A stretch of DNA of 64,000 bases from NCBI GenBank assembly GCA_021835845.1, contig JAKBJU010000001.1, positions 12,908 to 76,907 on the forward strand, read 5' to 3'. This DNA is from Pseudomonadota bacterium (GTDB taxonomy: Bacteria > Pseudomonadota > Gammaproteobacteria > Burkholderiales > JABEVD01). Shown here one piece after another: positions 1 to 64,000 of the stretch; position 1 is the stretch's first letter; the number at the start of each line of letters is the position of its first letter. Below the pieces are notes generated by a model. It saw only the letters and a list, made by a program, of their open reading frames with translations. It had not been told where the DNA came from and made no database searches. The position numbers and the translations under genes are program-made.

Positions 1-183
1 GGTGATGGGAAGCCGGGTGTCCGCATCCATCTCCGGCAGCTCCAGGGTCCAGCCGTTTCCGAGCGTCACCACGCCACCCCACATCGATTCCTTCTCCATG
101 GAAACGATGGGCTCTTCCAGGTCCTTCTTCGGCACATAGGCGGAAAGCTCGCCAGAAGCGTTCCTGCGGATCATCACCTTCAT
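1..183 (-). CDS. nifT: NifT/FixU family protein, C-terminus cut by window edge
   Basis: Reverse translation from ATG 183-181 reads MKVMIRRNASGELSAYVPKKDLEEPIVSMEKESMWGGVVTLGNGWTLELPEMD, which fits the NifT pattern (MIRR..YV.KKDLEE..WGG.V.L.NG). ATGA overlap with the nifS stop at 180-183. Confidence 0.7.
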   Translation of the reverse strand, partial: MKVMIRRNASGELSAYVPKKDLEEPIVSMEKESMWGGVVTLGNGWTLELPEMDADTRLPIT

Positions 184-1307
184 TGCATTCTCCCTGTCAT
201 TTGCTCCACAATGCCCGGCAAAATGCCCAGCAATTGAGCTATTTCCTCTTCCGTCGTGTAACGGCTGAGCGAAAACCTTATCGAGGCTTCTGCAGCCTTT
301 CCCAATCCCATGGCAACGAGAACATGGGACGGCTGATTCCCGCCGGCAGCGCACGCCGCGCCGCTCGAAGCGTAAATTCCAGCCTTGTCCAGCCTGTCCA
401 GAATCGCTTCGCTCTCCATTTCTCCGAACCGGATACTGGACGTATTGGGAACCCTCTCCGTCCCGCCCCCGTTGATCCTCGCAAAGGGGATGCTTTCCAG
501 AATTCCGGCTTCGAGCTTCGCGCGCAGCAGGCCGATCCGCTCGCAGCAATCGTCTTCCATGAAGAGCCTGCAGGCCATCCCGAGCGCCGCTATCCCGGGC
601 AGGTTTTCCGTCCCTCCCCGCCGCCCCCTTTCCTGGCTCCCGAAAAAAAGGGGCGGGAGCCTGATGCCCTTCCTCACGAAGAGTGCGCCCACCCCCTTCG
701 GCGCATGCATCTTGTGCCCCGAGAAAACCAGGAAATCCACGGGTATCCTCGACAGATCGATTTTCAGCTTTCCCGCACACTGAACCGCATCGGTGTGGAA
801 CAGGCAGCCTTTCGATTTCGCAATCTTCACGGCATCCCCGATCGGGAAAACCACGCCGGTTTCGTTGTTCGCCCACATCAGCGACACGAGGGCCGTCTCG
901 TTCGTCACGGCTTTTTCCAGATCATCCGGATCGAGCCGGCCTTCTTCATCGACATCCAGCATCGTCACCCGATGCCCCTGCTTCTCGAGATGCCCGAAAA
1001 GGGCAAGCGTGGCAGGATGCTCGACCCTGCTGGTCACGATATGCCTCTTTCCCGGATTCAGCGCGCAGCTCCCCAGGATCGCCATGTGGTTTCCCTCCGT
1101 TCCGCTGCCCGTAAAAACCACTTCCTGCGGGGACGCGGCGAGAAATGAAGCAACCTGCATCCGCGCATCCATCAGTCTTTTCTTGGCGTTCTGACCCAGG
1201 ACATGCATGCTGGAGGGGTTGCCGTAATCCTCCATGCATTCCAGCATGGCATCCAGACTTTTCCGGGCCACCCGCGTCGTCGCATTGTTGTCGAGATAGA
1301 CATTCAT
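180..1307 (-). CDS. nifS: Cysteine desulfurase NifS
   Basis: 375 aa from ATG 1307 (MNVYLDNNATTRV). Motifs WANNETG, SGHKMHAPKGVGALFVR (PLP lysine), SSGAACAAG (active-site Cys), RFSLSRYTTEEEI. The upstream part of the 462-aa ORF overlaps the preceding gene and is not used. Confidence 0.9.
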   Translation of the reverse strand: MNVYLDNNATTRVARKSLDAMLECMEDYGNPSSMHVLGQNAKKRLMDARMQVASFLAASPQEVVFTGSGTEGNHMAILGSCALNPGKRHIVTSRVEHPATLALFGHLEKQGHRVTMLDVDEEGRLDPDDLEKAVTNETALVSLMWANNETGVVFPIGDAVKIAKSKGCLFHTDAVQCAGKLKIDLSRIPVDFLVFSGHKMHAPKGVGALFVRKGIRLPPLFFGSQERGRRGGTENLPGIAALGMACRLFMEDDCCERIGLLRAKLEAGILESIPFARINGGGTERVPNTSSIRFGEMESEAILDRLDKAGIYASSGAACAAGGNQPSHVLVAMGLGKAAEASIRFSLSRYTTEEEIAQLLGILPGIVEQMTGRMQ

Positions 1308-1645
1308 TGCCAGAATCTCCTCTCGGGATCCAGATTGAGTTCGTTCAGCAGCGCCTGCAGGGTTTCGTACTCGGCATAAAGCATCCATATCCCACCCGAA
1401 TGTTCCTTGCAGTAAAGCCGCCAGAGCCTCGATCTTTCCGCATACTCCATCCGCGCGATGTCTATCGTCCCGCCCAGCCTGTCGATGTTGCGCGAGCAGC
1501 AGGGGCTCCTGATCTCGTATCCGTTCGGGATGGCAACCACCTCCGGAGAAACATAGCGGTAGCGGCATCTCTCCGAAATCCTGCGCTCTATCCTCTTTAG
1601 ATCGAACTCATTGGGGTGTGGATAGCTGGCCAAGCGCGCCTCCAT
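1304..1645 (-). CDS. nif-cluster hypothetical protein, DUF3024-like by recollection
   Basis: 113 aa from ATG 1645, one nt after the upstream stop. ATGA overlap with the nifS start. The C-terminal WRLYCKEHSGGIWMLYAEYETLQALLNELNLDPERRFWQ resembles the DUF3024 pattern. Family assignment is unverified. Confidence 0.5.
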   Translation of the reverse strand: MEARLASYPHPNEFDLKRIERRISERCRYRYVSPEVVAIPNGYEIRSPCCSRNIDRLGGTIDIARMEYAERSRLWRLYCKEHSGGIWMLYAEYETLQALLNELNLDPERRFWQ

Positions 1646-1646
1646 G

Positions 1647-1886
1647 CTATAAGGGGGAGATTTCCTCCTCAAGGCAGCCCACAACGAATCCCTCCTGGAA
1701 TTCAACCAGATAAACAGGCGTCCTGGATTCCTCATGACTGCCGACCTGAACGATTTCACCACGGCTTCCACCTTTCACCAGAAGCGCCCCTTCATCCTTT
1801 TCCGGAAATGAGCCGTCGTTGTACAAATCCGAAGCGGCAAGCACAGGCTGGCCCCACTGGTATTTGGGCATCCTCGGTTCGATCAT
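1647..1886 (-). CDS. nifZ: NifZ-like protein (short paralogue)
   Basis: 79 aa. PKYQWGQPVLAASDLYNDGSFP...GEIVQVG...PVYLVEF..GFVVGCLEEEI matches the NifZ domain pattern. ATGA overlap with the upstream nifZ stop at 1883-1886. Confidence 0.7.
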   Translation of the reverse strand: MIEPRMPKYQWGQPVLAASDLYNDGSFPEKDEGALLVKGGSRGEIVQVGSHEESRTPVYLVEFQEGFVVGCLEEEISPL

Positions 1887-2185
1887 TGCAAGCTCCCTGC
1901 TTCTGGGACAACGGCGCCGACGATCTCAAGCTCCTTGCCACGCAATCCGACCCGGTATCCCCGATCGATGATCTCGACGCCGTAGATGTAGAATTGCTGC
2001 AGAAACGTACCTATGCTCGTCACGTAACCCAGGTCTCCCTTTTTCACCAGAATTTCCCCGATATCCTTTCCGGGAAAAGTGCCATCGTTCCTGATCGTCT
2101 TGATGACGCGCACCTTCTGTCCGTAATCGAACCAGGGCGGAGAAGTCAGCTCCACCACATCGCTATCCCTGCTGATTTTCGCCAT
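1883..2185 (-). CDS. nifZ: NifZ
   Basis: 100 aa from ATG 2185 with AGAGGAG upstream. F.YGQKVRVIKTIRNDGTFPGKDIGEILVKKGDLGYV...IYGVE...VGLRGKELE is the classic NifZ signature. Confidence 0.8.
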   Translation of the reverse strand: MAKISRDSDVVELTSPPWFDYGQKVRVIKTIRNDGTFPGKDIGEILVKKGDLGYVTSIGTFLQQFYIYGVEIIDRGYRVGLRGKELEIVGAVVPEAGSLQ

Positions 2186-2198
2186 GATTTCTCCTCTT

Positions 2199-2930
2199 TC
2201 ACAGGCGGGTTTTCGCCAAAGCCCGCACCGCCACATCCGGATCCGCCAGAAGCCTTTTCAGGTATTTCGGTGCCACCCTGCCCGCCACTTCGTACCTCAC
2301 CCGCCAATCCGCATCGTCGATGAGCAGCGGCAGCTTCATCTCGTCGATGCGCATGACGGCTTCCAGCCTCACCGAAGCATCCTCATCCTCGAGAATCCTG
2401 ACGAGCCACTCTTCGCCTATTCTTCTCGCCACAGTTTTCCTCACTTCCCTGTCCGAATCGCTCATCATCAGGGGCAGCATGGCAACTGGCATCCTGCGCG
2501 CCACGATCTGGCGAACGTAATAATCAGGGTCGTCGATCATCGCCCCGAGATTCGCCTCATCCAGTCGGGCTGCAACTCGGATTCTCACCTCCCTGTCGGG
2601 ATCCATGCGCATCCCCGCCAGATATTCCTGCGGCAGCCGCACCGCCACGCTCCACCTCACCGTCTCGTCCCGGTCATGCATGAGGCGGGGGAGAAACTCG
2701 GCTTCGACATGCTTGGCGGCGACCGCCCTCACCTCGAAATAGGGATGCTCCAGATATTCCTTCGCCTTTTCCGGATTCCAGTCAAAAAACCGGTCTATCC
2801 GCTTCGCATAGCGGTCCTCGACACAAGCTTGCATCAGGCGGCATTTCACGTCGCGGCTGCCACACATGCTGCAATCCAGCTCCTCTCCCAGCCAGTTTCT
2901 GGCCTCGACAATGTCGTCAGTCATCCTCAT
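2199..2930 (-). CDS. 4Fe-4S leucine-rich-repeat-variant (LRV) protein
   Basis: 243 aa. N-terminal Cys cluster (CSMCGSRDVKCRLMQAC) followed by repeated D.D..VR..VA.R modules, as in the Azotobacter nif-cluster LRV protein. Confidence 0.75.
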   Translation of the reverse strand: MRMTDDIVEARNWLGEELDCSMCGSRDVKCRLMQACVEDRYAKRIDRFFDWNPEKAKEYLEHPYFEVRAVAAKHVEAEFLPRLMHDRDETVRWSVAVRLPQEYLAGMRMDPDREVRIRVAARLDEANLGAMIDDPDYYVRQIVARRMPVAMLPLMMSDSDREVRKTVARRIGEEWLVRILEDEDASVRLEAVMRIDEMKLPLLIDDADWRVRYEVAGRVAPKYLKRLLADPDVAVRALAKTRL

Positions 2931-3426
2931 CCAGCCCCATCCGATCGAGCACCTTCAAAAGCACCTTCGCCCCTATCCTGTCCCCGGGATCCAGTTCCAT
3001 CAGTTTCAGGACTACATCCCTGCCTTCGACCAGGTTGCCAAGCCGCATGTTCAGGTACCCGTAAGCCTTCAGGGTGAAGAGATAGAATCTCGGCAATATC
3101 GCCTCGAAGCTGCCGAAATTCGCATCCTCATGGCGCACCATCCGCCAGTCCTGCGCCAAGGCATTGTCATGCGCCGCCTTCAAAAGGCAATCTTTCGCCA
3201 CTTTCAGCGCATCATTGAGCCGCCCCTTGTAGAAATAGAAACGGTAGCGCCCTATCAATACCGCGGCGTGTCCAGGCGCTGCCTCCATCGCCCTGTCGAG
3301 ATGGGCTTCAGCCACCTCGTCGTTCGAATAGGCGATTCCCGCGAGGCGAAGATGGTGCTCCGCCTCCGGCGGCAAGCCGCCTCCCAGGCATGCGCGCTCG
3401 AGCCAAGCCTCATCGGACGCATCCAA
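2917..3426 (-). CDS. TPR-like nif-associated hypothetical protein
   Basis: 169-aa ORF with a TTG start 3 nt after the iscA stop. Helical-repeat composition. Position between iscA(nif) and LRV. Start codon uncertain. Confidence 0.5.
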   Translation of the reverse strand: MDASDEAWLERACLGGGLPPEAEHHLRLAGIAYSNDEVAEAHLDRAMEAAPGHAAVLIGRYRFYFYKGRLNDALKVAKDCLLKAAHDNALAQDWRMVRHEDANFGSFEAILPRFYLFTLKAYGYLNMRLGNLVEGRDVVLKLMELDPGDRIGAKVLLKVLDRMGLDEDD

Positions 3427-3429
3427 GCA

Positions 3430-3783
3430 TCAGTTCCTGGCTATCGAGGCAATGTCGATGCTGGCAACTCCTGCACTGCTGCAACCGCAAGGCGCCGCCT
3501 TGGGATCGATGAAGGACAGCCCCGTCTTCGTCGGCGTATCGACAAAATCTATGGTCACCCCCTCCAGAAGCAGGCGGCTTTCCGCCGGGAGGAAGAGCCT
3601 GATGCCATCTTTCATCACCACGCTGTCGCCTGCTTTGGGGGCAGCCTCGACCGTGAATTCGGAAGCAAGACCCGAGCAGCCTCCTGCCGTGACGGAAAGC
3701 CTGAATCCGTAATTCTCTCCGCCGTTGAAGCGGACCATCTGGCGTATGAATTTTTCCGCGCCCGGGGTGATCATCACATTCAT
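3430..3783 (-). CDS. iscA: HesB/IscA-family Fe-S cluster assembly protein
   Basis: 117 aa. FRLSVTAGGCSG and a C-terminal CGCSS cysteine motif typical of A-type carriers. Sits in the nif operon. Confidence 0.85.
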   Translation of the reverse strand: MNVMITPGAEKFIRQMVRFNGGENYGFRLSVTAGGCSGLASEFTVEAAPKAGDSVVMKDGIRLFLPAESRLLLEGVTIDFVDTPTKTGLSFIDPKAAPCGCSSAGVASIDIASIARN

Positions 3784-3792
3784 GCTTTTCTC

Positions 3793-4014
3793 CTAGGCAG
3801 CCTGGTAGCGTGGATAGCTGGTGTCGATCACGCAGGTATTGTCAACGGGACAAACCGCAACGCACTGGGCATCATCGAAATAGCCGATGCATTCGGTGCA
3901 TTTCTTGGGATTGATGACGAAGGTGCCGTCCTTCTCGTAAATCGCCACGTTCGGGCATTCCGGTTCGCACGCTGAACAGGCTGTGCATTGGGATGAAATG
4001 ATCTTGTATGCCAT
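3793..4014 (-). CDS. fdxN: 2x[4Fe-4S] ferredoxin (FdxN-like)
   Basis: 73 aa. [12 protein letters not shown] and [18 protein letters not shown] cluster motifs. Immediately downstream of nifB. Confidence 0.85.
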
Positions 4015-4050
4015 GATTTTCTCTCCAGAAATTGAAATGAATTTAAATAT

Positions 4051-5586
4051 TCAAGCTGCGATATAGGCACCCTGCCGTATGTCCGCGTCGCCGCGGTCGA
4101 CATGGACGATCTCCCCGGATCTGATTTTCCCCAGGTATTCCTTGAAGTAGCGCACCGCCGACTGCTCGATGAATTCGTGGGCGTATTTCTCCACCGGGTC
4201 GATGCCCGCCGCGCGCAATTCATCCTTCGGGCAACCGCCGATCTTGGCCACGAATACCGCCGCGCAGTCGTTGATGGCGCGGATCACCGTCGGCAGCGCA
4301 TCCTCTTCGCCGTATCCGCCCTGACAGTAGAGATCGACGCGGCGATGCCCCACGAACTTGGTCCCTTCCGTGCCGACCTCGTAAATCTGGAATTCGCTCG
4401 CATGCCCGAAATGCTCGTTGATCCTGCCGCTGCCCTTGGTGGCAACTGCGACCAGTATCTTCACATCGGAATACTCTTTTTCCAGTTCGAGAAGCTCGGC
4501 ATTTCTGGCCGCAACCTTCTCCTGCCTGTCCTGCTCGACGATTTCCTGATAGGCGCGCCTCTTCTCGATGTCGTACTGGACATCCATTTCCATGATCTTT
4601 TCGGTAGTGAATTCGGCGCTTCTGTCTTCCCCGAGCAGCCCTACAGCATCCGCCCTGCACTGCCTGCAATGACGCATCATGTTCATTTCGCCTTCGCAGT
4701 CGTCCTGCAGTGCTTTCAATTCCTGTGCAGTGGGACCGCGCTGTCCGTTGAGACCGAATACCGTGCCATGCTCCGGCGCCGAAATCAGGGGCATGATGTT
4801 GTGCAGGAAAGCGCCCCTCGATTTCACCGCCCGGTTGACTTCGACCAGATGCCTGTCGTTGATCCCGGGGATCATGACCGAATTCACCTTGCACAATATG
4901 CCGGCCGCAGTCAGCATCTCCAGCCCCAGCATCTGGCGCTCGGTGAGTATCCTGGCCGCCTCGATCCCGGTGACACGCTTGTGCTTCCAGAAAATCCAGG
5001 GGTAGATGTACTGCCCCACTTCAGGATCGACCATGTTGATGGTGATGGTCACATGGTCCACATTGAAGGCCTTGATGGTTTCCACATGGTCAGGCAAGGC
5101 AAGCCCGTTGGTGGACAGGCAAAGCTTGATGTCCGGGGCGCTTTTCGAGATCAGCTCGAAAGTCTTGAAAGTCTTTTCGGGATTCGCAAGGGGATCTCCC
5201 GGGCCTGCGATTCCCAGAACGGTCATCTGCGGAATGGTGGACGCGACCGCCAGCACCTTCTTCGATGCCTGCTCCGGAGTCAGCTTCTCGCTTACCACGC
5301 CCGGCCGGCTTTCGTTCGCGCAGTCGTATTTCCTGTTGCAGTAGTTGCACTGGATATTGCAGGCAGGCGCAACCGCCACATGCATGCGCGCATAATGGTG
5401 ATGCGCTTCCTCGCTGTAGCAGGGATGGTTCTTGACCTTTTCCCATACTTCTGGCGCCATGTCCTCGGGAGCCGAGGAAGAGCCGCAGCTCGCCTTTCCG
5501 CCTTCGCTCGAAGTGCCGCATCCCTTGTACTCGGCAATTTGCTGCATCATCTCTTCAAGCGGCTCGGTTTGATTTTGTCCCAGCAT
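4051..5586 (-). CDS. nifB: Nitrogenase cofactor biosynthesis radical-SAM protein NifB
   Basis: 511 aa. [36 protein letters not shown] radical-SAM motif plus a C-terminal NifX-like domain. AAGGAG RBS 6 nt upstream. Confidence 0.95.
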
Positions 5587-5633
5587 GTTCGCTCCTTGTC
5601 ATCTTCGGAATGAAATCCGTCTGAACAGGAATG

Positions 5634-5649
5634 AGCAACAACCATGCCA
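5634..5649 (-). promoter_or_regulatory. sigma54 (-24/-12) promoter of nifB
   Basis: Minus strand reads TGGCAT-GGTTG-TTGCT against consensus TGGCAC-N5-TTGCW, about 48 nt upstream of the nifB ATG. Confidence 0.75.
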
Positions 5650-5703
5650 AAGGCAGTATCGCCCGGAGAACGCCGAAATGCTTGAATCTGGAGTGAGCCG
5701 GAT

Positions 5704-5719
5704 TGTCTGAATCCGTACA
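5704..5719 (-). promoter_or_regulatory. NifA upstream activator sequence (TGT-N10-ACA)
   Basis: TGTctgaatccgtACA, exact TGT-N10-ACA, about 70 nt upstream of the -24 element. Confidence 0.7.
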
Positions 5720-5732
5720 GCGTTGTCGCAAG

Positions 5733-5748
5733 TGTAGCGTTTGCTACA
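5733..5748 (-). promoter_or_regulatory. NifA upstream activator sequence (TGT-N10-ACA), second copy
   Basis: TGTagcgtttgctACA, exact TGT-N10-ACA, 29 bp from the first copy. Confidence 0.7.
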
Positions 5749-5769
5749 GTTGCTAGTTCGACCGGAAAG

Positions 5770-7392
5770 TCAGAACCGCTTGATCTCGATCTTGTGTTTC
5801 TGCAGAGCGTAGCCCATTTGCCTGGAAGTCAGCTTGAGCAGCCTCGCGGCCTTGGCCTGGACCCAGCCGCATTGCTCCATGGCCCAGACCAGGCGTTCGC
5901 GCTCGGAGGCGAAGGAGGAAGGTTCGGAGTTCTGGAAATCAGGCGGCGCTTCCCTGGATTCCGGCTCTGCCGCCTGCGCTGAAATTATGGGAATCACCGG
6001 GCTGCCCGATTTTCCGTAGCTGCGCAGGGAGAGCGAGAAACACTTGTTCTGCTGGCAGGGAAGATCCACCTCCCGGATCGTATTGCCGCGCGCCATGGTC
6101 ATTGTCCGCTCGACGCAATTTTCGAGCTCCCTCACGTTGCCAGGCCAATAGCAATCCAGCATGACCTTCAGCGCTTCCGGGGTGATCGCGAGCTTCTTCT
6201 GATTCTCCTGGTTGAATTCCTGAAGAAAATGATCGACCAGCAGGGGGATGTCTTCGCGCCGCTCGCGCAAGGGCGGAAGAAAAATGCTCACCACGTTGAT
6301 CCTGTAGTAGAGGTCGGCCCTGAATTCCCCCTTGGATACCGCCTCCTCCAGGTTGCGGTTGGTTGCCGTGACGAGGCGTATGTCCACCTTGATCGGCCTG
6401 TTGCCGCCGACCCGTTCGAATTCCCGCTCCTGGAGCACCCGCAACAGCTTCGTTTGGAACGATGGCGTGATGTCTCCGATCTCGTCGAGAAAGAGGGTGC
6501 CGCCATGGGCAAGCTCGAAGCGCCCCTTGCGCTCCTGGGTCGCCCCCGTGAACGATCCCTTTTCGTGGCCAAAAAGTTCCGATTCGAGCAGGGTCTCGGA
6601 CAGGGCCGCGCAATTGACCTTGATAAAAGGCTTGTCTTTTCTCGAACTGAGGTAATGGATGGCGCGGGCGATCACCTCCTTACCCGTCCCGCTTTCCCCA
6701 CGCAACAGCACCGTGGATTTCCCGGGAGCAGCCTGATGCACTTCGGCAAAAACCGCCTGCATGACCTTGCTCTGCCCGATCACGTTGTCCAGCCTGTATT
6801 TCCCGTGCAGTTCCTTCTGCAGGCGGCTCTTTTCCAGCATGAGTTGCTGCCGCTCACTCGCCACTTTCTGATGCAGCCTGACCGTCTGGCCGATCAGATT
6901 GGCGACCATGACCAGGAAGCGGATATCTCCCTCGAAACTCGGACGCTGCCCATCGAGTTCACGGTCCACGCTGAGGACGCCTATGGTCTCGCGCCCCACC
7001 TTGACCGGCACCCCCATGAAGGAGATGACCTTGTCTTCATTCAGGTTGCGCGAACCGGTGCGGTTGAGGAACATGGGTTCCTTCGCGATGTCAGGAACCA
7101 CGACGGGCATGCCCGATTTCATGATATTCCCGGTCACGCCCTCCCCGATCCGGAAACGACCCCGACTGATTTCCGCGTCAGAAAGTCCGGATGCACCAAC
7201 AACCTGTAACTCCCCCGACTCCTGCACCAGGCTAACCATGCCGCGCTGCATCTTCAGATGCGACGAAAGCACGTTGAGAACTTCCCGCACCGTCTTCCTC
7301 AAATCGAGGGACGAACTCAGTATCTTGCTGATCTCGTAGATAGTTATCAGCTCGACGCTGCCTTCTTTTTCAGATCCTCTCGCCATGCCCAT
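5770..7392 (-). CDS. nifA: nif-specific sigma54 enhancer-binding protein NifA
   Basis: 540 aa. N-terminal GAF domain, AAA+ domain ([14 protein letters not shown]-like [16 protein letters not shown]), C-X11-C-X19-C-X4-C linker motif, C-terminal HTH. Confidence 0.93.
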
Positions 7393-7636
7393 GCCCCATT
7401 AACCTCATCGTCGATTCGATCCTGCCGCAGATCGCAAGTTCGGCTCTCTGGAACTAGCAATTTCCATACCCACAACACGACTTCCCCCGGCCAAATTGGC
7501 GGTCGACGCGAGTTTCGAAATTTCGACACGATAAATGATGCTGCGAGCAGGATCAGCAGGGCAGTCCCTACATGGTGATTTGAAAGTTCTTGAAATCCGC
7601 GATACACGACATGAAAACCGCGCATGTCGCTGATTT

Positions 7637-7683
7637 TGGAGGCGGGGGTCGGAATCGAACCGGCGTCCACGGCTTTGCAGGCC
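7637..7683 (-). repeat. att direct repeat: displaced 3' 47 nt of tRNA-Cys
   Basis: 47/47 identical by eye to 26245-26291 (CCA end to anticodon stem). Lacks the tRNA 5' half, so it is not a gene. Confidence 0.85.
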
Positions 7684-7731
7684 ATTCCTTTACCCCAACA
7701 AAACAATAAGATACAATTAAATATGTATTTA

Positions 7732-7750
7732 TTGGGTGATTCTTGGGTGA
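7732..7750 (+). promoter_or_regulatory. Two TTGGGTGA direct repeats with 11-bp phasing: putative integrase arm sites
   Basis: TTGGGTGA at 7732-7739 and 7743-7750. The same octamer with the same phasing recurs at the other island end (26154-26172). Confidence 0.5.
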
Positions 7751-7766
7751 ACCAACAGGGGACATT

Positions 7767-8747
7767 ATGGCACAAATAGAGCGGCGCGGTGATTTGCAAT
7801 GGCGGGCCAGAATCAAGAAAAAGGGCTTTCCCGAACAGTCAAAAACCTTCTTCACGAAAAAGGATGCAGAGGACTGGTCCAAGATCATAGAATCCGAAAT
7901 GATCCGAGGAACGTTCATTGCCCGGACGGAATCGGAAAAAGTTACCTTCGGCGATCTAGTAGATCGGTATCTACGAGAAGTTACCCCGTCCAAGAAAAAC
8001 TGGAAGAGCGAAACCGAGATCATGGGCAAGATCAAGGAGAGATTCGGACAGCACGCTCTCGTTGCGATCCAGTCTAAAGAAATTGCCGAATACCGCGATG
8101 AGCTTTTAGAAAAGAGGGCAGCCTCCACGGTCTGTCATTACCTGAATGCAATTTCTGTCGTGATAGATACCGCACTCAAAGAATGGGGCTACGTCCTCCC
8201 AGCAAATCCAGTTCGCAATGTGCGCCGTCCTTCCCAACCAACGGGAAGAGATAGGCGGCTTTCGACTGAAGAGGAAACAGCACTCATTGAAGAATGCAGG
8301 AAGTCCGGCAACGTCTGGCTTGTGCCTGTCGTGGTTCTTGCTACTGAAACGGCGATGCGGCAAGGAGAGATTTTCAAGCTGTCGTGGGAGCATGTGAACC
8401 TGAAAAGGCAAATAGCGCATATCCCGGAAACCAAGAACGGCGAAGCTCGAACAATCCCACTTTCGACTCGCGCTGTCGCGGCGCTGGACGCTCTCCCACG
8501 CTCTATTGATGGCCGGGTTATCCAGGCGCGTCAGGATGCTTTGAGAAAGTGTTTCGAACGGGCCGTGGTCAGGGCTGGTATCAAGGATCTACGATTCCAT
8601 GATCTCAGGCACGAGGCGACATCCAGATTGTTCGAAAAAGGACTAAACCCGATGGAAGCTGCGAGCGTAACCGGACATAAAACGCTTGCCATGCTGAAAC
8701 GCTACACGCATTTGAAGGCTGAGGAACTGGCGAAGAAGCTTGGATAG
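7767..8747 (+). CDS. int: Tyrosine-type site-specific integrase
   Basis: 326 aa from ATG 7767 with AGGGGA upstream. The ORF track begins at TTG 7743. Catalytic-domain pattern ATETAMRQGEI...FHDLRHEATSRL...GHKTLAMLKRYTH (R..HxxR..Y). Confidence 0.9.
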   Translation: MAQIERRGDLQWRARIKKKGFPEQSKTFFTKKDAEDWSKIIESEMIRGTFIARTESEKVTFGDLVDRYLREVTPSKKNWKSETEIMGKIKERFGQHALVAIQSKEIAEYRDELLEKRAASTVCHYLNAISVVIDTALKEWGYVLPANPVRNVRRPSQPTGRDRRLSTEEETALIEECRKSGNVWLVPVVVLATETAMRQGEIFKLSWEHVNLKRQIAHIPETKNGEARTIPLSTRAVAALDALPRSIDGRVIQARQDALRKCFERAVVRAGIKDLRFHDLRHEATSRLFEKGLNPMEAASVTGHKTLAMLKRYTHLKAEELAKKLG

Positions 8748-8820
8748 ATTCAGCCCAGTTCCCCCAGTTGGCTTAATCTATTAATTATGGCTACAATCCC
8801 CCGTTACTTAAGGGGGTAAT

Positions 8821-9285
8821 TTGAAAAGAAAGCAGCTAGATCGTACTCTTTTAGATTGGATTAAATCAGAAGGAGGGCGTAACGCAATACCTGAGACTGC
8901 ATTGGATGATCATGTGGTTCTTGGTCGATTTAATGCTGGCATGCTAGCTATCCTAAAATGCGTTGATTTAGAGATTGTTACCTCCGTAGCAGTTTTGGAT
9001 AAAATGCTGTTCGATCATGGTATTAGCATTAATAAATTAGAGCGGTTACATAGCCTGATCTGCTCTCCCATAAAAGTCTATCAATCTGCGACACAATCAA
9101 CTTCTGTTGTAATAATGACAGTTGAACTTCACCGAGGAAAACCTATTCTGCTACCAATATGGTTAAATAAACCGGGGGCTACTGGAAAACCGCCTATGCA
9201 TTGGCTATCAAGTGGCTATACGAAGGATAATCCAAATTGGCAGTCAACTTGGGATTCTAAAGGTCTGTTGCTTTGGCAGAAATAA
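8821..9285 (+). CDS. Hypothetical protein in the AT-rich cargo pocket
   Basis: 154-aa ORF with a TTG start after AAGGGGG. Local GC is much lower than the rest of the island. No motif recognised with confidence. Confidence 0.45.
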   Translation: MKRKQLDRTLLDWIKSEGGRNAIPETALDDHVVLGRFNAGMLAILKCVDLEIVTSVAVLDKMLFDHGISINKLERLHSLICSPIKVYQSATQSTSVVIMTVELHRGKPILLPIWLNKPGATGKPPMHWLSSGYTKDNPNWQSTWDSKGLLLWQK

Positions 9286-9491
9286 AAAAGCCTCAGTGTG
9301 TGGATACCGAAGCTCTAATTGCTGAAGTATTTGTCACACCCCTAAGGCTCTTCAATCCTAGTCAAAAATTTCTTAGTTGTCAAAGTAATTTATACACAAC
9401 CAGTACGCCACCGCATACAATCTGTCTGTATCCATCTGATTATAACGGTAAATCTCCTGTAGTGTGGGGCGGCTTCCCGCCCCTGGCTGAT

Positions 9492-9884
9492 TTAAGCTGC
9501 TCTTTTCTTCTTCGAAGCGCTCGAAGCAGCTGCGACTGCGCGTTGAAGGTCTTGCTCGGCGAGGATGAACGGGTAAAGTTCTGACTTTTCACCTGCGGTC
9601 AGCAGCTCCAGAGTGTTCCGCACCTCTTCGCTGTCGCCGAGAATCGAAACAATCTGGTCATCGATCACGCGATTTTCGAAGTCGTCTGCATGATTCAGGA
9701 GCTTGTTCGCGAGGCGGCGGCATTCGGTCGGGGTGATATCTGATTGGAAACTCACCCCGGCTGTCCGGAGCCCAATCACCGAAACCAATGATCCTCTGTC
9801 ATTGTGCCAGCTGGAAAGGCTGACCTCGGATTCGTATCGGCGGCCCTTTTCCAGCGCGATTTCTCTGTTGTGAAAATCACTCAT
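9492..9884 (-). CDS. Hypothetical protein
   Basis: 130-aa ORF convergent with 8821-9285. Acidic with a K-rich tail. No recognised domain. Confidence 0.5.
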   Translation of the reverse strand: MSDFHNREIALEKGRRYESEVSLSSWHNDRGSLVSVIGLRTAGVSFQSDITPTECRRLANKLLNHADDFENRVIDDQIVSILGDSEEVRNTLELLTAGEKSELYPFILAEQDLQRAVAAASSASKKKRAA

Positions 9885-9927
9885 GATGTCTCCCTTCGTT
9901 GTTGAAAAAGTGTTTTAAAACAGTTTG

Positions 9928-10077
9928 TCATGCTCTCGCGAAACCATTAACTTTCAGGTCTGCGAGCTGCACCAGCCCCAGCACGATTTCGAAAACCGTT
10001 CCGGCGTCGTTGAGTGCCGGGCTCACGGTTCCGAGAGCCGCTACAGTCATGCTCAAAACGATCAATACGGTTTTCAT
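9928..10077 (-). CDS. Small exported or membrane peptide (49 aa)
   Basis: ATG 10077 preceded by GAGGAG. MKTVLIVLSMTVAALGTVSPALN looks like a signal peptide. Sits in an operon with 10089-10364. Confidence 0.35.
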   Translation of the reverse strand: MKTVLIVLSMTVAALGTVSPALNDAGTVFEIVLGLVQLADLKVNGFARA

Positions 10078-10088
10078 GTCTGGTCTCC

Positions 10089-10364
10089 TCAAGCGGCTTG
10101 GAATGCCGCGATTTGTTCGATTCTGGCGCTCCCCTGGCGCTGGCCGAAGAGTCGAATAACCCCTGCTGCCGCAATCGCTTTTGCCCCTTCCCACCCCCTG
10201 CGCTTCGCGCCGGTTTCCAGAGCTGCCAGATTGTGCGCTGTCGGTTTCACGTGAATCATAACTTGTTGATTTTGTGCGCTTTTACCTGCCTGTTGGTGAG
10301 CCTCGCGGGGGGCGCCCGAAGGGGGCGCGGTTTTGATGGTTTCCGGTTTGTTTCGAGTCGCCAT
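10089..10364 (-). CDS. Hypothetical protein, possible ribbon-helix-helix DNA binder
   Basis: 91 aa. GGAGG RBS 8 nt upstream of ATG 10364. VMIHVKPTAHNLAALETGAKRRG resembles an RHH strand-helix. Weak call. Confidence 0.45.
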   Translation of the reverse strand: MATRNKPETIKTAPPSGAPREAHQQAGKSAQNQQVMIHVKPTAHNLAALETGAKRRGWEGAKAIAAAGVIRLFGQRQGSARIEQIAAFQAA

Positions 10365-10832
10365 TTTTCGTCCTCCCTTTTCGTTTGCCTGCCTGTCGGA
10401 GCCGCCTCACCCTGATTTCCGGAAGGAGCGCGGGAGGTAAGCGAAAGCAAGGGGGGCATGACAGACGGAAAAAGCGAAAAACGGAATACCGGAGGCCGAA
10501 GGCCGAGGATATGCCGGATTTTCGCCCGGCTGGCGTGACGCCTTGCCATTGAGCGGGCGCGAGGGAAGGAAATAGGGTGGCTCCGAGAGGTAGGCCGAAA
10601 AGGGCCAAGGACGTGGGCGACTCGAAACGGTCTACCGGAAACACCGCGCTTGCGCGGGCGCTGCGAGGCGAAGCAACGGCAGCGCGAAGAGCCCGCCCGC
10701 TTGCGGGCGACGGCCTGGGGGGTTCCCCGCCCTCGGGCGGGGGTTGGTTTCACCAAAGGATACCTATGGTTAAGCGGCTTGCTGCTCCGCTAGTCTTCGT
10801 TCGGAAGCATGATCGTTATGAGCGGCAAGGGG

Positions 10833-11102
10833 TTAGGCCGGTCTGAATTTAAGCCGGAGAGCGACAGCGAGCCAGGCGACATTTGCGGAAATCCTGACCG
10901 ACGAAAAGACAATGGTGAGGGGCTGGTGAAGTGATGGATAGATATATCCAACTTCCCAAGCTCCCCAGAGCACATACCATGCCCATGCGATCCAGTTGAT
11001 GCCGCGAATTTCTCCATCTGCTCGAAGCTTGAAAAAGTTGGTCCAGGCGAAATATGCGCCGCCCGCTTCAAGCGTACTGTTAATCAAATCTGGTATGGTC
11101 AT
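10833..11102 (-). CDS. Small integral membrane protein
   Basis: 89 aa. Trp-rich hydrophobic segments. Immediately downstream of ardC. Confidence 0.45.
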   Translation of the reverse strand: MTIPDLINSTLEAGGAYFAWTNFFKLRADGEIRGINWIAWAWYVLWGAWEVGYIYPSLHQPLTIVFSSVRISANVAWLAVALRLKFRPA

Positions 11103-11152
11103 GGTGATACCCTTTCAAGAAAAAAAGGGCGGATTTCTCCGCCCGGTTTCCA

Positions 11153-12016
11153 TCATGCTGCGGCTTGCTGCTGCTCCTGAAATGCCATGATGTAGCCGTG
11201 CGCCTTGCTGGCCTGACTTGCTGCGGTGAAAATCGCCCGCTTGTCGTTCTTCAGTACCTTGAGCCACGAATCGATATAGCTTGCATGGTTGGGAATCTGC
11301 GAAGCGATAAACCCGGTTTCAGCATTGAGAAACGCGCTTCCAAGCTCCGCTACCAGTTCCTCGAATGCGTAAGCCTCGCTTCCGAATCTGCCGGAAAAGT
11401 CGCGGTTAAGGCGGTGCTTCGCTCCCGTCCAGTGGGTGAGTTCGTGGAGCGCCACGCTGTAGAAATCCTTGGCGCTGGCAAATCTGGCACGCTCCGGCAT
11501 GGTGATTTCGTCGGTCGAAGGACGATAAAAAGCCTTCTGTCCGGTCTCGTTGATCTTCGCGCCTGACGCCTTCAGGATCGCCTCGGCGGCCTCTACCTGC
11601 TCCCATTCGGTTCTGACGGTTGCGGCTGCTGGCCTCTCGATGCCGTCGATCTGGTCGAGGTTGAAAACCCAAAAAGGTGAGGCCATCGGGATTTCTTTCT
11701 CTTCTTCGGTTTCCTTGTCCAGGATTTCGAGCATCTTGAAATAAACGCAAAGCTCGCCTTTCTCGCCCTTCCTGACCTGTCCGCCAAGCTCTGCGGCTTG
11801 CTTGTAGGTCAACCATGCGTTGCTGCTGTAGCCGTTCGCTCTCGCTGCGCTCCAGAGAATCAGGGTGTTTATGCCGCGATAGGCTGCGCGGGTCTTATGG
11901 TTGATCGGCATGCCTCCTGCCGCGTCCTGCGTCCAGGTGATGCCCTCGCCCGTCGCGTTGGCCTCGATTGCGGCAATGATCGAATCGGTGATTTGCTGGT
12001 AGAGATCGGTTTTCAT
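11153..12016 (-). CDS. ardC: ArdC-like antirestriction protein (ssDNA-binding N-domain plus zincin metalloprotease)
   Basis: 287 aa. N-terminal DUF1738/ArdC pattern (YRGINTLILW, WLTYKQA..LGGQVRKGEKG) and C-terminal HELTHWTG zinc motif. Confidence 0.9.
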   Translation of the reverse strand: MKTDLYQQITDSIIAAIEANATGEGITWTQDAAGGMPINHKTRAAYRGINTLILWSAARANGYSSNAWLTYKQAAELGGQVRKGEKGELCVYFKMLEILDKETEEEKEIPMASPFWVFNLDQIDGIERPAAATVRTEWEQVEAAEAILKASGAKINETGQKAFYRPSTDEITMPERARFASAKDFYSVALHELTHWTGAKHRLNRDFSGRFGSEAYAFEELVAELGSAFLNAETGFIASQIPNHASYIDSWLKVLKNDKRAIFTAASQASKAHGYIMAFQEQQQAAA

Positions 12017-12124
12017 GGTCTAGCTCCTTGGTCGGTTAAAAGTGATGCTCTCGACCTGAAAGCTCTCTTCGCCTTCCCCTGTGGGGGACGGGAGGGGGAG
12101 ATAAAGACGTTTGCGGAGAATGAC

Positions 12125-12144
12125 AAAAACCGGGATTTTCCCGG
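12125..12144 (-). terminator. Rho-independent terminator-like hairpin upstream of ardC
   Basis: Minus strand reads CCGGG-aaaat-CCCGG followed by TTTTT. Separates the 12330-12629 gene from ardC. Confidence 0.6.
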
Positions 12145-12329
12145 CTTGCTTGTGATGCCCACGATCAGTTCCCCCTTCGCAAATCGACAGGGGGCTGATC
12201 CAGTGGGTATGCAATGACGGGAAGCTGGTGAGCTCGAAGCGGGTAAACGGCGTGATTTTGCTTTCTTGAGGCTGACCCCATGCGCGGCCCGAATGCCAGC
12301 CTTGCGCTGGCGTGATGGGCGCGGGAAGC

Positions 12330-12629
12330 CTAGTCGAAATCGATTTGAACCGCCCGGATCGAGCGTATGCGCTGGTCCGGGAAAGGGATGATTTCGGCTT
12401 GTTGAAGCTGTTGAAATTGCTGCAGCTGGTATTGGTTGCGGATTCCCGCCTTTTGCTGTTCCTCGACTTCGTGCCTGACAATAAAGAAGAGAGCGGCGGC
12501 CCTCATCGCGCCAAGCCATGCGAGAAGCGCGATGAAGCTCCATAAGCCGTGAGTTTTCGGCAAAATGTAGGCTATTGCGCCGGTCAGAATTGAAGCGGTT
12601 GCGACGACTTGAAGAAAGCGCGAAAACAT
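12330..12629 (-). CDS. Membrane protein, hypothetical
   Basis: 99 aa. Two hydrophobic helices then a Q-rich tail. Start overlaps the upstream stop (TGATG). Confidence 0.5.
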   Translation of the reverse strand: MFSRFLQVVATASILTGAIAYILPKTHGLWSFIALLAWLGAMRAAALFFIVRHEVEEQQKAGIRNQYQLQQFQQLQQAEIIPFPDQRIRSIRAVQIDFD

Positions 12630-12877
12630 CAGTCTAGCTCCTTGAATTTTTTCCAGAGAATGCAGGTTTTCTCGGTTGCCCAGTCCGCGAATCTCGAATT
12701 GAGCGCGTCGAGAAAGCTCCTACGCTGTTGCTGTTGTGCTGGAGCGGGGAGAGAAACCGTCCCGGTCCCGCCGGTTGCAAGCGCCTTGAGGTAGGCGCTC
12801 GCGGTCAAGCCTGCTGCGAGCGCCCGAGATTCGAAAGCCTGGGCCTCGTCGTCCGTGAAATCGATTGAGAGTTTCAT
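12629..12877 (-). CDS. Ribbon-helix-helix-like protein (MobC/CopG-like fold)
   Basis: 82 aa. MKLSIDFTDDEAQAFESRALAAGLTASAYLKALA fits strand-helix-helix. ATGA coupling with the upstream gene. Confidence 0.5.
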   Translation of the reverse strand: MKLSIDFTDDEAQAFESRALAAGLTASAYLKALATGGTGTVSLPAPAQQQQRRSFLDALNSRFADWATEKTCILWKKFKELD

Positions 12878-13647
12878 TGCGCCGCTCCGGGGTAGCTCAA
12901 TTCTTGCTGGGTGGTTTGCTGCTCCGCTGCCTTCGCCTTCAAGTAAGCCTGCATTGCAGCCGCTTTGTCTTCGGTGTTCTGCGCCTGCCCCTGCGCCTGC
13001 GCTTTCGATTGAGCGACAAGCTGATTGAGCGCTCCGTTCTCATCGATCAGCATTGCCGACATTTGCGCATTCTGGCTTGCAAGCGTCTGGAAGCCTTGGA
13101 CGTTGCCCGAAATGTTCGGGATTTGCTGTGCAAGTGCCGTGACGGCCTGCGACTTGTTTTGCAGGTCGGCGAGGTTCGCTTGAGTTGTTTTAAGCTGGTC
13201 GCTGTACACCTTGTTTCCGGCTGCGGCCTGCTGCGCGACATAGCCGTAGTATTGGTTGGGCGTCATGCCCAGCCGGGTCATCGTCGCAGCGTCCACGGAA
13301 ATGTTCTGCGTGACATTGTTCGCTGCGGCTTTCAGGTTGAGCAAGTCCTGGGCCATCGCGGCGTAACCCTGCACCCCGCCCATGCCTGCGCCCGCCTTCG
13401 CCATTGCGCCAAATTGCTGCACGTTTGCCGCCGCCCCCTGAAGGTTCTGCACCTGCGCCTGATACTGCTGCAGCTGAGTAATGTACTGCTGCAACTGGGT
13501 CGCCTGGATGCCTGCCTGCTGCGCGACGGATGCGACAAGCTCCGCATTGTTGGCAAGCTGGGTAATTTCGGTCGCCCCGCCCGTGACCCCACCCCCGGCG
13601 AATGCGGGAGCGGAAACGAGAAGAAGAAGAGAAAGGATTTTTTGCAT
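12874..13647 (-). CDS. Secreted Q-rich coiled-coil protein, TrbJ/VirB5-like
   Basis: 257 aa. Signal peptide MQKILSLLLLVSAPAFA, then ITQLANNAELVASVAQQAGIQATQLQQYITQLQQYQAQVQNL, which resembles the TrbJ/VirB5 N-terminal pattern. Family not verified. Confidence 0.5.
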   Translation of the reverse strand: MQKILSLLLLVSAPAFAGGGVTGGATEITQLANNAELVASVAQQAGIQATQLQQYITQLQQYQAQVQNLQGAAANVQQFGAMAKAGAGMGGVQGYAAMAQDLLNLKAAANNVTQNISVDAATMTRLGMTPNQYYGYVAQQAAAGNKVYSDQLKTTQANLADLQNKSQAVTALAQQIPNISGNVQGFQTLASQNAQMSAMLIDENGALNQLVAQSKAQAQGQAQNTEDKAAAMQAYLKAKAAEQQTTQQELSYPGAAQ

Positions 13648-13702
13648 GATGACTCCTTTTGGAAGGGTGATGGGGACAGTCTAAACCGCCCCCGGAAATC
13701 CA

Positions 13703-14659
13703 TTATTTGCCGGGCTTGCCGGGCATTTGCAGCTGCATCACGGTATTGGTCGGGTCGGGCGTGAGCGATTGCGAGAGTCCTCCGAAAAGTCGTCCGGTGA
13801 TTTGCGTCGCGTTCAAAATCAGGCCGAGGATCGCGAGGCTCAAGATCGACACGAAAATCATGAGGACCGTTGTCGGCATTGTCGATGAGCCGGTCTGGCC
13901 TGCGATTACGCCGATTTCGGTCACGATGTCGAGACAAAGCATGATGAGCACGCCGAGAACCGGTTTGTAAAAAATTGCGCCGACGAAAAAACCGATCCAG
14001 TTGCCCATCATCGACCGCAACTTGCCGATGATCGAGAGCGCAAGAATGATCGGGCCGAAGCAGAGGGCCAAATATATGACCACGTTTGCGATGAGCAGAC
14101 TGGCCCAGCATGCGGCCATAGCGCCGACGAGAATTGCGACTGCTGACATCATCACGACAAATGAACTAATCGAGTCAACAGCGGTAAGCAAGCTGCTTCC
14201 GAGGATCGCGAAGATAGAAGACGCATTCGAAGCGTTCGAAGCGTTCTGCGCGATGGACTGCGAAGACGGGAAAATCGAAGTCGAAATGGCTTTGACTGCG
14301 GGCGAAAAGTTCGCAATGACGAGATGTCCAAGTCCTTCCGACGTTTGCCCTCCGGTCGCGGCTTTAACGAGGTCGTCTGCGACAGACATAGCCGGATCGA
14401 CCGCGAGGGTTTGCCAGTGAAGAATGATTGCAGCAATCGCAATCGACGGGATGACGGCTTCGAAAAGCCGCTTCATCGCGCCTTTTCCGTCGTTTGAAAG
14501 CAAGATGACAAGGGCCGCGACAATCTCGAAGATGACCGCCGCGACAAAGACTTTTTCGGTCGTGTCCGAGGTTGCGAAGTTCATTGCAAAGGCTTTACCG
14601 TGCGTGTCAACGGTCGAGAAAACTTGATCGAGGACGGTGAAATCGAGGTACATGGTCAT
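13703..14659 (-). CDS. Polytopic membrane protein, TrbL/VirB6-like
   Basis: 318 aa from ATG 14659 (GAAGGAG RBS, ATGA overlap with the upstream gene). Five to six TM segments and a hydrophilic tail. Adjacent to the VirB5-like gene. Family not verified. Confidence 0.5.
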   Translation of the reverse strand: MTMYLDFTVLDQVFSTVDTHGKAFAMNFATSDTTEKVFVAAVIFEIVAALVILLSNDGKGAMKRLFEAVIPSIAIAAIILHWQTLAVDPAMSVADDLVKAATGGQTSEGLGHLVIANFSPAVKAISTSIFPSSQSIAQNASNASNASSIFAILGSSLLTAVDSISSFVVMMSAVAILVGAMAACWASLLIANVVIYLALCFGPIILALSIIGKLRSMMGNWIGFFVGAIFYKPVLGVLIMLCLDIVTEIGVIAGQTGSSTMPTTVLMIFVSILSLAILGLILNATQITGRLFGGLSQSLTPDPTNTVMQLQMPGKPGK

Positions 14660-14973
14660 GCTCCTTCGGTCGAGATGTGGACGCGGTGGTGATGCGCGAC
14701 ATGGTGCATGTGCGCCGCTGCATGCTGCGGTTTTGCTGGCGGCTGGGGGTGAACCGGGCCGTGGGTCAGCATTGCAAGTTCCATGAAGATGCCGAAAACG
14801 CCGACTGCTGCGAAGAGCTTGAGGTAGGGCCGGAAAATTATGTAGATGACGCCAGCGCCTGCGCAAATTGCGAGCGAGAGGGTGAAGCCTGCCCATGGGG
14901 CGCAGCCGAAGAAGAGGACCAAAAGTGCGGCAATCTTGACGTAAGTCGTTTTCTTGAATTCAGGCATTTTCAT
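14656..14973 (-). CDS. Small membrane protein with a His-rich C-terminal tail
   Basis: 105 aa. Three hydrophobic segments. Tail reads PQHAAAHMHHVAHHHRVH. Confidence 0.5.
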   Translation of the reverse strand: MKMPEFKKTTYVKIAALLVLFFGCAPWAGFTLSLAICAGAGVIYIIFRPYLKLFAAVGVFGIFMELAMLTHGPVHPQPPAKPQHAAAHMHHVAHHHRVHISTEGA

Positions 14974-15243
14974 GTTGTTTCTCCATTTTCGACCCGGCTT
15001 CCCGCCGTATGAATCGCGTTTTGTTTCGGCAAGGGAGGAAAGGCAAGAAATTCGACCGAAGCCGCAGCCCGAAGGGACCGGGTGACGGCGAACCCGAAGG
15101 GGGCGAAGCCTTACTTGCTTTTCCGAGCGCCGAAACGATCTTTGCGATTCGGGGCGGGATGCAGGGCGAAGGAGAATTGAAAATCCAAATTCAAAGACGC
15201 CCTGGTGCCGCTTGATTCATCTTCCCATGCGCCTGGGATACCA

Positions 15244-15471
15244 CTATTCGTGGGTGTCGAGCACGCGGAAAGCGTCTTCTGTGAATTCGGCTAAAGCTGC
15301 ATCGCCTCGGGTCAGCGCGTGAATCTGGATTGCTGCCAGCACGGCCTCAAGGTCAAGCCCGGCATCTTGTCGCAAAACCCGGATTGCAGAGTGCAGCGGA
15401 TTTGCGGGAACCCCAAGCTCACGAAGTCGTGCATGTCCGAGGTCTTGAGATGAAGTCAGAGTTGTTTCCAT
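15244..15471 (-). CDS. Hypothetical protein
   Basis: 75-aa ORF with a weak AGGA RBS. No recognised domain. Confidence 0.4.
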   Translation of the reverse strand: METTLTSSQDLGHARLRELGVPANPLHSAIRVLRQDAGLDLEAVLAAIQIHALTRGDAALAEFTEDAFRVLDTHE

Positions 15472-15480
15472 GATTTTTCC

Positions 15481-15507
15481 TTTCGAAAACCCCGCCCGAG
15501 GGCGGGG
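15481..15507 (-). terminator. Rho-independent terminator after the lipoprotein gene
   Basis: Minus strand reads CCCCGCC-ctcg-GGCGGGG followed by TTTTCG, 13 nt after the stop at 15520. Confidence 0.65.
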
Positions 15508-15519
15508 GGTGGGTGGGTT

Positions 15520-16326
15520 TCAGGGTAAAACGATGGTGTCGCCGACGCGGGGGGCCGTCGGCGTGACAACCGAGCCAGTGCCGCCCGCAAAGCGCTCGTA
15601 ATCGACCCGATAGCCGTCCGTCACGTCGCGGGTGACGTTGTGACACGTCGTGGTGGGCGTGTGCTGGATGTGGTCGCCGGTGAGCGCCCCGACAATAGCG
15701 CCGAGGGCTGCGGCTGCGACTCGTCCGTTTCCGTTGCCGATTTGAGACCCGGCCATGGCTCCGGCTGCGCCGCCCAGCCCGGCCCCCAGGTACTGGGGAT
15801 TTGTCGAGTTCTGCTGCTCGCAAACCTGCTGACTGACCTGGTGCGTGATGGGCACGACATCGATGACGCGGGCTGCATGCTGCCGAGCCTCGTTTGCGTT
15901 CGCGATCACGTCGGGCGGAAGCTGCTCGTCCTGCCGTGCCTCATGACGTGGACGGTGAGCTTCGCGGTGCTTGTGCTCCTTCGGCTTTTCCTCTGCCGGT
16001 GCTGCTGCCGGGGCGGAAGCTGCGGCCTGCCCTGCCCTGGCTTGCTGCAAAAGCTCGGAAAACTGCTCTTGCGTGAGCGTTACCTGGCCGGGACCCGATG
16101 CGACGGGGGCGGAGGCAGGAGCCGAAGCCGGGACCACGGCGGAAGCTGCAACGGGAGCCGAAACAGGCGCGGGAGCCGCCGGGACCACGGCGGAAGCCGG
16201 GGAAAGCGTGAGCGCCGAAGCCGGAGTCTTGGCCGGGGCGGTGGAGCCGCCGCCGAAGATTCCGGGCATGTCGCAACCGGCGAGGCCGATAGTCGCGAGA
16301 GCGACGATGAGAGCGGTTTTCTTCAT
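15520..16326 (-). CDS. Lipoprotein with Ala/Pro-rich linker and glycine-zipper (17-kDa antigen-like) domain
   Basis: 268 aa from ATG 16326. Lipobox LAGC. GAGLGGAAGAMAGSQIGNGNGRVAAAALGAIVGALTG glycine zipper. Confidence 0.7.
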   Translation of the reverse strand: MKKTALIVALATIGLAGCDMPGIFGGGSTAPAKTPASALTLSPASAVVPAAPAPVSAPVAASAVVPASAPASAPVASGPGQVTLTQEQFSELLQQARAGQAAASAPAAAPAEEKPKEHKHREAHRPRHEARQDEQLPPDVIANANEARQHAARVIDVVPITHQVSQQVCEQQNSTNPQYLGAGLGGAAGAMAGSQIGNGNGRVAAAALGAIVGALTGDHIQHTPTTTCHNVTRDVTDGYRVDYERFAGGTGSVVTPTAPRVGDTIVLP

Positions 16327-16327
16327 G

Positions 16328-16834
16328 TTACTGTCCTTTCGTGGTTTGAGGGATGATGAGGATCGCGCAAGCCGGGTCGCCAATCAGGTGTTGCGAGAGC
16401 TGCGCCCGCGCTTGAGCCAGCGGTTGAATGCATTGGCTTTTGACCGTAAAGCTCTTGTTGACGAGTGGCGCGGTGATGAGCGCCTGGCCGCCTGCTTGTT
16501 GCTTGATGAAGACCGGAGAAAAAGCTGTCTGCTGGTCCGTCGCTATGATCTCGTGGCAGCCGTATTTCTGCGCTGCCGCTTTGATCGCCGCATTCGTCGC
16601 TTCGCGGCTCGTCATGGTGCAGCCGAGGAGCACGGTTTCATGTGCCTGCGCGGGCTTCGCGCCTGCGGCGAGTGCGGCGGGAAAAGTGACCTCGACCGTC
16701 TTTCCGTCGCGGTTCGGTATGATGATCACGGGTGCGACGGCTGTCGCTTCTGTGCCGCCGGTCTGCGGGCTCTGCGCGCAACCTGCGACGATTCCCGCAA
16801 GTGCGAGTACGGCGATGGGTGTGAATTGTTTCAT
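16328..16834 (-). CDS. Lipoprotein, hypothetical
   Basis: 168 aa from ATG 16834 (AAGGAG RBS). Lipobox IVAGC. Confidence 0.65.
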   Translation of the reverse strand: MKQFTPIAVLALAGIVAGCAQSPQTGGTEATAVAPVIIIPNRDGKTVEVTFPAALAAGAKPAQAHETVLLGCTMTSREATNAAIKAAAQKYGCHEIIATDQQTAFSPVFIKQQAGGQALITAPLVNKSFTVKSQCIQPLAQARAQLSQHLIGDPACAILIIPQTTKGQ

Positions 16835-16887
16835 GTCTGCTCCTTTTTCGATGTGACAATCCAGTGTCTCACTGGTCCGAAAAACGA

Positions 16888-17661
16888 CTATTCGCGGTCG
16901 TCGGCGAAAAACCAGACGCCCCGGAAGCATTCGCGGTTTCGAATGCGGCGGTCAGCGAAGACTTCGCGAAGCGCTTCCGACTTGTGAACGATGCATTCGC
17001 CGTGGACCGAATCGTATAAACCGTTTACAGTGTTTTGGCCGTCGTAATAATTGCCAGCGGGCGAGTAGTCGGAAAGGCTCCAGGGCATTACTGCTGCGCC
17101 GAAACGCGGATTTTTCGGGTCGCGCACGTAAAGGCTGGGACAAACCCCGCGCTTCTCCCGGTCGCGTCCGTCGCTGAAATCGAAGAGCGACGGGATGAAA
17201 CAGATCGGAGAAACCGAGAAAGTGTTTTCTGTCGCAACCGAATCAGCGGCCACAATCTTTCCGGGGTGAGCGCCGTCCGGAAAAAACTCCATTGGTTCTA
17301 TATGGATTGCGAGTCGAGCCGTGGGCGGTGGCGGCGTCAAGCTGCGCGGCTGAGCTTGTGCCTGAATCCGCAACTCCGTAGCTTGATGCTGGTCGGCGAA
17401 GAGTCCGCCGGTCGCCGGTGTTGCGGCTGCTGGCTGAGCGGAAGCGGGAGCGTCGGGGTCTTGAAGGCCAAAAAAGAAGTAGTAGCCAAGTTTCTTTTCC
17501 CAGTGCGGTGCGGGCCCGAAGAAAATTCCGGTGGTGCTGTTGCCCTGGTCGCTGGTCGTCGCGCTCTTCGAAGAGAAAAGCGAGGATGCGCCGAAGGCGA
17601 TGACCGCGACGGCAATTCCGAGCGCTGCGAAACTCAGAACGGTTTGTGTTTTCTTGTCCAT
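16888..17661 (-). CDS. Exported or membrane-anchored hypothetical protein
   Basis: 257 aa from ATG 17661. N-terminal signal anchor (VLSFAALGIAVAVIAFGASSLF). C-terminal Cys-containing domain of unknown family. Confidence 0.55.
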   Translation of the reverse strand: MDKKTQTVLSFAALGIAVAVIAFGASSLFSSKSATTSDQGNSTTGIFFGPAPHWEKKLGYYFFFGLQDPDAPASAQPAAATPATGGLFADQHQATELRIQAQAQPRSLTPPPPTARLAIHIEPMEFFPDGAHPGKIVAADSVATENTFSVSPICFIPSLFDFSDGRDREKRGVCPSLYVRDPKNPRFGAAVMPWSLSDYSPAGNYYDGQNTVNGLYDSVHGECIVHKSEALREVFADRRIRNRECFRGVWFFADDRE

Positions 17662-17766
17662 GTCCTTTTCCTTTCCGGGGGCAGCGCCCCCGCTGTTGAG
17701 AGATGGGGGGCAGCGCCCCCCCCGTCTTGCCGCGACGCTCAATGCGTCCCGGACTCCGGGAAACTG

Positions 17767-18051
17767 TCAGCGTCCAATGCCTTTAATCGCTCCGAAAACA
17801 ACTTCTGCAAGCCATTTCGCGAAGCGAAAGAGCCACTTCGCGGGCAAAATCAGGCCGTCAAGGCCGCCCTGCCATGCGCGGTGCCACTCGCCATGACGGA
17901 TGCCGGAAACCAGAAAGCCGCCGACGAATGTGAGGCCCGAGGCCATTGCGAGGATTGCGAAGCCCTGGGGCGTGAAGGCAATCTGGATCGCGCCGAGGAA
18001 TACGCGGATTGCGATGATGAAGCCGAAAAGCATCAAGCCGAGGCGAATCAT
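17767..18051 (-). CDS. Small membrane protein
   Basis: 94 aa from ATG 18051. ATGA overlap with the upstream 64-aa gene. Three hydrophobic segments. Confidence 0.45.
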   Translation of the reverse strand: MIRLGLMLFGFIIAIRVFLGAIQIAFTPQGFAILAMASGLTFVGGFLVSGIRHGEWHRAWQGGLDGLILPAKWLFRFAKWLAEVVFGAIKGIGR

Positions 18052-18242
18052 TTGAGCTGCCCTCCCGTTTTTTCGATTGCTGATTTGAGGAATTCGAGCG
18101 CATGGTCTGCCGAAATCGGCAGGGTTCCGCCGGTTTTCGTCCAGATGAAGATCATCAAATAGATGCCACCGATTCCGCAGGAAAGCGCGAACACGATGCG
18201 CCAGATGAAGGGCATGGAAGATTGTTGAGTTTGAGATGCCAT
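18048..18242 (-). CDS. Small membrane protein
   Basis: 64 aa. One TM (FIWRIVFALSCGIGGIYLMIFIW). First gene after the Replic_Relax-like gene. Confidence 0.45.
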   Translation of the reverse strand: MASQTQQSSMPFIWRIVFALSCGIGGIYLMIFIWTKTGGTLPISADHALEFLKSAIEKTGGQLK

Positions 18243-18245
18243 TTG

Positions 18246-19019
18246 TTAAGCTCCTTTCTTCTGTGCGAATTTCGAATAAGAGAAAAAGGCGAATCGAGCG
18301 CGATGAGAATCCGTCACCTTGACGTTTTCGCCTTCGAACCGGATGGTTTCGACCCGCGCAAAAGCTCGCTCTACAAGCTTTTCGAGGCCGTCGGGGCAAA
18401 CGTAAGCGACAAAAGCGTAGCGCCCTGCTTTAATCGATTTGAGATGCGCGAGCAGCACAGATTCATACCGCCGGGGGGTCTTGATGGTCCTCTCGATCTC
18501 GATTGCGACTCGGTCGCCCTTCGGGCTTGTGGCGATGAAATCGGGGATTTTTTCCGAGTCCTTGCCTTTCCCTTTCGCTGCCGTTCGCTCCCTGGGCGAT
18601 TCCTGCATTTTCTGCAATCGCTCGGGCACGAATGCGGTCCAGCCTGCGGCTTCGGCCTTGATCCGCATGCGCTGGCCGTCCAGTTTGTGAGCGAGAAATG
18701 CCGGGGACGTGCGCCCGAGTTCGTGGAAAGGCATGTCCCATTTGTCGATGAGCGCGAGGCCATGCGGGGTGATGCCGTAGATTTTCGATTTCCGGCCCGC
18801 GTTCTCTATTTCTTCCGACTTGAGCGCACCGTCGCGCTCCAGGCCGCCGACTGTGGATTGTGCGGCCCGTCGGCTGCATTGCAGCAGCAATGCGGCGATT
18901 TCAACGGTCGAGAAGACTTCGCCAGATGCGAGGAAATCAAGCAGTATGCGGCGTTTCGCTTCTGCGCGAGCCTGCTTTTCAGCGTAAGTCATGGCCGGGA
19001 GTCGTTCTGTTTTTTCCAT
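18246..19019 (-). CDS. wHTH plus PD-(D/E)xK-like protein, replication-relaxation (Replic_Relax)-like
   Basis: 257 aa from ATG 19019 (GGAG 9 nt upstream). The ORF could extend to 19040. N-terminal wHTH (ILLDFLASGEVFSTVEIAALL...ERDGAL), H-containing middle (FLAHKLDGQ), PDFIATSPKGDRVAIEIERT core. Confidence 0.6.
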   Translation of the reverse strand: MEKTERLPAMTYAEKQARAEAKRRILLDFLASGEVFSTVEIAALLLQCSRRAAQSTVGGLERDGALKSEEIENAGRKSKIYGITPHGLALIDKWDMPFHELGRTSPAFLAHKLDGQRMRIKAEAAGWTAFVPERLQKMQESPRERTAAKGKGKDSEKIPDFIATSPKGDRVAIEIERTIKTPRRYESVLLAHLKSIKAGRYAFVAYVCPDGLEKLVERAFARVETIRFEGENVKVTDSHRARFAFFSYSKFAQKKGA

Positions 19020-19091
19020 TTCTTCATCTCCAAAAAACACAATTCAATTTTCCCATGCGTTCGAAAAACCATTGTTTGCCGAGCCGCCTTT

Positions 19092-19165
19092 CCCGCGAAG
19101 CGGGTTAGTCCGGCGCGTGAGCGCCTGGGGGTCTCGCGAAGCGAGTTCGGGGCTCGCGAAGCGAG
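19092..19165 (+). repeat. Cluster of four mini-hairpins (three GCGAAGC-core, one GTGA-loop)
   Basis: cccGCGAAGCggg 19092-19104, GGCGCgtgaGCGCC 19112-19125, ctcGCGAAGCgag 19133-19145 and again at 19153-19165. Confidence 0.8.
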
Positions 19166-19212
19166 TAAATTGATGGTCCGGCGAAATGGGGCGGGTCTCC
19201 CGCCCCTGGTGG

Positions 19213-21024
19213 TCAATCGAAGCTGATTGTCTCGGGTTGGTCGAGGTCGAGGCCGTCGGTCTCGACTATGCGCGAAGTCGCGGGCGGCAAGTCGAACGGT
19301 GCTTTCTCGGTGCCCGAATCGAGCGCGACGGACTCGGAAGCGCTCTTCAAGCTCGCCCCTTCAACCTCGCGAATTGCGATTGCTTCTGGCGACTTCGCGA
19401 CTCTCAGCGGTCGAATCGAAACGAATTTCGGAAGTCCGCTTCCATACAGAACCGCTACCGATGCGGGCAGATTCAACAGCATGTTTTCATCAATGAAATA
19501 GCGCTCGGCTTGTCGAATCGACCTGCGAGCATCGACGGTTTCAGAGAGAGCCAGATTCCGCTCAACCGTCCGGCTCTCGTCGTCCACGAGGATCTTCCCG
19601 GACATGCTTGCAAGCCATTCGGCTGTGACCGGGGATTTAACCTGGTAGCAGAGCTTGACGCGGCAATTCTCAACGACAGCATCAACGACAGCATCAGGGT
19701 TGAGATCCTTGGTGCAGTCTTTCAAGTCGCCCAAGCTCTGGTGAGCAAGGATCAGGTGGACACCTTTGTCGCGAGCGGCCCCCAGTCCTTCAAGCGCTGG
19801 GCGGGAAAGGTGGTATTTCACTTCGTCAAGGACAATACAGATTTTGCGAAGTTCTCCGGCCATGCGGTCGCGCCGTTCGGCAAGCTGCAACAAGCGCACA
19901 AGCAAGATGCGCTGCGCGGTCTTCACGATGTCGTTTCGCATCGATCCGACGATGTAGACACATCCGCCGTTTTCGATAACTTCGGCGAGCGATACGCCCC
20001 CAGCGGTCGCGTTGATCGACGGTGTTTCGGCCATTTCGCGCAGCTTGCCGTAGAACTTCTCGGCTTCGCCTACCTGGTCTTTTCGCGCCTCGAAAACCTC
20101 AGCGATGGTTAGATTTTCAGCGGCCATTTGCCGGGCGGTCGCAAGTGCTTCACGACGATCTGCAATGCCGTAGAAGTCGCTGGCGTCGCCTTTCTCGATC
20201 AAGCTGAACCCGGCTTGAAACAACTCGAAAGCTTCATCAGCCGTTGCGCCTTCGAATGGGTTAAACTGCGCCCCGTTCGGGCGGTTGAGGTTGATGTAGT
20301 AATACGGCTTGCCGGTTCGCTGTGCTGCGGCATGCATGACCGATGGAGCCCACTCGTCGTTTTTCGGGTCGCAGAAAAAAACTGCTTCTCCGCGCTCAAG
20401 GAATTGAGACGCCATGACGCCCAGGCTCACGCCTTTACCCGCTCCGGTCGTGCCGACCACCTGAACGTGAGGCGCGGAAGTGCCGCCGCCGAATTCGATG
20501 TAGATAGGTTTTTTCTTCTCGTCCAGGCCGAGAAAAACGCCCTTGCTCTTATCAAGAAATTTCACCGGATCGAACGCGGCGGCGGAATCAGGAAGGTGCT
20601 TTTCGATCTCGCGAACGTCGGTCTTTCTGTTCCGCTCGCGCTCACTCGTAACCGTAGCCTTGCCTTTGAGCTTGTCGATTGCTTGGACGCCATCGCGCAG
20701 AAGAAAGATAGCGCCCGCGATTCCCGCTGCTGCGGAAATAATGAAAATGCCTATATCCAGCCAGCCGGGAAACAAAGTCGGAACGGTCCCGTCATCCCGA
20801 GGATAAAAAGTTACTTTCGAGAGCGTTGGGATAACAAAAAGGATTGCGAGCGCTGCCCATGCTGGCAGCGAAAACAGAGAGAAAAGCCGGGATAAAAAAC
20901 CTTCTTTGTTCTGCGCTTTTCGGTTATGCGAGAGGATTAAAAAGCCGAAACCAAAACCGAAAAAGCGGAGAGCGTGGAATGCCAAAAGCAGGCAGCCGAG
21001 CACGTAGAAATTCAGAACTTGCAT
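19213..21024 (-). CDS. Type IV secretion coupling protein (TraD/TraG/VirD4 family)
   Basis: 603 aa from ATG 21024 (AGGAGG RBS). N-terminal TM helices, Walker A VVGTTGAGKG, Walker B CIVLDEV, AHQSLGDLKD. The upstream part of the 668-aa ORF is rejected. Confidence 0.85.
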   Translation of the reverse strand: MQVLNFYVLGCLLLAFHALRFFGFGFGFLILSHNRKAQNKEGFLSRLFSLFSLPAWAALAILFVIPTLSKVTFYPRDDGTVPTLFPGWLDIGIFIISAAAGIAGAIFLLRDGVQAIDKLKGKATVTSERERNRKTDVREIEKHLPDSAAAFDPVKFLDKSKGVFLGLDEKKKPIYIEFGGGTSAPHVQVVGTTGAGKGVSLGVMASQFLERGEAVFFCDPKNDEWAPSVMHAAAQRTGKPYYYINLNRPNGAQFNPFEGATADEAFELFQAGFSLIEKGDASDFYGIADRREALATARQMAAENLTIAEVFEARKDQVGEAEKFYGKLREMAETPSINATAGGVSLAEVIENGGCVYIVGSMRNDIVKTAQRILLVRLLQLAERRDRMAGELRKICIVLDEVKYHLSRPALEGLGAARDKGVHLILAHQSLGDLKDCTKDLNPDAVVDAVVENCRVKLCYQVKSPVTAEWLASMSGKILVDDESRTVERNLALSETVDARRSIRQAERYFIDENMLLNLPASVAVLYGSGLPKFVSIRPLRVAKSPEAIAIREVEGASLKSASESVALDSGTEKAPFDLPPATSRIVETDGLDLDQPETISFD

Positions 21025-21905
21025 TGCTTCCTCCTGAAAATGAAATTGCTTCTCTAGGATCGCATGGGAAAGAAATACCACTAAATTGAGCGGTAAGCAT
21101 GGGTTAAAGCGCACCTTCGATTCCGTAGATGCGCTCGAAATCGTGTGGCTTGGCTGTGACGGCAAGGCGCAGCCGCGCAGCCCGAAGGGCGAAGGCAAGA
21201 CGGACTCATCGTCGCGCAAGTCGCGGTGATTTTTCGCGACTGAAGGGGGACCGGCGAAGCCGGGGCAAGACGCAGACCGAAGGTCGTCGCGTCGAGCCTC
21301 CGAGGATCAGCGAAGCGGTCCGAGGATCGGGGGGAGCCATGAGTCCCGAAGGGACCGAAGCCAGCCAGCGTCGAGTAAGGACGGCTTCATCGTCCGCACC
21401 GAGACCTGGATGGGCATGGGGGGCGAAGCCCCGGCGACCCGAGCGCGAAGCGCCAAGGGTCCAAGGTGCACTCTCCGAGCCTCGCTTTTTTGCGAGCGCA
21501 GCGAACAAAAAAGAAGAGAAGAGAGTGCTCCGCAGGACCCGCAGCCCTCCGGGGTCTTTGAGCGAAGCGAAAAAGACTCTGGAGGGGCGGGGTCGAGCGG
21601 TGGAAGGACCGGCGAAGCCGGGACTGGAAGCGCTCGACCCCGCCCGTCCAGCGGACGGGTCGGGTCGCCCGCTTTTGACGTGCCCCTGGGACTGCGACAG
21701 CAGGCCAGGAAGAGCCGCCGCGTCCAGCGGCGAAGCGATTCCGGCAGGGGATGCCTTTGACTTTGCTTGTGTTTTTGACTTTCCCAAAGTCAAGCCCGAA
21801 ACACTTAAGCGCATCATGAATATCAGAGTGCGCTAATGGTCGAAGCTGAAATCACACATGAAATGTATCGATTTCGGTGAGACGAAGAAGCCCCGCGAGA
21901 AGCCC

Positions 21906-21953
21906 CCACGAGAAGCCCCATAGTCCCGGCGCTTCTTCCGGGGCTTCTCGTGG
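21906..21953. repeat. 14-bp inverted repeat (CCACGAGAAGCCCC / GGGGCTTCTCGTGG) with a 20-nt spacer
   Basis: Read directly. Preceded by two more direct copies of GA(A/G)AAGCCCC at 21884-21906. Confidence 0.8.
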
Positions 21954-21976
21954 AGCTACTCGACACGAAAAACGCC

Positions 21977-22004
21977 AAAAAGAAAGCCCGGAAAAATCCG
22001 GGCT
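21977..22004 (-). terminator. Rho-independent terminator of the 22032-22223 gene
   Basis: Minus strand reads AGCCCGG-attttt-CCGGGCT followed by TTCTTTTT, 28 nt after the stop. Confidence 0.7.
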
Positions 22005-22031
22005 TAGAGGCGGGGAGAGTGCGGGGAAAAT

Positions 22032-22223
22032 TTAGGCGGGGCGGCTGGGATTTTCGCGAGCGATTTCAGCGAAAGCTGCGAGTAAAACATCGTCGGGGAG
22101 ATGCAGGATTTTTGCTTTTTGAGCGAGAGCGAAAATCGATTCTTTCCGAGCTTCGTCTTTCTGCGCTTGCGCGATTTGCTTTTCGAGATCGTCGCGTTTT
22201 TTCAGAAGAGTTTCGAGCTTCAT
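22032..22223 (-). CDS. Small coiled-coil protein, RSF1010 MobC / Ti TraD-like architecture
   Basis: 63 aa with AAAGGAAAG RBS. KKRDDLEKQIAQAQKDEARKESIFALAQKAKILHLPDDVLLAAFAEI parallels the coiled-coil plus LxAAxxxxL layout of RSF1010 MobC. Weak call. Confidence 0.4.
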   Translation of the reverse strand: MKLETLLKKRDDLEKQIAQAQKDEARKESIFALAQKAKILHLPDDVLLAAFAEIARENPSRPA

Positions 22224-22256
22224 GGTTCTTTCCTTTCGTCGTGAAAATTGAAAAAA

Positions 22257-22535
22257 TCAGCGGGCGTTTTTCCAGCCGCTGGCTTCAGCCGCATGAAAAT
22301 CCTGGATCGATTTCGCGGTGGGTGAGAGGTAAGCTCCGAGCAGCATTCCAGCCCCGAAAATCGATGCGACGATCAGCACGCGGTTAAAGATGACCAGCGC
22401 CTTGAAAAGCCGAAGCCGATTCCTCATCCTGCGGAGAGTGGCCGCTGAAATCGGCTTGCCGTCGGCGTCGAGATGAGGGAAAAGCTCTTCATGGAGAAAA
22501 GACGATGTGCCTTTTCGAAAGTAACGTTCATGCAT
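22257..22535 (-). CDS. Membrane protein, hypothetical
   Basis: 92-aa ORF with one TM (ALVIFNRVLIVASIFGAGMLLGAYL). Overlaps the upstream gene by 8 nt. Confidence 0.4.
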   Translation of the reverse strand: MHERYFRKGTSSFLHEELFPHLDADGKPISAATLRRMRNRLRLFKALVIFNRVLIVASIFGAGMLLGAYLSPTAKSIQDFHAAEASGWKNAR

Positions 22536-22752
22536 TGCGTGGCTCCTTTCCGTCGATGATGCGTTCTTGAAAAATTCGGGAAATCATGTCGCGCTGCTTC
22601 TCCGAAAGATGAATTCCGGTGTCGGGGTCTTCGCCGTATTTCTCAAGCCGCTGCGCCTGGTCGGCGATGTAGGATTTCTCCCATGCGCTCAGCTTGTCCG
22701 TCTGAGCTGAGAGCGTGCGGATTTTGTCGAAAATTGAAACTGGTTCGGTCAT
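22528..22752 (-). CDS. Hypothetical protein
   Basis: 74 aa from ATG 22752 (GGAG upstream). Helical and acidic. Confidence 0.4.
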   Translation of the reverse strand: MTEPVSIFDKIRTLSAQTDKLSAWEKSYIADQAQRLEKYGEDPDTGIHLSEKQRDMISRIFQERIIDGKEPRNA

Positions 22753-22894
22753 GATGTGGCTCCGGTGGTTGAACATAGAATCATTCTCGGGTAAATTTTC
22801 CAAACCACTAAATTGAAACTTTTCTGGTTGATGCGATGGGCTCCGTGCCAACCAAACTTTCAACTCATGAGCCTAAAAATTGGAGGGAAAAAAC

Positions 22895-23092
22895 ATGCGT
22901 TTAGTCTTGGGGATTCTGCTTCCGTGGCTTCAGTTTTTCACTATCGGTCGTCCCATCGCGGGAATAATATGCCTGATTCTTCAACTCACGCTCATCGGCT
23001 GGATCCCTGCCGCGATTTGGTCCATCTACGCCCTGAGCCAGTACAAGACAGACAAGAAAATTGAAAAGGCATTGGGTCAAGCAAAAGCCTGA
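22895..23092 (+). CDS. Small two-TM membrane protein
   Basis: 65 aa from ATG 22895 with GGAGGG 8 nt upstream. LIGWIPAAIWSIYAL motif. One of only four plus-strand genes in the island (with int, 8821-9285 and 25440-26132). Confidence 0.5.
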   Translation: MRLVLGILLPWLQFFTIGRPIAGIICLILQLTLIGWIPAAIWSIYALSQYKTDKKIEKALGQAKA

Positions 23093-23096
23093 TTTT

Positions 23097-23169
23097 GGGG
23101 CGGCGATAACCCTACGCCGACTTGTCGGGCGAGGGGGCGGCGATAACCCTATGCCGCCTGCCTCGCCCT
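23097..23169 (+). repeat. Composite palindromic module R1 (downstream flank of the primase gene)
   Basis: GGCGGCGATAACCCTACGCCG then GGGCGAGG-G-GGCGGC-gataaccctat-GCCGCC-TG-CCTCGCCC. About 85% identical by eye to 24098-24169 in the same orientation. Confidence 0.8.
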
Positions 23170-23187
23170 CATGCGCATGTTGAGTTT

Positions 23188-24066
23188 TCAGGATGGAAAA
23201 AGGCGCTCTTTTGCGGCGGCCAAAGTCCGTCGAGCATACTTTTCTGCGGACCTCCCTTTTCGAGTCGCTGAAATTGCCAGCAGCCTCACAATTTCTTCGT
23301 CCTCCACCCCTTCTTTCACCTTCAAAATCGTCCATTGGAAGTCCACTTCTGACTGCGTTTTTCCGGGGCGTCTGTTAGATGTCACGGGGGGCAGCGGCTT
23401 GCTGCCGCCGACTGGAACGGCAGATTTTTTCGGTCGCGGATTGTTTGCGGGCGTCGTGACGGCTGCGGGCTTTATCGTCTCAACATCGAGCGGCTTTCCC
23501 TTTGGCCGCTTCAAAACGTTCACCCAACAGCCGCCCCGCTTGTGATTTTTGAATCCGGGGATTCGTCCTGGCTGAATTCCGCTCGTCGCGGCTCGATCTG
23601 CGCCGACTTTCTGTGCGAGAATCGCTTGCAGCCGCTGCCGCTCGCGTCCGTCGATGCGTTGATTTGTTATGAGCCAGATCTGGCAATTGTTCGGCGAAGT
23701 CTCGATAACAAAGCATCGATTGAAGTCAGCGATTTCAAAGGCCGTCTTCCTTGGCACGTCGTCAAGAAAAAGGTATCTGTACGATGCGATGCTGTCCGCG
23801 CTCGAAGCTGCGGGTCGAAAATAGACGTTCCCGCCGAGCTTGTTTTCTTTGCGAAGGTCGGCCAGCAAATCCTCAACGTATTTCATTCCGTACCGTTCGC
23901 GGGTACGCGCCATTGTCTGCGGCGGGTCTGTGAGTCTGCCACCATCAAACACGCGCCATGCTGACTTGTCCGACGGGTCGCGGGAAGAGAAAAGATTGAA
24001 TGCCTGGCAACCGACTTCTTCAGCAAGTTCGATCATGAATCTCATTTGAATTTCTTCGATGCTCAT
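23188..24066 (-). CDS. repB: RepB'-type DNA primase (RSF1010 RepB' family)
   Basis: 292 aa. Motif-by-motif match to RSF1010 RepB': GGNVYFRPA / GNDVYIRPA, YLFLDDV / LVLVDDL, VIETSPNNCQIW / VVETSPKNYQAW, GRIPGFKNHK / GRLAGFTNRK, C-terminal ...RKGRSAEKY / ...SRGRSAEEI. Confidence 0.85.
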   Translation of the reverse strand: MSIEEIQMRFMIELAEEVGCQAFNLFSSRDPSDKSAWRVFDGGRLTDPPQTMARTRERYGMKYVEDLLADLRKENKLGGNVYFRPAASSADSIASYRYLFLDDVPRKTAFEIADFNRCFVIETSPNNCQIWLITNQRIDGRERQRLQAILAQKVGADRAATSGIQPGRIPGFKNHKRGGCWVNVLKRPKGKPLDVETIKPAAVTTPANNPRPKKSAVPVGGSKPLPPVTSNRRPGKTQSEVDFQWTILKVKEGVEDEEIVRLLAISATRKGRSAEKYARRTLAAAKERLFPS

Positions 24067-24097
24067 TCCCTGCACTCCAAAAAACCCTACCCCCTAT

Positions 24098-24169
24098 GGG
24101 CGGCGATACCCCTATGCCGCCCGTGACGGGCGAGGGGGCGGGGTGACCCTATCCCGCCTGCCTCGCCCT
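24098..24169 (+). repeat. Composite palindromic module R2 (upstream flank of the primase gene)
   Basis: GGCGGCGATACCCCTATGCCGCC then GGGCGAGG-G-GGCGGGgtgaccctatCCCGCC-TG-CCTCGCCC. Direct repeat of 23097-23169. Confidence 0.8.
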
Positions 24170-24312
24170 ACACGCTCTGAGAGCACTGAGGCGTTGAGAC
24201 TTGCAGCCCCGCCCTAGGGGCCTGACTGTGATAAAAAGCATCACAGATTTTGGTCGTTGATTTTAGATGCATTAAAATTCAACGCATCTATTCGCCACCC
24301 CCCCCAAAACCC

Positions 24313-24663
24313 TCAATCTAGCAAAGGGTTTTTCCGGGGTGAACGGAAAAAGGTCCGGGTATGGCTCCAATTCCCACGTCCTTTCCCGCCGAGGTTCCTC
24401 CTCTCCAGCCAACCTTTTTCTACAAGCTCCTTCGTGTACTTGATCCAGCTGCTTTCTTCGAAGCCCGCGAGCCTCTTCAGAATCTTCTTTGTGGGCTTCT
24501 GCGGCAGGGAAAACGCATAGATGAGGATTGACCTCGCGGGTCCCGATAAAGCGGTTTCAGGGTCCAAAATTTTGAGCGGGACGAGTGCTGCGGTGTCGGT
24601 CGATTCCTCAACGTCATATTCTTCCTCAGGCCCGTCTTCAGGTGAACGAGTGTTCTTGGCCAT
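24313..24663 (-). CDS. Winged-helix-like DNA-binding protein, hypothetical
   Basis: 116 aa from ATG 24663. C-terminal half (ILKRLAGFEESSWIKYTKELVEKGWLERR) looks like a wHTH. Confidence 0.5.
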   Translation of the reverse strand: MAKNTRSPEDGPEEEYDVEESTDTAALVPLKILDPETALSGPARSILIYAFSLPQKPTKKILKRLAGFEESSWIKYTKELVEKGWLERRNLGGKGRGNWSHTRTFFRSPRKNPLLD

Positions 24664-24664
24664 G

Positions 24665-25045
24665 TCACACCTCGTCATCCCCGAACAGATCCCCGGTCCG
24701 ATCCGCTGCTTCCTTCTCTGCTTTCTTCCGTCGCCCCATGCGCGGCCCCGTCTTCGCGCCGTCCTCGACTCGACTTTCTAGCCGAGCGATCTCTCCCGAA
24801 ATCGCTTCGATCACGTCTTCGAGACCGAGGAAGAAACTCCATTCCGCGCCACCCAGCGCGAATTTCCAAGCGATTGAGATGAGGTCCTGTATTTCTTCGC
24901 TCTTGAGACTTGCTAAGATCGCATCGTGGGTTGAGCGCTTGTGCTGGTTGCGGAGCACTTTAAAGTGCTCAGAAAGGGCTTTGAGGGCAATATCGCCCGC
25001 CTCCTCGGGCGAAACCGAGCGGGTGAACAGAACGTCCTGACTCAT
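24665..25045 (-). CDS. Hypothetical protein
   Basis: 126-aa ORF coupled to its neighbours. No recognised domain. Confidence 0.5.
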   Translation of the reverse strand: MSQDVLFTRSVSPEEAGDIALKALSEHFKVLRNQHKRSTHDAILASLKSEEIQDLISIAWKFALGGAEWSFFLGLEDVIEAISGEIARLESRVEDGAKTGPRMGRRKKAEKEAADRTGDLFGDDEV

Positions 25046-25317
25046 TGCGCACCTCCAGCCTGGCGGCGTGCAATCGTCTCGGCTTTCGTGGGGCGGCCCC
25101 TCGTCGCCGCTTTTTCAGCTTTGGGCTGGCTCGTTGCGCTGCTGGCAAGAGGAAGACTGTTCAGCCATTCGATCACATCGGATTCGAGCCAGACTTTCAT
25201 GTTCCCAATAAGCCTGGTGGGGGGGAGTGTTTCTGGCTCGCGACTCTTCCGGCCTTCAATCGTCAGTACGCTGACGCCCATGATTTTCGCGAGATCAGAA
25301 TTCTTGAGGATTTTCAT
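25042..25317 (-). CDS. AlpA/excisionase-family HTH protein
   Basis: 91 aa. DLAKIMGVSVLTIEGRKSREPETLPPTRLIGNMKVWLESDVIEWL matches the AlpA/Xis pattern. First gene of the long minus-strand operon set. Confidence 0.7.
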   Translation of the reverse strand: MKILKNSDLAKIMGVSVLTIEGRKSREPETLPPTRLIGNMKVWLESDVIEWLNSLPLASSATSQPKAEKAATRGRPTKAETIARRQAGGAQ

Positions 25318-25369
25318 ACCGCGCCTTTAAATTAAAGTGAACACGGTTCAATGCTATTCTTTCCTTGCA

Positions 25370-25398
25370 AAAACTGTTATTGCGTAAATAATAGTTTT
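25370..25398. promoter_or_regulatory. 12-bp imperfect inverted repeat operator in the divergent control region
   Basis: AAAACTGTTATT-gcgta-AATAATAGTTTT with one mismatch, in the AT-rich 122-bp gap between the divergent genes at 25317 and 25440. Confidence 0.55.
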
Positions 25399-25439
25399 GG
25401 TGTAGCATTATTTAGGAACACTCACGAGGGGGCGGAATC

Positions 25440-26132
25440 ATGACTCGACCTGCAAAGCGCGGACGCGGACGGCCAAGGATCGAAGAGACGGAAAAGCAAC
25501 AAAGTCTCGCTCTGACGCAAAAGCTCGCACGCGAGATCAAAGACCTTTCTGGGCTGACGGTTGAGGCGCTAGTGCAGAAAATGCGCTTGAGTCGCTACAA
25601 GGGGATTGCGACAGACGACAGCACTGGGGTATGGAGAAAGTACCTGTGCGCAAGGGCGATCATGTCGCCCGCTCGTATGCGAGACGTTTCAGCATTCGCA
25701 TGGGAGAAGGGTTGGAGAGGGGAAACGGTACGTACGGTTTTAGTTGGTCGCGGAAATGTCGGCACGCTGTCCGAAAGCAATGCAGATGCAAAAAAGATGG
25801 AGGAGTTGCAGGCCGCGATTTTTAAAATCTTTGGTCACGGACTATCGTTTGACGATCCCGCTGTAGACGAACAAATAGCTCGGATCAAGCGGCTTGCAGA
25901 CATCGCGATTCACGCTGCGGTCAATGACGCATTCAAAAAGCACGAACAGCACTGCGCGAAAGAAGCAGAAGAGAGCCATGAACGTTTCGGGCAAATGACG
26001 GCAGAAGAGCTTCGCGAATGGGATGAAAAAACGTGTCAGGATCACGAAGAAGCTCATATCTTCGTGCCCGACATCGAACACCCCGGCTTCCGTCATGCAA
26101 TCCCCAAAAGCCAGCTGGGAAAGAAGGGGTAG
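25440..26132 (+). CDS. Hypothetical protein with an AT-hook-like N-terminus
   Basis: 230 aa with GAGGGGG RBS. N-terminal KRGRGRPR. Divergent from the Xis-like operon. Confidence 0.5.
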   Translation: MTRPAKRGRGRPRIEETEKQQSLALTQKLAREIKDLSGLTVEALVQKMRLSRYKGIATDDSTGVWRKYLCARAIMSPARMRDVSAFAWEKGWRGETVRTVLVGRGNVGTLSESNADAKKMEELQAAIFKIFGHGLSFDDPAVDEQIARIKRLADIAIHAAVNDAFKKHEQHCAKEAEESHERFGQMTAEELREWDEKTCQDHEEAHIFVPDIEHPGFRHAIPKSQLGKKG

Positions 26133-26153
26133 GTAGCAAAAGCTAGGGATTCC

Positions 26154-26196
26154 TTGGGTGAAATTTGGGTGAATGAAAACACCCAAAAAACCCAAG
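26154..26196 (+). promoter_or_regulatory. TTGGGTGA repeats (two direct, two degenerate inverted): putative arm sites
   Basis: TTGGGTGA at 26154-26161 and 26165-26172 with 11-bp phasing. ACACCCAA at 26179-26186 and AACCCAAG at 26189-26196 on the other strand. Confidence 0.5.
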
Positions 26197-26244
26197 AACT
26201 CACAAACTTTCACAAGGGAATGCTAGGTAACTTACTGATATTTA

Positions 26245-26318
26245 TGGAGGCGGGGGTCGGAATCGAACCGGCGTCCACGGCTTTGCAGGCCGCTGCATAA
26301 CCACTCTGCCACCCCGCC
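26245..26318 (-). tRNA. tRNA-Cys (GCA)
   Basis: 74 nt: GGCGGGGTGGCAGAGTGGTTATGCAGCGGCCTGCAAAGCCGTGGACGCCGGTTCGATTCCGACCCCCGCCTCCA. Anticodon loop CUGCAAA, T-loop GGTTCGATTCC, CCA end. Confidence 0.93.
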
Positions 26319-26534
26319 GTACGACTATTGAGGCTTCCCTCAATTAAAAAGGGAAAGCGAACGCTTTCCCGTATTCGGCAAAGCAGAATTCTAACATCTG
26401 CGCGCCCCGCATACAATCGCTTTCACGGTATTCAGCGCCGCCGCAAGAAAAACAAGTATCGAATTGGCAACCGGCCCTATCTTGACTTGCTCTACAGAAT
26501 GCCTCGGGGAAACTGGACAAATGAAAATTCGGAA

Positions 26535-26609
26535 TGGAGCGGGAAACGAGGTTCGAACTCGCGACCCCAACCTTGGCAAGGTTGTGCTCTACCACTGAGC
26601 TATTCCCGC
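26535..26609 (-). tRNA. tRNA-Gly (GCC)
   Basis: 75 nt: GCGGGAATAGCTCAGTGGTAGAGCACAACCTTGCCAAGGTTGGGGTCGCGAGTTCGAACCTCGTTTCCCGCTCCA. Anticodon loop UUGCCAA. Confidence 0.93.
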
Positions 26610-26647
26610 TTGAAAGAGACGCTATTATAAAGGGGCGCGCCCTTTTG

Positions 26648-27217
26648 TCAAGGCTCTGCCGCTCCGGGCGCAGCCATCTTCAGATAGTAGGCCATGGAAA
26701 CCAGGGTGAGAATGGCAGCCAGATAAATCAGCCAGGTGCCAATCCAGAAAGAGTCCAGGCCCATAATGCTGCCATCGTAGAGCAGCAGGAGAATCGCCGC
26801 CATCTGGGATGCGGTCTTGACCTTGCCGATGAAGGAGACCGCGACGCTGCCGCTTTCGCCGATCTTCGCCATCCATTCGCGCAGCGCGGAGATCGCGATT
26901 TCGCGGCCGATGATGATGAAGGAAACCAGATCGTTCACGCGCCCGAGCTTCACCAGCACGATGAGGGCTGCGGCGACCATCAGCTTGTCGGCGACAGGAT
27001 CGAGAAAGGCGCCGAAGGCCGAAGTCTGCTCAAGAGCCCGTGCAAGATAGCCGTCAAGCCAGTCGGTGATTGCGGCAAAAAGGAAAATCAGCGCCGAAAA
27101 GAGGTTCTTGTCTTCCGCGGAAATCCAGAGATCGGGAAAATAGAACATGCCGACGAAAAGCGGAATCAGGAGTATCCTGAGCCAGGTCAGCAGATTGGGA
27201 ATGGTATAGGGCATCAA
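26648..27217 (-). CDS. pgsA: CDP-diacylglycerol--glycerol-3-phosphate 3-phosphatidyltransferase
   Basis: 189 aa. NLLTWLRILLIP, DWLDGYLAR...G..LDPVADK CDP-alcohol phosphatidyltransferase motif. uvrC-pgsA-tRNA-Gly-tRNA-Cys synteny. Confidence 0.92.
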   Translation of the reverse strand: MMPYTIPNLLTWLRILLIPLFVGMFYFPDLWISAEDKNLFSALIFLFAAITDWLDGYLARALEQTSAFGAFLDPVADKLMVAAALIVLVKLGRVNDLVSFIIIGREIAISALREWMAKIGESGSVAVSFIGKVKTASQMAAILLLLYDGSIMGLDSFWIGTWLIYLAAILTLVSMAYYLKMAAPGAAEP

Positions 27218-28983
27218 TGCAAATGTCGGTATATTTTCTCTGCAAGCGCACGGCTGATCCCGTCCGTCTGCTCCAGCTCCTCTATGCTCGCGGCAAGCAC
27301 GCCCCTGAGTCCCCCGAAACGGGTGAGAAGGTGCTGTCTCCTCTTCCCGCCTATCCCTTCGATTTCCTCAAGCCCGGATGCGGTCCTGGCCTTTCCCCTT
27401 CTGGCGCGATGCCCGGAGATCGCAAATCGGTGCGCTTCGTCCCTGATTGTCTGGATGAGCAGAAGTCCGGGGTTGTCGCGTTCCAATTGTAACGGTTTTT
27501 CAGCTCCCAATAAAATCAGCCTGTCGTTTTCCGCGCGCCTCCCCTCCCCCTTCGCCACCCCGACCATGTCCACCCCGGCGATGCCGAGTTCATGGAGCGT
27601 TTCACTAGCGGCCTTCAATTGCCCCTTTCCGCCGTCTATCAGGATGAGATCGGGCAGCAGCCCGCCCCCTTTCCCGTAGCGCTTTTCGAGCGCGATGCGC
27701 ATCGCCCCGTAATCGTCCCCCGGTATGCCCGCGATATTGTAGCGACGGTATTCTCCCTTCTGCATGGCGAACCTGTCGTAGACCACGCAGGAAGCGACCG
27801 TCGCCTCCCCTTGCGTGTGGCTGATGTCGAAGCACTCGATCCGCCCGGGTGCCTCCTCCAGATTCAGCGCCTCCTTGAGCGCCTCCAGCCTCGCCTCCTG
27901 GCCGAGCTTCTCGCCGAGCATCCTGCCCAATGCAAGCCGGGCATTCTCGATTGCCATGTCCAGCCAGATGCGCTTCTCCCCGATGGGATCGGTGACGAAT
28001 TGAACCTTTCCCCCCAGCTGTTCGGCGAGCAGCCCGACTTTTCCGTTCAGGATGATCTGCGAGGGGACCGGAACGGACAGATAGTGCTGGGAAAGGAAGG
28101 CTTCGAGCACGTCCGGAATTTCGCATCCCTGCGCATTTTTGGGAAAGAAGCTCCTGTCCCCGAGATGCTGCCCTCCCCTGATCATCGCAAGATTCACGCA
28201 GACCGCATCCCCGCCGGCAATGCAGACCACGACATCGGCATCCACCGCATGGCCGCTCAGGACATACTGCTTCTCCTGAACGCGCCTGAGCGACTGCATC
28301 TGGTCGCGGCAGATCGCGGCCTGCTCGAAATCCAGTTTTTCCGCGGCCGCATTCATCCTGGCGGCAATGTCCTGCAGCAATTCGTTCTGCCTGCCGCTCA
28401 GGAAAGCGCTCGCCGCCTTCACGTCCCCTGCATAGGATTCATTCGACACCAGCCCGACGCAAGGGCCGCTGCAGCGATGGATCTGGTGGAGCAGGCAGGG
28501 ACGCGAGCGGTTGGCAAAAACGCTGTCCTCGCAGGTTCTCAGACGGAATATCTTCTGCAACAGATGAATGGCTTCCTTTGCCGCGCCCGCGTTCGGGAAG
28601 GGGCCGAAAAACCGGCTCTTGCGGTCGAGCGCTCCCCGGTAATAGGCCAGGCGGGGAAATTCGTGTCCGCTCAACTGGATATAGGGATAGGATTTGTCGT
28701 CCCTGAACAATATGTTGTAGCGGGGGCTCAGCGACTTGATGAGGTTGTTCTCGAGGATCAGCGCCTCCGCTTCGGTGCGCGTCACGGTGGTTTCGATCGA
28801 TGCGATCTGCGACACCATCAGCCTGATGCGGGGGGAATGGTCGGTCTTCTGGAAGTAGGAACTCACGCGCTTCTTGAGTTCGCGCGCCTTGCCGACATAG
28901 ATCACCTCGCCTGCGGCATCGATCATGCGGTAGACGCCGGGCTGCATGGGAAGCCCGGCGGCATAAGCCTTGAGAAACTCCAA
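27214..28983 (-). CDS. uvrC: Excinuclease ABC subunit C
   Basis: 589 aa. N-terminal GIY-YIG (PGVYRMIDAAGEVIYVGKA), UVR domain, C-terminal (HhH)2. Confidence 0.95.
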   Translation of the reverse strand: MEFLKAYAAGLPMQPGVYRMIDAAGEVIYVGKARELKKRVSSYFQKTDHSPRIRLMVSQIASIETTVTRTEAEALILENNLIKSLSPRYNILFRDDKSYPYIQLSGHEFPRLAYYRGALDRKSRFFGPFPNAGAAKEAIHLLQKIFRLRTCEDSVFANRSRPCLLHQIHRCSGPCVGLVSNESYAGDVKAASAFLSGRQNELLQDIAARMNAAAEKLDFEQAAICRDQMQSLRRVQEKQYVLSGHAVDADVVVCIAGGDAVCVNLAMIRGGQHLGDRSFFPKNAQGCEIPDVLEAFLSQHYLSVPVPSQIILNGKVGLLAEQLGGKVQFVTDPIGEKRIWLDMAIENARLALGRMLGEKLGQEARLEALKEALNLEEAPGRIECFDISHTQGEATVASCVVYDRFAMQKGEYRRYNIAGIPGDDYGAMRIALEKRYGKGGGLLPDLILIDGGKGQLKAASETLHELGIAGVDMVGVAKGEGRRAENDRLILLGAEKPLQLERDNPGLLLIQTIRDEAHRFAISGHRARRGKARTASGLEEIEGIGGKRRQHLLTRFGGLRGVLAASIEELEQTDGISRALAEKIYRHLH

Positions 28984-28984
28984 G

Positions 28985-29173
28985 CTAGTCTTCCTCGTCG
29001 AGGAGCTTCCCGGCTATCGCCCAATTGGCGTCCGGCAGCTCGTCGAAGGCAATGTAGGTGTAGGATGCAGGCTTTTGCGCGATGCGCTCCAGCGTATCGG
29101 TGATCTCCTGCGCGATTCTCCGCTTCTGCTCGCGCGTGAGCGTTCCCGCTATCCTGATGTTGACGTATGGCAT
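28985..29173 (-). CDS. 4-oxalocrotonate tautomerase family protein
   Basis: 62 aa from ATG 29173. MPYVNIRIAG.LTREQKRRIAQEITD with the Pro-1 signature. Confidence 0.75.
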   Translation of the reverse strand: MPYVNIRIAGTLTREQKRRIAQEITDTLERIAQKPASYTYIAFDELPDANWAIAGKLLDEED

Positions 29174-29793
29174 GCTGACATCCTCCCGATGTTTTCGAAA
29201 ACGGCCTCGAACATTTCCCGCGTCAGGCGCCTCGTCTGCGTATTGTAGCGGCTGCAATGATAGCTGTCGTGAAGCCCGAGTCCGCCGGGCAGATCGTGAA
29301 TGCTGCCGTGCCCGAACGGATAATCCTTCGCCTTCAGCCTGAGCGCCAAGAGCACGGCATTGTGCGCGATCGTGCCGAGCGCGAGGATCGCGCTGCCGCG
29401 GTCGAGGTCGGCAATTTCCTGCGCCAGATAGGCATTGCATTGCCTGATCTCGGCATTGTCCGGCTTGTTCTGGGGGGGAAGGCACTTCACCGCATTGGTG
29501 ATCCGGCATCCCTTCAGGACAAGGGCATCGCCCTTTTCGGACGCAGCCTGACTGGAAAAACCGAATTTGTAGAGTGTCTCGTAGAGCAGTATTCCCGCAT
29601 GGTCTCCGGTGAAGGGGCGCCCGGTGCGGTTCGCCCCATGCATGCCAGGCGCAAGCCCCACCACGAGCAGTGCCGGGGAATCGTCCCCGAAAGGTGAAAC
29701 GGGCTTCGCATGATAGCCCGGGTGGGATTCTTTCACTTCATCGAGAAAATTGGCAAGCCTCGGGCACAGGCGGCAGTCTTCGGAAAATTTCAT
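29149..29793 (-). CDS. Uracil-DNA glycosylase (family 4/5 type)
   Basis: 214 aa from ATG 29793. C.LCPRL, LLVVGLAPGMHGANRTGRPFTGD, H.S..N motifs. Overlaps the downstream gene by 25 nt. Confidence 0.85.
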   Translation of the reverse strand: MKFSEDCRLCPRLANFLDEVKESHPGYHAKPVSPFGDDSPALLVVGLAPGMHGANRTGRPFTGDHAGILLYETLYKFGFSSQAASEKGDALVLKGCRITNAVKCLPPQNKPDNAEIRQCNAYLAQEIADLDRGSAILALGTIAHNAVLLALRLKAKDYPFGHGSIHDLPGGLGLHDSYHCSRYNTQTRRLTREMFEAVFENIGRMSACHTSTSG

Positions 29794-29794
29794 T

Positions 29795-30694
29795 TCAGAC
29801 CAGGTGCTCCGGAGCCAGGGCGCAGGGATGCATGGGGTCCCCGATTTCGACCTGCATCGTCGCGTGCCCGATATGGAAAGAATCGCGCAAGTCCCGGGCA
29901 ATTTTCGCCATGAAGGCATCGCCCGGATGCCCCTGCGGCATCACCAGGTGAACCGTCAAGGCGGATTCCGTCGTGCTCATCCCCCAGATGTGCAGATCGT
30001 GCACTTCATGCACGCCTGCAAGGGAGGAAAAGTAGTCCCTCACGCCTTTCGGGTCGATGTTTGGCGGCACGGCATGCAGGGCAAGGCCCGCCGAACGCTT
30101 GAGGAGATCCCAGGTGCCGTAGACGATGGCTGCAGATATCCCAAGGCTCACCAGCGGATCCAGCCTGTAGAATCCGGTGAACAGGACGATCGCGCCTGAT
30201 ATCGCGACGCCGAGCGACAGGGCGGCATCGGAGGCCATGTGCAGGAAAGCCGCCCTGACATTGAGATCCTCCTCGTGCCGATGATGCAGGAGGATTGCCG
30301 TGGACAGGTTCACCAGAAAGCCCATGAACGCGATTCCGATCACGGTCTTTCCGCCTATGGGGGAAGGATGGCTCAACCTGGCGAGGGCTTCCCAGATAAT
30401 TCCCCCGGTGACGACGAGCAGCAGGAGCGCATTGAACAGCCCCGCCAGGATGGAAGAACTTCTGAAGCCGTAGGTGTAGCGCAGGGAGGGAATTTTTCTG
30501 GATAAGACAGCCGCCCCCCAGGCTGCGGCAAGCCCGAGCACATCGCTGAAATTGTGGCCCGCATCGGCGAGCAGGGCGAGCGAATGGCTCTGCAATCCGA
30601 AAAACAGCTCCAGGCAGACGAACGCCGTGTTGAGCGTCACCCCGATCCGGAAAGCCCTCGAATAATCGTGAACATGGTCATGGTCGTGCCCCAT
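29795..30694 (-). CDS. Cation diffusion facilitator (CzcD/ZitB-like) metal efflux transporter
   Basis: 299 aa. His-rich N-terminus (MGHDHDHVHD), six TM segments, HSLALLADAGHNFSD signature. Confidence 0.9.
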   Translation of the reverse strand: MGHDHDHVHDYSRAFRIGVTLNTAFVCLELFFGLQSHSLALLADAGHNFSDVLGLAAAWGAAVLSRKIPSLRYTYGFRSSSILAGLFNALLLLVVTGGIIWEALARLSHPSPIGGKTVIGIAFMGFLVNLSTAILLHHRHEEDLNVRAAFLHMASDAALSLGVAISGAIVLFTGFYRLDPLVSLGISAAIVYGTWDLLKRSAGLALHAVPPNIDPKGVRDYFSSLAGVHEVHDLHIWGMSTTESALTVHLVMPQGHPGDAFMAKIARDLRDSFHIGHATMQVEIGDPMHPCALAPEHLV

Positions 30695-31741
30695 TTACAG
30701 CGCAAGCTCCCCGTCCTTCACCCCGACCCCGGCCACCTGGCGGACGGCATCGCAGTAATGCACGTCCTCCCGCAACTGAAACCATGTCTTGGGGTGGGGC
30801 CTGCCGTGCATCCTGGCGAGCCTCGACATGGAAAGCGCAGGCATTTCCCATTTCAATCCACAGAGCAGTTCATCCGCCGAAGCCGGATCGTTGCACACCA
30901 GCACCATGTCGCAGCCTGCGCCGAGCGCAGCCTGGGCCCGCTCGACCACGCCTCCCGCAACCTTTGCTCCTGCCATGCTGAGATCGTCGCTGAATATCAC
31001 CCCCTCGAAGCCGAGCTGCCGGCGCAGAATCTTCTCCAGCCATGTGCTGGAAAATCCTGCAGGCAGGGAATCGACTTTCGGATAGATCACATGGGCCGGC
31101 ATCACCGCGGTCATCCCGAAATCGATCATCTGCCTGAACGGGACGAGATCCTTCTCCAGGATTTCGTCGAGGCTGCGCTCGTCGACGGGCACTGCGACAT
31201 GCGAATCCGCTTCGACATGACCGTGCCCCGGAAAATGCTTGCCGACGCTACCCATCCCGCCCTCCCTGAGTCCGATCGTGAGGCTGTGGGCGAGCGCGGC
31301 TATCGCTTCCGGGTCTTCATGGAAAGCCCGATCTCCGATCACGCCGCTCCTACCGTAATCGATGTCGAGCACCGGGGCGAAGCTGAAATCCACGCCGCAG
31401 GCGCGCAGTTCGGAGGCGAGCACGAAGCCGGTCAGCTTGGCAAGATGCCTCGCGCGTGCGGGATGCGTGTCCCATATTTCCCCGAATTCGCGCATCGGCG
31501 GAATGCGGGTGAAGCCCTCGCGAAAGCGCTGAACCCTGCCGCCCTCGTGGTCGACAGCGATCAGGAGCGGCGGCGTGCGCAAGGCATGAATCGAGGAACA
31601 GAGCTCGCGAACCTGCTCGACTGACTGGAAATTCCTGGAAAAGAGGATCACTCCCCCCGTTCCGGGATGCATCAGTCTTTCCCTGTCCTCAGGAGTCAGT
31701 TCCACTCCCTGAATGTCCAGCATGATCGGGCCGAGCGCCAT
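30695..31741 (-). CDS. nagZ: Beta-N-acetylhexosaminidase
   Basis: 348 aa. GH3 pattern GGVILFSRN, IAVDHEGGRVQRF, KHFPGHG. Confidence 0.92.
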   Translation of the reverse strand: MALGPIMLDIQGVELTPEDRERLMHPGTGGVILFSRNFQSVEQVRELCSSIHALRTPPLLIAVDHEGGRVQRFREGFTRIPPMREFGEIWDTHPARARHLAKLTGFVLASELRACGVDFSFAPVLDIDYGRSGVIGDRAFHEDPEAIAALAHSLTIGLREGGMGSVGKHFPGHGHVEADSHVAVPVDERSLDEILEKDLVPFRQMIDFGMTAVMPAHVIYPKVDSLPAGFSSTWLEKILRRQLGFEGVIFSDDLSMAGAKVAGGVVERAQAALGAGCDMVLVCNDPASADELLCGLKWEMPALSMSRLARMHGRPHPKTWFQLREDVHYCDAVRQVAGVGVKDGELAL

Positions 31742-32125
31742 TTATTCTCCCTTTTCCAGAACCACGAAAGCGCAGGCGAGGCTCTTTTCGTCGCTGAGGC
31801 TGAGGTGGTGGTTCGAAATACCGCATTCCTTGAGGAACGCATCCAGTTCGCCGTGAAAGCTGAATCCTGGCTTGCCCAGGGCATCGTTCACGACCGAAAT
31901 AAACCCGAAGCTGACGGGATGCCTGAGTCCCACGCCGAGCGCCTTGGAAAGCGCTTCCTTGGCCGCAAAGCGCTTGGCGAGAAAATGCACCGGGCTGGCG
32001 CTCGCCTCGAAGGCCGGCCATTCGCCGAAAGACAGTATCCGCTTCGCAAATCGCTCACCGAAGCGCTCCAGGAGCTTCGCGACGCGCCCGATCTCGATGA
32101 TGTCGGTGCCGACGCCGTAGATCAT
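31742..32125 (-). CDS. acpS: Holo-[acyl-carrier-protein] synthase
   Basis: 127 aa. [27 protein letters not shown]. Confidence 0.9.
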
Positions 32126-32841
32126 CGGGCTTCCAGCATCAGCTGCTTCATGGAGCGAATCGCTTCGGGAAGCCCCACGAAAAGCGCTCGCGCGACGATG
32201 GCGTGCCCGATGTTGAGTTCTTCCACGCCGGCTATCGCCGCGATCCGCTGCACGTTGTGGTAGTCGAGACCATGGCCGGCATTGACCTTGAGCCCCAGCG
32301 CCATGGCGCTTTCTACTGCATTTTCGATGCGCAGGATTTCTTCTTCCCGCTCTTCCCCGCGCAGGTTCGCATAATGTCCGGTATGGATCTCGATCACCGG
32401 CGCTCCGGCCTTCGCGGCCGCTTCGATCTGCCCGGATTCGGCATCGATGAACAGGGAAACCCGGATTCCGGCATCACGCAGTTTTGAACAGGCAGCCCTG
32501 ATGCGGTCGAAATGCGCAATCACGTCGAGTCCGCCTTCCGTGGTCAGCTCTTCCCTGCGCTCGGGAACGAGGCAGATGTCCTGCGGCCTGATGCGCAGCG
32601 CGAATTCCACCATCTCCTGCGTCACCGCGGATTCGAGGTTCATCCTGGTCTGCAGGATCTCGCGCAGGATCTCGACATCCCTGTCCTGGATGTGCCGCCG
32701 GTCTTCCCTGAGATGCAGCGTGATCGAATCCGCTCCCGAATTTTCGGCGAGCAGCGCGGCATGAATGGGGCTGGGGTAGGTCGTGCCGCGCGCCTGCCTG
32801 ACCGTTGCGATATGGTCTATGTTGAAGCCGAGCTGAATCAT
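32122..32841 (-). CDS. pdxJ: Pyridoxine 5'-phosphate synthase
   Basis: 239 aa from ATG 32841 (ATGA overlap with the recO stop). [35 protein letters not shown]. Confidence 0.93.
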
Positions 32842-33557
32842 AATTTCTGCAAATCCTGAAGCAGGCGCCGCGTGTGCAAGGGCTGGGCGCCCAAATGGTG
32901 ATTGATCAACATGCGCATCAGGGCCTTGCTCTGCTGCTGGGTAGCGGCGTCCGCATAATTCCCGCACGCCATGTCGAGCAGCGTCTTGCCCGTGAGCCTG
33001 ACGGAATTCGGGGTCGCCCCCTCGTCCGGCACAGGCCCGCGCTCCAGTTCGTAAGTATAAACCCGTTCCGGCTCGATCGGCTTCCCCCTGACATCGGCGT
33101 CGAGGATGGGCGCATAGCCCATCTCCTTCAAAAGATCGACTTCGAAGCGCCTGAGTATGCCTTGCAGATCTGCATCCCGCCCCATGGCCTGCAAGGTTTC
33201 CCGGTAATTGACGAAAAGCCCTTCGTGGGCGTCGTCTCTGGGAAGAAGCCGCATCAGCAGCTCGTTCAGGTAGAGTCCGCAGATCAGCGCCATTCCGGCG
33301 AGCCTGGGGTGACCGCCCTGCCATTCGGCCCGATGCAGGGTTCTGAGCTCGGACTTGCCGTACCAGGAAAGCAGCAGGGGCTGGAAAGGGAGCAGCAACC
33401 CCCTGAAACTGGACGCTGGCCTGCGCGCGCCGCGCGCGACCAGCGCCACCCTGCCCAGATCCAGGCTGAACGCCTCGACGATCAGGCTCGTCTCGCGGAA
33501 GGGGTAGCTGTGCAGGACGAAAGCCTCCTTGGAATCGAACCGCTCAGCCTTCTTCAT
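32838..33557 (-). CDS. recO: DNA repair protein RecO
   Basis: 239 aa. [19 protein letters not shown] start. era-recO-pdxJ synteny. Confidence 0.9.
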
Positions 33558-34425
33558 ACCCCAGGCTCTTGATCACGCGCTCGTCGTCACTCCATCCCGA
33601 TTTCACCTTGACCCAGACTTCGAGAAAAACCTTGCCGTCGAACAGCTTTTCCATGTCCCGTCTCGCCTGGGTGGCAATCGCCTTGAGCTTTTCGCCGCCC
33701 TTGCCGATCACGATCGCCTTCTGGTTCGGCTTGTCGACGAGTATCAGGGCATGGATGCGGCGCATCCCCCCTTCCATCCTGAATTGCTCGATCTCGACAG
33801 CAGTCGAATAGGGGATCTCGTCCCCCAGGAGACGAAAAAGCTTTTCCCTGACGAGTTCGGATGCGAGGAAGCGCTCGCTCCTCTCGGTGATCTCGTCCTC
33901 CCCGAACAGCGGCTCCCCTTCCGGGAGGGCGGGTTCGACGGCCTTCACCAGCTGGTCGAGCTGCAGATTCTTTTCGGCGCTGACCGGAATGATCGCGGCA
34001 AAGGAAAATTTGGTTGCAATCTTTTCCATGAAGGGCAGAAGGTGCGCCTTGTCGGCCAGCCTGTCGATCTTGTTGATGACGAGAAAAACCGGCTTGTCCA
34101 CGGGCAGAAGTTCGAGCACGATGGCATCGCGTTCGTCGAAATGTCCCGCCTCGATCACGAAAAGCACGACATCGACTGCCTCGAGGCTGCGCTTCACGCT
34201 GCGGTTCATCGCGCGATTGAGCGCATTCACATGCTGGTTCTGGAAGCCCGGCGTATCGACGAAGACCAGCTGGCTGGCGCTGGTCGTCAGTATTCCCGTG
34301 ACGCGGTGCCGGGTCGTCTGGGCACGGCTGGAAGTGATGCTGATCTTCTGTCCGACGATATGGTTGAGCAGGGTCGACTTGCCGACGTTCGGCCTGCCCA
34401 CGATGGCGACATATCCGGTCCTCAA
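33544..34425 (-). CDS. era: GTPase Era
   Basis: 293 aa from TTG 34425, overlapping the rnc stop (TTGA). [23 protein letters not shown]-terminal KH domain. The longer 472-aa ORF is rejected. Confidence 0.9.
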
Positions 34426-35093
34426 GGGTTGGCCCGGGTGGCGCTGCGATAGGCATCGAGCGCCGCTGACTGCTCCGCCCCGCGACGGCTTTCGCCTTCG
34501 CCCGTGGTGCGGATGTCGAGTTCGGCAATGCAGCATTCCACCTTGAAGCGCTGCCTGTGCGCTTCCCCGCTCGTCTCCACCACCTGGTAGCGCGGAAGTG
34601 CGATTCTCCTGCCCTGCAGGTATTCCTGAAGCTGCGTTTTGGGATCCTTGACCGGCATGCCGGAATCGATTTCGCCCATCGATTTCTCGTAAAGCTTGCC
34701 GATGACAGAGGATGCCGCATCGAAGCCGCCGTCGAGAAAAATTGCGCCGAACACCGCTTCCAGTGCATCGGCGAGTATCGAAGGGCGCCTGTTTCCGCTG
34801 CTTTTCATCTCCCCCTCCCCGAGCAGGAGAAAGCTGCCGAGATCGAGCCTGATCGCGAGTTCGCAAAGGCTCTGCTGGTTGACGAGGTTCGCCCTGATGC
34901 GCGAGAGATCCCCTTCCGGAAGCTTGGGAAATGCCTTGAAGAGGGCATCGGCGATCACGCAATTCAGGATGCTGTCTCCGAGGAATTCGAGGCGCTCGTT
35001 GTTCGGGCTGCCATGGCTGCGATGGGTCAGCGCCTGCCGCAGCAGCGCATTGTTCCGGAATGCATAGCCCATTCTGGGGCAGAGCGCTTCCAA
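34422..35093 (-). CDS. rnc: Ribonuclease III
   Basis: 223 aa. [13 protein letters not shown] signature and a dsRBD. Confidence 0.93.
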
Positions 35094-35094
35094 G

Positions 35095-35454
35095 CTACTT
35101 TGCCCCCTTGACCGCCTTGACCTCGAAATCGAGATGCAGGCCGAAATTCGTCACCAGCGGAACATCTACCACATATTTGACATGAAGCTGGAAAGGCTCC
35201 CTGTCGATCTGGATGTCCTGGGCAGTGACCGATGTGACATCGTCCACCGATGCCTTCTTCGCAAAGGCATCGCGAATTTCGAGATCCGATGCGTCGGCCA
35301 TGTCAGGATTGTTCACGATCTCGGTCATGTCGCGCTTGATGTTCTCGTATTCGGTATAAGCAGGAATGATCTTCACCGCGAGCAGCGCTGCCACGATGAC
35401 AATCGCAGATGCCATCAGAAAGCCCGAAAGGGTAATCCCGCTCTGCTTCTTCAA
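35095..35454 (-). CDS. DUF4845-like membrane-anchored protein
   Basis: 119 aa with one N-terminal TM. Conserved lepB-x-rnc position in Betaproteobacteria. Confidence 0.7.
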
Positions 35455-35464
35455 GTTCGTCTCC

Positions 35465-36268
35465 TCAATTGATCAAGGTGCCGATGCGCTTCATGTCGCT
35501 GAAATTCCACCAGATCAGGAACGCACGCCCGACAATGTTGCGCTCCGGCACGAACCCCCAGTAGCGTCCGTCGCTGCTGCCGTCGCGGTTGTCTCCCATC
35601 ATGAAATAATTGCCCGGGGGCACGACGCAGCTGAATTCATGCTCACTGTAGGTGCAGTTCTCCCGGTGCGGAAAATCCCTCACCCCTTCCAGATGGACAT
35701 TGGGCTGATCCGGATTGATCAGGATATCGTGGATGTGCCCGTCCAGATTCTCCTTCATGCGGTTCAATTGCATGAAATTGAGTCCACCTTCCACATAGCT
35801 GTATTTCCCTTCCGGCTCCTGGAAAGCTTCCGCACCGTTCACGAACAGATGCTTGTCCTTGTAGAGGACCGTGTCCCCCGGCAATCCGACGACGCGCTTG
35901 ATGTAATCGACCGAAGGATCGTTGGGATAGCGGAACACCATCACTTCGCCGCGCTTGGGCTCATTGATGTCTATGACTTTCCTGTCGATGACAGGGATCC
36001 TGATGCCGTAGGTGTACTTGTTGACGAGAATGAAATCGCCCACCAGCAGGGTCGGTATCATCGAACCGGAGGGGATCTTGAAAGGCTCGACCAGAAAGGA
36101 GCGCAGCACGAAGACTGCCAGAATCACGGGGAAAAAGCTCTTGGAATATTCGACCCACCATGGCTCCTTTTCGCCCGTCGCCCGGCTCTTTCCTAGCGAA
36201 AACCTGTCCAGCAGCCAGATCGCACCGGTCACTGACAGCAGGATCACCATGATCAAAGCAAAGTCCAT
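35465..36268 (-). CDS. lepB: Signal peptidase I
   Basis: 267 aa. IPSGSMIPTL (catalytic Ser), YIKRVVGLPGD, GDNRDGSSDGRYWGFV. Confidence 0.93.
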   Translation of the reverse strand: MDFALIMVILLSVTGAIWLLDRFSLGKSRATGEKEPWWVEYSKSFFPVILAVFVLRSFLVEPFKIPSGSMIPTLLVGDFILVNKYTYGIRIPVIDRKVIDINEPKRGEVMVFRYPNDPSVDYIKRVVGLPGDTVLYKDKHLFVNGAEAFQEPEGKYSYVEGGLNFMQLNRMKENLDGHIHDILINPDQPNVHLEGVRDFPHRENCTYSEHEFSCVVPPGNYFMMGDNRDGSSDGRYWGFVPERNIVGRAFLIWWNFSDMKRIGTLIN

Positions 36269-36280
36269 ATTTCCCCCGAA

Positions 36281-38077
36281 TTATTTGTTGTCGATCTGCA
36301 GCACGGCGAGGAATGCTTCCTGCGGAATTTCGACGCTGCCGACCTGCTTCATGCGCTTCTTTCCGGCCTTCTGTTTTTCCAGGAGTTTGCGCTTCCTGGA
36401 AATATCGCCGCCGTAGCATTTCGCCAATACGTTCTTGCGCAATGCCTTGATGGTTTCCCTCGCGATGATGTGCGCCCCGACCGCAGCCTGCACCGCGACA
36501 TCGAACATTTGCCTCGGAATGAGCTCGCGCATTTTTTCGGCGAGCTGCCTGCCGCGATACTGGCTGTTCGAACGATGCACGATCAGGGAAAGCGCATCGA
36601 CCTTCTCGCCGTTGATCATGATGTCGAGCTTGACGAGATCGGACGCCTGATATTCCTTGAATTCGTAATCGAGCGAAGCATAGCCGCGGCTGGCGGATTT
36701 CAGCTTGTCGAAGAAGTCCATCACCACCTCGTTGAGCGGCATGTCGTAATTGAGCATCACCTGCCTGCCCATGTACTGCATGTTGCGCTGCACCCCGCGC
36801 TTCTGCACGCAAAGCGTCATCACGACGCCGACATATTCCTGGGGCACCAGTATGGTCGCGTTGATGATCGGTTCCCGGATCTCCTCTATCTTGGAAGGAT
36901 CGGGCATTCTGGATGGATTCTCGATCTCGGACACCGTGCCGTCCCTGGCCACCACCTGGTAGACGACAGTGGGGGCGGTGGTGATGAGATTCATGCCGTA
37001 TTCGCGCTCGAGGCGCTCCTGCACGATTTCCATGTGCAGGAGTCCCAGAAAGCCGCAGCGGAAGCCGAATCCCAGCGCCTGCGAAGTCTCGGCTTCGTAA
37101 TTGAGGGAGGCATCGTTCAGCTTGAGTTTCTCGAGGGCGTCCCTCAGGGCATCGTACTCGTTGGATTCGACAGGATAAAGCCCTGCGAAAACCTGGGGCT
37201 GGATTTCCTTGAATCCCGGGAGCGGAGATGCCGCTGGACGCGAGGCAAGGGTAATCGTATCGCCGACCTTGGCGGATTTCAGTTCCTTGATTCCCGCGAT
37301 CACATAACCCACCTGCCCCGCGCTCAGGCTTTCCTTCGCCATCGATTTGGGCGTGAAGGCCCCGACTTCCTCGCAAAGATAGGATAGTCCGTTGGACATC
37401 AGCAGGATCTTGTCCTTGGGGCCGAGCACCCCGTCCACCACGCGCACCAGCATCACCACGCCGACATAATTGTCGAACCAGGAATCGATGATGAGCGCCT
37501 TCAGCGGCGCATCGATGTCGCCCTTCGGCGGCGGGATCTTGACGATAATCTCCTCCAGGACATCCTCGACACCGAATCCAGTCTTCGCGCTTGCCCGCAC
37601 AGCACCGTGCGCATCGATCCCGATGATGTCCTCGATTTCCTGGATGACCCTGTCAGGCTCGGCAGCCGGCAGATCGATCTTGTTGAGCACGGGGAGCACT
37701 TCCACTCCCTGATCCAGCGCAGTGTAGCAGTTGGCCACCGTCTGCGCCTCGACTCCCTGGGACGCATCGACCACCAGCAGCGCACCTTCGCAGGCGGCCA
37801 GCGAGCGGGAAACCTCATAGGAGAAATCGACATGCCCCGGAGTGTCGATCAGGTTGAGGTAATAGATCTCGCCGTTCTTCGCGACATATCTCAGGGCTGC
37901 AGTCTGGGCCTTGATGGTGATGCCTCGTTCACGCTCGATATCCATCGAATCGAGCACCTGGGATTCCATCTCCCGCTCGGAAAGCCCGCCGCAAAGCTGG
38001 ATGATCCGGTCGGCCAGGGTGGATTTGCCGTGGTCGATATGGGCGATGATAGAAAAGTTGCGGATATGCTGCATCAT
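36281..38077 (-). CDS. lepA: Translation elongation factor 4
   Basis: About 598 aa from ATG 38077 or 38074. [30 protein letters not shown]. Confidence 0.95.
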
Positions 38078-38159
38078 GATTCGGAAAAAAGGGCACTGGA
38101 GGTGCCCTTTGAAAGTCAATTCCGGATTTTAGCGGATTTCGGCATGCAATGGTAATACT

Positions 38160-39533
38160 TCATCCGACTTTCATCGTGACGAATATCGCATTCCCGCCGC
38201 GCCACACCAGCAATGCGATGACCTTCCCCTTGGGAATCTTCGCAAGCAAACTGTCAAACTGGGAGACGCTGACAACGTCCTGGTTGTTGAACGAGAGAAT
38301 CACATCCCCCCTCGCGATCCCGGCATCGGCCGCCGGGCCATCATCGATGTTCGTGACGACGAGGCCATGCGTGCTCTGAATCTGCTTCTTCTGGTCGGGA
38401 GTCAGTTCGGACAGATAAAGCCCCAGCCTGTCGGATTTCCTTGCGCCCCCCTGTTGCGTCCCGCTCACGGCAGTCTTGTCTGCAGGCATCTCACCCACGA
38501 CGAGCGGCACCTCGACACTTTTTCCCTTGCGCCAGATCTCGACATCGATCTTCGACCCCGGCTTCGTCGCAGCGACGATCTTGGGCAGGTCGCGCGACTC
38601 GCCAATGGCCTGTCCGTTGAATTTCAGGATGATGTCTGATGGCTGCAGACCCGCCTTGTCGGCCGGCCCATCCTTCTCCACCTTGCTGATCAGCGCGCCT
38701 TTGGGCTCGGAAAGTCCAAAGGATTCGGCAAGCTCCCGGCTCACATTCTGGATCACGACGCCCATCCTGCCCCGAGTCACATGTCCGGTGCTGCGCAACT
38801 GGTCGACCACATTCATCGCGACATCGATAGGAATGGCGAAGGAAAGCCCCATGAATCCGCCCGTCCTGCTGTAGATCTGCGAATTGATTCCGACCACTTC
38901 CCCTTCCATGTTGAAAAGCGGCCCGCCCGAATTGCCGGGGTTGATCGCCACGTCAGTCTGGATGAACGGCACGTAATCTTCCTGAGGCAATGCGCGTCCC
39001 TTGGCGCTGACGATTCCGGCGGTCACCGTATTGTCGAAGCCGAAGGGCGAGCCGATCGCGACCACCCACTCCCCGACCTTCAGCTTGGCAGGATTCCCCC
39101 TCGTCACGAAAGGCAGCCCATGAGCCTTGATCTTGACGAGCGCAACGTCGGAACGCTTGTCCACCCCGACCACCCTGGCCTTGAACTGGCGCTTGTCGTT
39201 GAGCTTGACCATCACCTCGTCTGCGGAATCAACCACATGGGCATTGGTCAGGATGTAGCCGTCGGAGCTGATGATGAAACCCGAACCCAGGGAGCGCGCT
39301 TCATAATCGCGCGGCGCCTGAGGGCCGAAACGGCGGAAAAACTGGTAGAAAGGGTCGTCGGGAGACAGGCCGGGCATGGCGGGAACTCCGGAATCGTGCA
39401 CCATATGGGTAGTGCTGATATTGACGACAGCGGGGCCCTCTTTCGACGCGATCTGAGTGAAGTCAGGGAGATTCTGGGCATTGGCCGCAGAGACCATGAA
39501 CAGCGCGATCAAAAAGCCGTAAAATTTCGTCAT
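38160..39533 (-). CDS. Periplasmic serine endoprotease DegP/MucD family
   Basis: 457 aa. Signal peptide, trypsin-like domain (GNSGGPL), two PDZ domains. Confidence 0.9.
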   Translation of the reverse strand: MTKFYGFLIALFMVSAANAQNLPDFTQIASKEGPAVVNISTTHMVHDSGVPAMPGLSPDDPFYQFFRRFGPQAPRDYEARSLGSGFIISSDGYILTNAHVVDSADEVMVKLNDKRQFKARVVGVDKRSDVALVKIKAHGLPFVTRGNPAKLKVGEWVVAIGSPFGFDNTVTAGIVSAKGRALPQEDYVPFIQTDVAINPGNSGGPLFNMEGEVVGINSQIYSRTGGFMGLSFAIPIDVAMNVVDQLRSTGHVTRGRMGVVIQNVSRELAESFGLSEPKGALISKVEKDGPADKAGLQPSDIILKFNGQAIGESRDLPKIVAATKPGSKIDVEIWRKGKSVEVPLVVGEMPADKTAVSGTQQGGARKSDRLGLYLSELTPDQKKQIQSTHGLVVTNIDDGPAADAGIARGDVILSFNNQDVVSVSQFDSLLAKIPKGKVIALLVWRGGNAIFVTMKVG

Positions 39534-39557
39534 AGGTTCTTCCTTTGCTTCAAGAAA

Positions 39558-39980
39558 TCATTTTTCCAGAATGTAGGGCTGGAAGCGGGGATTGCCGCGA
39601 TTGATCGAACTGTAGTGCCTTGCCCACAAGAACCCCAGGACAAGGCCGACTGCACCGCCCAGAACTGCAGCCCCATCGCCCCCGTAGGCATTGCCTGCAA
39701 GAGCGCCCGCAAGAAGCGCCAGCATCGGCACCCCATAAACCGCAAGCGATCCCTTCAGCAGGGCACCATCCCGAACCCCTATCCGAACCTCATCGCCCAC
39801 CGTGGCTCCCACCGGGTCGATGACCTCGAACCGCCGGGGATTGGAGCAGAACAGCTTGGACATGGCAGACTTGCCGCAACCTTTCTCGGTATCGCAATGA
39901 CCGCATCCCGCCTGCCTTTCGGCTTCGACCATGGCAACCCCGTTCCCGGTTTCGATCACCCTTGCGCGCGTTTCGATCAT
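39558..39980 (-). CDS. rseC: RseC/MucC family protein
   Basis: 140 aa. CGHC motif then two TM segments. Downstream of rseB. Confidence 0.8.
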   Translation of the reverse strand: MIETRARVIETGNGVAMVEAERQAGCGHCDTEKGCGKSAMSKLFCSNPRRFEVIDPVGATVGDEVRIGVRDGALLKGSLAVYGVPMLALLAGALAGNAYGGDGAAVLGGAVGLVLGFLWARHYSSINRGNPRFQPYILEK

Positions 39981-40939
39981 GGCTTTCCCTTGTAGGCAAC
40001 AGAGTCGCCAATCTGCCTCACGGTAACTTCGGGAACTTCACCGACTACGGTAACCTGATATTGGCCGTCCGGGCGAGCATACAGATTCACCGAACCCTGC
40101 TTTGCCACCCCGTCCATGGGTCTCGCTCCCGGCTTCAACGACTCGATGAAAACCGAAACGGCCACGATGCCGTCAGAATAAACGAGGTGCGTCACGGGAT
40201 CGGATTTACCCCGGAACAGCCGCTTCATTTCAGCGATTTTCCTGAATCCGGAAGGCAGGTTGCCGACTTCCCACCCGCTCTGAACTGGATCACGGGGATG
40301 CTCGTTATGCAGCAGGGGCGCCTTTACCGGCAGGGTGGGCTTGAGCAGGTTCCTGTCCAGGCCGCCCCCGATCTTGACGTAGGTGAATGCGAATTGCTCG
40401 ATAACGTCGCCATCCTCGCCAACCATCGCAACCTTCAGGAGTAGACCGGTTGCAGGATCGACCCACAGCTTGTGTCCATAACGAAACCCATCCTTGGGCA
40501 GCAGGCGATAAACCTTGGCCTGGTAGCCGGCCAACCGCTCATTCCCATCGTCCTCAACCCGGTAATTTTCGGAAAGCGTCTGCAGCTGTTCCGGCAACAG
40601 GGCGGGGAATCCCCTTCTCGCCACATCATGGCGCTCCGCCATCATGGATTTCTGATCGGGATAGTAGAACTGGTAATCCTCCCCATTGAAGATGATTTCC
40701 CTCGCAGGTCCGTCCAGCCTGACCAGCTTCTCGTATTCGCCAGCGTGATCGGCAAGATGGTAGATTCGCGTGCTTTCGACTCGTCCTTCGCGCTGAAAGA
40801 TGAAGGTTCCCTGATAGGTCACCCGACGTGCCGCTGCAGAGATGTTCTGCAGCAACTGGAGGGATTCCTGCGCCGGAATCGGGGTCGATGCAAACGCGAC
40901 ATTGGCCAGAAGGCAGGCCAGCAAAACCACAACTCTCAT
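39977..40939 (-). CDS. rseB: Sigma-E regulatory protein RseB/MucB
   Basis: 320 aa. Signal peptide. rpoE-rseA-rseB-rseC order. Confidence 0.85.
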   Translation of the reverse strand: MRVVVLLACLLANVAFASTPIPAQESLQLLQNISAAARRVTYQGTFIFQREGRVESTRIYHLADHAGEYEKLVRLDGPAREIIFNGEDYQFYYPDQKSMMAERHDVARRGFPALLPEQLQTLSENYRVEDDGNERLAGYQAKVYRLLPKDGFRYGHKLWVDPATGLLLKVAMVGEDGDVIEQFAFTYVKIGGGLDRNLLKPTLPVKAPLLHNEHPRDPVQSGWEVGNLPSGFRKIAEMKRLFRGKSDPVTHLVYSDGIVAVSVFIESLKPGARPMDGVAKQGSVNLYARPDGQYQVTVVGEVPEVTVRQIGDSVAYKGKP

Positions 40940-41418
40940 CTGCCGTTTTCCTGATAGGTGTCGGAAACCTGCACGATGTTGGAATTCATCATTCCGGATT
41001 CGGGAGAAACTTCCTGGTGCGCAAGCAGGTAGTCACTCAGTCTGGATTTGATGACATCGAGATGCGTGGCCTGCGCGACCTGTTTCGGAACCGGGGAGTT
41101 CTCGGGACTTTGCAGTGCGACCCATCCGACCAGGACGACTGCCGCGAACGAGGCTGCCGCCGACCAGGCGTAACGATTGACTTTGTGCAGGTTCGCCTTA
41201 TGCGGAACAGGAGCCAGCACGGTGGGTTCGGCATGGATGGCCTCGCTGCAATCCAGATCGAGATCGGCCCTGAATCCCACGGGATCCCTGATGGCATCTC
41301 CGATCAGATGATAAAAAAGCCAGTCGTCCTGGTCCTCAGCCTTCATCCCGGACACCAGGGTGAGCGCTTCGTCATCTTCCAGTTCGCCGTCCATCAGCAT
41401 CGAAATTTTTTCAGTCAT
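40936..41418 (-). CDS. rseA: Anti-sigma-E factor RseA-like
   Basis: 160 aa. ISMLMDGELEDDE N-terminal motif and a central TM segment. Confidence 0.75.
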   Translation of the reverse strand: MTEKISMLMDGELEDDEALTLVSGMKAEDQDDWLFYHLIGDAIRDPVGFRADLDLDCSEAIHAEPTVLAPVPHKANLHKVNRYAWSAAASFAAVVLVGWVALQSPENSPVPKQVAQATHLDVIKSRLSDYLLAHQEVSPESGMMNSNIVQVSDTYQENGR

Positions 41419-41419
41419 T

Positions 41420-42019
41420 TCACCACCTCTTGTTCTTCCTGGGTTCCAACATCGGTTTCAGCTTTTCTGCAATCACTTCCCTTGCGCGAAAGATTCTGGA
41501 GCGCACCGTTCCTATCGGACAATCCATGATGTTCGCGATTTCCTCGTAACTCAAGCCTTCGATTTCGCGCAGCGTGATCGCCCGCCTCAGTTCGTCAGGC
41601 AGGTTCTGCAGCGTGCTGTTCACCGTCTGGACGATCTGTTTGCTCATCAACTCGTTCTCCGGGGTGGTCACCTCCCACAACCCCTCCCCGTCTTCGGAAT
41701 TTTCCACCTCCTCGTTGTCCAGCGCCGTCGTCGTCGGCGCTCGACGCCCTTGCGCCACCAGATAATTCTTTGCCGTATTGATGCCGATCCGATAGAGCCA
41801 GGTATAAAATGCGCTGTCGCCCCTGAAGGAGGGCAGGGCACGGTAAGCCTTGACAAAAGCCTCCTGCGTCACGTCCTCCACCTCGGCCGGATCGCGAATG
41901 AACCGCGAAAGCAGCCTGGCGAGCTTGCGTTGGTACTTTTCTACCAGCAGTCCGAACGCTTGCTTGTCTCCGCGCTGCGCCCGTTCAACCAGCTGCTGGT
42001 CTATGCTTCTGTCCTCCAT
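41420..42019 (-). CDS. rpoE: RNA polymerase sigma-E (sigma-24)
   Basis: 199 aa. ECF regions 2 and 4 (DVTQEAF.KAYRAL, LSYEEIA.IM.CP.GTVRSR). Confidence 0.93.
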   Translation of the reverse strand: MEDRSIDQQLVERAQRGDKQAFGLLVEKYQRKLARLLSRFIRDPAEVEDVTQEAFVKAYRALPSFRGDSAFYTWLYRIGINTAKNYLVAQGRRAPTTTALDNEEVENSEDGEGLWEVTTPENELMSKQIVQTVNSTLQNLPDELRRAITLREIEGLSYEEIANIMDCPIGTVRSRIFRAREVIAEKLKPMLEPRKNKRW

Positions 42020-42246
42020 GAATTTCCCTGAAATAGTGCGAAAAGATTCGATTCAGCTTCGATCGTATTGCGTATTCGCTTAAGTATAACCTTTCAGGAC
42101 ATCGTTCATGAAGCACAAGAAGCATGCAATTTCAAACACAGACAACCCGGGGTGGGCATTAGTTCACCGGGCGCGCCATGTTTTCGTAAAAACATCCGGA
42201 TTGCGTGATATATTTGCGACAGCAATATAACACAGGGTTTGAACGG

Positions 42247-43821
42247 ATGCGCTTTGACACGATCATCGTCGGCAGCGGACTCGCCGGGCTTTCCCTTGCA
42301 TTGCAGCTCGCCGAAAGGCAGAAAGTCGGCCTGATCACGAAAAAATCCCTGCTCGGAGGCGCAAGCTACATGGCCCAGGGCGGCATCGCAGCAGTCCTCT
42401 CCGAAGACGATTCGATCGAAGCGCATGTGAGGGACACCCTCGTCGCGGGCGCCGGCCTGTGCAACGAGGAAGTGGTGAGGCACGTCGTGAGCGAGGGAAA
42501 GGAAGCCATCCAGTGGCTGATCGACAGGCATGTGCCCTTTACCCACGACCCCGAAGATGCAGGCCACTACCACCTCACCAGAGAAGGCGGGCACAGTTTC
42601 AGAAGAATCATCCATGCCGACGACGCAACGGGGAAGGCGGTCCAGCAAACCCTCGTCGACCAAGCAAGGGAAAATCCCAACATCACCATACTCGAGAACC
42701 ATATGGCGATCGACCTGATCACGGGATCGAAGCTCGGTCTCGAGAACAACCAGTGCCTCGGCCTGTATGCCCTGGACTCCGTGGAAAACCGGGTGAAGAG
42801 CATTGCAGCGGACAATACCGTCCTGGCCACGGGCGGCACCGGCAAGGTTTACCTCTACACCACGAACCCCGATACCGCAACGGGAGACGGCATAGCGATC
42901 GGATGGCGCGCAGGCTGCAGGGTAACCAACATGGAGTTCATCCAGTTCCATCCCACCTGCCTCTATCATCCCAAGGAAAAATCCTTCCTCATTTCCGAGT
43001 CCCTCAGGGGAGAGGGCGGAATCCTGAGACTGCCGGACAGGACGCGCTTCATGCCGGATCACGATGAAAGGGCCGAGCTTGCGCCGCGGGATGTGGTCGC
43101 CCGCGCGATCGATTTCGAAATGAAAAAGCGCGGCATCGAATGCGTCTATCTGGACATGACGCACAAGGGGGCGGATTTTCTGCGCAGCCATTTTCCCAAC
43201 ATCTATTCCCGGTGCCTGGAACTCGGCATCAACATCTCCCGAGAGCCGATTCCTGTCGTTCCCGCTGCGCATTACCTTTGCGGCGGCATCGCGACCGATC
43301 TTTCAGGCAGAACCGACGTCCCGAATCTCTATGCCCTGGGAGAGACCGCCTGCACCGGCTTGCATGGCGCAAACCGGCTCGCCAGCAATTCCCTGCTGGA
43401 ATGCCTGGTTTTTTCTAAGGCTGCGGCGAGGGACATCCTGGCAAAGCCCCCCGGGGAGAAGCGTGAGCTGCCATTGTGGGACGAAAGCCGCGTGACCGAT
43501 GCCGACGAGGAAATCGTTATCCATCACAACTGGTCTGAATTGCGCCGCTTCATGTGGAACTATGTGGGCATCGTGCGCACCAGGAAGCGCCTGGAGCGGG
43601 CACAGAACAGAATCAGGCTGCTTACCGAAGAAATCGAGGAATACTACTCCAACTTCAGGGTCAGCCAGGATCTGCTCGAGCTCAGGAATCTCGTTCTGAC
43701 CGCGGATCTCATCGTGAGAAGCGCGATGCTGCGCCGCGAAAGCCGAGGACTTCATTTCAGCCGGGATTACCCGGAAAAACTCGCCAATGCCGTTGACACG
43801 GTGCTCAAGGCATCGCCATGA
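42247..43821 (+). CDS. nadB: L-aspartate oxidase
   Basis: 524 aa from ATG 42247. FDTIIVGSGLAGLS FAD motif, HPTCL, RGEGG. Confidence 0.93.
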   Translation: MRFDTIIVGSGLAGLSLALQLAERQKVGLITKKSLLGGASYMAQGGIAAVLSEDDSIEAHVRDTLVAGAGLCNEEVVRHVVSEGKEAIQWLIDRHVPFTHDPEDAGHYHLTREGGHSFRRIIHADDATGKAVQQTLVDQARENPNITILENHMAIDLITGSKLGLENNQCLGLYALDSVENRVKSIAADNTVLATGGTGKVYLYTTNPDTATGDGIAIGWRAGCRVTNMEFIQFHPTCLYHPKEKSFLISESLRGEGGILRLPDRTRFMPDHDERAELAPRDVVARAIDFEMKKRGIECVYLDMTHKGADFLRSHFPNIYSRCLELGINISREPIPVVPAAHYLCGGIATDLSGRTDVPNLYALGETACTGLHGANRLASNSLLECLVFSKAAARDILAKPPGEKRELPLWDESRVTDADEEIVIHHNWSELRRFMWNYVGIVRTRKRLERAQNRIRLLTEEIEEYYSNFRVSQDLLELRNLVLTADLIVRSAMLRRESRGLHFSRDYPEKLANAVDTVLKASP

Positions 43822-44015
43822 CAGCCTCCCCCTGCCTGCGCAACTGCTGCCTGGACGAGAACGACATCTGCCTAGGCTGCTTCAGATCGCTTTCCGAAAT
43901 CGTGGCCTGGAACGAGATGGACGCCGCAAAGCGCCGCGCCACGCTCGACCATGCCGAAAAGCGCAGGCAAGCCTTTGAGGTCGGACGAAAAAAATGGAGT
44001 CCAATGATTCTGTAA
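43818..44015 (+). CDS. DUF1289 Cys-rich protein
   Basis: 65 aa. SPCLRNCCLDENDICLGCFRSLSEIVAW. Confidence 0.7.
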   Translation: MTASPCLRNCCLDENDICLGCFRSLSEIVAWNEMDAAKRRATLDHAEKRRQAFEVGRKKWSPMIL

Positions 44016-44039
44016 AATGAGAGGAATCGGAGGAACGAA

Positions 44040-44180
44040 ATGGCACGAATACCGCATGGGCAATACACGAAGGAATTGAGGGAAGAAGCAGTCCGGATGG
44101 CGGAAGTCGAGAAGCTTGGGTTGAGGGAAACGGCCCGGTGCTTGTCGATTCCGAGCGGGACGTTGAAGAACTGGGTGATG
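44040..44180 (+). pseudogene. IS3-family transposase OrfA N-terminal fragment
   Basis: MARIPHGQYTKELREEAVRMAEVEKLGLRETARCLSIPSGTLKNWV is an IS3/IS911-type HTH. Similarity ends at about 44180. A matching IS3-type end motif lies at 44398-44435. Confidence 0.65.
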
Positions 44181-44181
44181 G

Positions 44182-44345
44182 TCACTTCAGCAGGCCGTTC
44201 TCGCCAATCAGGTCTTCAGGCTTCTTGTAATCAGACAGCAGGCTGTCGATCAGGTCTGTGGGCAATGCTTTTGATACGGTCATTTCTTCTCCTTGCTAAA
44301 GTACGGCAGTTTCCTGCCAAATGACCGTTTACACAAAAATTCTTA
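44182..44345 (-). mobile_element. IS256-family fragment (terminal sequence plus first 33 codons of the transposase)
   Basis: Minus-strand ATG 44283 reads MTVSKALPTDLIDSLLSDYKKPEDLIGENGLLK then stop, which is the IS256/mutator transposase N-terminus. An upstream GTGTAAGAATTTTTGTGTAAACGG end-like sequence is present. Confidence 0.6.
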
Positions 44346-44587
44346 CACCCTCCCTCTTCTATTTGCCGTTCTTCACGGCTTCGGTTGAGCAAGATTACCA
44401 CTTATCCGACTGTCCGAATTTCCGGGGCCACCTCTTTATTCTTTGGGTAGCCGCCCATGAAGGGACGGAATCAGCGAGAATGAAAAATAGACTGAACTTA
44501 CCAATTGGCGCCAACATGAGACAGTTGGTATTGTAACTTGCTGTATTATTGTATTTTGTGCATCAGAGACATAATAGCGGATCATGA

Positions 44588-44612
44588 CAAAAAACCCGGG
44601 TTTCCCCGGGTT
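44588..44612 (-). terminator. pnp terminator
   Basis: Minus strand reads AACCCGGGgaaaCCCGGGTT followed by TTTTT, just after the pnp stop. Confidence 0.7.
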
Positions 44613-44615
44613 CTT

Positions 44616-46739
44616 TTATTCGGCGACTGGTTCAGGCTTGTGTTCTTCCCTGGGCGGCTCCGGCAGTATCGCCTTCATCGAAAGGCGCAACCTGCCCTTC
44701 TCGTCGGCTTCCAGCACCTTGACCTTGACCTGCTGGCCTTCCTTGAGGTGGTCGGATACGGCATTCACCCGCTCGTGCGCGATCTGCGAAATGTGCAGCA
44801 GCCCATCCTTGCCAGGCAGGACTGCGACGATAGCGCCGAAGTCGAGCAGCTTCTGCACCACGCCGTCGTAGATCTTGCCGACTTCGACATCGGCCGTGAT
44901 GTCCTCGATGCGCTTCTTGGCAAGCTCGCCGCCCTGCGCGGTAACGCAGGCGATCGTCACCGTGCCGTCCTCGGCGATGTCGATCTGGGTCCCGGTCTCT
45001 TCCGTCAGGGCGCGGATCACCGAACCGCCCTTGCCGATCACGTCGCGGATCTTCTCCGGATTGATCTTGATCTTGATCATGCGCGGCGCATGGATCGACA
45101 TCTGCTCACGGGTCCCGCCCAGGGCGGATTTCATGATTCCGAGAATGTGCAGGCGGCCTTCCTTTGCCTGAGAGAGCGCGGCCTTCATGATCTCGCGGGT
45201 AATGCCGGTGATCTTGATGTCCATCTGCAGCGCGGTGATGCCGTTTTCGGATCCGGCCACCTTGAAATCCATGTCGCCGAGATGATCCTCGTCGCCCAGG
45301 ATGTCCGTCAGCACGGCAAAGCGGTTGCCTTCCTTGATGAGGCCCATCGCGATTCCGGCGACATGGGCCTTGAGCGGCACGCCCGCATCCATGAGGGAGA
45401 GGCACCCGCCGCAAACCGAGGCCATGGAACTGGAACCGTTCGATTCGGTGATTTCGGAAACGATCCTGATCGAATAGCCGAATTCATCCTGCTTCGGCAG
45501 CACGGCAGCCAGCGCGCGCTTGGCAAGACGCCCATGGCCGATTTCGCGGCGCTTGGGAGAGCCGACACGCCCGGTTTCCCCGGTCGCATAGGGCGGCATG
45601 TTGTAATGCAGCATGAAGCGTTCCGTGACTTCGCCCTGGAGCGCTTCGATAACCTGCGAATCCCGCTCGGTTCCCAGAGTCGCCACGACCAGCGCCTGGG
45701 TTTCCCCGCGGGTGAAGAGGGCGGAACCGTGCGTGCGCGGCAGCACGGAAGTCCTGATGGCAATCGGCCTGACGGTTCGTGTGTCGCGTCCGTCTATCCT
45801 GGGCTCGCCATTCAGAATCTGGTCGCGGACGATCTTCGCCTCGAGGTCGCTGAACAGGGTCTTGATGGTCTGTCCGCGGTCGGCATCGGAATCGGGATTG
45901 AGGGCTGCGAGCACTTCGTCCCTGATCGATCCGATCTTTTCGCTCCTCGCCTGCTTCTGTTTGACCGCATAGGCTTCCCGCAGGGCTTTCTCGGCCCTGG
46001 AGGCGACTTCGGCAATCAATGCCTCGTCCTTTTCCGGCGGATTCCAGTCCCAAGGTTCCGCGCCGACCGCCTCGCTCATCTCGTTGATCGCCGCGATCAC
46101 GGCCTGCATCTGGCTATGGCCGTACATCACCGCATCGAGCATCACTTCCTCGGAAAGCTGCAACGCTTCGGATTCGACCATCAATACTGCGGATTCCGTC
46201 CCGGCAACCACGAGGTTGAGTTCGGATTCGTTCAGTTCGGAAAGGGTGGGGTTGAGCACATACTGCCCGCCGATATAACCGACCCTCGCCGCCCCGATCG
46301 GCCCGTTGAAGGGAATGCCGGATATGGCGAGCGCAGCCGAAGTGCCTATCATCGCCAGGATATCGGCATCCACTTCGGGATTGGAAGACATCACGGTCGC
46401 CACCACCTGGACTTCGTTGTAGAAGCCTTCGGGAAAGAGGGGGCGGATCGGCCTGTCTATGAGGCGGGAAGTCAGCGTTTCCTTCTCGGTCGGTCTGCCT
46501 TCGCGCTTGAAATAGCCCCCTGGAATCTTACCCGCAGCATAGGTCTTTTCCATGTAGTCGACGGTGAGCGGCAGGAAATCCTGGCCGGGCTTGACCGATT
46601 TCGACCCCACGACGGTCGCCAGAACCACCGTGTCGTCCATGGTGACCATCACTGCCCCATGTGCCTGCCTTGCGATCTCTCCGGTTTCGAGAGTCAGCTG
46701 GTGGCGGCCATAAGCCACAGTTTTCTTGTAATGATTCAA
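44616..46739 (-). CDS. pnp: Polyribonucleotide nucleotidyltransferase
   Basis: 707 aa. Two RNase PH domains, KH and S1 domains. Confidence 0.96.
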
Positions 46740-46760
46740 GGTGCTATCCTTTGTAAAAAG

Positions 46761-47030
46761 TTACTTGCGCAGGCCGAGACGTTCGATCAGGGTCTTGTAG
46801 CTGTCCGCATTGACGCTCTTGAGATAATCCAGGAGCTTCCTGCGGCGGCTCACGAGGCGCAGCAGACCCCTGCGGGAATGGTGATCCTTGATGTGGGTCT
46901 TGAAATGCTCGGTCAGGTAATTGATCCTGGCCGTGAGCAGCGCGACCTGAACCTCGGGCGAACCCGTGTCGCTCCCTGCCCGCTGGTAATCCTTGACGAT
47001 CTGTGCTTTTTGCACGGTGCTGATAGACAT
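46761..47030 (-). CDS. rpsO: 30S ribosomal protein S15
   Basis: 89 aa. [29 protein letters not shown]. Confidence 0.95.
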
Positions 47031-47083
47031 TGCCGCTTCTCCAAAATAAAGTTTCGTATTTTACCTTTTAAAAGGCGCATTCC

Positions 47084-47977
47084 TCAAGCAGAAATTGCCT
47101 GAAAATCCCCCGACATCATGCGTTTCGGCCTGATTTTCCCGTCTTCTCCCGCCTCCACGAGACCCAGGAACCGATTCCCGACATCGTACAGCCTGTAGAC
47201 TCCCTGCCCAGCACGAGCCTCCACCGCTCTTCCGCTCGTCAGGAATTGCGCAGCCTCCTCCCCGACGACCAGCTTTTCGAATTGCCCAAGCAGGGCGTCG
47301 CACGGAAGCAGCATGGCATCGCGATCCTCCCGTTTCCCGACTTCGTCCAGGGTGAAAGCCTCCCCGAGATCGAAAGGCCCTATCCCCGTCCTGACCAGCC
47401 CCTTCAGATGGGCGCCGCAGCCGAGCGCTTTCCCGATATCCTCGGCGAGCACCCTGACATAGGTTCCCTTGCTGCACCTGACAGTCAGGTGCAGCTCGTC
47501 GCCCGAAAAACTGTCCATCACGATATCGTGTATCGTCACGCACCTTTCCTGGCGAGCGATTTCCACTCCTGCCCGGATGTAGGCATAAAGCGGCTTGCCC
47601 TTGTGCTTCAGGGCGCTGTGCATGGGAGGAACCTGCCTGATTTCCCCCCTGAACTGTTCCAGTGCCGCTTCGACCTGCCGCGCATCGAGCGAGACATCGC
47701 GCCGCTCCAGAATTTCGCCTTCGGCATCGCCCGTGGCAGTCGTCTGCCCCAGCTTCAGGGCAGCGCGGTAGGTCTTGTCCGCATCGAGCATCATGGCCGA
47801 GAATTTCGTCGCCTCTCCGAAGCAGATCGGAAGCAGGCCGGAAGCCAGTGGATCCAGCGTTCCGGTATGCCCCGCCTTGGCGGCACAGAACAGTCTCCTG
47901 GCCATTTGCAGCGCCCCGTTCGAGCTCACCTCGAGCGGCTTGTCGAGCAAGAACACCCCGTCGATGCGGCGCCTCAT
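47084..47977 (-). CDS. truB: tRNA pseudouridine(55) synthase
   Basis: 297 aa. GVFLLDKP...SSN, KAGHTGTLDPLASGLLPICFGEATK. Confidence 0.93.
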   Translation of the reverse strand: MRRRIDGVFLLDKPLEVSSNGALQMARRLFCAAKAGHTGTLDPLASGLLPICFGEATKFSAMMLDADKTYRAALKLGQTTATGDAEGEILERRDVSLDARQVEAALEQFRGEIRQVPPMHSALKHKGKPLYAYIRAGVEIARQERCVTIHDIVMDSFSGDELHLTVRCSKGTYVRVLAEDIGKALGCGAHLKGLVRTGIGPFDLGEAFTLDEVGKREDRDAMLLPCDALLGQFEKLVVGEEAAQFLTSGRAVEARAGQGVYRLYDVGNRFLGLVEAGEDGKIRPKRMMSGDFQAISA

Positions 47978-47981
47978 CGAA

Positions 47982-48338
47982 TTACGATCCGCCCCCGACC
48001 GCCTCGTCGATCAGCCTGGAAAGATAGGCGCCCCGCTCGACGGAAGCGTCATACTCGAAATGGAGCTGGGGCACGACGCGCAATTTCAGCCTGTGGAAAA
48101 GCTGGCTGTGCAGGAACCCGGAGGCGCGCTGCAAGCCCTCGGCAATTTCGCCGCGGTCCTTTTCGGTTCCCAGAACCGTGTAGTACACTTTCGCATGCGA
48201 ATAATCGCGGCTCACCTCCACACCGGTGAGCGTCACCATGCCTATACGCGGATCCCTGACTTCGGTCCTCAGCAGATCGGCGAGGTCGCGCTGGATCTGC
48301 TGTGCGATGCGCTCTACCCTGGCGGAATCCTTGCCCAT
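47982..48338 (-). CDS. rbfA: Ribosome-binding factor A
   Basis: 118 aa. RVERIAQQIQRDLADLL..EVRDPR.G.VT...VEVS.D...AKVY. Confidence 0.92.
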   Translation of the reverse strand: MGKDSARVERIAQQIQRDLADLLRTEVRDPRIGMVTLTGVEVSRDYSHAKVYYTVLGTEKDRGEIAEGLQRASGFLHSQLFHRLKLRVVPQLHFEYDASVERGAYLSRLIDEAVGGGS

Positions 48339-50857
48339 CAGAGGGTGCGCGCAATCTCGACGATCTCGTACACTTCGAGCTTGTCGCCGACTTCTATCTC
48401 ATTGTAGTTCTTGAGGGAAAGACCGCATTCGAAGCCGGCCTTCACTTCCTTGACGTCGTCCTTGAAGCGCTTCAGCGAATCGAGCTCTCCGCTGTGGATG
48501 ACGACATCGTCCCTCAGCACGCGAACCATGGAACCGCGCTTGACGACACCCTCCAGCACATAGCACCCGGCCACTGCGCCGACTTTCGAAATCCTGAAAA
48601 CCTGCCTGATTTCGACGAGCCCGATGACGTTTTCCTTGCGCTCAGGAGCGAGCATGCCGGAGAGCGCAGCCCTGATTTCGTCCACCGCCTCGTAAATGAT
48701 GGTGTAATACCGCACGTCCACGCCTGCGGATGCAATCAGCTTTCTCGCCGTGACGTCGGCCCTGACGTTGAATCCCAGCACCACTGCATTCGATGCCAGG
48801 GCAAGATTGACGTCGGATTCGGTGATCGCGCCCACGCCGTTGTGGATGATGTTGACCTTGACCTCGTCCGTGGAAAGCTTCTCGAGAGAATAGGCCAACG
48901 CCTCGGCAGAGCCCTGCACGTCCGCCTTGACGATGATGCGCAGCGATTTGACCGCGTCTTCCGCCATCTGGTCGAACATGTTTTCGAGCTTGGAAGCCTG
49001 CTGCTTGGCGAGCTTGACGTCCCTGAATTTCCCCTGCCTGAAAAGCGCGATCTCGCGCGCCTTGCGCTCGTCGACCAGCACCATCGCATCCGCCCCTGCC
49101 GCAGGCACATCAGAAAGCCCCTGGATCTCGACCGGGATGGAAGGGCCGGCTTCCTGAATGGTCTTGCCGTTTTCGTCGAGCATGGCGCGCACGCGCCCGT
49201 AAACCGCGCCAGAAAGCAGAACGTCGCCGCGCTTCAAGGTACCCGACTGGACCAGAATCGTCGCGACCGGTCCCTTGCCCTTGTCCATCCGCGCTTCGAT
49301 CACGATGCCCTTTGCCGGAATATTCTTCGCGGCCTTCAACTCGAGCACTTCGGATTGAAGCAGGACGCTGTCCAGAAGGTCGTCCACGCCTTTTCCGGTC
49401 TTTGCGGAAACTTCGACGAACATGGTATCGCCGCCCCAGTCATCGGGCACCACGCCCTGGGCGACCAGTTCCTGCCTGACGCGCTCAGGATTCGCCTCCG
49501 GCTTGTCGATCTTGTTGACGGCAACGACAATCGGCACGTTGGCCGCCTTGGCATGATGGATCGCCTCGATGGTCTGCGGCATCACGCCGTCGTCGGCCCC
49601 GACCACGAGAATGACCACGTCCGTGACTTTCGAGCCCCGTGCACGCATTGCCGTGAAAGCTTCATGTCCCGGCGTATCCAGGAAAGTGATCATCCCCTTG
49701 GGAGTTTCGACATGATAGGCGCCGATGTGCTGGGTAATGCCGCCCGCTTCCCCGCTCGCAACGCGGCTCCTGCGGATGTAGTCGAGCAGGGAGGTTTTGC
49801 CGTGGTCCACATGGCCCATTACGGTTACCACGGGCGCGCGCGGCTCAAGTTCGGCCTCGTGCGACTGCATGGATTCGGTCAGATAGGCATCCGGCTCGTC
49901 GAGCTTGGCCGGTTTTGCGATATGCCCCAGCTCTTCCACCGCGACCATCGCGGTATCCTGGTCGAGCACCTGATTGATGGTCACCATGCTGCCGAGCTTC
50001 ATCAGAACCTTGATGACTTCAGCTGCCTTCACGTTCATTTTCTGGGCCAGAGCCGCGACGCTGATGGTTTCGGGAACCAGCACTTCACGCACGATCGGCT
50101 CGGTCGGCATGGAAAAGGCATGCTCTTCCTTGCGATGATTCTTGTGCTCCTTCTTCCCGCCACGCCAGCCCTGCGAAGCGCCCAGATCGCCCCGCACCTT
50201 CAGCCCGCCCTTCTTGACGCCTTCGTCTTTCCAAGCCGGCTTTGCACTCTTCTTGGCGCCCTTTTTCTCGCCTTTGTCTTCGGTGGCGGCAGGCTTGTGG
50301 AGCGTCCCCTCGACCTTGACCTCCTCGGCAGGCTTGGCTTCCGCCTGTTCGCGCTTCTGCAGCCTTCTTTCCTCCTTCTCGCGGAATTCGGCCGCCTGGC
50401 GCGCCGCAAGCTCGGCATTCTTTGCCGCCTCTTCCTGACGCAGCAGAAGCTGCTCTTCGTCGAGAACTCTCGGGGCAGCCACCTCGGCTACCGGAGCCGC
50501 AACGGGTACCGGCTCGGGCACTTCGATCTTGACAGGGGCCTCCTCCTGGACAGGCGCTTCCTCGCGCTTGACGAATACGCGCTTCTTCCTGACTTCGACT
50601 TGAATGGTTCGCGATTTCCCGCTGCTGTCCGCTTTCCTGATCTCGGATGTCTGGCGGCGGGTCAGGGTGATCTTGTTCTGGCCTTCGCCAGTGCCATGAG
50701 CGCGCCGCAAATAATCAAGCAGCCTGGTTTTGTCCTGCTCGCTCACGACATCGGAGAGCCTCTGCTTGTCCACACCCGCCGCCCGCAGCTGCTCGAGCAG
50801 CTGGGCGCCGGGCACGCCCAGTTCAGCGGCAAATTGCTCTACATTCATCTGTCCCAT
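48338..50857 (-). CDS. infB: Translation initiation factor IF-2
   Basis: 839 aa. GTPase core [29 protein letters not shown]. Confidence 0.95.
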
Positions 50858-50873
50858 TGATTTCCCTTACACC

Positions 50874-52346
50874 TCATTCAAACCATGGCGCACGCGCTGC
50901 CATGATCAACTGGGCCGCCCGCCCCTCGTCCATTTCGGTCAACTCGACCAGGTCGTCCACTGCGAGATCCGCGAGATCATCGCGGGTCGAAATGCCTTTT
51001 GCAGCCAGCAGCTTGGCAGTCTGCTCGTCCATTCCGTCGAGCGAAAGGAGATCGTCGGCGGCATGCTCGACCTTTTCCTCGCTCGCAATCGCTTCCGTCA
51101 GCAGGGCATTTCTTGCCCGGCTCCGGAGGGCGTTGACCGTATCCTCGTCGAAAGAATCGATCTCGAGCATTTCGTTGAGCGGCACATAAGCCACTTCCTC
51201 GAGCGTGCTGAACCCTTCCTGGACCAGGATATCGGCGACTTCCTCGTCGACATCCAGCTTTTCCATGAACAGCCCCCTGATCTCCAGGAATTCCTCCTGG
51301 TTCTTCCTGTCGGACTCCTCGACCGTCATGAGATTGATCTGCCATCCGGTCAGCTCCGTGGCAAGCCTCACGTTCTGGCCGCTTCGCCCGATCGCCTGGG
51401 CAAGCTGATCATCCTCGACGACGATGTCCATGCTGTGCGCTTCTTCGTCCACGACCACGCCGCTGATTTCGGCAGGGGCAAGCGCATTGATCACGAAAGT
51501 CGCCGGGTCCGCCGACCAGAGAATGATGTCGACGCGCTCGCCGGCAAGTTCGCCCGTCACGGCCTGAACACGGGAACCGCGCATGCCTACGCAGGTCCCG
51601 ATCGGATCGATGCGCTGATCATTCGATTTCACCGCGATCTTGGCACGCGACCCCGGATCCCTGGCCGCGGACACGATTTCGAGCATCCCCTCCTCGATCT
51701 CGGGAACCTCCAGCTCGAACAGCCGGACCAGAAATTCCGGCGCAATCCTGGAAAGGATCATCTGGGGGCCGCGCCCTCCCCTGTCGATCTTCAGGAGATA
51801 GGCGCGCACCCTGTCCCCCACCCGCAGATTTTCCTTCGGAATCATCTGCTCCCTGGGCAGAACGGCTTCTATCTTGCCGGCCTCGATGATCGCGTTGCCG
51901 CGCTCCATCCTCTTGATCGTGCCGCTGACCAGAAATTCCTTGCGCTCGAGAAAATCGGCAACGAGCTGTTCCCTTTCCGCATCCCGTATCTTCTGGACGA
52001 TCACCTGCTTTGCGCTCTGCGCGCCGATGCGACCGAACTCGATGGCATCAACCGGCTCTTCGATCACGTCGCCCACATCGAGGCTGGCGTCCCTTTGCTT
52101 CGCTTCGGACAGCCTGATCTGGCTCGGAGTGACCTCTTCGGCGTCGTCGGCCACGACTTCCCAGCACCGGAAAGAGGCGTAATTGCCGGATGCGCGATCG
52201 ATCTCCACCCTGACATCGACATCGTCGTGCAATTTCTTCTTGGTGGCCGCAGCCAAAGCCGCCTCAAGCGCTCCGAAAACGATATCCTTGTCGACATTTT
52301 TCTCGCGCGCCAGCGCATCGACCATCAACAACACTTCGCGACTCAT
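50874..52346 (-). CDS. nusA: Transcription termination/antitermination factor NusA
   Basis: 490 aa. S1, two KH domains and C-terminal acidic repeats. Confidence 0.95.
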
Positions 52347-52373
52347 TCACCCTCCAGCATAATCAAACCGCCA

Positions 52374-52805
52374 TTAATCAAAATCGGGAATCAGCCTTGC
52401 CTTGTCCACATCCGCAAGGTTCAGCAGAACGGGCTTTTCGTCGACCAGCAACTGAACCGCGCCGTCGTGCATTTCACCCAGAACACCCGAAAAAATCTTT
52501 CGCCCACCGAGGGGCGATCTCAACTTAATTCTAGCCCTGCATCCGGCAAACCGGACAAAATCCTTTTCCTTGTTGAGGGGCCGATCCATTCCCGGAGACG
52601 ACACCTCGAGTCTGTCGTAGTCGACATTCTCCACGGCAAAAACCCGGGAAAGGTGATTGCTGACCGCGGTACAGTCGTCTATGCTGATGCCGCCGGACTT
52701 GTCGATGAACACCCTCATCAACCTGCCGCGGTTGCCGATCTCCAGATCGACCAGCTCGTAACCCAGGCCGGACAGTGTTCCCTCCAGCAATGCACGCAGA
52801 TCCAT
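52374..52805 (-). CDS. rimP: Ribosome maturation factor RimP
   Basis: 143 aa from ATG 52805. GYELVDLE....GR.LRVFID. Confidence 0.9.
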
Positions 52806-52824
52806 AACGCCCCACAAACAAAAA

Positions 52825-52882
52825 ATGGGCTCACGGCCCATCAAATTCCTTGAATTCTACCAAAAAACCGAAATAATTGGAA
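52825..52882 (-). promoter_or_regulatory. rimP-nusA-infB promoter-like element plus leader hairpin with U-run
   Basis: Minus strand reads TTCCAA-N17-TAGAAT (52882-52854), then ATGGGC-cgtga-GCCCAT followed by TTTTTT (52841-52819), 14 nt before the rimP ATG. Confidence 0.5.
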
Positions 52883-52941
52883 GATTCAGGACGATACGAA
52901 ATCCGCCCCCGCCGATGCGCGGCCCGGCCAAGCGGCCGTGC

Positions 52942-53820
52942 TCAGGCTCGATCCCATGGCGCCCGCCCTGAAAACCGCTCCGCAATATAATCGACGAACG
53001 CCTTGATCCTGGCCGAGCGCCTCGCGCTTTCGAGGTACACGACATAGACGCCGAGCCCCGGAAAAGGATGATCGTCCAGCACGCTGCGCAATTTTCCGGA
53101 GCGCAGATCGTCTGCCACCAGAAACAGGGGCAGCATGGCGATTCCCTGGCCGGCGAGCGCAGCCAGTCGGATCATGTCGCCGCTGTTGGTTCTGAAATTG
53201 CCGCTGACCGGGATGTTTTCCAGCAACTGGGACGATGCATAGCTGTATTGCAGGCAATCGTGCGACTTCAGGTCCGCCGGGGTTTTCGGCAAACCCGACC
53301 TGCCGAGATAGGACTCAGACGCGCAAGCCACGACAGGAACCGTCATGAGGCGGCGCGCCACCAGGGATTCCTTCAGCTCGAATGCAATTCTCACTGCCAC
53401 ATCCACGCCTTCCTCGACGAATTCGATCACCTTGTCCGAGAAACTGAGGTCCAGCTGAAGCGCGGGATGGCGCGCGCAGAAATCGGGAATCATGGGCGCG
53501 ACATGGCGCAGCCCGAAGCTCTGCGGCAGACTGATGCGCAGCAAGCCCTTGGGCTGGGCATCGGCTTCGGCGGCGAGGCTTTCGGCTTCCTCGACATCGG
53601 AAAGAATCTGCCTGCACCGCTCGAAATAGGCGGATCCGGTTTCGGTGAGGGACAGCCTTCTGGTGGTGCGCTGCAGAAGGCGCGCACCGAGATGACTCTC
53701 AAGTTCGGAGACCAGCCGCGAAGCGGAGGTCGTCGATATACGCTGCTGTTCCGCTGCGCGGGCAAACGAGCCCGCCTCGACCACGGCGACAAAAGTCTGC
53801 ATTGCCGAAATCCTGTCCAT
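52942..53820 (-). CDS. LysR-family transcriptional regulator
   Basis: 292 aa. N-terminal HTH (MQTFVAVVEAGSFARAAEQQRISTTSASRLVSELE) and a substrate-binding domain. Confidence 0.88.
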   Translation of the reverse strand: MDRISAMQTFVAVVEAGSFARAAEQQRISTTSASRLVSELESHLGARLLQRTTRRLSLTETGSAYFERCRQILSDVEEAESLAAEADAQPKGLLRISLPQSFGLRHVAPMIPDFCARHPALQLDLSFSDKVIEFVEEGVDVAVRIAFELKESLVARRLMTVPVVACASESYLGRSGLPKTPADLKSHDCLQYSYASSQLLENIPVSGNFRTNSGDMIRLAALAGQGIAMLPLFLVADDLRSGKLRSVLDDHPFPGLGVYVVYLESARRSARIKAFVDYIAERFSGRAPWDRA

Positions 53821-53902
53821 ACATTATCCCGAAAATCGATACATTCCATCCCGTAAATGGAAGTTTATCCCGATTGGCAAAACTGGCACAATTCTTCTCA
53901 TC

Positions 53903-54685
53903 ATGACAGTCCAGCCTGCGCTTTTTTTGCCCCACGGGGCGCCCACCTTTGCATTGTCCCCGGGCCATGCCGGGGAAGCCATTCGGAAATTCGCGGCTTC
54001 CCTGGAGAAGCCCGAAGCCATTATCGTCGTCTCGGCGCACTGGAATACCGGCATCCCCATGTTCGGCGCCTCCCCAAACCCGCAGACCATCCATGATTTC
54101 TGGGGTTTCCCGGAAGAATTGTATGGCATCAATTACCCTGCGAAGGGATCTCCCGAGCTTGCGCGGCATGCCTCCAAGCTGCTCAACGAAGCCGGCATCG
54201 CAGCCGGGGTCGCCGAGAAACAGGGACTCGACCATGGCGCATGGATACCCTTGCGCATCCTCTATCCGGATGCAACGGTGCCCATCGTTCCATTGTCCCT
54301 GCAATACCGCAACACACCAGAGCACCATTATCACCTGGGGGAAGCGCTCTCTCCATTGAGGCGCGAGGGCATACTGATCGCGTCATCCGGAAATCTCACG
54401 CACAACCTGTCCCATTACCGGCAAGATGCCGCCGAGACGCCGCCTTACGTCTCCGAATTCATGGCATGGCTCAGGAAAATGCTGCAAGCGAAGGACATCG
54501 GCGCCTTGCTGAACTACCGCAAAATCGCGCCCGGCGCGCTGCAAGCGCACCCAACCGACGAGCACCTGCTTCCGCTTTTTGTCGCGCTGGGCACCGCAGG
54601 GGCGGATTTCAGAACCGAATTCATCTATGAAGGCGTTTATGACGGCTCGATCGCCATGGACGCCTTCGCCTTTCATTCAAACTGA
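53903..54685 (+). CDS. 4,5-DOPA dioxygenase extradiol-like (YgiD family)
   Basis: 260 aa. PALFLPHGAP, SAHW, GLDHGAW class III extradiol dioxygenase pattern. Divergent from the LysR gene. Confidence 0.85.
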   Translation: MTVQPALFLPHGAPTFALSPGHAGEAIRKFAASLEKPEAIIVVSAHWNTGIPMFGASPNPQTIHDFWGFPEELYGINYPAKGSPELARHASKLLNEAGIAAGVAEKQGLDHGAWIPLRILYPDATVPIVPLSLQYRNTPEHHYHLGEALSPLRREGILIASSGNLTHNLSHYRQDAAETPPYVSEFMAWLRKMLQAKDIGALLNYRKIAPGALQAHPTDEHLLPLFVALGTAGADFRTEFIYEGVYDGSIAMDAFAFHSN

Positions 54686-54694
54686 GGAGAAAAC

Positions 54695-55270
54695 ATGGCG
54701 AAAATAGCAGTTGTCTACCACAGCGGATACGGGCACACGGCGCGCCAGGCCGAAGCGGTCAAGAACGGCGCAGCCTCCGTTCCCGGCGTCCATGCCGCGC
54801 TCTATCCGGTGGCGGAAATCGACGAGGCAAAATGGGCCGAACTCGAAAAAGCTGACGCGATCATTTTCGGCGCGCCGACCTACATGGGCAGCCTTTCCGC
54901 ACCCTTCAAGGATTTCATGGACAAGAGCTCAAAAGTCTGGTTCTCGCAGGGGTGGAAAGACAAGATCGCGGCCGGCTTCACCAATTCGGCAAGCCAGAGC
55001 GGGGACAAGCTCAATTCACTGATCCAGCTTATGGTTTTCTCTCAGCAGCATTCGATGATCTGGGTCGGAACCGGGCTTCTGCCCGGGAACAACTCCAGCC
55101 AGGGATCGGTGAACGACCTCAACCGGCTGGGCAGCTCTTCGGGCGCGATGGCCCAGTCGAACGCCGACCAGGGAGCAGATGCGATGCTGGCATCAGACCT
55201 GGAAACCGCATCCCACTTGGGGGGGCGCGTTGCGGAAACAACCCTTCAATTCGTCAAGGGGCGCGCCTGA
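54695..55270 (+). CDS. NAD(P)H:quinone oxidoreductase / flavodoxin-like (WrbA family)
   Basis: 191 aa. KIAVVYHSGYGHT, GAPTYMG. Confidence 0.85.
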   Translation: MAKIAVVYHSGYGHTARQAEAVKNGAASVPGVHAALYPVAEIDEAKWAELEKADAIIFGAPTYMGSLSAPFKDFMDKSSKVWFSQGWKDKIAAGFTNSASQSGDKLNSLIQLMVFSQQHSMIWVGTGLLPGNNSSQGSVNDLNRLGSSSGAMAQSNADQGADAMLASDLETASHLGGRVAETTLQFVKGRA

Positions 55271-55794
55271 GCCAGTGACTCCGGAATGTTTTCGTCCGGA
55301 AGAGCGATGCGTCTTGCCAGGGTGAGGCGCCTGGCCCAATAGCTTTCGCCGAGATCCGAGATCACGACGCTCCCGGTTCTGGTGCTCGCGGCATGGATGA
55401 AGCGGTTGTCCCCGAGATAGATGCCGACATGCGAAATGCCGCGGCGCATGATGCGGAAAAAGACGAGATCGCCCGGCTTGAGCTCGGCGAGCTTGATGCG
55501 GTTTCCGATCAGGCTCATGGCTTTTGAGCTGTGCGGCAGGGATAGTCCTTCGACGTGGTCGAACACGTAGCGCACGAATCCGCTGCAATCGAAGCCGGTC
55601 TCCGGACGGGTTCCGCCCCTGCGGTAGGCGACTCCCGCCTGGCTGACGGCGTAATCCAGGAGGCCGCGCACCGAATCGGGAAGCCCTTTCAGGAGCGCTT
55701 CGCCTTCTGCAGCATAGGACATCCCGGCGTCACCCGCATGGACTATCCCGCTGAAAAGCAGCGCAAAAAAGAATAACAGCACCCTCGAAGTCAT
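55246..55794 (-). CDS. NlpC/P60 family peptidoglycan endopeptidase
   Basis: 182 aa. Signal peptide, DCSGFVRYVF catalytic Cys, H...GIY. Confidence 0.85.
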   Translation of the reverse strand: MTSRVLLFFFALLFSGIVHAGDAGMSYAAEGEALLKGLPDSVRGLLDYAVSQAGVAYRRGGTRPETGFDCSGFVRYVFDHVEGLSLPHSSKAMSLIGNRIKLAELKPGDLVFFRIMRRGISHVGIYLGDNRFIHAASTRTGSVVISDLGESYWARRLTLARRIALPDENIPESLAQARPLTN

Positions 55795-55833
55795 GGGCGG
55801 AGTTTAAGAGGCTTTTTCGCCTCTGTAAAGTCC

Positions 55834-57750
55834 TCAGCGGTAAAACGTGACGGGGAAAATCGAAGGGGGCGGCGAGCTGAGGACAGGTTTTCTGATTTTG
55901 CCGACGACATGCATCTCGCAGGCCCTGCAGTCGAATTTCAGGGCGAGCTTCTCGTTGCCGTTCACGAGCGTCATCGGCTCGGCGCGCACCTGTCCCTGGA
56001 CCCCGGATATGCCCTTGGCCTGCTTGGGGCAGAGATTGAACGCGTGGCGCAGGCAATGCCTGGTGATCATGAGCGAGACGTCCCCTGCTTCCTCGTGCGC
56101 TTCATAGGCCGCATCGATGAGCTTCACGCCGTGCTTCTCGTAAAACGCCCTGGCCTTCCCATTGTAGACATTGGCAAGATAGCTGAGCGAAGCTTCAGGA
56201 TAGGGAACCGGAGGATAGGCAGGAGGCTTGCGAACCCCTCTCGGTCTGCCCTCCAGCCTTGCCGCCTCGAGTTTCTCGATGGCTTCCCGCCTCATGGCAT
56301 TGATGACGGAGGCCGGAACGAACCAGCCATGCGAAAAATCGACGGTGATATCCCGCACGAAGAAAGGCGTGCCGCCCAGCCTGGCAAGATTTGCCTTCAG
56401 GGAAGACACCGTCCCTTCGGCGTCTTTTGCAGGTTCGAGCTTGAGCTTAGCCTCAGAAACCGCAACGCAGCCGTCTTCGTCGGCGAGGGTGAGCCTGATA
56501 CCATCCGAAGTCTCCGCAAGATGCATCCCGAGGCCGATCCTGCGTTCCGCGGAAGGCTTGAGCAGCGCCTGCTCCCAGACATGGTCGCGGTTCCGGTACA
56601 AGTCCAGCCCGACTTTCAGGCCCGCCATGTCGTTCGGATAAATCCGCCAGAGATCGCCCGACTTCTCCACCCGGTTTGCCCGGGTGCCGACCGCCTCGCG
56701 CTTTCTCATGAATGAGAAGCCGTCGCCGTTGTTCAATACTTCAGGGCTCTCCATTTCGAACCAGTCCGTTCCCATTCGCGAGACTGTCCCGACCGGTTTT
56801 CCCAGGAATTTCGGTGAATCGAAAGCCCCGATGTCGTCCTGCCTGCCGTTCACGAAGTAGTCGGTCGAGCCGCGGTGGAAAGTCCTTTCGGGATCGGGAG
56901 AAAAGCGGAATGTCGAAATCCCGCTGGAAGACCGCGAAAACTCGGGCCTCTTCTCCATTATCCTGTCGAGAAGTATCCTGTAATGCGCGGTGATGTTCTT
57001 GACATAGGGGGCATCCTTGTAGCGCCCCTCTATCTTGAAAGAGCGGATTCCCGCATCGATCAATGCTTCGAGATTCGCGCTCTGGTCGTTGTCCTTCATC
57101 GAAAGCAGATGCTTCTCATAGGCCACCACCCGCCCCTGCCCGTCCTGCAGGGTATAGGGAAGGCGGCATGCCTGGGAGCAGTCGCCCCGGTTCGCGCTTC
57201 TGCCGGTTTGGGCATGGCTGATGTAGCATTGCCCGGAATACGCGACGCAAAGCGCACCGTGGATGAAGAATTCCAGCACGGCGTCGCACGATGCGCTGAT
57301 TGCGCTGATTTCGGGCAGGGCAAGCTCCCTTGCCAGCACGATCTGGGAAAATCCGGCTTCCGACAGAAATCTTGCCTTCCCGATTGAGCGGATATCGGTC
57401 TGCGTGCTCGCATGCAATTCTATGGGCGGCAGATCGATCTCCAGCAGCCCCATGTCCTGGACGATGAGCGCATCGACCCCGGCATCGAAAAGCTCCCAAA
57501 CAAGCTTCCCTGCCGGCTCGAGTTCGGAATCGTGCAAGATGGTATTGAGCGTCGCGAAAACGCGCGCATGGTAGCGGTGGGCGAAATCGCAAAGCCCGGC
57601 GATATCCTTCACCGAATTCGACGCATTGGCCCTCGCCCCGAAGGAAGGTCCCCCGATATAGACGGCATCCGCCCCGTGCAGAATCGCTTCTCGCCCGATT
57701 TCGGCGGTCTTCGCGGGAGAAAGGAGTTCGAGCAGTGGCGTCATGGGCAA
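55834..57750 (-). CDS. U32 family peptidase (long YegQ-like form with a C-terminal extension)
   Basis: 638 aa. LELLSPA, GADAVYIGG, E.F.HGALC..YSG.C U32 signature. Confidence 0.85.
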   Translation of the reverse strand: MPMTPLLELLSPAKTAEIGREAILHGADAVYIGGPSFGARANASNSVKDIAGLCDFAHRYHARVFATLNTILHDSELEPAGKLVWELFDAGVDALIVQDMGLLEIDLPPIELHASTQTDIRSIGKARFLSEAGFSQIVLARELALPEISAISASCDAVLEFFIHGALCVAYSGQCYISHAQTGRSANRGDCSQACRLPYTLQDGQGRVVAYEKHLLSMKDNDQSANLEALIDAGIRSFKIEGRYKDAPYVKNITAHYRILLDRIMEKRPEFSRSSSGISTFRFSPDPERTFHRGSTDYFVNGRQDDIGAFDSPKFLGKPVGTVSRMGTDWFEMESPEVLNNGDGFSFMRKREAVGTRANRVEKSGDLWRIYPNDMAGLKVGLDLYRNRDHVWEQALLKPSAERRIGLGMHLAETSDGIRLTLADEDGCVAVSEAKLKLEPAKDAEGTVSSLKANLARLGGTPFFVRDITVDFSHGWFVPASVINAMRREAIEKLEAARLEGRPRGVRKPPAYPPVPYPEASLSYLANVYNGKARAFYEKHGVKLIDAAYEAHEEAGDVSLMITRHCLRHAFNLCPKQAKGISGVQGQVRAEPMTLVNGNEKLALKFDCRACEMHVVGKIRKPVLSSPPPSIFPVTFYR

Positions 57751-57925
57751 GGCATCCTGAGAGAAGGCAATGTTACTCGAAAACAGGGGCGCCTTCCAGG
57801 ACAGCGAATACCCGGGGCCGATTTAATGCATTATGAATACACTTTTATGTTAACATGACCATAATGCTGGAATGGATATCCGGAAACAGCAGAATTCATC
57901 GATAAATCATGGAGGGTTTAGCAAC

Positions 57926-58390
57926 ATGGAAAATTCACTGCCTTTTTTAATCCTTTTTTCGCCATTCCTTTTCTTGGCGCTGACGATATTGACTTCGGGA
58001 AAACTGCCTCCCGCGCCAGTCCGCCCCCGGACGCTGTTTGAAAATATCGGCGGCGAAGCCGCGGTCAATGCTGCGGTGGACATCTTTTATCGCAAGGTGC
58101 TGGCGGACGACCGCATCAGCCGTTTCTTCGAAGGCGTCGACATGGACAAGCAGGCCGCCAAGCAGAAAGCTTTCCTCACCATGGCCTTCGGCGGGCCCAA
58201 CAACTATTCGGGAGAAGACATGAGGCGCGGCCATGCGCACCTCGTCAAGCAGGGTCTCAACGACTCCCACTTCGATGCCGTGATGGAAAACCTAGGCGCA
58301 ACCCTCACCGAACTCAAGGTGCCCGGGGATCTCATCGCTCAGGCCGCGGCGATCGCAGAGAGCACCCGCAAAGACGTTCTCGGCAAGTAG
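57926..58390 (+). CDS. Group I truncated haemoglobin with an N-terminal hydrophobic extension
   Basis: 154 aa from ATG 57926 (GGAGGG 9 nt upstream). LFENIGGEAAVNAAVDIFYRKVLADDRISRFF trHbN core, preceded by LPFLILFSPFLFLALTILT. Confidence 0.85.
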   Translation: MENSLPFLILFSPFLFLALTILTSGKLPPAPVRPRTLFENIGGEAAVNAAVDIFYRKVLADDRISRFFEGVDMDKQAAKQKAFLTMAFGGPNNYSGEDMRRGHAHLVKQGLNDSHFDAVMENLGATLTELKVPGDLIAQAAAIAESTRKDVLGK

Positions 58391-58489
58391 AGCCCATCCC
58401 CGGGGGAATTTGCGCGCTTTCTTGACAGGCGCGGGCAGATGCATAAGAATTGGAATATACGCTTCCTCTTATATTCCACCGGGGTTTCC

Positions 58490-58858
58490 ATGGCCACGAC
58501 AGAACTCGATCAGCACAATTTCGAAAGCACCATCACCGGCAACGACATGGTCATCGTCGACTTCTGGGCGCCCTGGTGCGCCCCCTGCCGGTCTTTCGCC
58601 CCGACCTACGAAAAGATTTCCGAGCAATATCCGGACATCGTTTTCGCCAAGGTCAATACCGAAATCGAGCAGGGCATCGCCGCCTCCTTCAACATCCGCT
58701 CCATTCCAACACTGATGATATTCCGGGAACAGGTGATCATTTACGCCGAGGCAGGCGCCCTTCCCGCATCCGCCCTCACCCAGCTCATCGAGGAAGCTAG
58801 GAAGCTCGACATGGCCGAAGTGCACAGCCAGGTCGCCAAGGCGCAGCAATCCTCCTAG
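58490..58858 (+). CDS. trxA: Thioredoxin
   Basis: 122 aa from ATG 58490. VDFWAPWCAPCR active site. Confidence 0.9.
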   Translation: MATTELDQHNFESTITGNDMVIVDFWAPWCAPCRSFAPTYEKISEQYPDIVFAKVNTEIEQGIAASFNIRSIPTLMIFREQVIIYAEAGALPASALTQLIEEARKLDMAEVHSQVAKAQQSS

Positions 58859-58908
58859 GGAACCGCTGATTTGTTCCCACGCGGTCGCGGGAACAAATCA
58901 GTGGTTCC
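58859..58908. terminator. 20-bp-stem bidirectional terminator-like hairpin
   Basis: GGAACCGCTGATTTGTTCCC-acgcggtcgc-GGGAACAAATCAGTGGTTCC with one mismatch, between convergent trx and rhodanese genes. Confidence 0.6.
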
Positions 58909-59370
58909 TTAGGGTTTTCGCTGATCCGTCCGCAGGCGGGAGGCGAGAAGCTCCTCCGCACTGTCCGCATCCACCGGCGCTCCGTTGCCGTCCACAAGCG
59001 GCTGCTCGAAATCGTTCCAGCCGCGCACCCCGGTCCTGAGCGACGAGACATCAGAAAACCCCATTTCCCGCATCCTGTCCGCCGCGAGCACGGATCTTTT
59101 CCCGGAGCGGCAGATGACCACGATATCCAGATCGCGGCCGGCCGCAAGCCTGGGCACGGTTTCCTCGTAATCCCATTCGCACGCCTGCTCGAGAACGCCT
59201 CTCGGCACGTTGAGAGATCCCGGAATGTGCAGCATGGCAAATTCGGCAGGCTCCCTGACATCGAGAAGCAGCAGCTCGCGCCCTGACACCATGGCATCGC
59301 GCAGATCCCATGGCTGAATTTCCTTCACTCGCGCCAGGGCTTCCTGCACAAGTTCATCATAGCGCTTCAT
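58909..59370 (-). CDS. Rhodanese-domain sulfurtransferase
   Basis: 153 aa from ATG 59370. LLLDVREP.EF...HIPGS.N.P, ICRSGKRS active-site loop. Confidence 0.8.
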   Translation of the reverse strand: MKRYDELVQEALARVKEIQPWDLRDAMVSGRELLLLDVREPAEFAMLHIPGSLNVPRGVLEQACEWDYEETVPRLAAGRDLDIVVICRSGKRSVLAADRMREMGFSDVSSLRTGVRGWNDFEQPLVDGNGAPVDADSAEELLASRLRTDQRKP

Positions 59371-60541
59371 CGGCATCCATCTCCTGTGGTTCTCCAGCCT
59401 CGACCCTGTTCCTTCCGTGCGATTTGGCGCGATAGAGTGCGTGATCCGCGCGCCGGAAATAACGATCCATATCGGGACTGGAAACCGCATCCTCGCCGTA
59501 AACCCCGGTGCTGACGGTGAACCGGATCGGCTCGTCTCCTGCCCTGATTTCGCAATTTTGAACGGCAAGCCTGATCCGCTCGGCCGCATCCCCGGCTGCG
59601 CCGGGAGGCGTGTCCGGCATCAACACCCCGAATTCCTCGCCGCCCAGTCTGACCAGAAAATCGCATTGCCTGGTGGCGGAGCGCAGTATGTCCGCGAAGG
59701 CTTCCAGCACCCTGTCCCCGGTATCGTGTCCGAATCGGTCGTTGATCTTCTTGAAATGGTCGATGTCCAGAAGAAGCAGCGACATGGCCTGCCCCGTGCG
59801 CTTCCCGAGGGAGAACACCTTGCCTGCCATCGAATAGAAGGCCCGACGGTTCGGCAGGCCGGTGAGGTGATCGGTGCCCGCCTGCATCTCCAGTTCCCTG
59901 TCGGTTTTCTCCTTCGCAAGCAGCAGGAAACCGAAGGAGGTGGCGATCGTCTCCACGAACCCGATGAATATCGCCACGACCTGGAAGGCATCGCGGGAGA
60001 ACACCCCCTCTTCCGGATGCCACACCGCTTCGACGCCGCGCAAGACCGTGACCGCAACGAGAAAAGGAGTGAAGGAAGCCAGAAACTTCTGCAAGATGGA
60101 ATTGTCCCGCCAGCCCACGGACAGATCCTTCGATATGACGACCAGGGCCATGGAAAAATAGACGGAAAAAAGCACTATCCTCATGTTCTCGGGAATGCCG
60201 AGAAGGAGGAAGGCAAGCCATGCGAGCGCGAACCCGAAAAAAACCGTTCCGGTCGAAGGCAGCTCCGGCACTGGCCTGTTCAGGCAGGACTTGAACGCAA
60301 TCACGGAAAGGTAAATGGCTGTCCAGATCATGGCGTTGGCAAAAACGATGGCAACCGGGACGGGCAGCAGCACCCCGCGCAATGCGAGGATAATGGCCCC
60401 CATCCCGGCAAAAAAGCGCGACACCCCCCAGATGCTTATGGAATGGTGAACGGAATGCTGTCCCTTGACGTAAAGAAAGATGCCCAGGGCGAAGGCCAGG
60501 TTGGAGACCGACATTGCGACGAAAAGGGTTCTGATATCCAT
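59357..60541 (-). CDS. Membrane-bound diguanylate cyclase (GGDEF)
   Basis: 394 aa. About seven N-terminal TM segments. DHLTGLPNRR, RLGGEEFGVLM. Confidence 0.88.
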   Translation of the reverse strand: MDIRTLFVAMSVSNLAFALGIFLYVKGQHSVHHSISIWGVSRFFAGMGAIILALRGVLLPVPVAIVFANAMIWTAIYLSVIAFKSCLNRPVPELPSTGTVFFGFALAWLAFLLLGIPENMRIVLFSVYFSMALVVISKDLSVGWRDNSILQKFLASFTPFLVAVTVLRGVEAVWHPEEGVFSRDAFQVVAIFIGFVETIATSFGFLLLAKEKTDRELEMQAGTDHLTGLPNRRAFYSMAGKVFSLGKRTGQAMSLLLLDIDHFKKINDRFGHDTGDRVLEAFADILRSATRQCDFLVRLGGEEFGVLMPDTPPGAAGDAAERIRLAVQNCEIRAGDEPIRFTVSTGVYGEDAVSSPDMDRYFRRADHALYRAKSHGRNRVEAGEPQEMDADEAL

Positions 60542-60657
60542 GAAGCTCTTTAGAAAATCGTTCGAGGCAACCGCTTTCTTCTATCCCGCACGATTATACC
60601 CCTGGCGCTTGGGCCGGAACAGCAAAGCCTTTATACTGGCGCATTTTGGCAGAAATC

Positions 60658-60975
60658 ATGGACGATCCGGACAGAGAAATTCTGAAAGCGAAGCTCAATC
60701 TCGACACTTCCCTGATAAGCTGGCACGAACTGCAGCGCCATTTCGCAGCCGGATGCGTGATTTCCGTGCGGACGAATCTCGATCTCGTCGAGGTCGCCCT
60801 GCGCATCTCTACGGACGACAGTGAAAAGGTCGGGAAATGGCTATCTGCCGGGATGATCGGCAAGGTTTCGGACGAGGAAGCCCGGATGTGGCTCGATTCC
60901 AAAGCCCGACTCTGGGCAGTCGTCGTCAAGCCCTGGGTGCTCGTCCAGGAGCCCTGCGCAGGCTCCCTTCAATAG
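60658..60975 (+). CDS. DUF2288-like protein
   Basis: 105 aa from ATG 60658. The track ORF starts at TTG 60646. W.ELQRHFA.G.VI.V...LDLVEVA pattern. Family by recollection. Confidence 0.6.
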   Translation: MDDPDREILKAKLNLDTSLISWHELQRHFAAGCVISVRTNLDLVEVALRISTDDSEKVGKWLSAGMIGKVSDEEARMWLDSKARLWAVVVKPWVLVQEPCAGSLQ

Positions 60976-61097
60976 CCCCCGCACTGTCCGTGCTTCCGGA
61001 AATCTTGCCGCGACGGACAAGATATCCGAACCTATTTTCAGACAAATGGTCTGACTCCGCGGTGCATTCCTAATTTGAACAAACAGGGGGAAGGTAA

Positions 61098-61385
61098 ATG
61101 GAGGAGCGATGGACAGAATCGGACTTGAAAAAATACGAAGGCATGATGAAATATCCGGAAATCTTCTATCTGCCCGAGGGCTGGGTCATCCTATTCACCA
61201 CGAATTACGGGGATCACGGGTTCCTGGTCAATTCAAGACACGACCCGTCCCCGCGCGGATTCAAGACCCTGGATGAAATTGCGAAATTCCTTTATTCGCA
61301 CGGATTCGAATCCACCATTGTCACCTTGCATCAATATCCCAGGGATCAGATCATGAAAAAATCCAAACACCTTCGGAAATGCTAG
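61098..61385 (+). CDS. Hypothetical protein
   Basis: 95-aa ORF with GGGGGAAGG RBS. No recognised domain. Confidence 0.4.
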   Translation: MEERWTESDLKKYEGMMKYPEIFYLPEGWVILFTTNYGDHGFLVNSRHDPSPRGFKTLDEIAKFLYSHGFESTIVTLHQYPRDQIMKKSKHLRKC

Positions 61386-61417
61386 GATGAAGTGATCCAG
61401 CATGCTCCCCGGACCAG

Positions 61418-62668
61418 ATGAAAAATATCCGCCAGAAAATCTTCAAGCGCCTGTTTCTGGGATGGGCAGCCTTGTCCTTCATTCTCGGCACAGCCGTCTT
61501 TTATCTCGAGATGGAAAAAGTGGACAAGCTGGTCAAGGGACTTGCCCTGGAGGAATCCGGTTTTTTCACGTCCGGGCTCGATAGATCCAGCGTCGCGGAA
61601 AGGGAAAGCCTGAGGCAGCGGGCGAACCGGTTTCTCACCGGACATTTTGTTGCGATTTCCCTGTATGACGAGAACGGCAGGCTGATCCTGCATGAAACAA
61701 ATCCGCAAAAAACTCCCGTCATGAAGCAGGTCGAGCAGCACGCCCGCCCCTTCACGCCGGTTTCCTCGGTGCACTACAGAAGATTCCTGACCGAACGGAA
61801 TCTGTACATGCAGATTCTGCTGCCGCTACGCGACAGCACTTCCAGGCCACTCGGTTACTTCGATGGCATTTATCAGGTCGACGCAAGAACCTATCGCAAC
61901 ATCCGGATCGACATAGTCGGCACCCTCCTTCTGGTAATCGTCGTATGCTTCATCACGGCCGTCATGCTCTATCCCATCATCATTTCCCTCAACAGCGAAC
62001 TCATCAAGCTCTCTTCAGATCTGCTCAAGGGAAACATCGAACTGATGGATGTGCTTGGCAGCGCCATCGCCAAGCGCGATTCCGACACCAATGCCCACAA
62101 TTACAGGGTCACCATCTATGCGATCCGTCTCGCCGAAGCGATCGGTCTGGAAAACAGCCAGATTCGCAACTTGATCGCCGGCGCTTTCCTCCACGATGTA
62201 GGCAAGATCGGCATCAGCGACAACATCCTGCTCAAACCTGACAGGCTGAACGATGAAGAATTCAGGATCATGCGCAGCCATGTTGTGCTGGGCCTGGACA
62301 TCATCAGCCAATCCGAATGGCTCAGGGGCGCGCGTGACGTAATCGAATTCCATCACGAAAAATATGACGGAACGGGCTATCTGAAGGGGCTGAAGGGAAA
62401 TGAAATACCGCTTAACGCGAGGCTCTTCACCATTGTAGACGTGTTCGATGCCCTCACATCCAGGCGCCCCTACAAGCAAGCCTTCAGTTTTGACGAATCG
62501 ATGAAACTGCTGAAGCAGGATTGCGGCAAGCGATTCGATCCCGAATTGTTCAGCCGGTTCGACATCATCGCTCACGGGCTGTATCTGGAAATCGCCGATT
62601 CCGACGAGAGCGTTCTGGCAAAGATGATGAGCGATCTGCTCGACAGACATTTCATCCGGGGTGGGTGA
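61418..62668 (+). CDS. HD-GYP domain c-di-GMP phosphodiesterase with an N-terminal membrane sensor region
   Basis: 416 aa. Two TM segments flanking a sensor region. HNYRV, FLHDVGKIGI, HHEKYDGTGYLKGL (HD-GYP). Confidence 0.88.
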   Translation: MKNIRQKIFKRLFLGWAALSFILGTAVFYLEMEKVDKLVKGLALEESGFFTSGLDRSSVAERESLRQRANRFLTGHFVAISLYDENGRLILHETNPQKTPVMKQVEQHARPFTPVSSVHYRRFLTERNLYMQILLPLRDSTSRPLGYFDGIYQVDARTYRNIRIDIVGTLLLVIVVCFITAVMLYPIIISLNSELIKLSSDLLKGNIELMDVLGSAIAKRDSDTNAHNYRVTIYAIRLAEAIGLENSQIRNLIAGAFLHDVGKIGISDNILLKPDRLNDEEFRIMRSHVVLGLDIISQSEWLRGARDVIEFHHEKYDGTGYLKGLKGNEIPLNARLFTIVDVFDALTSRRPYKQAFSFDESMKLLKQDCGKRFDPELFSRFDIIAHGLYLEIADSDESVLAKMMSDLLDRHFIRGG

Positions 62669-62760
62669 TCCCACCGGCTCCAGCGCCTTGCTCCCCGCGA
62701 GACTTGTCGCGATCCTGAAACGAACCGATACACCACTATAGGCCGAATCAGAGAATTTCA

Positions 62761-62994
62761 GACTGGTTCGAGTCATTCCTCGGCAATTCCCTGATATTGC
62801 CGGTAAGCTTGGAAATTTCACGGCAGGCCGGGAAACTGCGGGGCAATTTCGCAGCATCAGGACAGGTCAGAACTCAGGCGGATATGCTGATCGCAGCCAC
62901 TGCACAGATATACAGCCTGCCACTCGCGACGCGGAATATCCGCGACTTCAAAGGCTGCGGCATCGAAGTCTTTGACCCTTTCGGTCAGCGCTGA
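62761..62994 (+). pseudogene. vapC: PIN-domain VapC toxin remnant (N-terminal third missing)
   Basis: In-frame DWFESFLGNSLILPVSLEISRQAGKLRG...QADMLIAATAQIYSLPLATRNIRDFKGCGIEVFDPF. No ATG, no N-terminal LDTN motif, an upstream stop at 62716, and no adjacent antitoxin. Confidence 0.6.
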
Positions 62995-63218
62995 CTTGAA
63001 AGCCGAGCTGATGCCTGTGCCTTGCGGCACGCTCAGGGCAATTCTCAGGCGGGCCGAAATCGAGCCTGAAAAATTCCTGAAAGACTGATTTCCAGACCTT
63101 CCGGGCAGACGGGACGAACAAGTTGGATTTGCCGGTCGGAGGGGAGTAGGATTGCCGGAATTGCAGCAGGCGGGAAATGCGATACTTCAAGAACATCCCC
63201 GCAGGAAGTCGAGTCCTC

Positions 63219-63941
63219 ATGCCCATGCAGCGCACCTACTCGCAATGCCCCAAGTGCGGAAAGCGCCTGCCGCAGCCTTTGCCTGAAGCTGCGCCCTGCC
63301 CTTTCTGCGGGGTCTATTTCTTCAAATGGGCAGCGCCAGCCCCGCCGCGCATCGAGAAAACGACTGAAAGCGCGCTGCTCGCCCCGCTGGATGAAATCGG
63401 CAACACGAGCTTCTACGGCCGCGTCGTCGCATTCGTGATGCTCGCCTCCTGGAGCCGGGTTCTGTTCTCCTACGATTACCGTGACGGCGAAATGGGCTCC
63501 TCCTTCATGCATCTCGTCCTCCTACCGATACACGAAGCAGGTCACGTGTTCTTCATGCCATTCGGCGAATTCATGCACATACTCGGCGGCAGCCTTTTCC
63601 AGCTCCTTCTCCCGTTCGGGATAGGTGCCGCCTTTTTCTGGAAGAACAAGGACAACTTCGCAGCCGCGCTCGGCATGTGGTGGGGCGGCGCCAGCCTGAT
63701 CGACTTGTCGCCCTACATCTACGATTCGCTGCACCCGCAACTGATCCTGCTCGGCGGCCATACCGGAGAAGACGGCCCGCACGACTGGATCTACCTTCTG
63801 AGCGCCCTGGGGCAACTCGACAATGCACAAACATGGGGGGCGGACGCACACCTGCTGGGCGGCCTCGTGATGCTTTCCGCATTGGCCTGGGCGCTTGCCG
63901 TGCTCTGGAAGCAGCGGATGAAAATGAAGTCTTCGGGGTGA
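63219..63941 (+). CDS. Zinc-ribbon plus HEAGH membrane protein (putative metalloprotease-like)
   Basis: About 240 aa. CPKCG...CPFCG zinc ribbon, then a polytopic region with HEAGH. Start uncertain among 63177, 63219 and 63225. Confidence 0.6.
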   Translation: MPMQRTYSQCPKCGKRLPQPLPEAAPCPFCGVYFFKWAAPAPPRIEKTTESALLAPLDEIGNTSFYGRVVAFVMLASWSRVLFSYDYRDGEMGSSFMHLVLLPIHEAGHVFFMPFGEFMHILGGSLFQLLLPFGIGAAFFWKNKDNFAAALGMWWGGASLIDLSPYIYDSLHPQLILLGGHTGEDGPHDWIYLLSALGQLDNAQTWGADAHLLGGLVMLSALAWALAVLWKQRMKMKSSG

Positions 63942-64000
63942 CGCCGGTTGCCGGTTTTCTGGCACAATGGACAGATCATGAACAGACACCGCGCCATGAA

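Follow-up and report, generated by a model that had tools for sequence, protein, structure and literature searches.

A strand-biased array of GAA-loop mini-hairpins in a tRNA-Cys island, a putative local form of a hairpin-rich domain at the oriT of MOBC-type elements

What sets apart the intergenic DNA of the island at ~7.69-26.25 kb, in tRNA-Cys, of the window (the whole 64,000-nt stretch analysed here)? We find that it carries GAA-loop mini-hairpins that are real and lie far above chance expectation. Sequence comparison indicates that MOBC-type elements, CloDF13 and pCRY-like plasmids among them, have a hairpin-rich domain associated with their oriT-mobB-mobC module, and that this array is its local form. 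We propose, with roughly even confidence, that these hairpins act in cis, in single-stranded DNA, as folding signals for the island's module of conjugative DNA processing. This proposal draws on the strand-biased excess, the mob-gene context, the covarying domain, its Watson-Crick-only pairing, the family-wide loop asymmetry and the mini-hairpin literature.

On the plus strand of the 2,481 nt of island intergenic DNA within 10365-21949, perfect hairpins with 3-nt loops and stems of at least 3 bp number 17 with GAA and 2 with TTC; the corresponding counts are 12 and 1 for stems of at least 4 bp, and 7 and 1 for stems of at least 5 bp. Island coding DNA is unbiased (5 GAA, 4 TTC, stem of at least 3 bp), and the host comparison, which comprises the 44.7 kb of host DNA inside the window, has no GAA bias either (10 GAA, 19 TTC, same stems). 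The pentamer CGAAG occurs 26 times in island intergenic DNA versus 4 for CTTCG, and the plus strand of the gaps is slightly purine-rich (G 0.327, A 0.211). Base composition does not account for the number of hairpins, because 500 shuffles of the intergenic segments that preserved dinucleotides gave 1.3 ± 1.1 GAA hairpins, with a maximum of 8, and 17 was reached in none of them. The view of the preliminary description that the signal is non-random, strand-asymmetric and specific to island intergenic DNA is thus borne out. Every palindrome it listed was found in place or at most 1 nt away, and some stems are 1 bp longer than it had written (21180-21190, GCCCgaaGGGC; 21343-21355, GTCCCgaaGGGAC). 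By eye, it had seen no plus-strand palindrome of this class with a TTC loop; this is essentially right, because the two intergenic TTC palindromes (10720, GGGTTCCCC; 10744, TTGGTttcACCAA) both fall outside the C-GAA-G class. Apexes in the window are GC-GAA-GC in ten cases and CC-GAA-GG in six, with GCGAAAGC and one GTGA loop in addition. The hairpins and the genes around them are as follows.

10441-10448, plus: GCGAAAGC, a GNNA-type mini-hairpin sequence in the 10365-10832 intercistronic gap (sequence read)
10494-10504, plus: GGCCgaaGGCC hairpin (sequence read)
10668-10674, plus: GCgaaGC, a minimal mini-hairpin (sequence read)
11153-12016, minus: ArdC anti-restriction gene
15068-15110, plus: cluster of three GAA hairpins, CCCgaaGGG twice and GGCgaaGCC, in the 14974-15252 gap (sequence read)
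18246-19040, minus: MobC-family replication-relaxation protein, MOBC relaxase type (NCBIfam NF041423, E 8.7e-53, 179 bits against a cut-off of 200; Pfam Replic_Relax weak)
19092-19165, plus: cluster between the mobB stop and the mobC start, with CCCGCgaaGCGGG, GGCGCgtgaGCGCC and two copies of CTCGCgaaGCGAG as a tandem 20-nt unit (sequence read)
19213-21027, minus: MobB-like type IV coupling protein (Pfam T4SS-DNA_transf, TraG-D_C, TrwB_AAD_bind)
21028-21949: putative oriT region upstream of mobB (synteny and folding)
21180-21621, plus: main cluster in the putative oriT region, eight GAA hairpins at 21180, 21251, 21275, 21343, 21420, 21443, 21562 and 21609
21584-21645: long hairpin GGGGCGGGGTCGAGCG / CGCTCGACCCCGCCC around the 21609-21621 mini-hairpin (from the sequence; predicted on both strands)
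21716-21732, plus: CGCCGCgtccaGCGGCG, whose minus strand is a TGGAC-loop hairpin
21755-21795: direct and inverted TTGACTTT / AAAGTCAA repeats at the hairpin region's distal edge; a candidate protein-binding site
23188-24075, minus: RepB'-type primase gene (Pfam PF16793, E 3.5e-18)

Because a MobB-like coupling protein, 49% identical to that of pPA21A-type plasmids (typed MOBC), and a MOBC relaxase lie directly downstream, the main cluster stands where CloDF13, pMET1 and ICEKp1 have their oriT. The order oriT-mobB-mobC is that of CloDF13, pMET1 and HPI (PMC2262945), and in ICEKp1 the virB11-mobB intergenic region confers mobilisation (PMC6761156). The island carries a CloDF13/MOBC-type oriT-mobB-mobC module with the main cluster in the oriT position. 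Folding z-scores of the putative oriT region are -5.1 and -4.2 for its two strands. Its proposed homology to other elements draws on two shared sequence blocks and an alignment with the relatives L013 and L014: CCGGCgaaGCCGG of the main cluster is identical in L014, and the first helix of the relatives' R1 domain has its homologue in the hairpin GGGGCgaaGCCCC at 21420-21432. Likewise, the TGGAC-loop hairpin is a signature common to the CloDF13 oriT region and most relatives, and AGTCAAA(GG) repeats stand at the matching place in L001, L004, L006, L009 and L013.

The R1 domain bears on whether the array is private to this island, as the preliminary description had suggested; that suggestion needs correcting, since relatives share a hairpin-rich domain at the oriT position. 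The 135-nt core of model R1 was found at E <= 1e-5 in 18 non-identical elements, among them enterobacterial, pPA21A-type, Pantoea, Vibrio and Klebsiella plasmids; the window itself has no R1 score at E <= 1. Paired cells make up 92.6% of the domain; shuffles give 63.7%, and slid controls never exceed 48.6%. Compensatory, two-sided changes occur in 36 of its 43 pairs, and 74 of the 169 predicted pairs in a seven-sequence alignment are compensatory. The stems are thus kept in homologous islands through compensatory changes, a property on which the preliminary description had staked its reading. The CloDF13-type oriTs (CloDF13, pCRY/pMET1, HPI-ECOR31, ICEKp1) have the same position, directly upstream of mobB-mobC, and are likewise rich in inverted repeats. 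On its mob-sense strand, the CloDF13 region has hairpins with TGGAC loops and with TGGG loops, three of each; the window retains one TGGAC hairpin, and nearly all its other loops are changed to TTC/GAA. The GGGTGGTCA motif, which we take to be the CloDF13 nick region, sits in a large inverted repeat of pPA21A and is absent from the window's oriT region. To our knowledge, neither the covarying domain nor the loop asymmetry has been described before for CloDF13-type oriTs. Inverted repeats are all that published accounts note (PMC2262945).

These comparisons also make it very improbable that we are dealing with a private family of REP-like short palindromes, spread by local duplication with little or no function, whose bias reflects purine-rich gaps or concerted evolution. 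Local duplication would fit the tandem 20-nt units at 19133-19165 and a 26-nt repeat at 21248 and 21606; the window's loops are uniformly GAA, and L013 has four near-identical hairpins in series, CCCGC-(tgc/tgt/tggc/ttgc)-GCGGG, at the site matching the 19092-19165 cluster. REP/BIME elements are also short, G+C-rich, locally repeated palindromes of the intercistronic gaps of operons. However, the shuffles do not yield the excess, the stems covary at homologous positions over distant taxa, and the loop asymmetry is found in beta- and gammaproteobacterial elements alike. In addition, a conserved REP head sequence and a RAYT-like gene are both lacking, the window's 44.7 kb of host DNA holds no copies, and the hairpins occur only in the mobile element, linked to its oriT.

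What is conserved in the loops? GAA itself is not, because on the gene-sense strand the loops of the relatives are mostly TGGG, TAGG, TGGAC or TGC. Across the family, the asymmetry is 40:0 for TGGG, 25:0 for TAGG, 16:0 for TGGAC, 39:6 for TTC and 55:15 for TGC. Of 251 oriT-region hairpins, 148 have T as the first loop base and 167 have C-G as the closing pair. At one position of a MAFFT alignment, read by eye, three sequences have different stems and the loops TTC, TGTAC and TGGAC, which on the other strand read G-N-A and G-NNN-A. Only the loops tell the two strands of the domain apart, and this asymmetry is family-wide; the window's lineage turned nearly all loops into GAA. The relatives' most conserved loops, TGGG and TAGG, read CCCA and CCTA on the GNA strand, and we know of no stable DNA loop of this kind. 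Their conservation fits sequence-specific recognition of the other, non-GNA strand just as well. Similarly, the rule of a loop-first T after a closing C is broader than the GNA rule and could mark the minus strand, for example through CTN primase initiation triplets.

Is the acting molecule DNA or RNA? Pairs in the alignment comprise 526 Watson-Crick, 18 G·T and 10 A·C cells; one-sided changes of the G·U type are almost absent from the domain, and G·U pairs make up about 3% or less. Both strands fold equally well (-193.5 kcal/mol antisense, -189.0 sense). Relative to mobB, the domain is on the opposite strand in plasmids of Pectobacterium, Enterobacter, Pantoea and Vibrio, but on the same strand in betaproteobacterial islands, a Klebsiella plasmid and CloDF13. 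Because of the near-absent G·U pairs, the equal folding, the flipped orientation and the GNA/GNNA loops on one strand, we favour single-stranded DNA over mRNA or a noncoding RNA, in agreement with the preliminary description.

It is accordingly rather improbable that the hairpins act as C-UUC-G elements of a minus-strand polycistronic mRNA, whether as intercistronic stabilisers, processing sites or attenuators, or in a structured mobB 5' leader. Every cluster does lie between co-oriented genes, the predicted RNA hairpins (-4 to -8 kcal/mol) could stop 3' exonucleases as REP elements do, and the domain has the sense of mobB in the betaproteobacterial islands. Nevertheless, it is antisense to mobB in four plasmid lineages, the family's hairpins include no GNRA or UNCG loops, RNA energy rules do not favour UUC over GAA, and a terminator-like hairpin (21984-22005, minus strand) precedes the putative oriT region. 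For the three small clusters, mRNA and DNA roles are inseparable because all lie inside operons of co-oriented genes. A still less probable reading, given the same pairing, fold symmetry and loops, is an independently transcribed structured ncRNA on either strand that regulates transfer, akin in idea to FinP or the STAXI motif (Rfam RF01728). Such an RNA would suit the large size, covariation and multiple branches of the structure and its conserved unpaired blocks (for example GGCTCCCCCC), and the neighbouring topoisomerase, ArdC and integrase genes resemble the context of STAXI, whose structured units are likewise repeated and lie close to genes for topoisomerase, anti-restriction and integrase (PMC2864571). 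The STAXI authors weighed an ssDNA role (PMC2864571) but read its tandem pseudoknot with UUCG tetraloops as pointing to RNA; the window and its relatives instead have triloops or TRGG loops and strictly Watson-Crick pairing. No Rfam family, STAXI included, matched the domain, and a search of 18900-22500 found no sigma-70-like promoter.

The argument from GAA stability rests on the literature, because nearest-neighbour models assign identical energies to GAA and TTC versions of a hairpin. GCGNAGC and GCGNNAGC mini-hairpins have stability and nuclease resistance far above those of TTC-loop hairpins and bind SSB poorly, and GNA-loop DNA mini-hairpins are found where ssDNA is primed, one of them forming the apex of RSF1010 ssiA, the target of RepB' (PMC13037366); the preliminary description was correct to call this motif hyperstable, nuclease-resistant and present at ssDNA origins. 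The priming origins of phages G4, St-1 and alpha3 and RSF1010 ssiA share with the window the identical d(GCGAAGC)/d(GCGNNAGC) core, its strand-dependent meaning and an association with a RepB'-type primase gene and DNA expected to become single-stranded. They differ in having one or two mini-hairpins per defined origin, as opposed to at least 16 on one strand over 11 kb; moreover, the window has no conserved priming start context, and relatives use other loops at matching positions.

Might the plus-strand hairpins then be ssi sites at which the island's RepB'-like primase primes the complementary strand, as RepB' does at RSF1010 ssiA and ssiB? We consider this unlikely. The island does encode a RepB'-family primase, the ssiA apex is CCGAAGG (149 IncQ-type records confirm the 40-nt ssiA sequence), stem pairing is essential according to a passage of PMC8567376 that cites Miao (1993), and having many sites on a single strand would be useful for priming on a transferred strand. 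However, RepB' touches the 5' tail and first base pair of ssiA, not its apex, and by inspection the window hairpins share neither a 5' tail nor a 3' GTG start context. Whereas ssiA and ssiB are a single inverted pair, here the copies all lie on one strand, and no RepB' gene is detectable in relatives and plasmids with the hairpin domain. RepB' priming, which the preliminary description had entertained, thus finds no support as the general role. Better candidates for the primase's own sites are the 36-nt nested-hairpin repeats that flank its gene (23097-23169 and 24097-24169), separate from the GAA hairpins.

Returning to folding signals of conjugative DNA processing, we propose that a strand unwound during transfer or rolling-circle-like replacement synthesis would collapse into short G+C-rich hairpins. 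With plus-strand apexes nearly all C-GAA-G, each would be a hyperstable, nuclease-resistant mini-hairpin with a sheared G·A pair and little affinity for SSB; from these properties it would follow that the array keeps defined stretches of single strand folded and SSB-free. Such stretches may be landmarks for relaxosome or coupling-protein handling, termination or complementary-strand priming, and the smaller clusters in three intercistronic gaps may be dispersed same-strand copies that provide extra folded or priming points. The Frpo/ssi elements in the leading regions of F and ColIb-P9 are likewise folded ssDNA elements of conjugative DNA; they are specific to one strand and act once the DNA has entered, and gene orientation there could let one strand serve as template. 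They are single long imperfect hairpins that mimic -35/-10 boxes, whereas the window has short perfect hairpins and a multi-branch domain, with no Frpo-like boxes found in the region.

Finally, which strand exists as ssDNA? We lean modestly towards the plus strand, which the preliminary description had tied to the T-strand; the indications are weak, namely the G...A bracket of the loops, a small GT skew and the orientation of ArdC. Third codon positions on the plus strand have a small excess of G over C and of T over A, weak and uneven between genes. The coding strand of ArdC is the one with TNC loops, in the window as in two plasmids of two independent types, so the GNA strand would be the template for ArdC on entry.

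What is the nature of the GAA-loop hairpin array in the island? We enumerated all perfect palindromes with a 3-nt centre over the 64-kb window and also read 10300-21800 directly; the island intergenic set, taken from a curated gene list, comprises 2,481 nt between 10365 and 21949. Every hairpin listed in the preliminary description was found, a few with stems longer by 1 bp, and the asymmetry it had noted by eye, GAA loops over TTC loops on the plus strand of the island's intergenic DNA, is borne out by the counts.

GAA versus TTC loops on the plus strand, by stem length in bp
Island intergenic DNA (2,481 nt): at least 3, 17 versus 2; at least 4, 12 versus 1; at least 5, 7 versus 1
Island coding DNA: at least 3, 5 versus 4; at least 4, 4 versus 1; at least 5, 1 versus 0
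Host DNA of the window (44.7 kb): at least 3, 10 versus 19; at least 4, 3 versus 6; at least 5, 1 versus 0

When the intergenic segments were shuffled 500 times with dinucleotides kept, GAA hairpins with stems of at least 3 bp numbered 1.3 +/- 1.1, with a maximum of 8, and 17 was never reached, which rules out chance or composition as the source of the excess. The pentamer CGAAG likewise occurs 26 times in the island intergenic DNA, versus four occurrences of CTTCG. The array is a real, strongly non-random feature. Its plus-strand apexes are GC-GAA-GC (ten) and CC-GAA-GG (six), with GCGAAAGC at 10441 and GGCGCgtgaGCGCC at 19112 in addition, and it has the G-N-A or G-NN-A loop, C-G closing pair and G+C stem by which DNA mini-hairpins are recognized. 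The stability of GNA loops and their occurrence at single-stranded origins, both invoked in the preliminary description, agree with published data: d(GCGAAGC) and d(GCGNNAGC) have melting temperatures of ~76 °C and withstand 7 M urea; GAA mini-hairpins bind SSB poorly and, unlike hairpins with TTC or TTTT loops, resist P1 and S1; and the mini-hairpins of Hirao (GCGNAGC / GCGNNAGC) are found at the complementary-strand origins of phages G4, St-1 and alpha3 (PMC13037366). Because nearest-neighbour DNA and RNA parameters both assign identical energies to GAA and TTC hairpins, we take the stability advantage of GAA from this literature.

The element that carries the array is bounded by direct repeats of the tRNA-Cys 3' part (61 nt, 90%) at 7634-7694 and 26242-26302, the att sites, giving a length of ~18.6 kb, and its host flanks bear nifS/nifB/nifA-type genes. 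Almost every gene of the island is encoded on the minus strand.

Island genes and hairpin clusters
7743-8747, tyrosine integrase, at the end of the island far from the intact tRNA
10441-10674, 15068-15110 and 19092-19165, small hairpin clusters in intercistronic gaps
11153-12016, minus, ArdC
12874-13647, minus, TrbJ-like protein
13703-14896, minus, TrbL/VirB6 ORF, start probably 14660
18246-19040, minus, 'MobC family replication-relaxation protein' (mobC; candidate PD-(D/E)XK relaxase; NCBIfam MobC_subf, E 8.7e-53, 179.1 bits, below the curated 200)
19213-21027, minus, TraD/TraG-type coupling protein (mobB)
21180-21621, largest hairpin cluster, at the oriT position of a CloDF13-type module
23188-24075, minus, RepB'-type primase (Pfam RepB_primase, E 3.5e-18)

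Lipoprotein genes are also present in 8800-26200. Since VirB4 and VirB8-11 were not found in that interval, in which no pilin was recognized either, the island is probably integrative and mobilisable but not self-transmissible. Megablast of 10000-22000 returned no near-identical plasmid DNA.

The placement of the largest cluster is informative. Non-coding DNA at 21028-21949 directly precedes mobB and mobC. The coupling protein of the window shares 49% identity with its counterparts in enterobacterial plasmids of 30-45 kb that MOB-suite assigns to MOBC, in which mobC comes next after the coupling-protein gene. The gene order oriT-mobB-mobC has been published for CloDF13, HPI-ECOR31 and pMET1/pCRY (PMC2262945), and the cloned region between virB11 and mobB gives mobilisation, as shown for ICEKp1 only (PMC6761156). 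From the published order, the MOBC typing and the ICEKp1 mobilisation, we therefore place the 21180-21621 cluster where the oriT of a CloDF13-type module lies. Three hairpins with TGGAC loops and three with TGGG loops occur in the oriT region of CloDF13; the window has a single TGGAC hairpin (21716-21732) and lacks TGGG loops. The motif GGGTGGTCA, which we take to be the nick-region motif common to CloDF13 and pPA21A, does not occur in the putative oriT region of the window (21028-21949); its sole island match is TGGTGGTCA at 19207-19215, and across the window the motif is no commoner than chance predicts. At the mobB stop codon (19188-19215), GGGGCGGGtctCCCGCCCC is followed by CTGGTGGTCA, one mismatch from the CloDF13/pPA21A motif, and a similar hairpin plus CTGG is found at 9466-9486. 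At the edge of the hairpin region, 21755-21795, there are TTGACTTT / AAAGTCAA repeats; four related loci (L001, L004, L006 and L009) have AGTCAAA(GG/AC) repeats at the equivalent place, and in a fifth, L013, these repeats take the form of three tandem 11-mers. The window repeats may be a binding site for the relaxase or an accessory protein; the pAD1 relaxase TraX binds direct repeats distant from nic (PMC12857230).

Is the array private to this island, as had been suggested? Coupling-protein scans yielded 12 genome loci (Gallionellaceae, Sideroxydans, Thiothrix, Hydrogenophilales and others) and 20 metagenome loci, and in all of these relatives 0.6-1.3 kb of hairpin-packed non-coding DNA lies upstream of mobB. 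A 7-locus alignment gives a multi-branch fold with long-range helices, in which 74 of 169 predicted pairs are kept by two-sided changes. From seven betaproteobacterial islands we built a covariance model of a 135-nt folded core, R1, comprising an apex hairpin GGGGC-TTY-GCCCC (five pairs), a three-way junction with two C-TGGG-G hairpins, an invariant block GGCGGCTCCCCCC and a long 17-bp hairpin. The model matches 19 loci (14 distinct) at E <= 5e-7, and the core is also present in plasmids of Pectobacterium (pPA21A), Enterobacter, Pantoea, Vibrio and Klebsiella. Across the 18 non-identical matches, standard pairs fill 92.6% of cells, versus 63.7% after shuffling and no more than 48.6% when partners are slid; two-sided changes have occurred in 36 of 43 pairs, with a covariation score of 0.671 versus 0.164. 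Stem conservation in homologous islands, the comparative expectation for a meaningful array, is thus found in the covarying R1 pairs.

The window itself is not matched by the R1 model at E <= 1, nor are two of the related loci, L013 and L014, and we therefore argue its homology from shared blocks and a three-sequence alignment. What the window has in common with R1 is limited to the blocks GGGGCTTCGCCCCCCA and GGCTCCCCCC. The three sequences share GGGGCTTCGCCCCCCA and (C)ATGGCTCCCCCC and align across the core, and CCGGCTTCGCCGG occurs unchanged in the window and L014. By our own reading of one MAFFT-aligned position, the window has GACC-TTC-GGTC, L014 has GTGC-TGTAC-GCAC, and L013 has GCGC-TGGAC-GCGC. 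The three constitute a divergent subgroup. The small clusters are a family trait as well, because L013 has hairpins at its mobB-mobC junction: at 2790-2900, after the mobB stop, there are four CCCGC/GCGGG hairpins with loops TGC, TGT, TGGC and TTGC, and three GAA hairpins of the window occupy the equivalent place. Since the genes flanking the small clusters are all co-oriented, a role in mRNA and a role in DNA cannot be separated there.

Loop identity is strand-specific throughout the family. At stems of at least 5 bp, counts of each loop and of its reverse complement, all taken on the R1-sense strand, are as follows.

Loops versus their reverse complements, both read on the R1-sense strand
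TGGG 40, CCCA 0
TAGG 25, CCTA 0
TGGAC 16, GTCCA 0
TTC 39, GAA 6
TGC 55, GCA 15
TAC 19, GTA 5

Of 251 hairpins in the oriT regions of 22 non-redundant elements, 148 have T as the first loop base and 167 are closed by C-G. Read on the opposite strand, the variable loops become G-N-A, G-NN-A and G-NNN-A, the sheared G·A bracket of the mini-hairpins. In the window lineage nearly all loops have turned to TTC (GAA on the plus strand), and one TGGAC hairpin has been kept. The array is consequently not private to the island: relatives have a family-wide loop code of which GAA is one state. The loops might hold DnaG CTG or CTN triplets; CTG accounts for just about half of the T-first loops. Chi-like GCTGG in loops was set aside, since Chi has no need of covarying stems.

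Does the domain act as RNA or as DNA? R1 pairing is almost wholly Watson-Crick (526 such cells, 18 G·T, 10 A·C and 35 other), with one-sided changes of the G-C to G-U kind nearly absent and double changes plentiful. Structured RNAs have several-fold more G·U. These alignment-based counts replaced a wobble test by simple extension of imperfect hairpins, which gave too few cases (3 versus 4). The two strands fold equally, the consensus energy being -193.5 kcal/mol for the reverse-complement alignment versus -189.0 kcal/mol for the sense, with equal covariation terms. For a 671-nt region, strand energies with DNA parameters are -181.9 versus -161.4, a difference largely mirrored in shuffles; with single hairpins isoenergetic and consensus folds equal, fold energy is uninformative as a marker of the functional strand. 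The orientation of the domain is independent of the adjacent gene, which excludes a general role as mobB leader. The domain runs in the mobB sense in the betaproteobacterial islands, a Klebsiella 5.5-kb plasmid (L038 5105-5240) and CloDF13, but lies on the strand opposite mobB in plasmids of four lineages, Pectobacterium, Enterobacter, Vibrio and Pantoea (L033 11076-11210, L034 3076-3210, L035 3262-3395 and L036 3298-3431). Neither strand of the relatives' hairpins has GNRA or UNCG tetraloops. In the window, only tRNAs reach the Rfam gathering threshold, and nothing credible appears at E <= 5 in 10000-26300; searches of the window, eight loci and pPA21A at gathering and permissive thresholds gave no match to a known RNA family, STAXI included. 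Watson-Crick pairing, strand-equal folding, free orientation and the absence of RNA tetraloops point to a domain that acts as single-stranded DNA, in keeping with the original reading of the array. Because duplex cruciforms cannot explain 4-6 bp palindromes together with long-range helices, the relevant state would be a free single strand, and at an oriT this implies transfer or replacement synthesis.

Which single-stranded function might be served? Priming by RepB', proposed in the preliminary description, has a real precedent: the apex of RSF1010 ssiA, the RepB' site, is a CCGAAGG mini-hairpin (PMC13037366), and a RepB'-family primase is encoded by the same island as the array. The 40-nt ssiA sequence was verified in 149 IncQ-type records. 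Within its 40 nt, ssiA has a hairpin preceded by a specific 5' tail, with the GTG start 4-6 nt beyond the hairpin, and RepB' touches the 5' tail and first base pair, not the apex, starting at T32 of GTG (PMC8567376). Yet by inspection the flanks of the 16 window hairpins share no tail or start triplet, and there is no opposite-strand pair within an oriV of the ssi type, every copy being on the plus strand. By tblastn, a RepB' homologue is found in L001 and L014 only, and is undetected in hairpin-domain loci with ~9-10 kb of upstream flank and in the complete plasmid pPA21A (L040). The primase gene is, moreover, bordered by nested-hairpin repeats of its own (23097-23169 and 24097-24169). The RepB' proposal is therefore unlikely for the array. 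An ssDNA promoter had also been suggested. Promoters of the Frpo type present -35 and -10 hexamers on a long hairpin; 18900-22500 contains no sigma-70-like site on either strand, and the ssDNA-promoter and ncRNA readings thus gained no support. No GAA hairpin is among the terminator-like sites, and a REP/BIME identity is countered by the lack of clustered copies in the window's host DNA and of RAYT-like domains in the scanned island ORFs.

We propose that the array is best explained as the form taken locally by a conserved ssDNA folding domain of MOBC-type oriTs, strand-coded and hitherto undescribed, with copies dispersed along the element. By resisting SSB and nucleases, such a domain may act as a landmark in strand handling, termination or priming. 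As to the strand that is read, the ArdC coding strand is the TNC-loop strand in the window, pPA21A and the Enterobacter plasmid, and so the GNA strand would be the ArdC template on entry, following the concept of entry-oriented leading genes (PMC13478746). Third codon positions have a small excess of G over C and of T over A, variable from gene to gene. The G...A bracket, the ArdC orientation and the third-position skew incline us slightly toward the plus (GAA) strand. The minus strand is favoured by a more general 'C then T' rule and by the conserved TRGG loops; we know of no meaning for these loops read as CCYA.

MOBC relaxases (CloDF13 MobC, pAD1 TraX) are the least understood class, restriction-endonuclease-like proteins for which a covalent DNA intermediate has never been seen, and recruitment, protection and recircularisation of the strand have yet to be explained (PMC12857230). 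A bolder proposal, which we rate as rather improbable, is that these relaxases depend on a folded ssDNA domain beside the nick site (the R1 core; here its GAA derivative) as a signal that recruits the strand to MobB, protects the free end, and/or self-primes or directs priming in the recipient, the code being strand-specific loops, GNA on one strand and CTRGG on the other. A conserved strand-coded DNA domain at a MOBC oriT would make the strand-handling question testable by simple mutants. The domain spans islands of environmental Gallionellaceae and plasmids that count the enterobacterial pCRY/pMET1/ICEKp1 group among their closest described relatives, and we offer the sequence-structure model for finding MOBC oriTs, poorly annotated so far. 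For the window, an odd motif array would become an identified functional region, the putative oriT, of an 18.6-kb integrative mobilisable island.

Finally, we note several further features of the island and its relatives. Twin hairpins CGGGGGCagcGCCCCCG / GGGGGGCagcGCCCCCC (17676-17692 and 17705-17721, 29 nt apart, in the gap 17663-17766) have an AGC loop and fall outside the GAA class. Terminator-like hairpins with T runs lie on the minus strand at 12130-12144, after the 12330-12629 gene, and at 21984-22005; the latter, which overlaps a doubtful plus-strand ORF (21950-22387), immediately precedes the oriT region in the sense direction. On either side of the primase gene, at 23097-23169 and 24097-24169, there is a pair of tandem 36-37-nt units, 72-83% alike; all four are direct, each with a nested hairpin GGGCGAGG...CCTCGCCC around GGCGGC-GATAACCCTAT-GCCGCC, and they may be sites of the primase or a replication protein. 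Related islands adjoin tmRNA or tRNA genes (L014 15758-15883; L001 52-124; L003 8733-8820; L005 7006-7269), and thus several small-RNA genes serve the family as integration sites.

Follow-up and report, generated by a model that had tools for sequence, protein, structure and literature searches.

A probable mobilizable island at a tRNA-Cys gene

We analysed a 64-kb window, that is, the whole stretch of DNA under study, from an uncultured Burkholderiales bacterium. The window contains an 18.6-kb island (positions 7637–26291) inserted at a tRNA-Cys gene. Both island ends carry an exact 47-bp repeat of the tRNA-Cys 3' end, and the two copies are 18,608 bp apart. The interval singled out in the first-pass annotation (11153–21024) lies within the island but is only part of the element. 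Features are listed below by coordinates and strand. All dN/dS values are relative to L019, a close relative.

7637–7683, no strand: attR, the distal island end; 47 bp identical to the 3' part of tRNA-Cys
7743–8747, +: tyrosine recombinase (integrase; PF00589, E 4e-28)
8821–9285, +: MuF_C-domain ORF, cargo (PF18819, E 1.4e-10)
11153–12016, −: ArdC (anti-restriction); ssDNA-binding N-terminal domain and zincin metallopeptidase
12330–12629, −: 99-aa protein, two transmembrane (TM) segments by hydropathy (dN/dS 0.14)
12629–12877, −: NikA-like ribbon-helix-helix (RHH) protein (PF21983); candidate relaxosome accessory factor
12874–13647, −: TrbJ/VirB5 homologue with signal peptide, by similarity to Burkholderia TrbJ
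13703–14659, −: TrbL/VirB6 homologue (PF04610), about six TM segments by hydropathy
14656–14973, −: 105-aa membrane protein by hydropathy, directly upstream of trbL (dN/dS 0.094)
15244–15471, −: 75-aa protein, present in L019 (dN/dS 0.18)
15520–16326, −: glycine-zipper lipoprotein (PF05433, E 2.4e-8)
16328–16834, −: 168-aa lipoprotein, lipobox in sequence (dN/dS 0.058)
16888–17661, −: 257-aa protein; one N-terminal hydrophobic segment by hydropathy, a TM anchor or signal peptide (dN/dS 0.062)
17767–18242, −: a pair of small membrane proteins (94 and 64 aa) by hydropathy, after mobC
18246–19019, −: MobC-family (MOBC) relaxase (NF041423); N-terminal winged helix and PD-(D/E)XK-like domain
19213–21024, −: type IV coupling protein (T4CP; MobB/TraD-like) by profile matches; three N-terminal TM segments
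21340–21432, −: candidate oriT; a non-coding block that is conserved and lies some 350 nt upstream of the T4CP gene
23097–23169, no strand: GC-rich hairpin pair downstream of the primase gene
23188–24075, −: RepB'-type primase (PF16793, E 3.5e-18)
24097–24169, no strand: GC-rich hairpin pair upstream of the primase gene
24313–25317, −: three small genes at the end next to the tRNA, among them one with a weak AlpA/Xis-like HTH (25042–25317) and an HTH_36-like ORF (24313–24678)
26245–26318, −: tRNA-Cys; its 3' 47 nt (26245–26291) are attL

The attR end adjoins the integrase gene. This gene probably starts at an ATG at 7767, giving a protein of 326 aa, the length also called in the relative L004. 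The integrase is 53% identical to that of L012, a Thiothrix element. Every ORF is intact and several overlap by 1–4 nt; the first-pass annotation had described the operons as intact and translationally coupled. For example, the start of the NikA-like gene overlaps the trbJ-like stop by 4 nt. The earlier calls of ArdC (PF08401, 115 bits; PF18818, 176 bits) and of an RHH-like protein (12629–12877; 27.3 bits against PF21983, cut-off 27) hold. Conversely, a small protein described as MobC/TraD-like matched no family in profile searches.

At the tRNA-proximal end, the primase is 36% identical to the L012 primase. The small genes beyond it have homologues in L012, L020 and L021, and one has a faint Phage_AlpA match.

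The coupling protein adjoins a MobC relaxase gene

The T4CP was correctly recognised at the outset. It matches the Pfam families T4SS-DNA_transf, TraG-D_C and TrwB_AAD_bind, and NCBIfam SXT_TraD (78.8 bits). It also carries the sole credible Walker A motif in the island (GTTGAGKG, at 20454). Identity is 45–53% to T4CPs adjoining mobC on MPF_T conjugative plasmids, but only 32–34% to T4CPs of small mobilizable plasmids. Adjacency of T4CP and mobC genes is common to both plasmid types.

The first-pass annotation saw no recognisable relaxase and proposed a non-canonical one. HMM searches turned up the enzyme that had been overlooked. The ORF at 18246–19019, directly after the T4CP gene as in MOBC-typed plasmids, matches NCBIfam NF041423 (MobC_subf, 'MobC family replication-relaxation protein'; E 8.7e-53) with 179 bits, a score below the curated NCBI cut-off of 200. 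By tblastn, the island MobC matched annotated mobC genes in 1209 plasmid records; those inspected were typed MOBC. It is 32–36% identical to mobC of MOBC-typed plasmids, over >80% of its length. Residues P159, D160, E174, E176 and K180 (PD...ExE...K) are invariant across 63 homologues and the plasmid MobCs. An AF2 model (pLDDT 88.6) comprises a winged helix and an alpha-beta-beta-beta-alpha-beta domain. Foldseek returned winged-helix matches for this model, while nuclease matches were weak (NucS/EndoMS, E about 0.02). We conclude from these sequence comparisons that the ORF encodes a restriction-endonuclease-like, non-HUH relaxase of family MOBC. MOBC is an established MOB family of the PD-(D/E)XK-like, non-HUH kind; its prototypes are CloDF13 MobC and pAD1 TraX. 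The relaxase thus belongs to a family that standard HMMs detect, and is not non-canonical. Small ORFs follow mobC in L012, L015, L020, L021 and L022 as they do here.

We infer a candidate oriT from the conserved block at 21340–21432. Within it, a 32-mer (21372–21403) is exact in L015 and matches at 27/32 positions in L021, while the flanking proteins are only 47–69% identical. Comparison with plasmid sequences gave no match for the block, and its fold stability was unremarkable.

A TrbL-TrbJ cassette without the remaining mating-pore genes

The TrbJ/VirB5-like and TrbL/VirB6-like calls are both borne out. The TrbJ-like protein is 35–36% identical to Burkholderia TrbJ (E about 1e-21 to 1e-22; pairwise BLASTP E 8e-29), which is encoded after TrbE in complete Trb operons. 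Its relationship to TrbJ of R751 (IncP-1) is distant (hhalign, 91%, E 1e-6). The TrbL-like protein scores 27.0 bits against PF04610 (cut-off 25.9), and its family profile aligns with bona fide TrbL (hhalign, probability 96.6%, E 6e-10). Of ten distant hits of this profile tested, all match PF04610 at E<=2.5e-5 and nine exceed its cut-off. The island TrbL did not match IncP-1 TrbL, and tblastn of both proteins against 72,556 plasmids gave no match for either. Judged by homology, TrbJ and TrbL are true relatives of subunits encoded in complete Trb operons.

The island order, TrbL then TrbJ, is the reverse of canonical operons. The cassette shows only 40–44% amino-acid identity across at least five lineages, and in L006 and L014 it lies beside an unrelated T4CP and a TrwC relaxase. 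Values of dN/dS are 0.059 for TrbL and 0.076 for TrbJ, and all island envelope genes fall between 0.06 and 0.18. Related IMEs (integrative mobilizable elements) L020–L022 have T4CP and MobC but not TrbJ or TrbL; hence, the cassette is an optional add-on.

Among the products of neighbouring genes, the 75-aa, 168-aa and 257-aa proteins had no family match in profile searches, and the 105-aa protein showed no similarity to VirB2/TrbC. In relatives, the position upstream of trbL is taken by a small gene that is not homologous to the 105-aa gene. L006 and L014 carry similar lipoproteins at the position of the glycine-zipper lipoprotein.

VirB4/TrbE, VirB11, VirB9 and VirB10, none of which the first-pass annotation had recognised, had no profile match in the island or the whole 64-kb window; nor did VirB8. 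No pilin and no VirB7, VirB9, VirB10 outer-membrane core was found among island proteins. L012 is a complete 12,145-bp element with intact ends, bounded by tRNA-Thr repeats. Briefly, it encodes primase, T4CP, MobC, TrbL, TrbJ and integrase in the same layout as the island, and no VirB4. No counterpart of the island's additional envelope genes was detectable in L012, and they are therefore not core.

Interpretation and alternatives

With a probability of about 75%, these genes make up the transfer core of an IME, 18.6 kb long, that is mobilized via a helper, as the first-pass annotation proposed. Its picture of an IME bringing its own T4CP and VirB5/VirB6-type subunits to a P/T-type helper is the best-supported reading, although its relaxase premise is corrected to MOBC. 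Most likely, the island cannot conjugate alone and borrows the secretion machine of another element. The 64-kb window contains no helper T4SS; hence, we infer the dependence on a helper, as well as the role of TrbJ and TrbL.

In the mechanism that we propose, the integrase, perhaps with the AlpA/Xis-like HTH protein, would excise the island as a circle. MobC, as a PD-(D/E)XK-type enzyme, would nick oriT, for which the 21340–21432 block is the candidate. Help at this step may come from the T4CP and NikA-like protein, by analogy with MobB in CloDF13. The T4CP would then link the relaxosome to the Trb/VirB-type (MPF_T) channel supplied by a conjugative plasmid or ICE in the same cell, so the helper's T4CP would not be needed. 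CloDF13 MobB can use a foreign MPF_T channel from which that system's own T4CP is missing (PMC7431656). TrbL and TrbJ, with the neighbouring small membrane proteins and lipoproteins, are putative replacements for, or additions to, helper VirB6 and VirB5. Such subunit exchange could favour the island T4CP and its substrate, or evade entry exclusion. In the recipient, ArdC and primase would shield the entering strand and make it double-stranded, and integrase would then insert it at tRNA-Cys.

The island might be mobilizable but use its TrbL/TrbJ and lipoprotein cassette for competition, not for its own export. The proteins would act as exclusion factors or poison subunits, blocking entry of or interfering with related conjugative elements, or lowering helper transfer. 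We consider this unlikely, but several observations favour it. Exclusion genes (TrbK, Eex) normally lie between the VirB5 and VirB6 genes (R751; EexN in pPA21A), the position before trbL always holds a small gene that varies among these islands, and the glycine-zipper lipoprotein has a faint TraT-like match (E 0.008). MPF homologues of SGI1 act on exclusion (PMC5704250), and the IMEs with T4CP and MobC alone indicate that basic mobilization does not need the cassette. However, no small protein matched a known exclusion family in profile searches, and tight linkage of the cassette to T4CP-relaxase modules of two types suggests an export role. Competition and export are not mutually exclusive.

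It is quite improbable that the locus is a decayed ICE, a Trb-type remnant left by deletion of trbB, C, D, E, F, G and I in which TrbJ, TrbL and T4CP have no present role. CONJscan-style classification labels such loci 'decayed', and one survey classed 26% of chromosomal MPF_T systems as incomplete, mostly without virB4 (bioRxiv 10.64898/2026.01.13.699239). The TrbL-then-TrbJ order could also reflect rearrangement. Yet simple decay, already doubted in the first-pass annotation, is hard to reconcile with L012, which is complete at 12.1 kb, keeps its att repeats intact and has the same gene set without VirB4, with low dN/dS for TrbL and TrbJ (0.06–0.08), and with reuse of the cassette beside two unrelated DNA-processing modules. 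Retention of the cassette in divergent lineages, and the intact ORFs, integrase and both att sites of the island, also argue against decay. Barely credible is a self-transmissible minimal system, with T4CP as sole ATPase and a VirB4-less channel of VirB6, VirB5 and novel envelope proteins (the 257-aa and 168-aa proteins, glycine-zipper lipoprotein and small TM proteins). The family is rare and uncharacterised, and nine envelope proteins, all under purifying selection, share one strand block with T4CP and MobC. Against this, the extra envelope genes are not core, pilin and the outer-membrane core were not found, and VirB4 is described as the one protein common to every T4SS class (PMC4027160).

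Comparison with known systems

SGI1, named in the first-pass annotation as the example of a mobilizable island that remodels its helper, is not the closest precedent. Like our island, it is mobilizable and encodes homologues of helper mating-pore subunits. However, these are MPF_F subunits (TraN, TraH, TraG), there is no T4CP and the helpers are IncA/C plasmids, whereas the island has MPF_T-type subunits, its own T4CP and a MOBC relaxase. The SGI1 genes analogous to TrbJ/TrbL are dispensable for mobilization, and a 2017 review lists no SGI1 relaxase (PMC5704250); a 2026 preprint refers to one missed by standard searches (bioRxiv 10.64898/2026.01.13.699239).

Among conjugative plasmids, Aeromonas hydrophila NZ_CP095284 and Pectobacterium pPA21A share the T4CP-mobC pair (T4CP 45–53%, MobC 25–32% identical). 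An ArdC-like gene with 52% identity is also present on the MOBC plasmid pPA21A. Over its full length, pPA21A carries VirB2 through VirB11, whereas the island has only VirB5 and VirB6 homologues, of a different lineage. The part of NZ_CP095284 examined shows TrbB, C, D and E, which the island lacks.

Closer precedents are GISul2, the Burkholderia glumae IncP island, PIMEs, CloDF13-type plasmids and Streptococcus IMEs. Mobilizable islands with TrbJ/(TrbK)/TrbL are known from the first three (PMC5704250; bioRxiv 10.64898/2026.01.12.698999), and PIMEs were shown to be mobilized by IncP plasmids (bioRxiv 10.64898/2026.01.12.698999). Like our island, these are chromosomal elements of about 20 kb with integrase, AlpA-like regulator, a replication-related gene, TrbJ and TrbL, but no VirB4. 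The PIME4 subfamily also has its core opposite to the integrase, and regulator and replication genes at the far end. They differ in using MOBP TraI/TraJ/TraK and the helper's T4CP, whereas the island is MOBC with its own T4CP. In addition, the island encodes a RepB'-type primase but lacks repA/repC, its TrbL precedes TrbJ with no TrbK between, and its TrbJ is only distantly related to IncP-1 TrbJ.

MobC with its own T4CP is already known from CloDF13-type plasmids and from Streptococcus IMEs with VirD4 plus MobC (PMC7431656; PMC5704250). These share with the island a T4CP gene with a MobC-family relaxase gene directly after it and no mating-pore ATPase. CloDF13 MobB has the same three N-terminal TM segments, and plasmid MobCs the same PD...ExE...K residues. 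Unlike the CloDF13 type, a ColE1-like plasmid, the island uses a tyrosine recombinase to integrate at a tRNA, its T4CP is closer to those of MPF_T conjugative plasmids, and it adds TrbL, TrbJ, ArdC, primase and seven further envelope proteins. Hence, the island is best read as joining two described designs: MobC with its own T4CP, on the CloDF13 pattern, and carriage of TrbJ/TrbL as in GISul2, the IncP island and PIMEs.

Boundaries and gene content of the island

The island lies between two copies of a 47-bp exact direct repeat, TGGAGGCGGGGGTCGGAATCGAACCGGCGTCCACGGCTTTGCAGGCC, at 7637-7683 and 26245-26291. An intact tRNA-Cys gene (26245-26318, minus strand) contains the second copy as its 3' part. 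A tyrosine recombinase gene (7743-8747; PF00589, E 4e-28) adjoins the first copy. Hence, the element is 18,608 bp long, with att sites typical of tRNA-targeting integration. At the integrase end, G+C content falls to 0.48-0.53. Housekeeping genes flank the island on both sides. On the left lies a nif cluster, and to the right are tRNA-Gly, uvrC, lepA, the PNPase gene, infB and nusA. MAGs labelled 'Burkholderiales bacterium' encode proteins with 90% identity or more to these housekeeping products. The nitrogen-fixation cluster (window 180-7392) encodes a NifS-like aminotransferase, a NifB-like radical SAM protein, a ferredoxin and a NifA-like sigma-54 activator, and the island is placed between these genes and the tRNA-Cys/tRNA-Gly pair. 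An Rfam scan identified two tRNAs only.

All plausible ORFs between the att sites were scanned against Pfam and NCBIfam. The principal genes occupy one strand, as listed here.

Predicted island genes on the minus strand, in transcription order
1, minus: three small genes, including a weak AlpA/Xis-like HTH match (E 0.0096)
2, minus: RepB'-type primase (PF16793, E 3.5e-18)
3, minus: small ORFs
4, 19213-21024, minus: T4CP
5, 18246-19019, minus: 257-aa MobC-family protein
6, minus: two small membrane proteins
7, minus: 257-aa protein with a single N-terminal hydrophobic segment
8, minus: 168-aa lipoprotein
9, minus: glycine-zipper lipoprotein
10, minus: 75-aa protein
11, minus: 105-aa membrane protein
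12, 13703-14659, minus: TrbL-like protein
13, 12874-13647, minus: TrbJ-like protein
14, minus: NikA-like RHH protein
15, minus: 99-aa membrane protein
16, 11153-12016, minus: ArdC

No island ORF matched VirB4/TrbE, VirB11/TrbB, VirB8, VirB9 or VirB10 in either database. The sole credible P-loop among the island ORFs, GTTGAGKG, belongs to the T4CP. No ATG-started ORF between the att sites exceeds 603 aa, and large ORFs in the rest of the window encode housekeeping proteins. These data bear out the first-pass annotation, made from sequence alone, which described a transfer gene set lacking VirB4. Hence, the island has neither the VirB4-family ATPase nor the VirB8/9/10-equivalent pore core of a self-transmissible T4SS or ICE. 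By sequence, it is a putative IME: an att-flanked integration module with mobilization genes and an incomplete MPF.

The remaining ORFs are briefly described. None of the small ORFs, including 22032-22223, matched Pfam or NCBIfam at E<=0.05; 22032-22223 is perhaps the protein called MobC/TraD-like in the first-pass annotation. The 105-aa protein upstream of trbL was considered as a VirB2/TrbC pilin and rejected (hhalign probability 0.6%). Two minus strand ORFs, 21206-21817 (203 aa) and 12013-12543 (176 aa), have no family matches and very biased composition, and are probable artefacts of GC-rich non-coding DNA. The former overlaps a conserved non-coding block, and metagenome gene callers nonetheless annotate it. 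Beside the integrase, ORF 8821-9285 encodes a phage MuF C-terminal domain (PF18819, E 1.4e-10). On the opposite strand within the island, 22880-23092 (plus) is a Pmp3/YqaE-type small proteolipid gene (PF01679, E 6.6e-8). Ten cargo and envelope ORFs were screened with PADLOC, which detected no defence genes. Two paired GC-rich stem-loop modules (23090-23175 and 24090-24175; DNA folding z-scores -3.6 to -4.4) flank the RepB'-type primase gene, and their core motif, GGCGGCGATANCCCTATGCCGCC, is unique to these modules within the 64 kb. The primase may recognise them as ssi/oriV-like sites, or they may be terminators. When the whole island was compared with plasmids by megablast, the tRNA repeat was the sole match.

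A MobC-family relaxase and its coupling protein

The first-pass annotation also reported no recognisable relaxase. This part of the description, which was otherwise largely right, is refuted by 18246-19019. Its product matches NF041423, 'MobC family replication-relaxation protein', with E 8.7e-53 and a score of 179 bits, below the curated cut-off of 200. The alignment spans residues 18-257 and positions 6-239 of the 240 in the model. A match to Pfam Replic_Relax is weak (19.8 bits). In tblastn searches, MobC matched 1209 plasmid records, with at least 80% of its length covered in 596. The best plasmid matches, at 32-36% identity, are annotated mobC, and the records inspected were typed as MOBC by MOB-suite. 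In all four plasmids described, as in the island, mobC is directly downstream of the T4CP gene. These are mobilizable Acinetobacter plasmid pAYTCM-4, a mobilizable 8.8-kb Enterobacter plasmid with a Rop protein (a ColE1-type feature), an Aeromonas plasmid with trbB, trbC, trbD and trbE, and Pectobacterium pPA21A, which has VirB2 through VirB11. We conclude that 18246-19019 encodes a member of the MobC/MOBC family.

MOBC is an established MOB family related to PD-(D/E)XK restriction endonucleases, with CloDF13 MobC and pAD1 TraX as prototypes; TraX carries an N-terminal winged helix (PMC12857230). Residues K22, E34, H111, Q116, P159, D160, E174, E176 and K180 of the island protein are invariant across 63 aligned homologues, and also in a separate alignment including plasmid MobCs. 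From the alignment of 63 sequences, AlphaFold produced a confident model (pLDDT 88.6, pTM 0.85). The predicted fold places a winged helix before an alpha-beta-beta-beta-alpha-beta unit. In the model, P159 and D160 precede strand 2, E174 lies in strand 3 with E176 just past it, and K180 falls shortly before the next helix. Foldseek matched the model to PadR/MarR winged helices in the PDB with probability 1.0, and the family profile matched PDB 5zhc (E 1.3e-4). Hence, MobC has an N-terminal winged-helix DNA-binding domain. Nuclease matches were weak (NucS/EndoMS, E about 0.02); a PD-(D/E)XK-like nuclease fold is a supported but unproven assignment.

The neighbouring gene product (19213-21024) matches PF02534, PF12696 and PF10412. 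It scores 78.8 bits against SXT_TraD compared with at most 23 bits against VirB4 models. Walker A (GTTGAGKG) and Walker B motifs are present, and three TM or hydrophobic segments fall within residues 1-102. The protein is, by these features, a predicted T4CP-family NTPase with an N-terminal membrane anchor, rather than VirB4. It shares 45-53% identity with mobC-adjacent T4CPs of MPF_T conjugative plasmids, which encode a separate VirB4, and 32-34% identity with the T4CPs of small mobilizable plasmids. CloDF13 MobB has the same three-segment N-terminal arrangement and supports mobilization through the R388 channel without TrwB (PMC7431656). For an element equipped with its own coupling protein, MobB is the functional precedent.

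A candidate oriT upstream of the T4CP gene

A conserved non-coding block (21340-21432, minus strand) lies about 350 nt upstream of the T4CP start. Within it, the 32-mer CTCGGTGCGGACGATGAAGCCGTCCTTACTCG (21372-21403) is identical in the related locus L015 and matches at 27/32 positions in a second relative, L021, while adjacent proteins are just 47-69% identical. In L021, the distance from the 32-mer to the T4CP gene is similar to that in the island. A short inverted repeat, GGACG...CGTCC, lies in the block, which matched no plasmid and is unexceptional in folding stability. We propose, with low to moderate confidence, that 21340-21432 is an oriT or nic region.

Homologues of TrbJ and TrbL

The TrbJ-like protein has a signal peptide and matches NCBI-named TrbJ proteins (E 1e-21 to 1e-22, and E 8e-29 in pairwise BLASTP; 35-36% identity across 76-88% of length). 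It had no Pfam match and scored just 19.5 bits against NCBIfam TrbJ. One TrbJ match, P0008, is encoded between TrbE and TrbL in a complete operon at locus L008: SLT, TrbB, TrbC, TrbD, TrbE (894 aa), TrbJ, a 94-aa protein, TrbL, TrbF, TrbG and TrbI. The TrbJ family profile also aligned with TrbJ of IncP-1 plasmid R751 (hhalign probability 91%, E 1e-6).

The TrbL-like protein has about six TM segments and scores 27.0 bits against PF04610, narrowly over the cut-off of 25.9. Six of its seven detectable homologues carry PF04610. Its family profile aligned with TrbL of complete operons over 280 columns (hhalign 96.6%, E 6e-10). Searching 1.84 billion representatives with a profile gave only 42 matches, of which five reached E 1e-30 or better. 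The ten distant matches checked were all PF04610 proteins. An AF2 model from an 8-sequence alignment reached a pLDDT of only 39.7. PDB sequences searched with the TrbL, TrbJ and MobC family profiles gave winged-helix matches only. From these alignments, we conclude that the island proteins are true homologues of VirB5/TrbJ and VirB6/TrbL.

TrbL profile scans of genome contigs and of metagenome contigs found one locus each. Hence, the TrbL subfamily is rare. The protein has no similarity to R751 TrbL, and tblastn searches of 72,556 plasmids with TrbL and TrbJ found nothing. The cassette is therefore a rare TrbJ/TrbL lineage and not an IncP-1 derivative.

Modular relatives argue against decay

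Since VirB4 is missing, automated pipelines would call this locus a decayed ICE. Comparison with relatives points elsewhere. A Thiothrix MAG contig, L012, contains a complete 12,145-bp element, with exact 51-bp copies of a tRNA-Thr 3' end at its boundaries (77-127 and 12222-12272). It lacks VirB4 and encodes the same parts (primase 36%, T4CP 67%, MobC 46%, TrbL 44%, TrbJ 39% and integrase 53% identical to those in the window) and a 69-aa ORF. L015 encodes a T4CP (69%), MobC (47%) and TrbL (42%). The close relative L019 has envelope proteins 84-96% identical to those of the window, with dS of 0.4-0.9. Between the two, dN/dS is 0.059 for TrbL, 0.076 for TrbJ and 0.06-0.18 for other envelope genes. 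In contrast, T4CP and MobC (18246-21024; L019 362-3211) are just 58% and 52% identical. Hence, the coupling protein and relaxase genes have been replaced together, as one block.

Other relatives separate the modules further. L020, L021 and L022 have related integrase, T4CP and MobC genes, with the primase and AlpA-like genes variably present, and no TrbJ or TrbL. Two metagenomic contigs, L006 (3021-6614) and L014 (3519-7058), encode a glycine-zipper lipoprotein, a small ORF, TrbL (40-43%) and TrbJ (36-39%). There, the cassette adjoins a 1180-1197-aa TrwC (MOBF) relaxase-helicase and a T4CP without BLAST similarity to that of the island. Together, the relatives show integrase, T4CP and MobC as a base design, with a TrbL-TrbJ cassette, conserved and under selection, as an addition. 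This cassette can pass from one type of T4CP-relaxase module to another. Such a modular pattern, with a selected and reusable cassette, is not expected of a deletion remnant. We conclude that the locus is unlikely to be the product of decay; its comparison with relatives points to a functional, conserved design.

Among the relatives found, no complete element of this design is smaller than L012. In it, three gene blocks, among them the T4CP and MobC genes, are each preceded by a repeat of about 49 nt (2503-2551, 3742-3790 and 5624-5672). These repeats may be a shared promoter or operator.

A model for mobilization

The IME interpretation offered in the first-pass annotation is the best supported, given the att sites, the integrase, the MobC-T4CP pair, selection on TrbL-TrbJ and the modular relatives. 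Starting from the observed parts list, boundaries, homologies, cassette selection and modular structure, we propose the following scheme. The integrase would excise the island. MobC would nick oriT, aided by the T4CP and perhaps the RHH protein. The T4CP would then dock on the MPF_T machine of a co-resident element, in which island TrbL and TrbJ would substitute for helper subunits, either favouring the island substrate or evading exclusion. In the recipient, ArdC and the primase would act on the incoming strand, and the island would integrate at tRNA-Cys. A helper of this type is suggested because all conjugative relatives of the T4CP-MobC pair are MPF_T, the nearest operon-encoded TrbJ belongs to Burkholderia Trb systems and the host is a member of the Burkholderiales.

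A more speculative extension, which we consider rather unlikely, is that the small gene, TrbL and TrbJ, with lipoproteins optional, form a portable 'adaptor cassette'. Islands carrying it would replace the entire platform (T4CP, VirB6 and VirB5) at which substrates enter a helper MPF_T machine, building an island-dedicated chimeric channel. The partners of the cassette are a MobB-like T4CP with MobC here and a TrwB-like T4CP with TrwC in L006 and L014. If the extension were true, the takeover would be more extensive than SGI1 or PIMEs show, and some chromosomal MPF_T loci scored as decayed ICEs lacking VirB4 would be functional hijackers.

If the cassette does retarget a helper channel, it would offer a route to study how T4CP, VirB6 and VirB5 control MPF_T substrate specificity and exclusion. 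Mobilizable islands of environmental Betaproteobacteria and Gammaproteobacteria would also be under-counted. A recent survey scored 26% of chromosomal MPF_T systems as incomplete, mostly without virB4 (bioRxiv 10.64898/2026.01.13.699239). Elements like this island may explain part of that class.

Comparison with known mobilizable islands

Each principle invoked here is already established by GISul2, the IncP island, PIMEs and CloDF13; hence, the effect on general knowledge is incremental. GISul2 encodes TrbJ, TrbK and TrbL only (Guédon et al. 2017, PMC5704250). The IncP island of B. glumae encodes a MOBP relaxase, TraJ/TraK, TrbJ and TrbL, while Streptococcus IMEs and a few mobilizable plasmids encode VirD4 with MobC (PMC5704250). 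PIMEs are induced and mobilized by IncP plasmids (Perta et al. 2026, bioRxiv 10.64898/2026.01.12.698999).

The layout of the island resembles that of PIME4 and is analogous to that of the PIME family. However, it has a RepB'-type primase instead of repA/repC and a MOBC relaxase, not MOBP. Its AlpA-like match is weak (E 0.0096), its TrbJ is distant from IncP-1 TrbJ and its TrbL has no match to IncP-1 TrbL. Hence, the island is probably not a PIME by the criteria of Perta et al. It differs from GISul2, the IncP island and PIMEs together in having a TrbJ/TrbL lineage that is not IncP-1, reversed gene order without TrbK, and seven extra envelope proteins. Unlike those islands, it combines MobC and its own T4CP with TrbL and TrbJ. 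Two hijacking strategies previously described apart, one based on an element's own T4CP and MOBC relaxase and the other on its own VirB5/VirB6 subunits, are thus united in a single island.

Follow-up and report, generated by a model that had tools for sequence, protein, structure and literature searches.

Which protein processes the DNA of the integrated element found in this 64-kb window (by which we mean the whole stretch of DNA analysed), and does that protein represent a new kind of relaxase? The question comes from a sequence-only reading of the window, which pointed to an ORF of 257-264 aa at 18246-19040, next to a gene for a type IV coupling protein (T4CP), and proposed it as a candidate atypical relaxase. 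We conclude, with a probability of about 0.85 and on the basis of homology and gene anatomy, that this gene encodes a MOBC-class conjugative relaxase, and that this relaxase and the upstream MobB-type T4CP constitute the mobilization module of an integrative mobilizable element (IME), 18.65 kb long and inserted in tRNA-Cys. The ORF is real: it lies on the minus strand, counts 264 aa from GTG 19040, and contains both FLAHKLDG and PDFIATSPKGDRVAIEIERT. Its likely start is ATG 19019, with GGAG 8 nt upstream, which gives a 257-aa product identical to the database protein P0121; the NCBI-called start is ATG 18992, for a product of 248 aa (P0001). Residue numbers below are those of the 248-aa version, to which 9 has to be added for the 257-aa version.

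As to its kind, the gene product belongs to the known MOBC relaxase family, in which it is divergent but otherwise ordinary. The NCBIfam model NF041423 ('MobC family replication-relaxation protein') aligns over its positions 6-239/240 with residues 18-257 of the 264-aa ORF at E 8.7e-53, with a score of 179.1 bits that lies below the curated cutoff of 200. The Pfam family PF13814 (Replic_Relax), against which a check had been proposed at the outset, has the same architecture as the island protein and does match it (19.8 bits, E 9e-4), but below the gathering score of 25.3; 7/44 close homologues match this model, at best with E 3.2e-6, and it is simply insensitive for the branch that holds the island protein. 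We found 143 homologues, some of which carry the name MobC, whereas the island protein itself is unnamed in databases. A tblastn search matched 1219 plasmid records, in most of which the gene is annotated as mobC (identity up to 36%, E 2e-32); of these records, 915 are typed as mobilizable and 219 as conjugative; the mobC region of CloDF13 was matched as well. Because mobB and mobC appear frameshifted in the CloDF13 RefSeq record, where the annotation is broken into fragments and the MobC match switches frame, the CloDF13-like Klebsiella plasmid pKP2509-5 replaced CloDF13 in protein comparisons; the MOB-suite class of both pKP2509-5 and pTEF1 is MOBC. Thus, the proposal of a relaxase very probably stands, whereas the epithet 'atypical' has to be given up in favor of an established family. 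The accompanying claim that the family has no biochemically defined mechanism in Proteobacteria fails as well: MobC of the enterobacterial CloDF13 has a nic site that was mapped to 5'-GGGTG/GTCGGG-3' (Nunez & de la Cruz 2001, cited in PMC5935869).

So what does the protein itself say about its activity? Eight residues (H102, K148, P150, D151, E165, E167, K171 and R175) are invariant in 44/44 homologues, which bears out the His region and the D and ExE pattern noticed from the sequence, and Y176 is retained in 39/44 of them. Among six distant members, from beta-proteobacteria, Klebsiella and Enterococcus, H102, D151, E165, E167, K171, R175 and Y176 are all invariant. In an hhalign comparison of MobC with the pTEF1 homolog of TraX (E 1.4e-5), D151/E165/E167/K171/Y176 pair with TraX D152/E170/E172/K176/Y181, so that MobC possesses the DEE motif of the PD-(D/E)xK site, the Lys that follows it and the equivalent of the TraX Tyr. 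According to secondary literature on pAD1 TraX, mutagenesis has confirmed that its active site is restriction-enzyme-like (PMC12857230, PMC6736028), the DEE motif consists of D152, E170 and E172, with Y181 essential for transfer (PMC6736028), and TraX binds five direct repeats located 70-120 bp from nic. The AlphaFold2 model of MobC (mean pLDDT 94) conforms to both halves of the original description. Its residues 1-81 are predicted to form a winged helix that matches MarR/PadR/Rv3488 structures (probability 1.00, target-normalised TM-scores ~0.4-0.7), in agreement with a weak PadR-type sequence match, and the C-terminal domain, modelled alone with pLDDT 91.6, has as its top Foldseek matches in the PDB EcoT38I, EcoO109I (probability 0.97), BamHI, OkrAI and NucS/EndoMS, all with weak E-values of 0.03-0.5. 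The predicted fold of the catalytic domain, then, resembles restriction endonucleases (BamHI-like). A PDB sequence search with MobC returned weak wHTH matches and no solved homologue, and no structure of a MOBC relaxase was found in that database.

Given this architecture and its position in the relaxase slot beside the T4CP, it is very probably MobC that serves the island as relaxase. Could it instead be a DNA-binding accessory protein or a repressor of the T4CP-mobC operon that acts at the hairpins of the spacer, while another enzyme, of the island or of a helper, makes the nick? The MarR/PadR-like wHTH domain, the three near-identical palindromes directly upstream of the mobC start codon and, from another part of the island, a gene for a weakly NikA-like RHH accessory protein would all fit. 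We nevertheless consider this scenario improbable: the catalytic D, ExE, K and Y are invariant even among very distant members and align with the TraX residues that mutagenesis found to be needed, the other island proteins scanned gave no relaxase-family match but just a weak TrbJ-like one, and autoregulation and nicking could in any case coexist.

The partner gene places the module more narrowly. The T4CP has AGGAGG at a distance of 6 nt before its start, although the mechanical ORF reaches TTG 21219. It shares 33% identity over 445 aa with MobB of the CloDF13-like pKP2509-5 (E 2e-58), and the mobC start lies ~190 bp downstream of the T4CP gene. Of 18 related loci, 11 have a T4CP gene and a MobC gene linked and in the same orientation. 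Most related loci show MobC followed by T4CP, so the island layout is not the family norm; T4CP followed by MobC is the order of the CloDF13 record. Island MobC is 31-36% identical to enterobacterial MobC; CloDF13 MobC is likewise a two-domain protein of ~240-260 aa with a MobB-type T4CP as partner, and the catalytic core KVPD...VAxEVERTxK..RY is common to CloDF13-like and island MobC. There are differences as well. CloDF13 is a ColE1-type plasmid, whereas here the module resides in a chromosomal tRNA-Cys island of a beta-proteobacterium-like genome; mobB and mobC abut in pKP2509-5 but are separated by the hairpin spacer in the island; the CloDF13 nic sequence is unrecognisable in the island; and a 14-residue insertion (pLDDT 73-77), unique to island MobC, directly precedes the catalytic Asp. 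A more distant relative (only ~26% identity, profile-detectable) is TraX of Enterococcus faecalis pAD1/pTEF1, which shares His102 and the location of its gene downstream of the T4CP on the same strand; its plasmid, however, is conjugative, Gram-positive and equipped with a complete transfer system. The integrated elements HPI-ECOR31 and ICEKp1 and the plasmids pMET1 and pCRY combine a MOBC relaxase with a MobB-type T4CP in the order oriT-mobB-mobC on, or related to, integrative elements; an ArdC gene, of which the island has one too, lies nearby in pMET1. These four, however, carry a full VirB-type mating-pair-formation system, whereas the island has only weak TrbL-like and TrbJ-like ORFs, so that it would depend on a helper.

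The boundaries of the island come from two 47-bp direct repeats, identical at 47/47 positions, one of them within the tRNA-Cys(GCA) gene (Table 1); the island therefore spans 7637-26291, ~18.65 kb, and the remainder of the window consists of housekeeping genes. An Rfam scan of the whole island detected only the tRNAs and, at the distal att repeat, a piece of a tRNA. The anatomy is that of an IME: a tyrosine integrase with flanking att repeats at tRNA-Cys constitutes the integration module, and a relaxase, a candidate oriT and a T4CP are present without a complete mating-pair-formation system, there being no gene of VirB4 size among the island genes. Is the module still alive? One might argue that the island is immobile and mobC a functionless relic of a CloDF13-like mob region, given the unique insertion beside the active site, a gene order rearranged in comparison with most relatives and an NCBIfam score under the cutoff. 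Decay of this kind appears very unlikely, considering that the att repeats are identical, that the mob, integrase and primase ORFs are all intact with good ribosome-binding sites, that all catalytic residues are kept and that an identical MobC protein is present on two contigs. The notion that MobC is a PD-(D/E)xK nuclease with another role (a replication initiator or a defence, restriction-like enzyme), linked to the T4CP by chance, can draw on the word 'replication' in the Pfam family name and on the type II restriction enzymes and NucS among the structural neighbours, but is hardly credible in view of the T4CP linkage that recurs among related loci as well as on CloDF13-like and pAD1-like plasmids, the separate primase-type gene already in the island and the full-length homology to MobC.

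Table 1. Features of the island and of its mobilization region, with positions in the 64-kb window
Feature	Position	Strand	Remarks
Distal att repeat	7637..7683		47 bp identical to the tRNA-Cys 3' part
Tyrosine integrase	7743..8747	plus	Phage_integrase, E 4e-28; just inside the distal att repeat
ArdC-type antirestriction protein	11153..12016	minus	ArdcN + MPTase-PolyVal domains; transfer-support gene
mobC, MOBC-family relaxase, 257 aa	18246..19019	minus	Profile, homologue and model evidence
T4CP-mobC spacer	19041..19212		Five hairpins
Spacer mini-hairpins	19092-19104, 19112-19125, 19133-19145, 19153-19165
Fifth spacer hairpin	19188-19206		8-bp stem
MobB-type type IV coupling protein, 603 aa	19213..21024	minus	Profile match and MobB identity
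Hairpin-rich non-coding region, candidate oriT	21025..21975		~950 bp, upstream of the T4CP
Seven C-GAA-G mini-hairpins	21180-21621
GGCTCCCCC	21330-21338	minus	Conserved core of candidate oriT
GCGGACGATGAAGCCGTC	21380-21397		Conserved core of candidate oriT
Hairpin GGGGCTTCGCCCC	21420-21432		Conserved core of candidate oriT
Large inverted repeats	21585-21645 and 21904-21955
Intrinsic-terminator-like hairpin, then T-run	21984..22005	minus	Ends the upstream transcription unit
RepB-type primase-domain protein	23188..24036	minus	RepB_primase, E 3.5e-18
tRNA-Cys(GCA) gene	26245..26318	minus	3' 47 bp (26245-26291) = proximal att repeat

The mobilization reading suggests a simple chain of events. The tyrosine integrase would excise the island by recombination between the att repeats. 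The winged helix of MobC would then bind the oriT of the element, and its PD-(D/E)xK site (D151, E165, E167 and K171, with H102 and Y176) would make a metal-dependent, site- and strand-specific nick, a step for which the fold and the invariant residues come from the island protein and the chemistry from the literature on TraX and CloDF13 MobC. By analogy with CloDF13, the MobB-type T4CP may link the relaxosome to a type IV secretion channel supplied by a conjugative element in the same cell, since the island has no VirB4.

Where, then, would MobC nick? Upstream of the T4CP, where CloDF13 has its oriT and nic, the island has a structured non-coding region, set off by a terminator-like hairpin from a transcription unit whose last gene encodes 63 aa (22032..22223); the ORF called at 21206..21817 within this region is probably spurious. 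Judging from conservation, oriT most probably lies in this region, and the best candidate within it is the hairpin block at ~21300-21460 with GGCTCCCCC as its core, a placement that would mirror the published order oriT-mobB-mobC in CloDF13, pMET1 and HPI-ECOR31. This motif occurs once in the whole window and is single-copy per locus in 13/18 related loci, without exception on the strand that encodes mobC. In 12 of those 13 loci its place is between MobC and T4CP, some hundreds of bp upstream of the T4CP gene if the locus has one. The three regions in which the sequence-only reading had proposed nicking assays (19041-19212, 21884-21953 and 10365-10832) miss this best-conserved non-coding block. 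The segment 10078-10832, which includes the last of these three, was rejected as an oriT: its repeats are at chance level, its conservation in related loci is limited to a weak 49-nt match, and it has no Rfam match. Neither did we accept matches to the CloDF13 nic motif GGGTGGTCGGG as evidence, there being 29 in the window with at most 2 mismatches against 22.8 expected; a 2-mismatch match at 21430-21440 is on the wrong strand relative to CloDF13.

The spacer between the T4CP and mobC remains a live alternative. The four mini-hairpins seen in it originally, at 19092-19165, are all there, and a fifth adds to them; three of the five are copies of CNCGCGAAGCGNG whose plus strand bears the GAA loop, and the same stretch holds the CNCGCTTCGCGNG palindromes. 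Folded as single-stranded DNA, the spacer yields z = -3.2 for the plus strand and -3.9 for the minus strand. Across 17700-22000, we counted 8 hairpins in which a perfect stem of 5 bp or longer closes a C-GAA-G loop; 500 shuffles gave 0.11 such hairpins on average and never more than 2. In pAD1-type plasmids, the T4CP and relaxase genes flank oriT2, and in pTEF1 these two genes are set apart by a gap that matches the pAD1 oriT2 position; it is for this reason that we retain 19041-19212 as an alternative candidate oriT. The spacer hairpins might equally serve as a MobC operator, as an attenuator or as single-strand DNA signals.

The MobC finding reveals no new mechanism. What it provides is the identity of the DNA-processing enzyme and the outline of a small, complete mobilizable island in an environmental, diazotroph-like genome, with its att sites and its genes for integrase, relaxase, coupling protein, primase and ArdC. 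Annotation can profit from this, since MobC scores slightly short of the curated HMM thresholds and goes unnamed in databases. Moreover, MOBC is the least understood relaxase class, for which no solved structure and no detected covalent DNA intermediate are on record, and a compact, confidently modelled MobC with a candidate oriT core sharply conserved in 13 loci would be a reasonable substrate for nic-site mapping.

CloDF13-like plasmids and several related loci have mini-hairpins of the GCTGGGGC type upstream of the T4CP, which are absent from the island. If the strand polarity of CloDF13 applies, the transferred strand would be the plus strand, the one that bears the stable GAA mini-hairpins; speculatively, these may act as priming signals for the RepB-like primase, with the plus-strand sequences GTCCCGAAGGGAC and CCGGCGAAGCCGG as the putative signals. 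A broader and rather doubtful extension of this idea is that the arrays of strand-specific d(GCGAAGC)/d(CCGAAGG)-type mini-hairpins on either side of and near the T4CP gene and the conserved GGCTCCCCC block make up an undescribed composite oriT/ssi region specific to one beta-proteobacterial family of MOBC+T4CP islands, in which MOBC would nick beside the block and the GAA hairpins on the transferred strand would prime the RepB'-like primase in the recipient. Considered by itself, the fact that one island combines a RepB-like primase gene with d(GCGAAGC)-type mini-hairpins that are biased to one strand is a modestly interesting observation.

The mobC product, though divergent, is a typical member of the MOBC relaxases, and its gene occurs in a known genetic arrangement. 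MOBC is a recognised relaxase class, akin to the PD-(D/E)xK restriction endonucleases. The NCBIfam profile NF041423 ("MobC family replication-relaxation protein") matches MobC end to end (E 8.7e-53), with a score of 179 bits that is still below the curated cutoff of 200; the similarity to Pfam PF13814 (Replic_Relax) anticipated by the sequence-only reading was found as well (E 9e-4), although its score, 19.8 bits, falls under the threshold of 25.3. Homologues in a large protein database number 143, some of them named MobC; the closest non-identical ones show ~50% identity, and the named source organisms include Gallionellaceae, Rhodocyclaceae and Thiomonas. A search of 1.84 billion 50%-identity representatives gave 384 matches at E<=1e-3, of which 251 reach E<=1e-10, and tblastn of MobC against PLSDB retrieved 1219 plasmid records, chiefly from Klebsiella, Escherichia and Vibrio (915 typed mobilizable, 219 conjugative), with the matched gene annotated mobC. 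In the much longer database proteins P0231 (816 aa; residues 609-811), P0257 (459 aa) and P0253 (375 aa), the MobC-like region forms the C-terminus, where it may be fused to a T4CP or to some other domain.

The open reading frame and the strings quoted from it, including FLAHKLDG, are present in the sequence. Translation from GTG yields 264 aa, with two in-frame ATGs just inside the frame; we take as the start ATG 19019, which is preceded by GGAG at a distance of 8 nt and yields a 257-aa product identical to the database protein P0121, whereas the NCBI start, ATG 18992, gives the 248-aa version identical to P0001, whose residue numbers are used here; numbers in the 257-aa product are higher by 9. 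Across 44 aligned homologues, H102 (the histidine of FLAHKLDG), K148, P150, D151, E165, E167, K171 and R175 are invariant and Y176 is retained in 39; in a six-way alignment of beta-proteobacterial, Klebsiella and Enterococcus members, H102, D151, E165, E167, K171, R175, Y176, Y197 and P200 are invariant. The AlphaFold2 model, with the 44-homologue alignment as input (mean pLDDT 94, pTM 0.89), predicts a winged helix in residues 1-81, matched by Foldseek to MarR/PadR/Rv3488 structures with probability 1.00, and a C-terminal domain (pLDDT 91.6 when modelled alone) whose best PDB neighbours are the type II restriction endonucleases EcoT38I, EcoO109I (probability 0.97), BamHI and OkrAI, along with NucS/EndoMS, all at weak E-values (0.03-0.5). 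The predicted fold agrees with the winged helix and restriction-endonuclease-like core proposed from the sequence.

Two characterized systems provide the closest comparisons. TraX of pAD1 has been examined experimentally: its restriction-enzyme-like active site was confirmed by mutagenesis, it binds a set of five direct repeats located 70-120 bp away from nic, and no covalent DNA adduct was seen for it (PMC12857230). A second source describes a DEE metal-binding motif in MOBC relaxases, the resemblance of TraX to BamHI, the requirement of TraX Y181 for transfer and the free 5' end left by CloDF13 MobC (PMC6736028). The TraX homologue of the pAD1-type plasmid pTEF1 (typed MOBC), a "replication-relaxation family protein", aligns with the window MobC in a profile comparison (E 1.4e-5) that pairs D152/E170/E172/K176/Y181 of TraX with D151/E165/E167/K171/Y176. 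The mobC region of CloDF13, the prototype, aligns through KVPD...VAFEVERTVK/PQRY, and MobC of the CloDF13-like plasmid pKP2509-5 (MOB-suite type MOBC) is 31% identical. Given the published work on TraX and on CloDF13 MobC, for which both the free 5' end and the nic site, 5'-GGGTG/GTCGGG-3' (Nunez & de la Cruz 2001, as quoted in PMC5935869), are on record, the premise of a family lacking a biochemically defined mechanism in Proteobacteria is incorrect. The mechanism of MOBC relaxases in general is poorly understood, and this is part of the residual value of the find, together with the sharply conserved candidate oriT core and the strand-biased mini-hairpin arrays.

The gene directly upstream of mobC encodes, as had been read, a type IV coupling protein (T4CP), with matches to T4SS-DNA_transf, TraG-D_C and TrwB_AAD_bind. 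This protein shows 33% identity to MobB of pKP2509-5 over 445 aa (E 2e-58) and 28.5% to the mobB region of the CloDF13 record, in which the T4CP is followed by MobC on one strand, as in the window. The order oriT-mobB-mobC is common to CloDF13, pMET1 and the integrative HPI-ECOR31 (PMC2262945). Of 18 related loci taken from beta-proteobacterial MAGs in GTDB, 11 carry a T4CP homologue on the MobC strand, usually in the order MobC then T4CP, and 6 have an integrase ~2 kb upstream. The overall observation (frame, winged helix with nuclease-like fold, T4CP neighbour, spacer hairpins) is borne out, and the proposal that MobC would be the DNA-processing enzyme of the element is well supported.

A perfect 47-bp direct repeat, the second copy of which is the 3' part of tRNA-Cys(GCA), delimits an island of 18.65 kb, with nifA, nifB and nifS beyond one end and tRNA-Gly, pgsA and uvrC beyond the other. 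Housekeeping genes make up the remainder of the window, whose sequence derives from, or is identical with, contig JAJYRC010000020.1 of GCA_021794285.1. Because att-like repeats, an integrase and the mobC/T4CP pair occur without a VirB4-size ATPase among the island genes, we classify the element as an integrative mobilizable element carrying a mobB-mobC module of the CloDF13 type, and this tRNA-Cys island is newly delimited here. SGI1 adapts the T4SS of its helper with subunits of its own; the TrbL- and TrbJ-like ORFs might be subunits of this kind or relics of a lost T4SS.

Coordinates of features in the window and in related loci (L numbers; L001 is the CloDF13 record)
Feature	Position	Strand	Remark
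47-bp direct repeat	7637-7683; 26245-26291		
Tyrosine integrase	7743..8747		island end distal to intact tRNA gene
TrbJ/VirB5-like ORF	12874..13647	-	weak match, E 5e-4
TrbL/VirB6-like ORF	13703..14653	-	weak match
Small membrane ORF	within 12874-14973	-	beside TrbL-/TrbJ-like ORFs
ArdC-type gene			in island
NikA-like ORF			in island; weak match
Glycine-zipper lipoprotein gene			in island
RepB_primase-domain gene			in island; E 3.5e-18
mobC ORF	18246..19040	-	from GTG
T4CP gene	19213..21024	-	
Low-complexity ORF	21206..21817	-	203 aa
Terminator-like hairpin	21984-22005		
GC-stem C-GAA-G mini-hairpin arrays	17815-21621 (19092, 19133, 19153; 21180-21621)	GAA on plus	
Mini-hairpin arrays, related loci	L012:13631-13971, L017:12252-12440, L005:850-992		
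Conserved block, window	21330-21338 and 21380-21432	-	first interval, the single GGCTCCCCC copy of the 64-kb window
Conserved block, related loci	L003:11054, L004:15693, L005:639, L006:7440, L007:11428, L008:10656, L011:2412, L012:11630, L013:11210, L014:3478, L015:5641, L016:3665		
GCTGGGGC mini-hairpins	L001:9603, 9906; L023:1445, 1749; L003:11013-11080; L006:7399-7418; L008:10615-10634; L017:11572-11591	mob-coding	

Where, then, could the origin of transfer lie? Between the start of the T4CP gene and an intrinsic-terminator-like hairpin at the end of the upstream operon, ~950 bp contain no credible gene; the publicly annotated 203-aa ORF is low-complexity and hairpin-filled, overlaps the hairpin-rich non-coding region and is probably not a gene. 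Within this region are two large inverted repeats (21585-21645, z = -8.2; 21904-21955, z = -4.8), seven C-GAA-G mini-hairpins and one block with sequence conservation in related loci, in which a GGGGCTT(T/C)GCCCC hairpin (GGGGCTTYGCCCC) is followed by two small hairpins, (GC)GGCTCCCCC (GCGGCTCCCCC) and a longer inverted repeat. Of the 18 loci, 13 contain exactly one copy of the 9-mer GGCTCCCCC, in every case on the strand that encodes mobC. In 12 of these 13 the copy lies between MobC and the T4CP, preceding the T4CP, where there is one, by a few hundred bp. By position, the block corresponds to the nic of CloDF13, ~550 bp upstream of mobB. We regard ~21300-21460 as the best candidate for the oriT core or nic region.

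Among the nicking regions proposed earlier, 21884-21953 lies near the conserved block and may be part of the same oriT region. In pAD1, oriT2 is located between the T4CP gene (traW) and traX; since pTEF1 has a matching gap between its T4CP and TraX-homologue genes, the mobC-T4CP spacer (19041-19212) is, by analogy, still a possible oriT. The third region, 10365-10832, finds no support; it is part of a 755-bp stretch between small ORFs (10078-10832) with no called gene, no Rfam match, repeats only at chance level and, apart from one weak 49-nt hit, no conservation in related loci. As a separate observation, CloDF13-type plasmids and several beta-proteobacterial loci repeatedly have GCTGGGGC mini-hairpins ahead of the T4CP gene, on the mob-coding strand; the island in the window has none. 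MOBC systems may have this oriT feature in common, or the recurrence may be due to chance, the motif being short.

The four mini-hairpins described in the 172-bp spacer are indeed there, along with a fifth hairpin (19188-19206, 8-bp stem). The window contains 9 hairpins in which a C-GAA-G loop is closed by a perfect stem of 5 bp or more, and in all 9 the GAA is on the plus strand, the one opposite to the mob genes. Eight fall within 17700-22000, against a mean of 0.11 (maximum 2) in 500 shuffles of that region; the 9 of the whole window compare with a mean of 1.2 (maximum 4) in 200 shuffles. Polarity is the same in the related loci, where TTC is on the strand encoding mobC, and L012 carries a run of nine such mini-hairpins after its T4CP gene. 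The mini-hairpins in the window, including GTCCCGAAGGGAC at 21343-21355 in the island, are of the d(GCGAAGC)/d(CCGAAGG) type: d(GCGAAGC) is an "extraordinarily stable" DNA mini-hairpin (Tm 76.5 C), and a CCGAAGG mini-hairpin is found in RSF1010 ssiA, the signal recognised by the RepB' primase (PMC13037366). In CloDF13, nic and the mob genes are on opposite strands; if the polarity here is the same, the GAA form would be on the transferred strand. It is a reasonable idea that these hairpins may act as priming signals on single-stranded DNA; a role as binding sites for MobC or as elements acting at the transcript level is equally possible.
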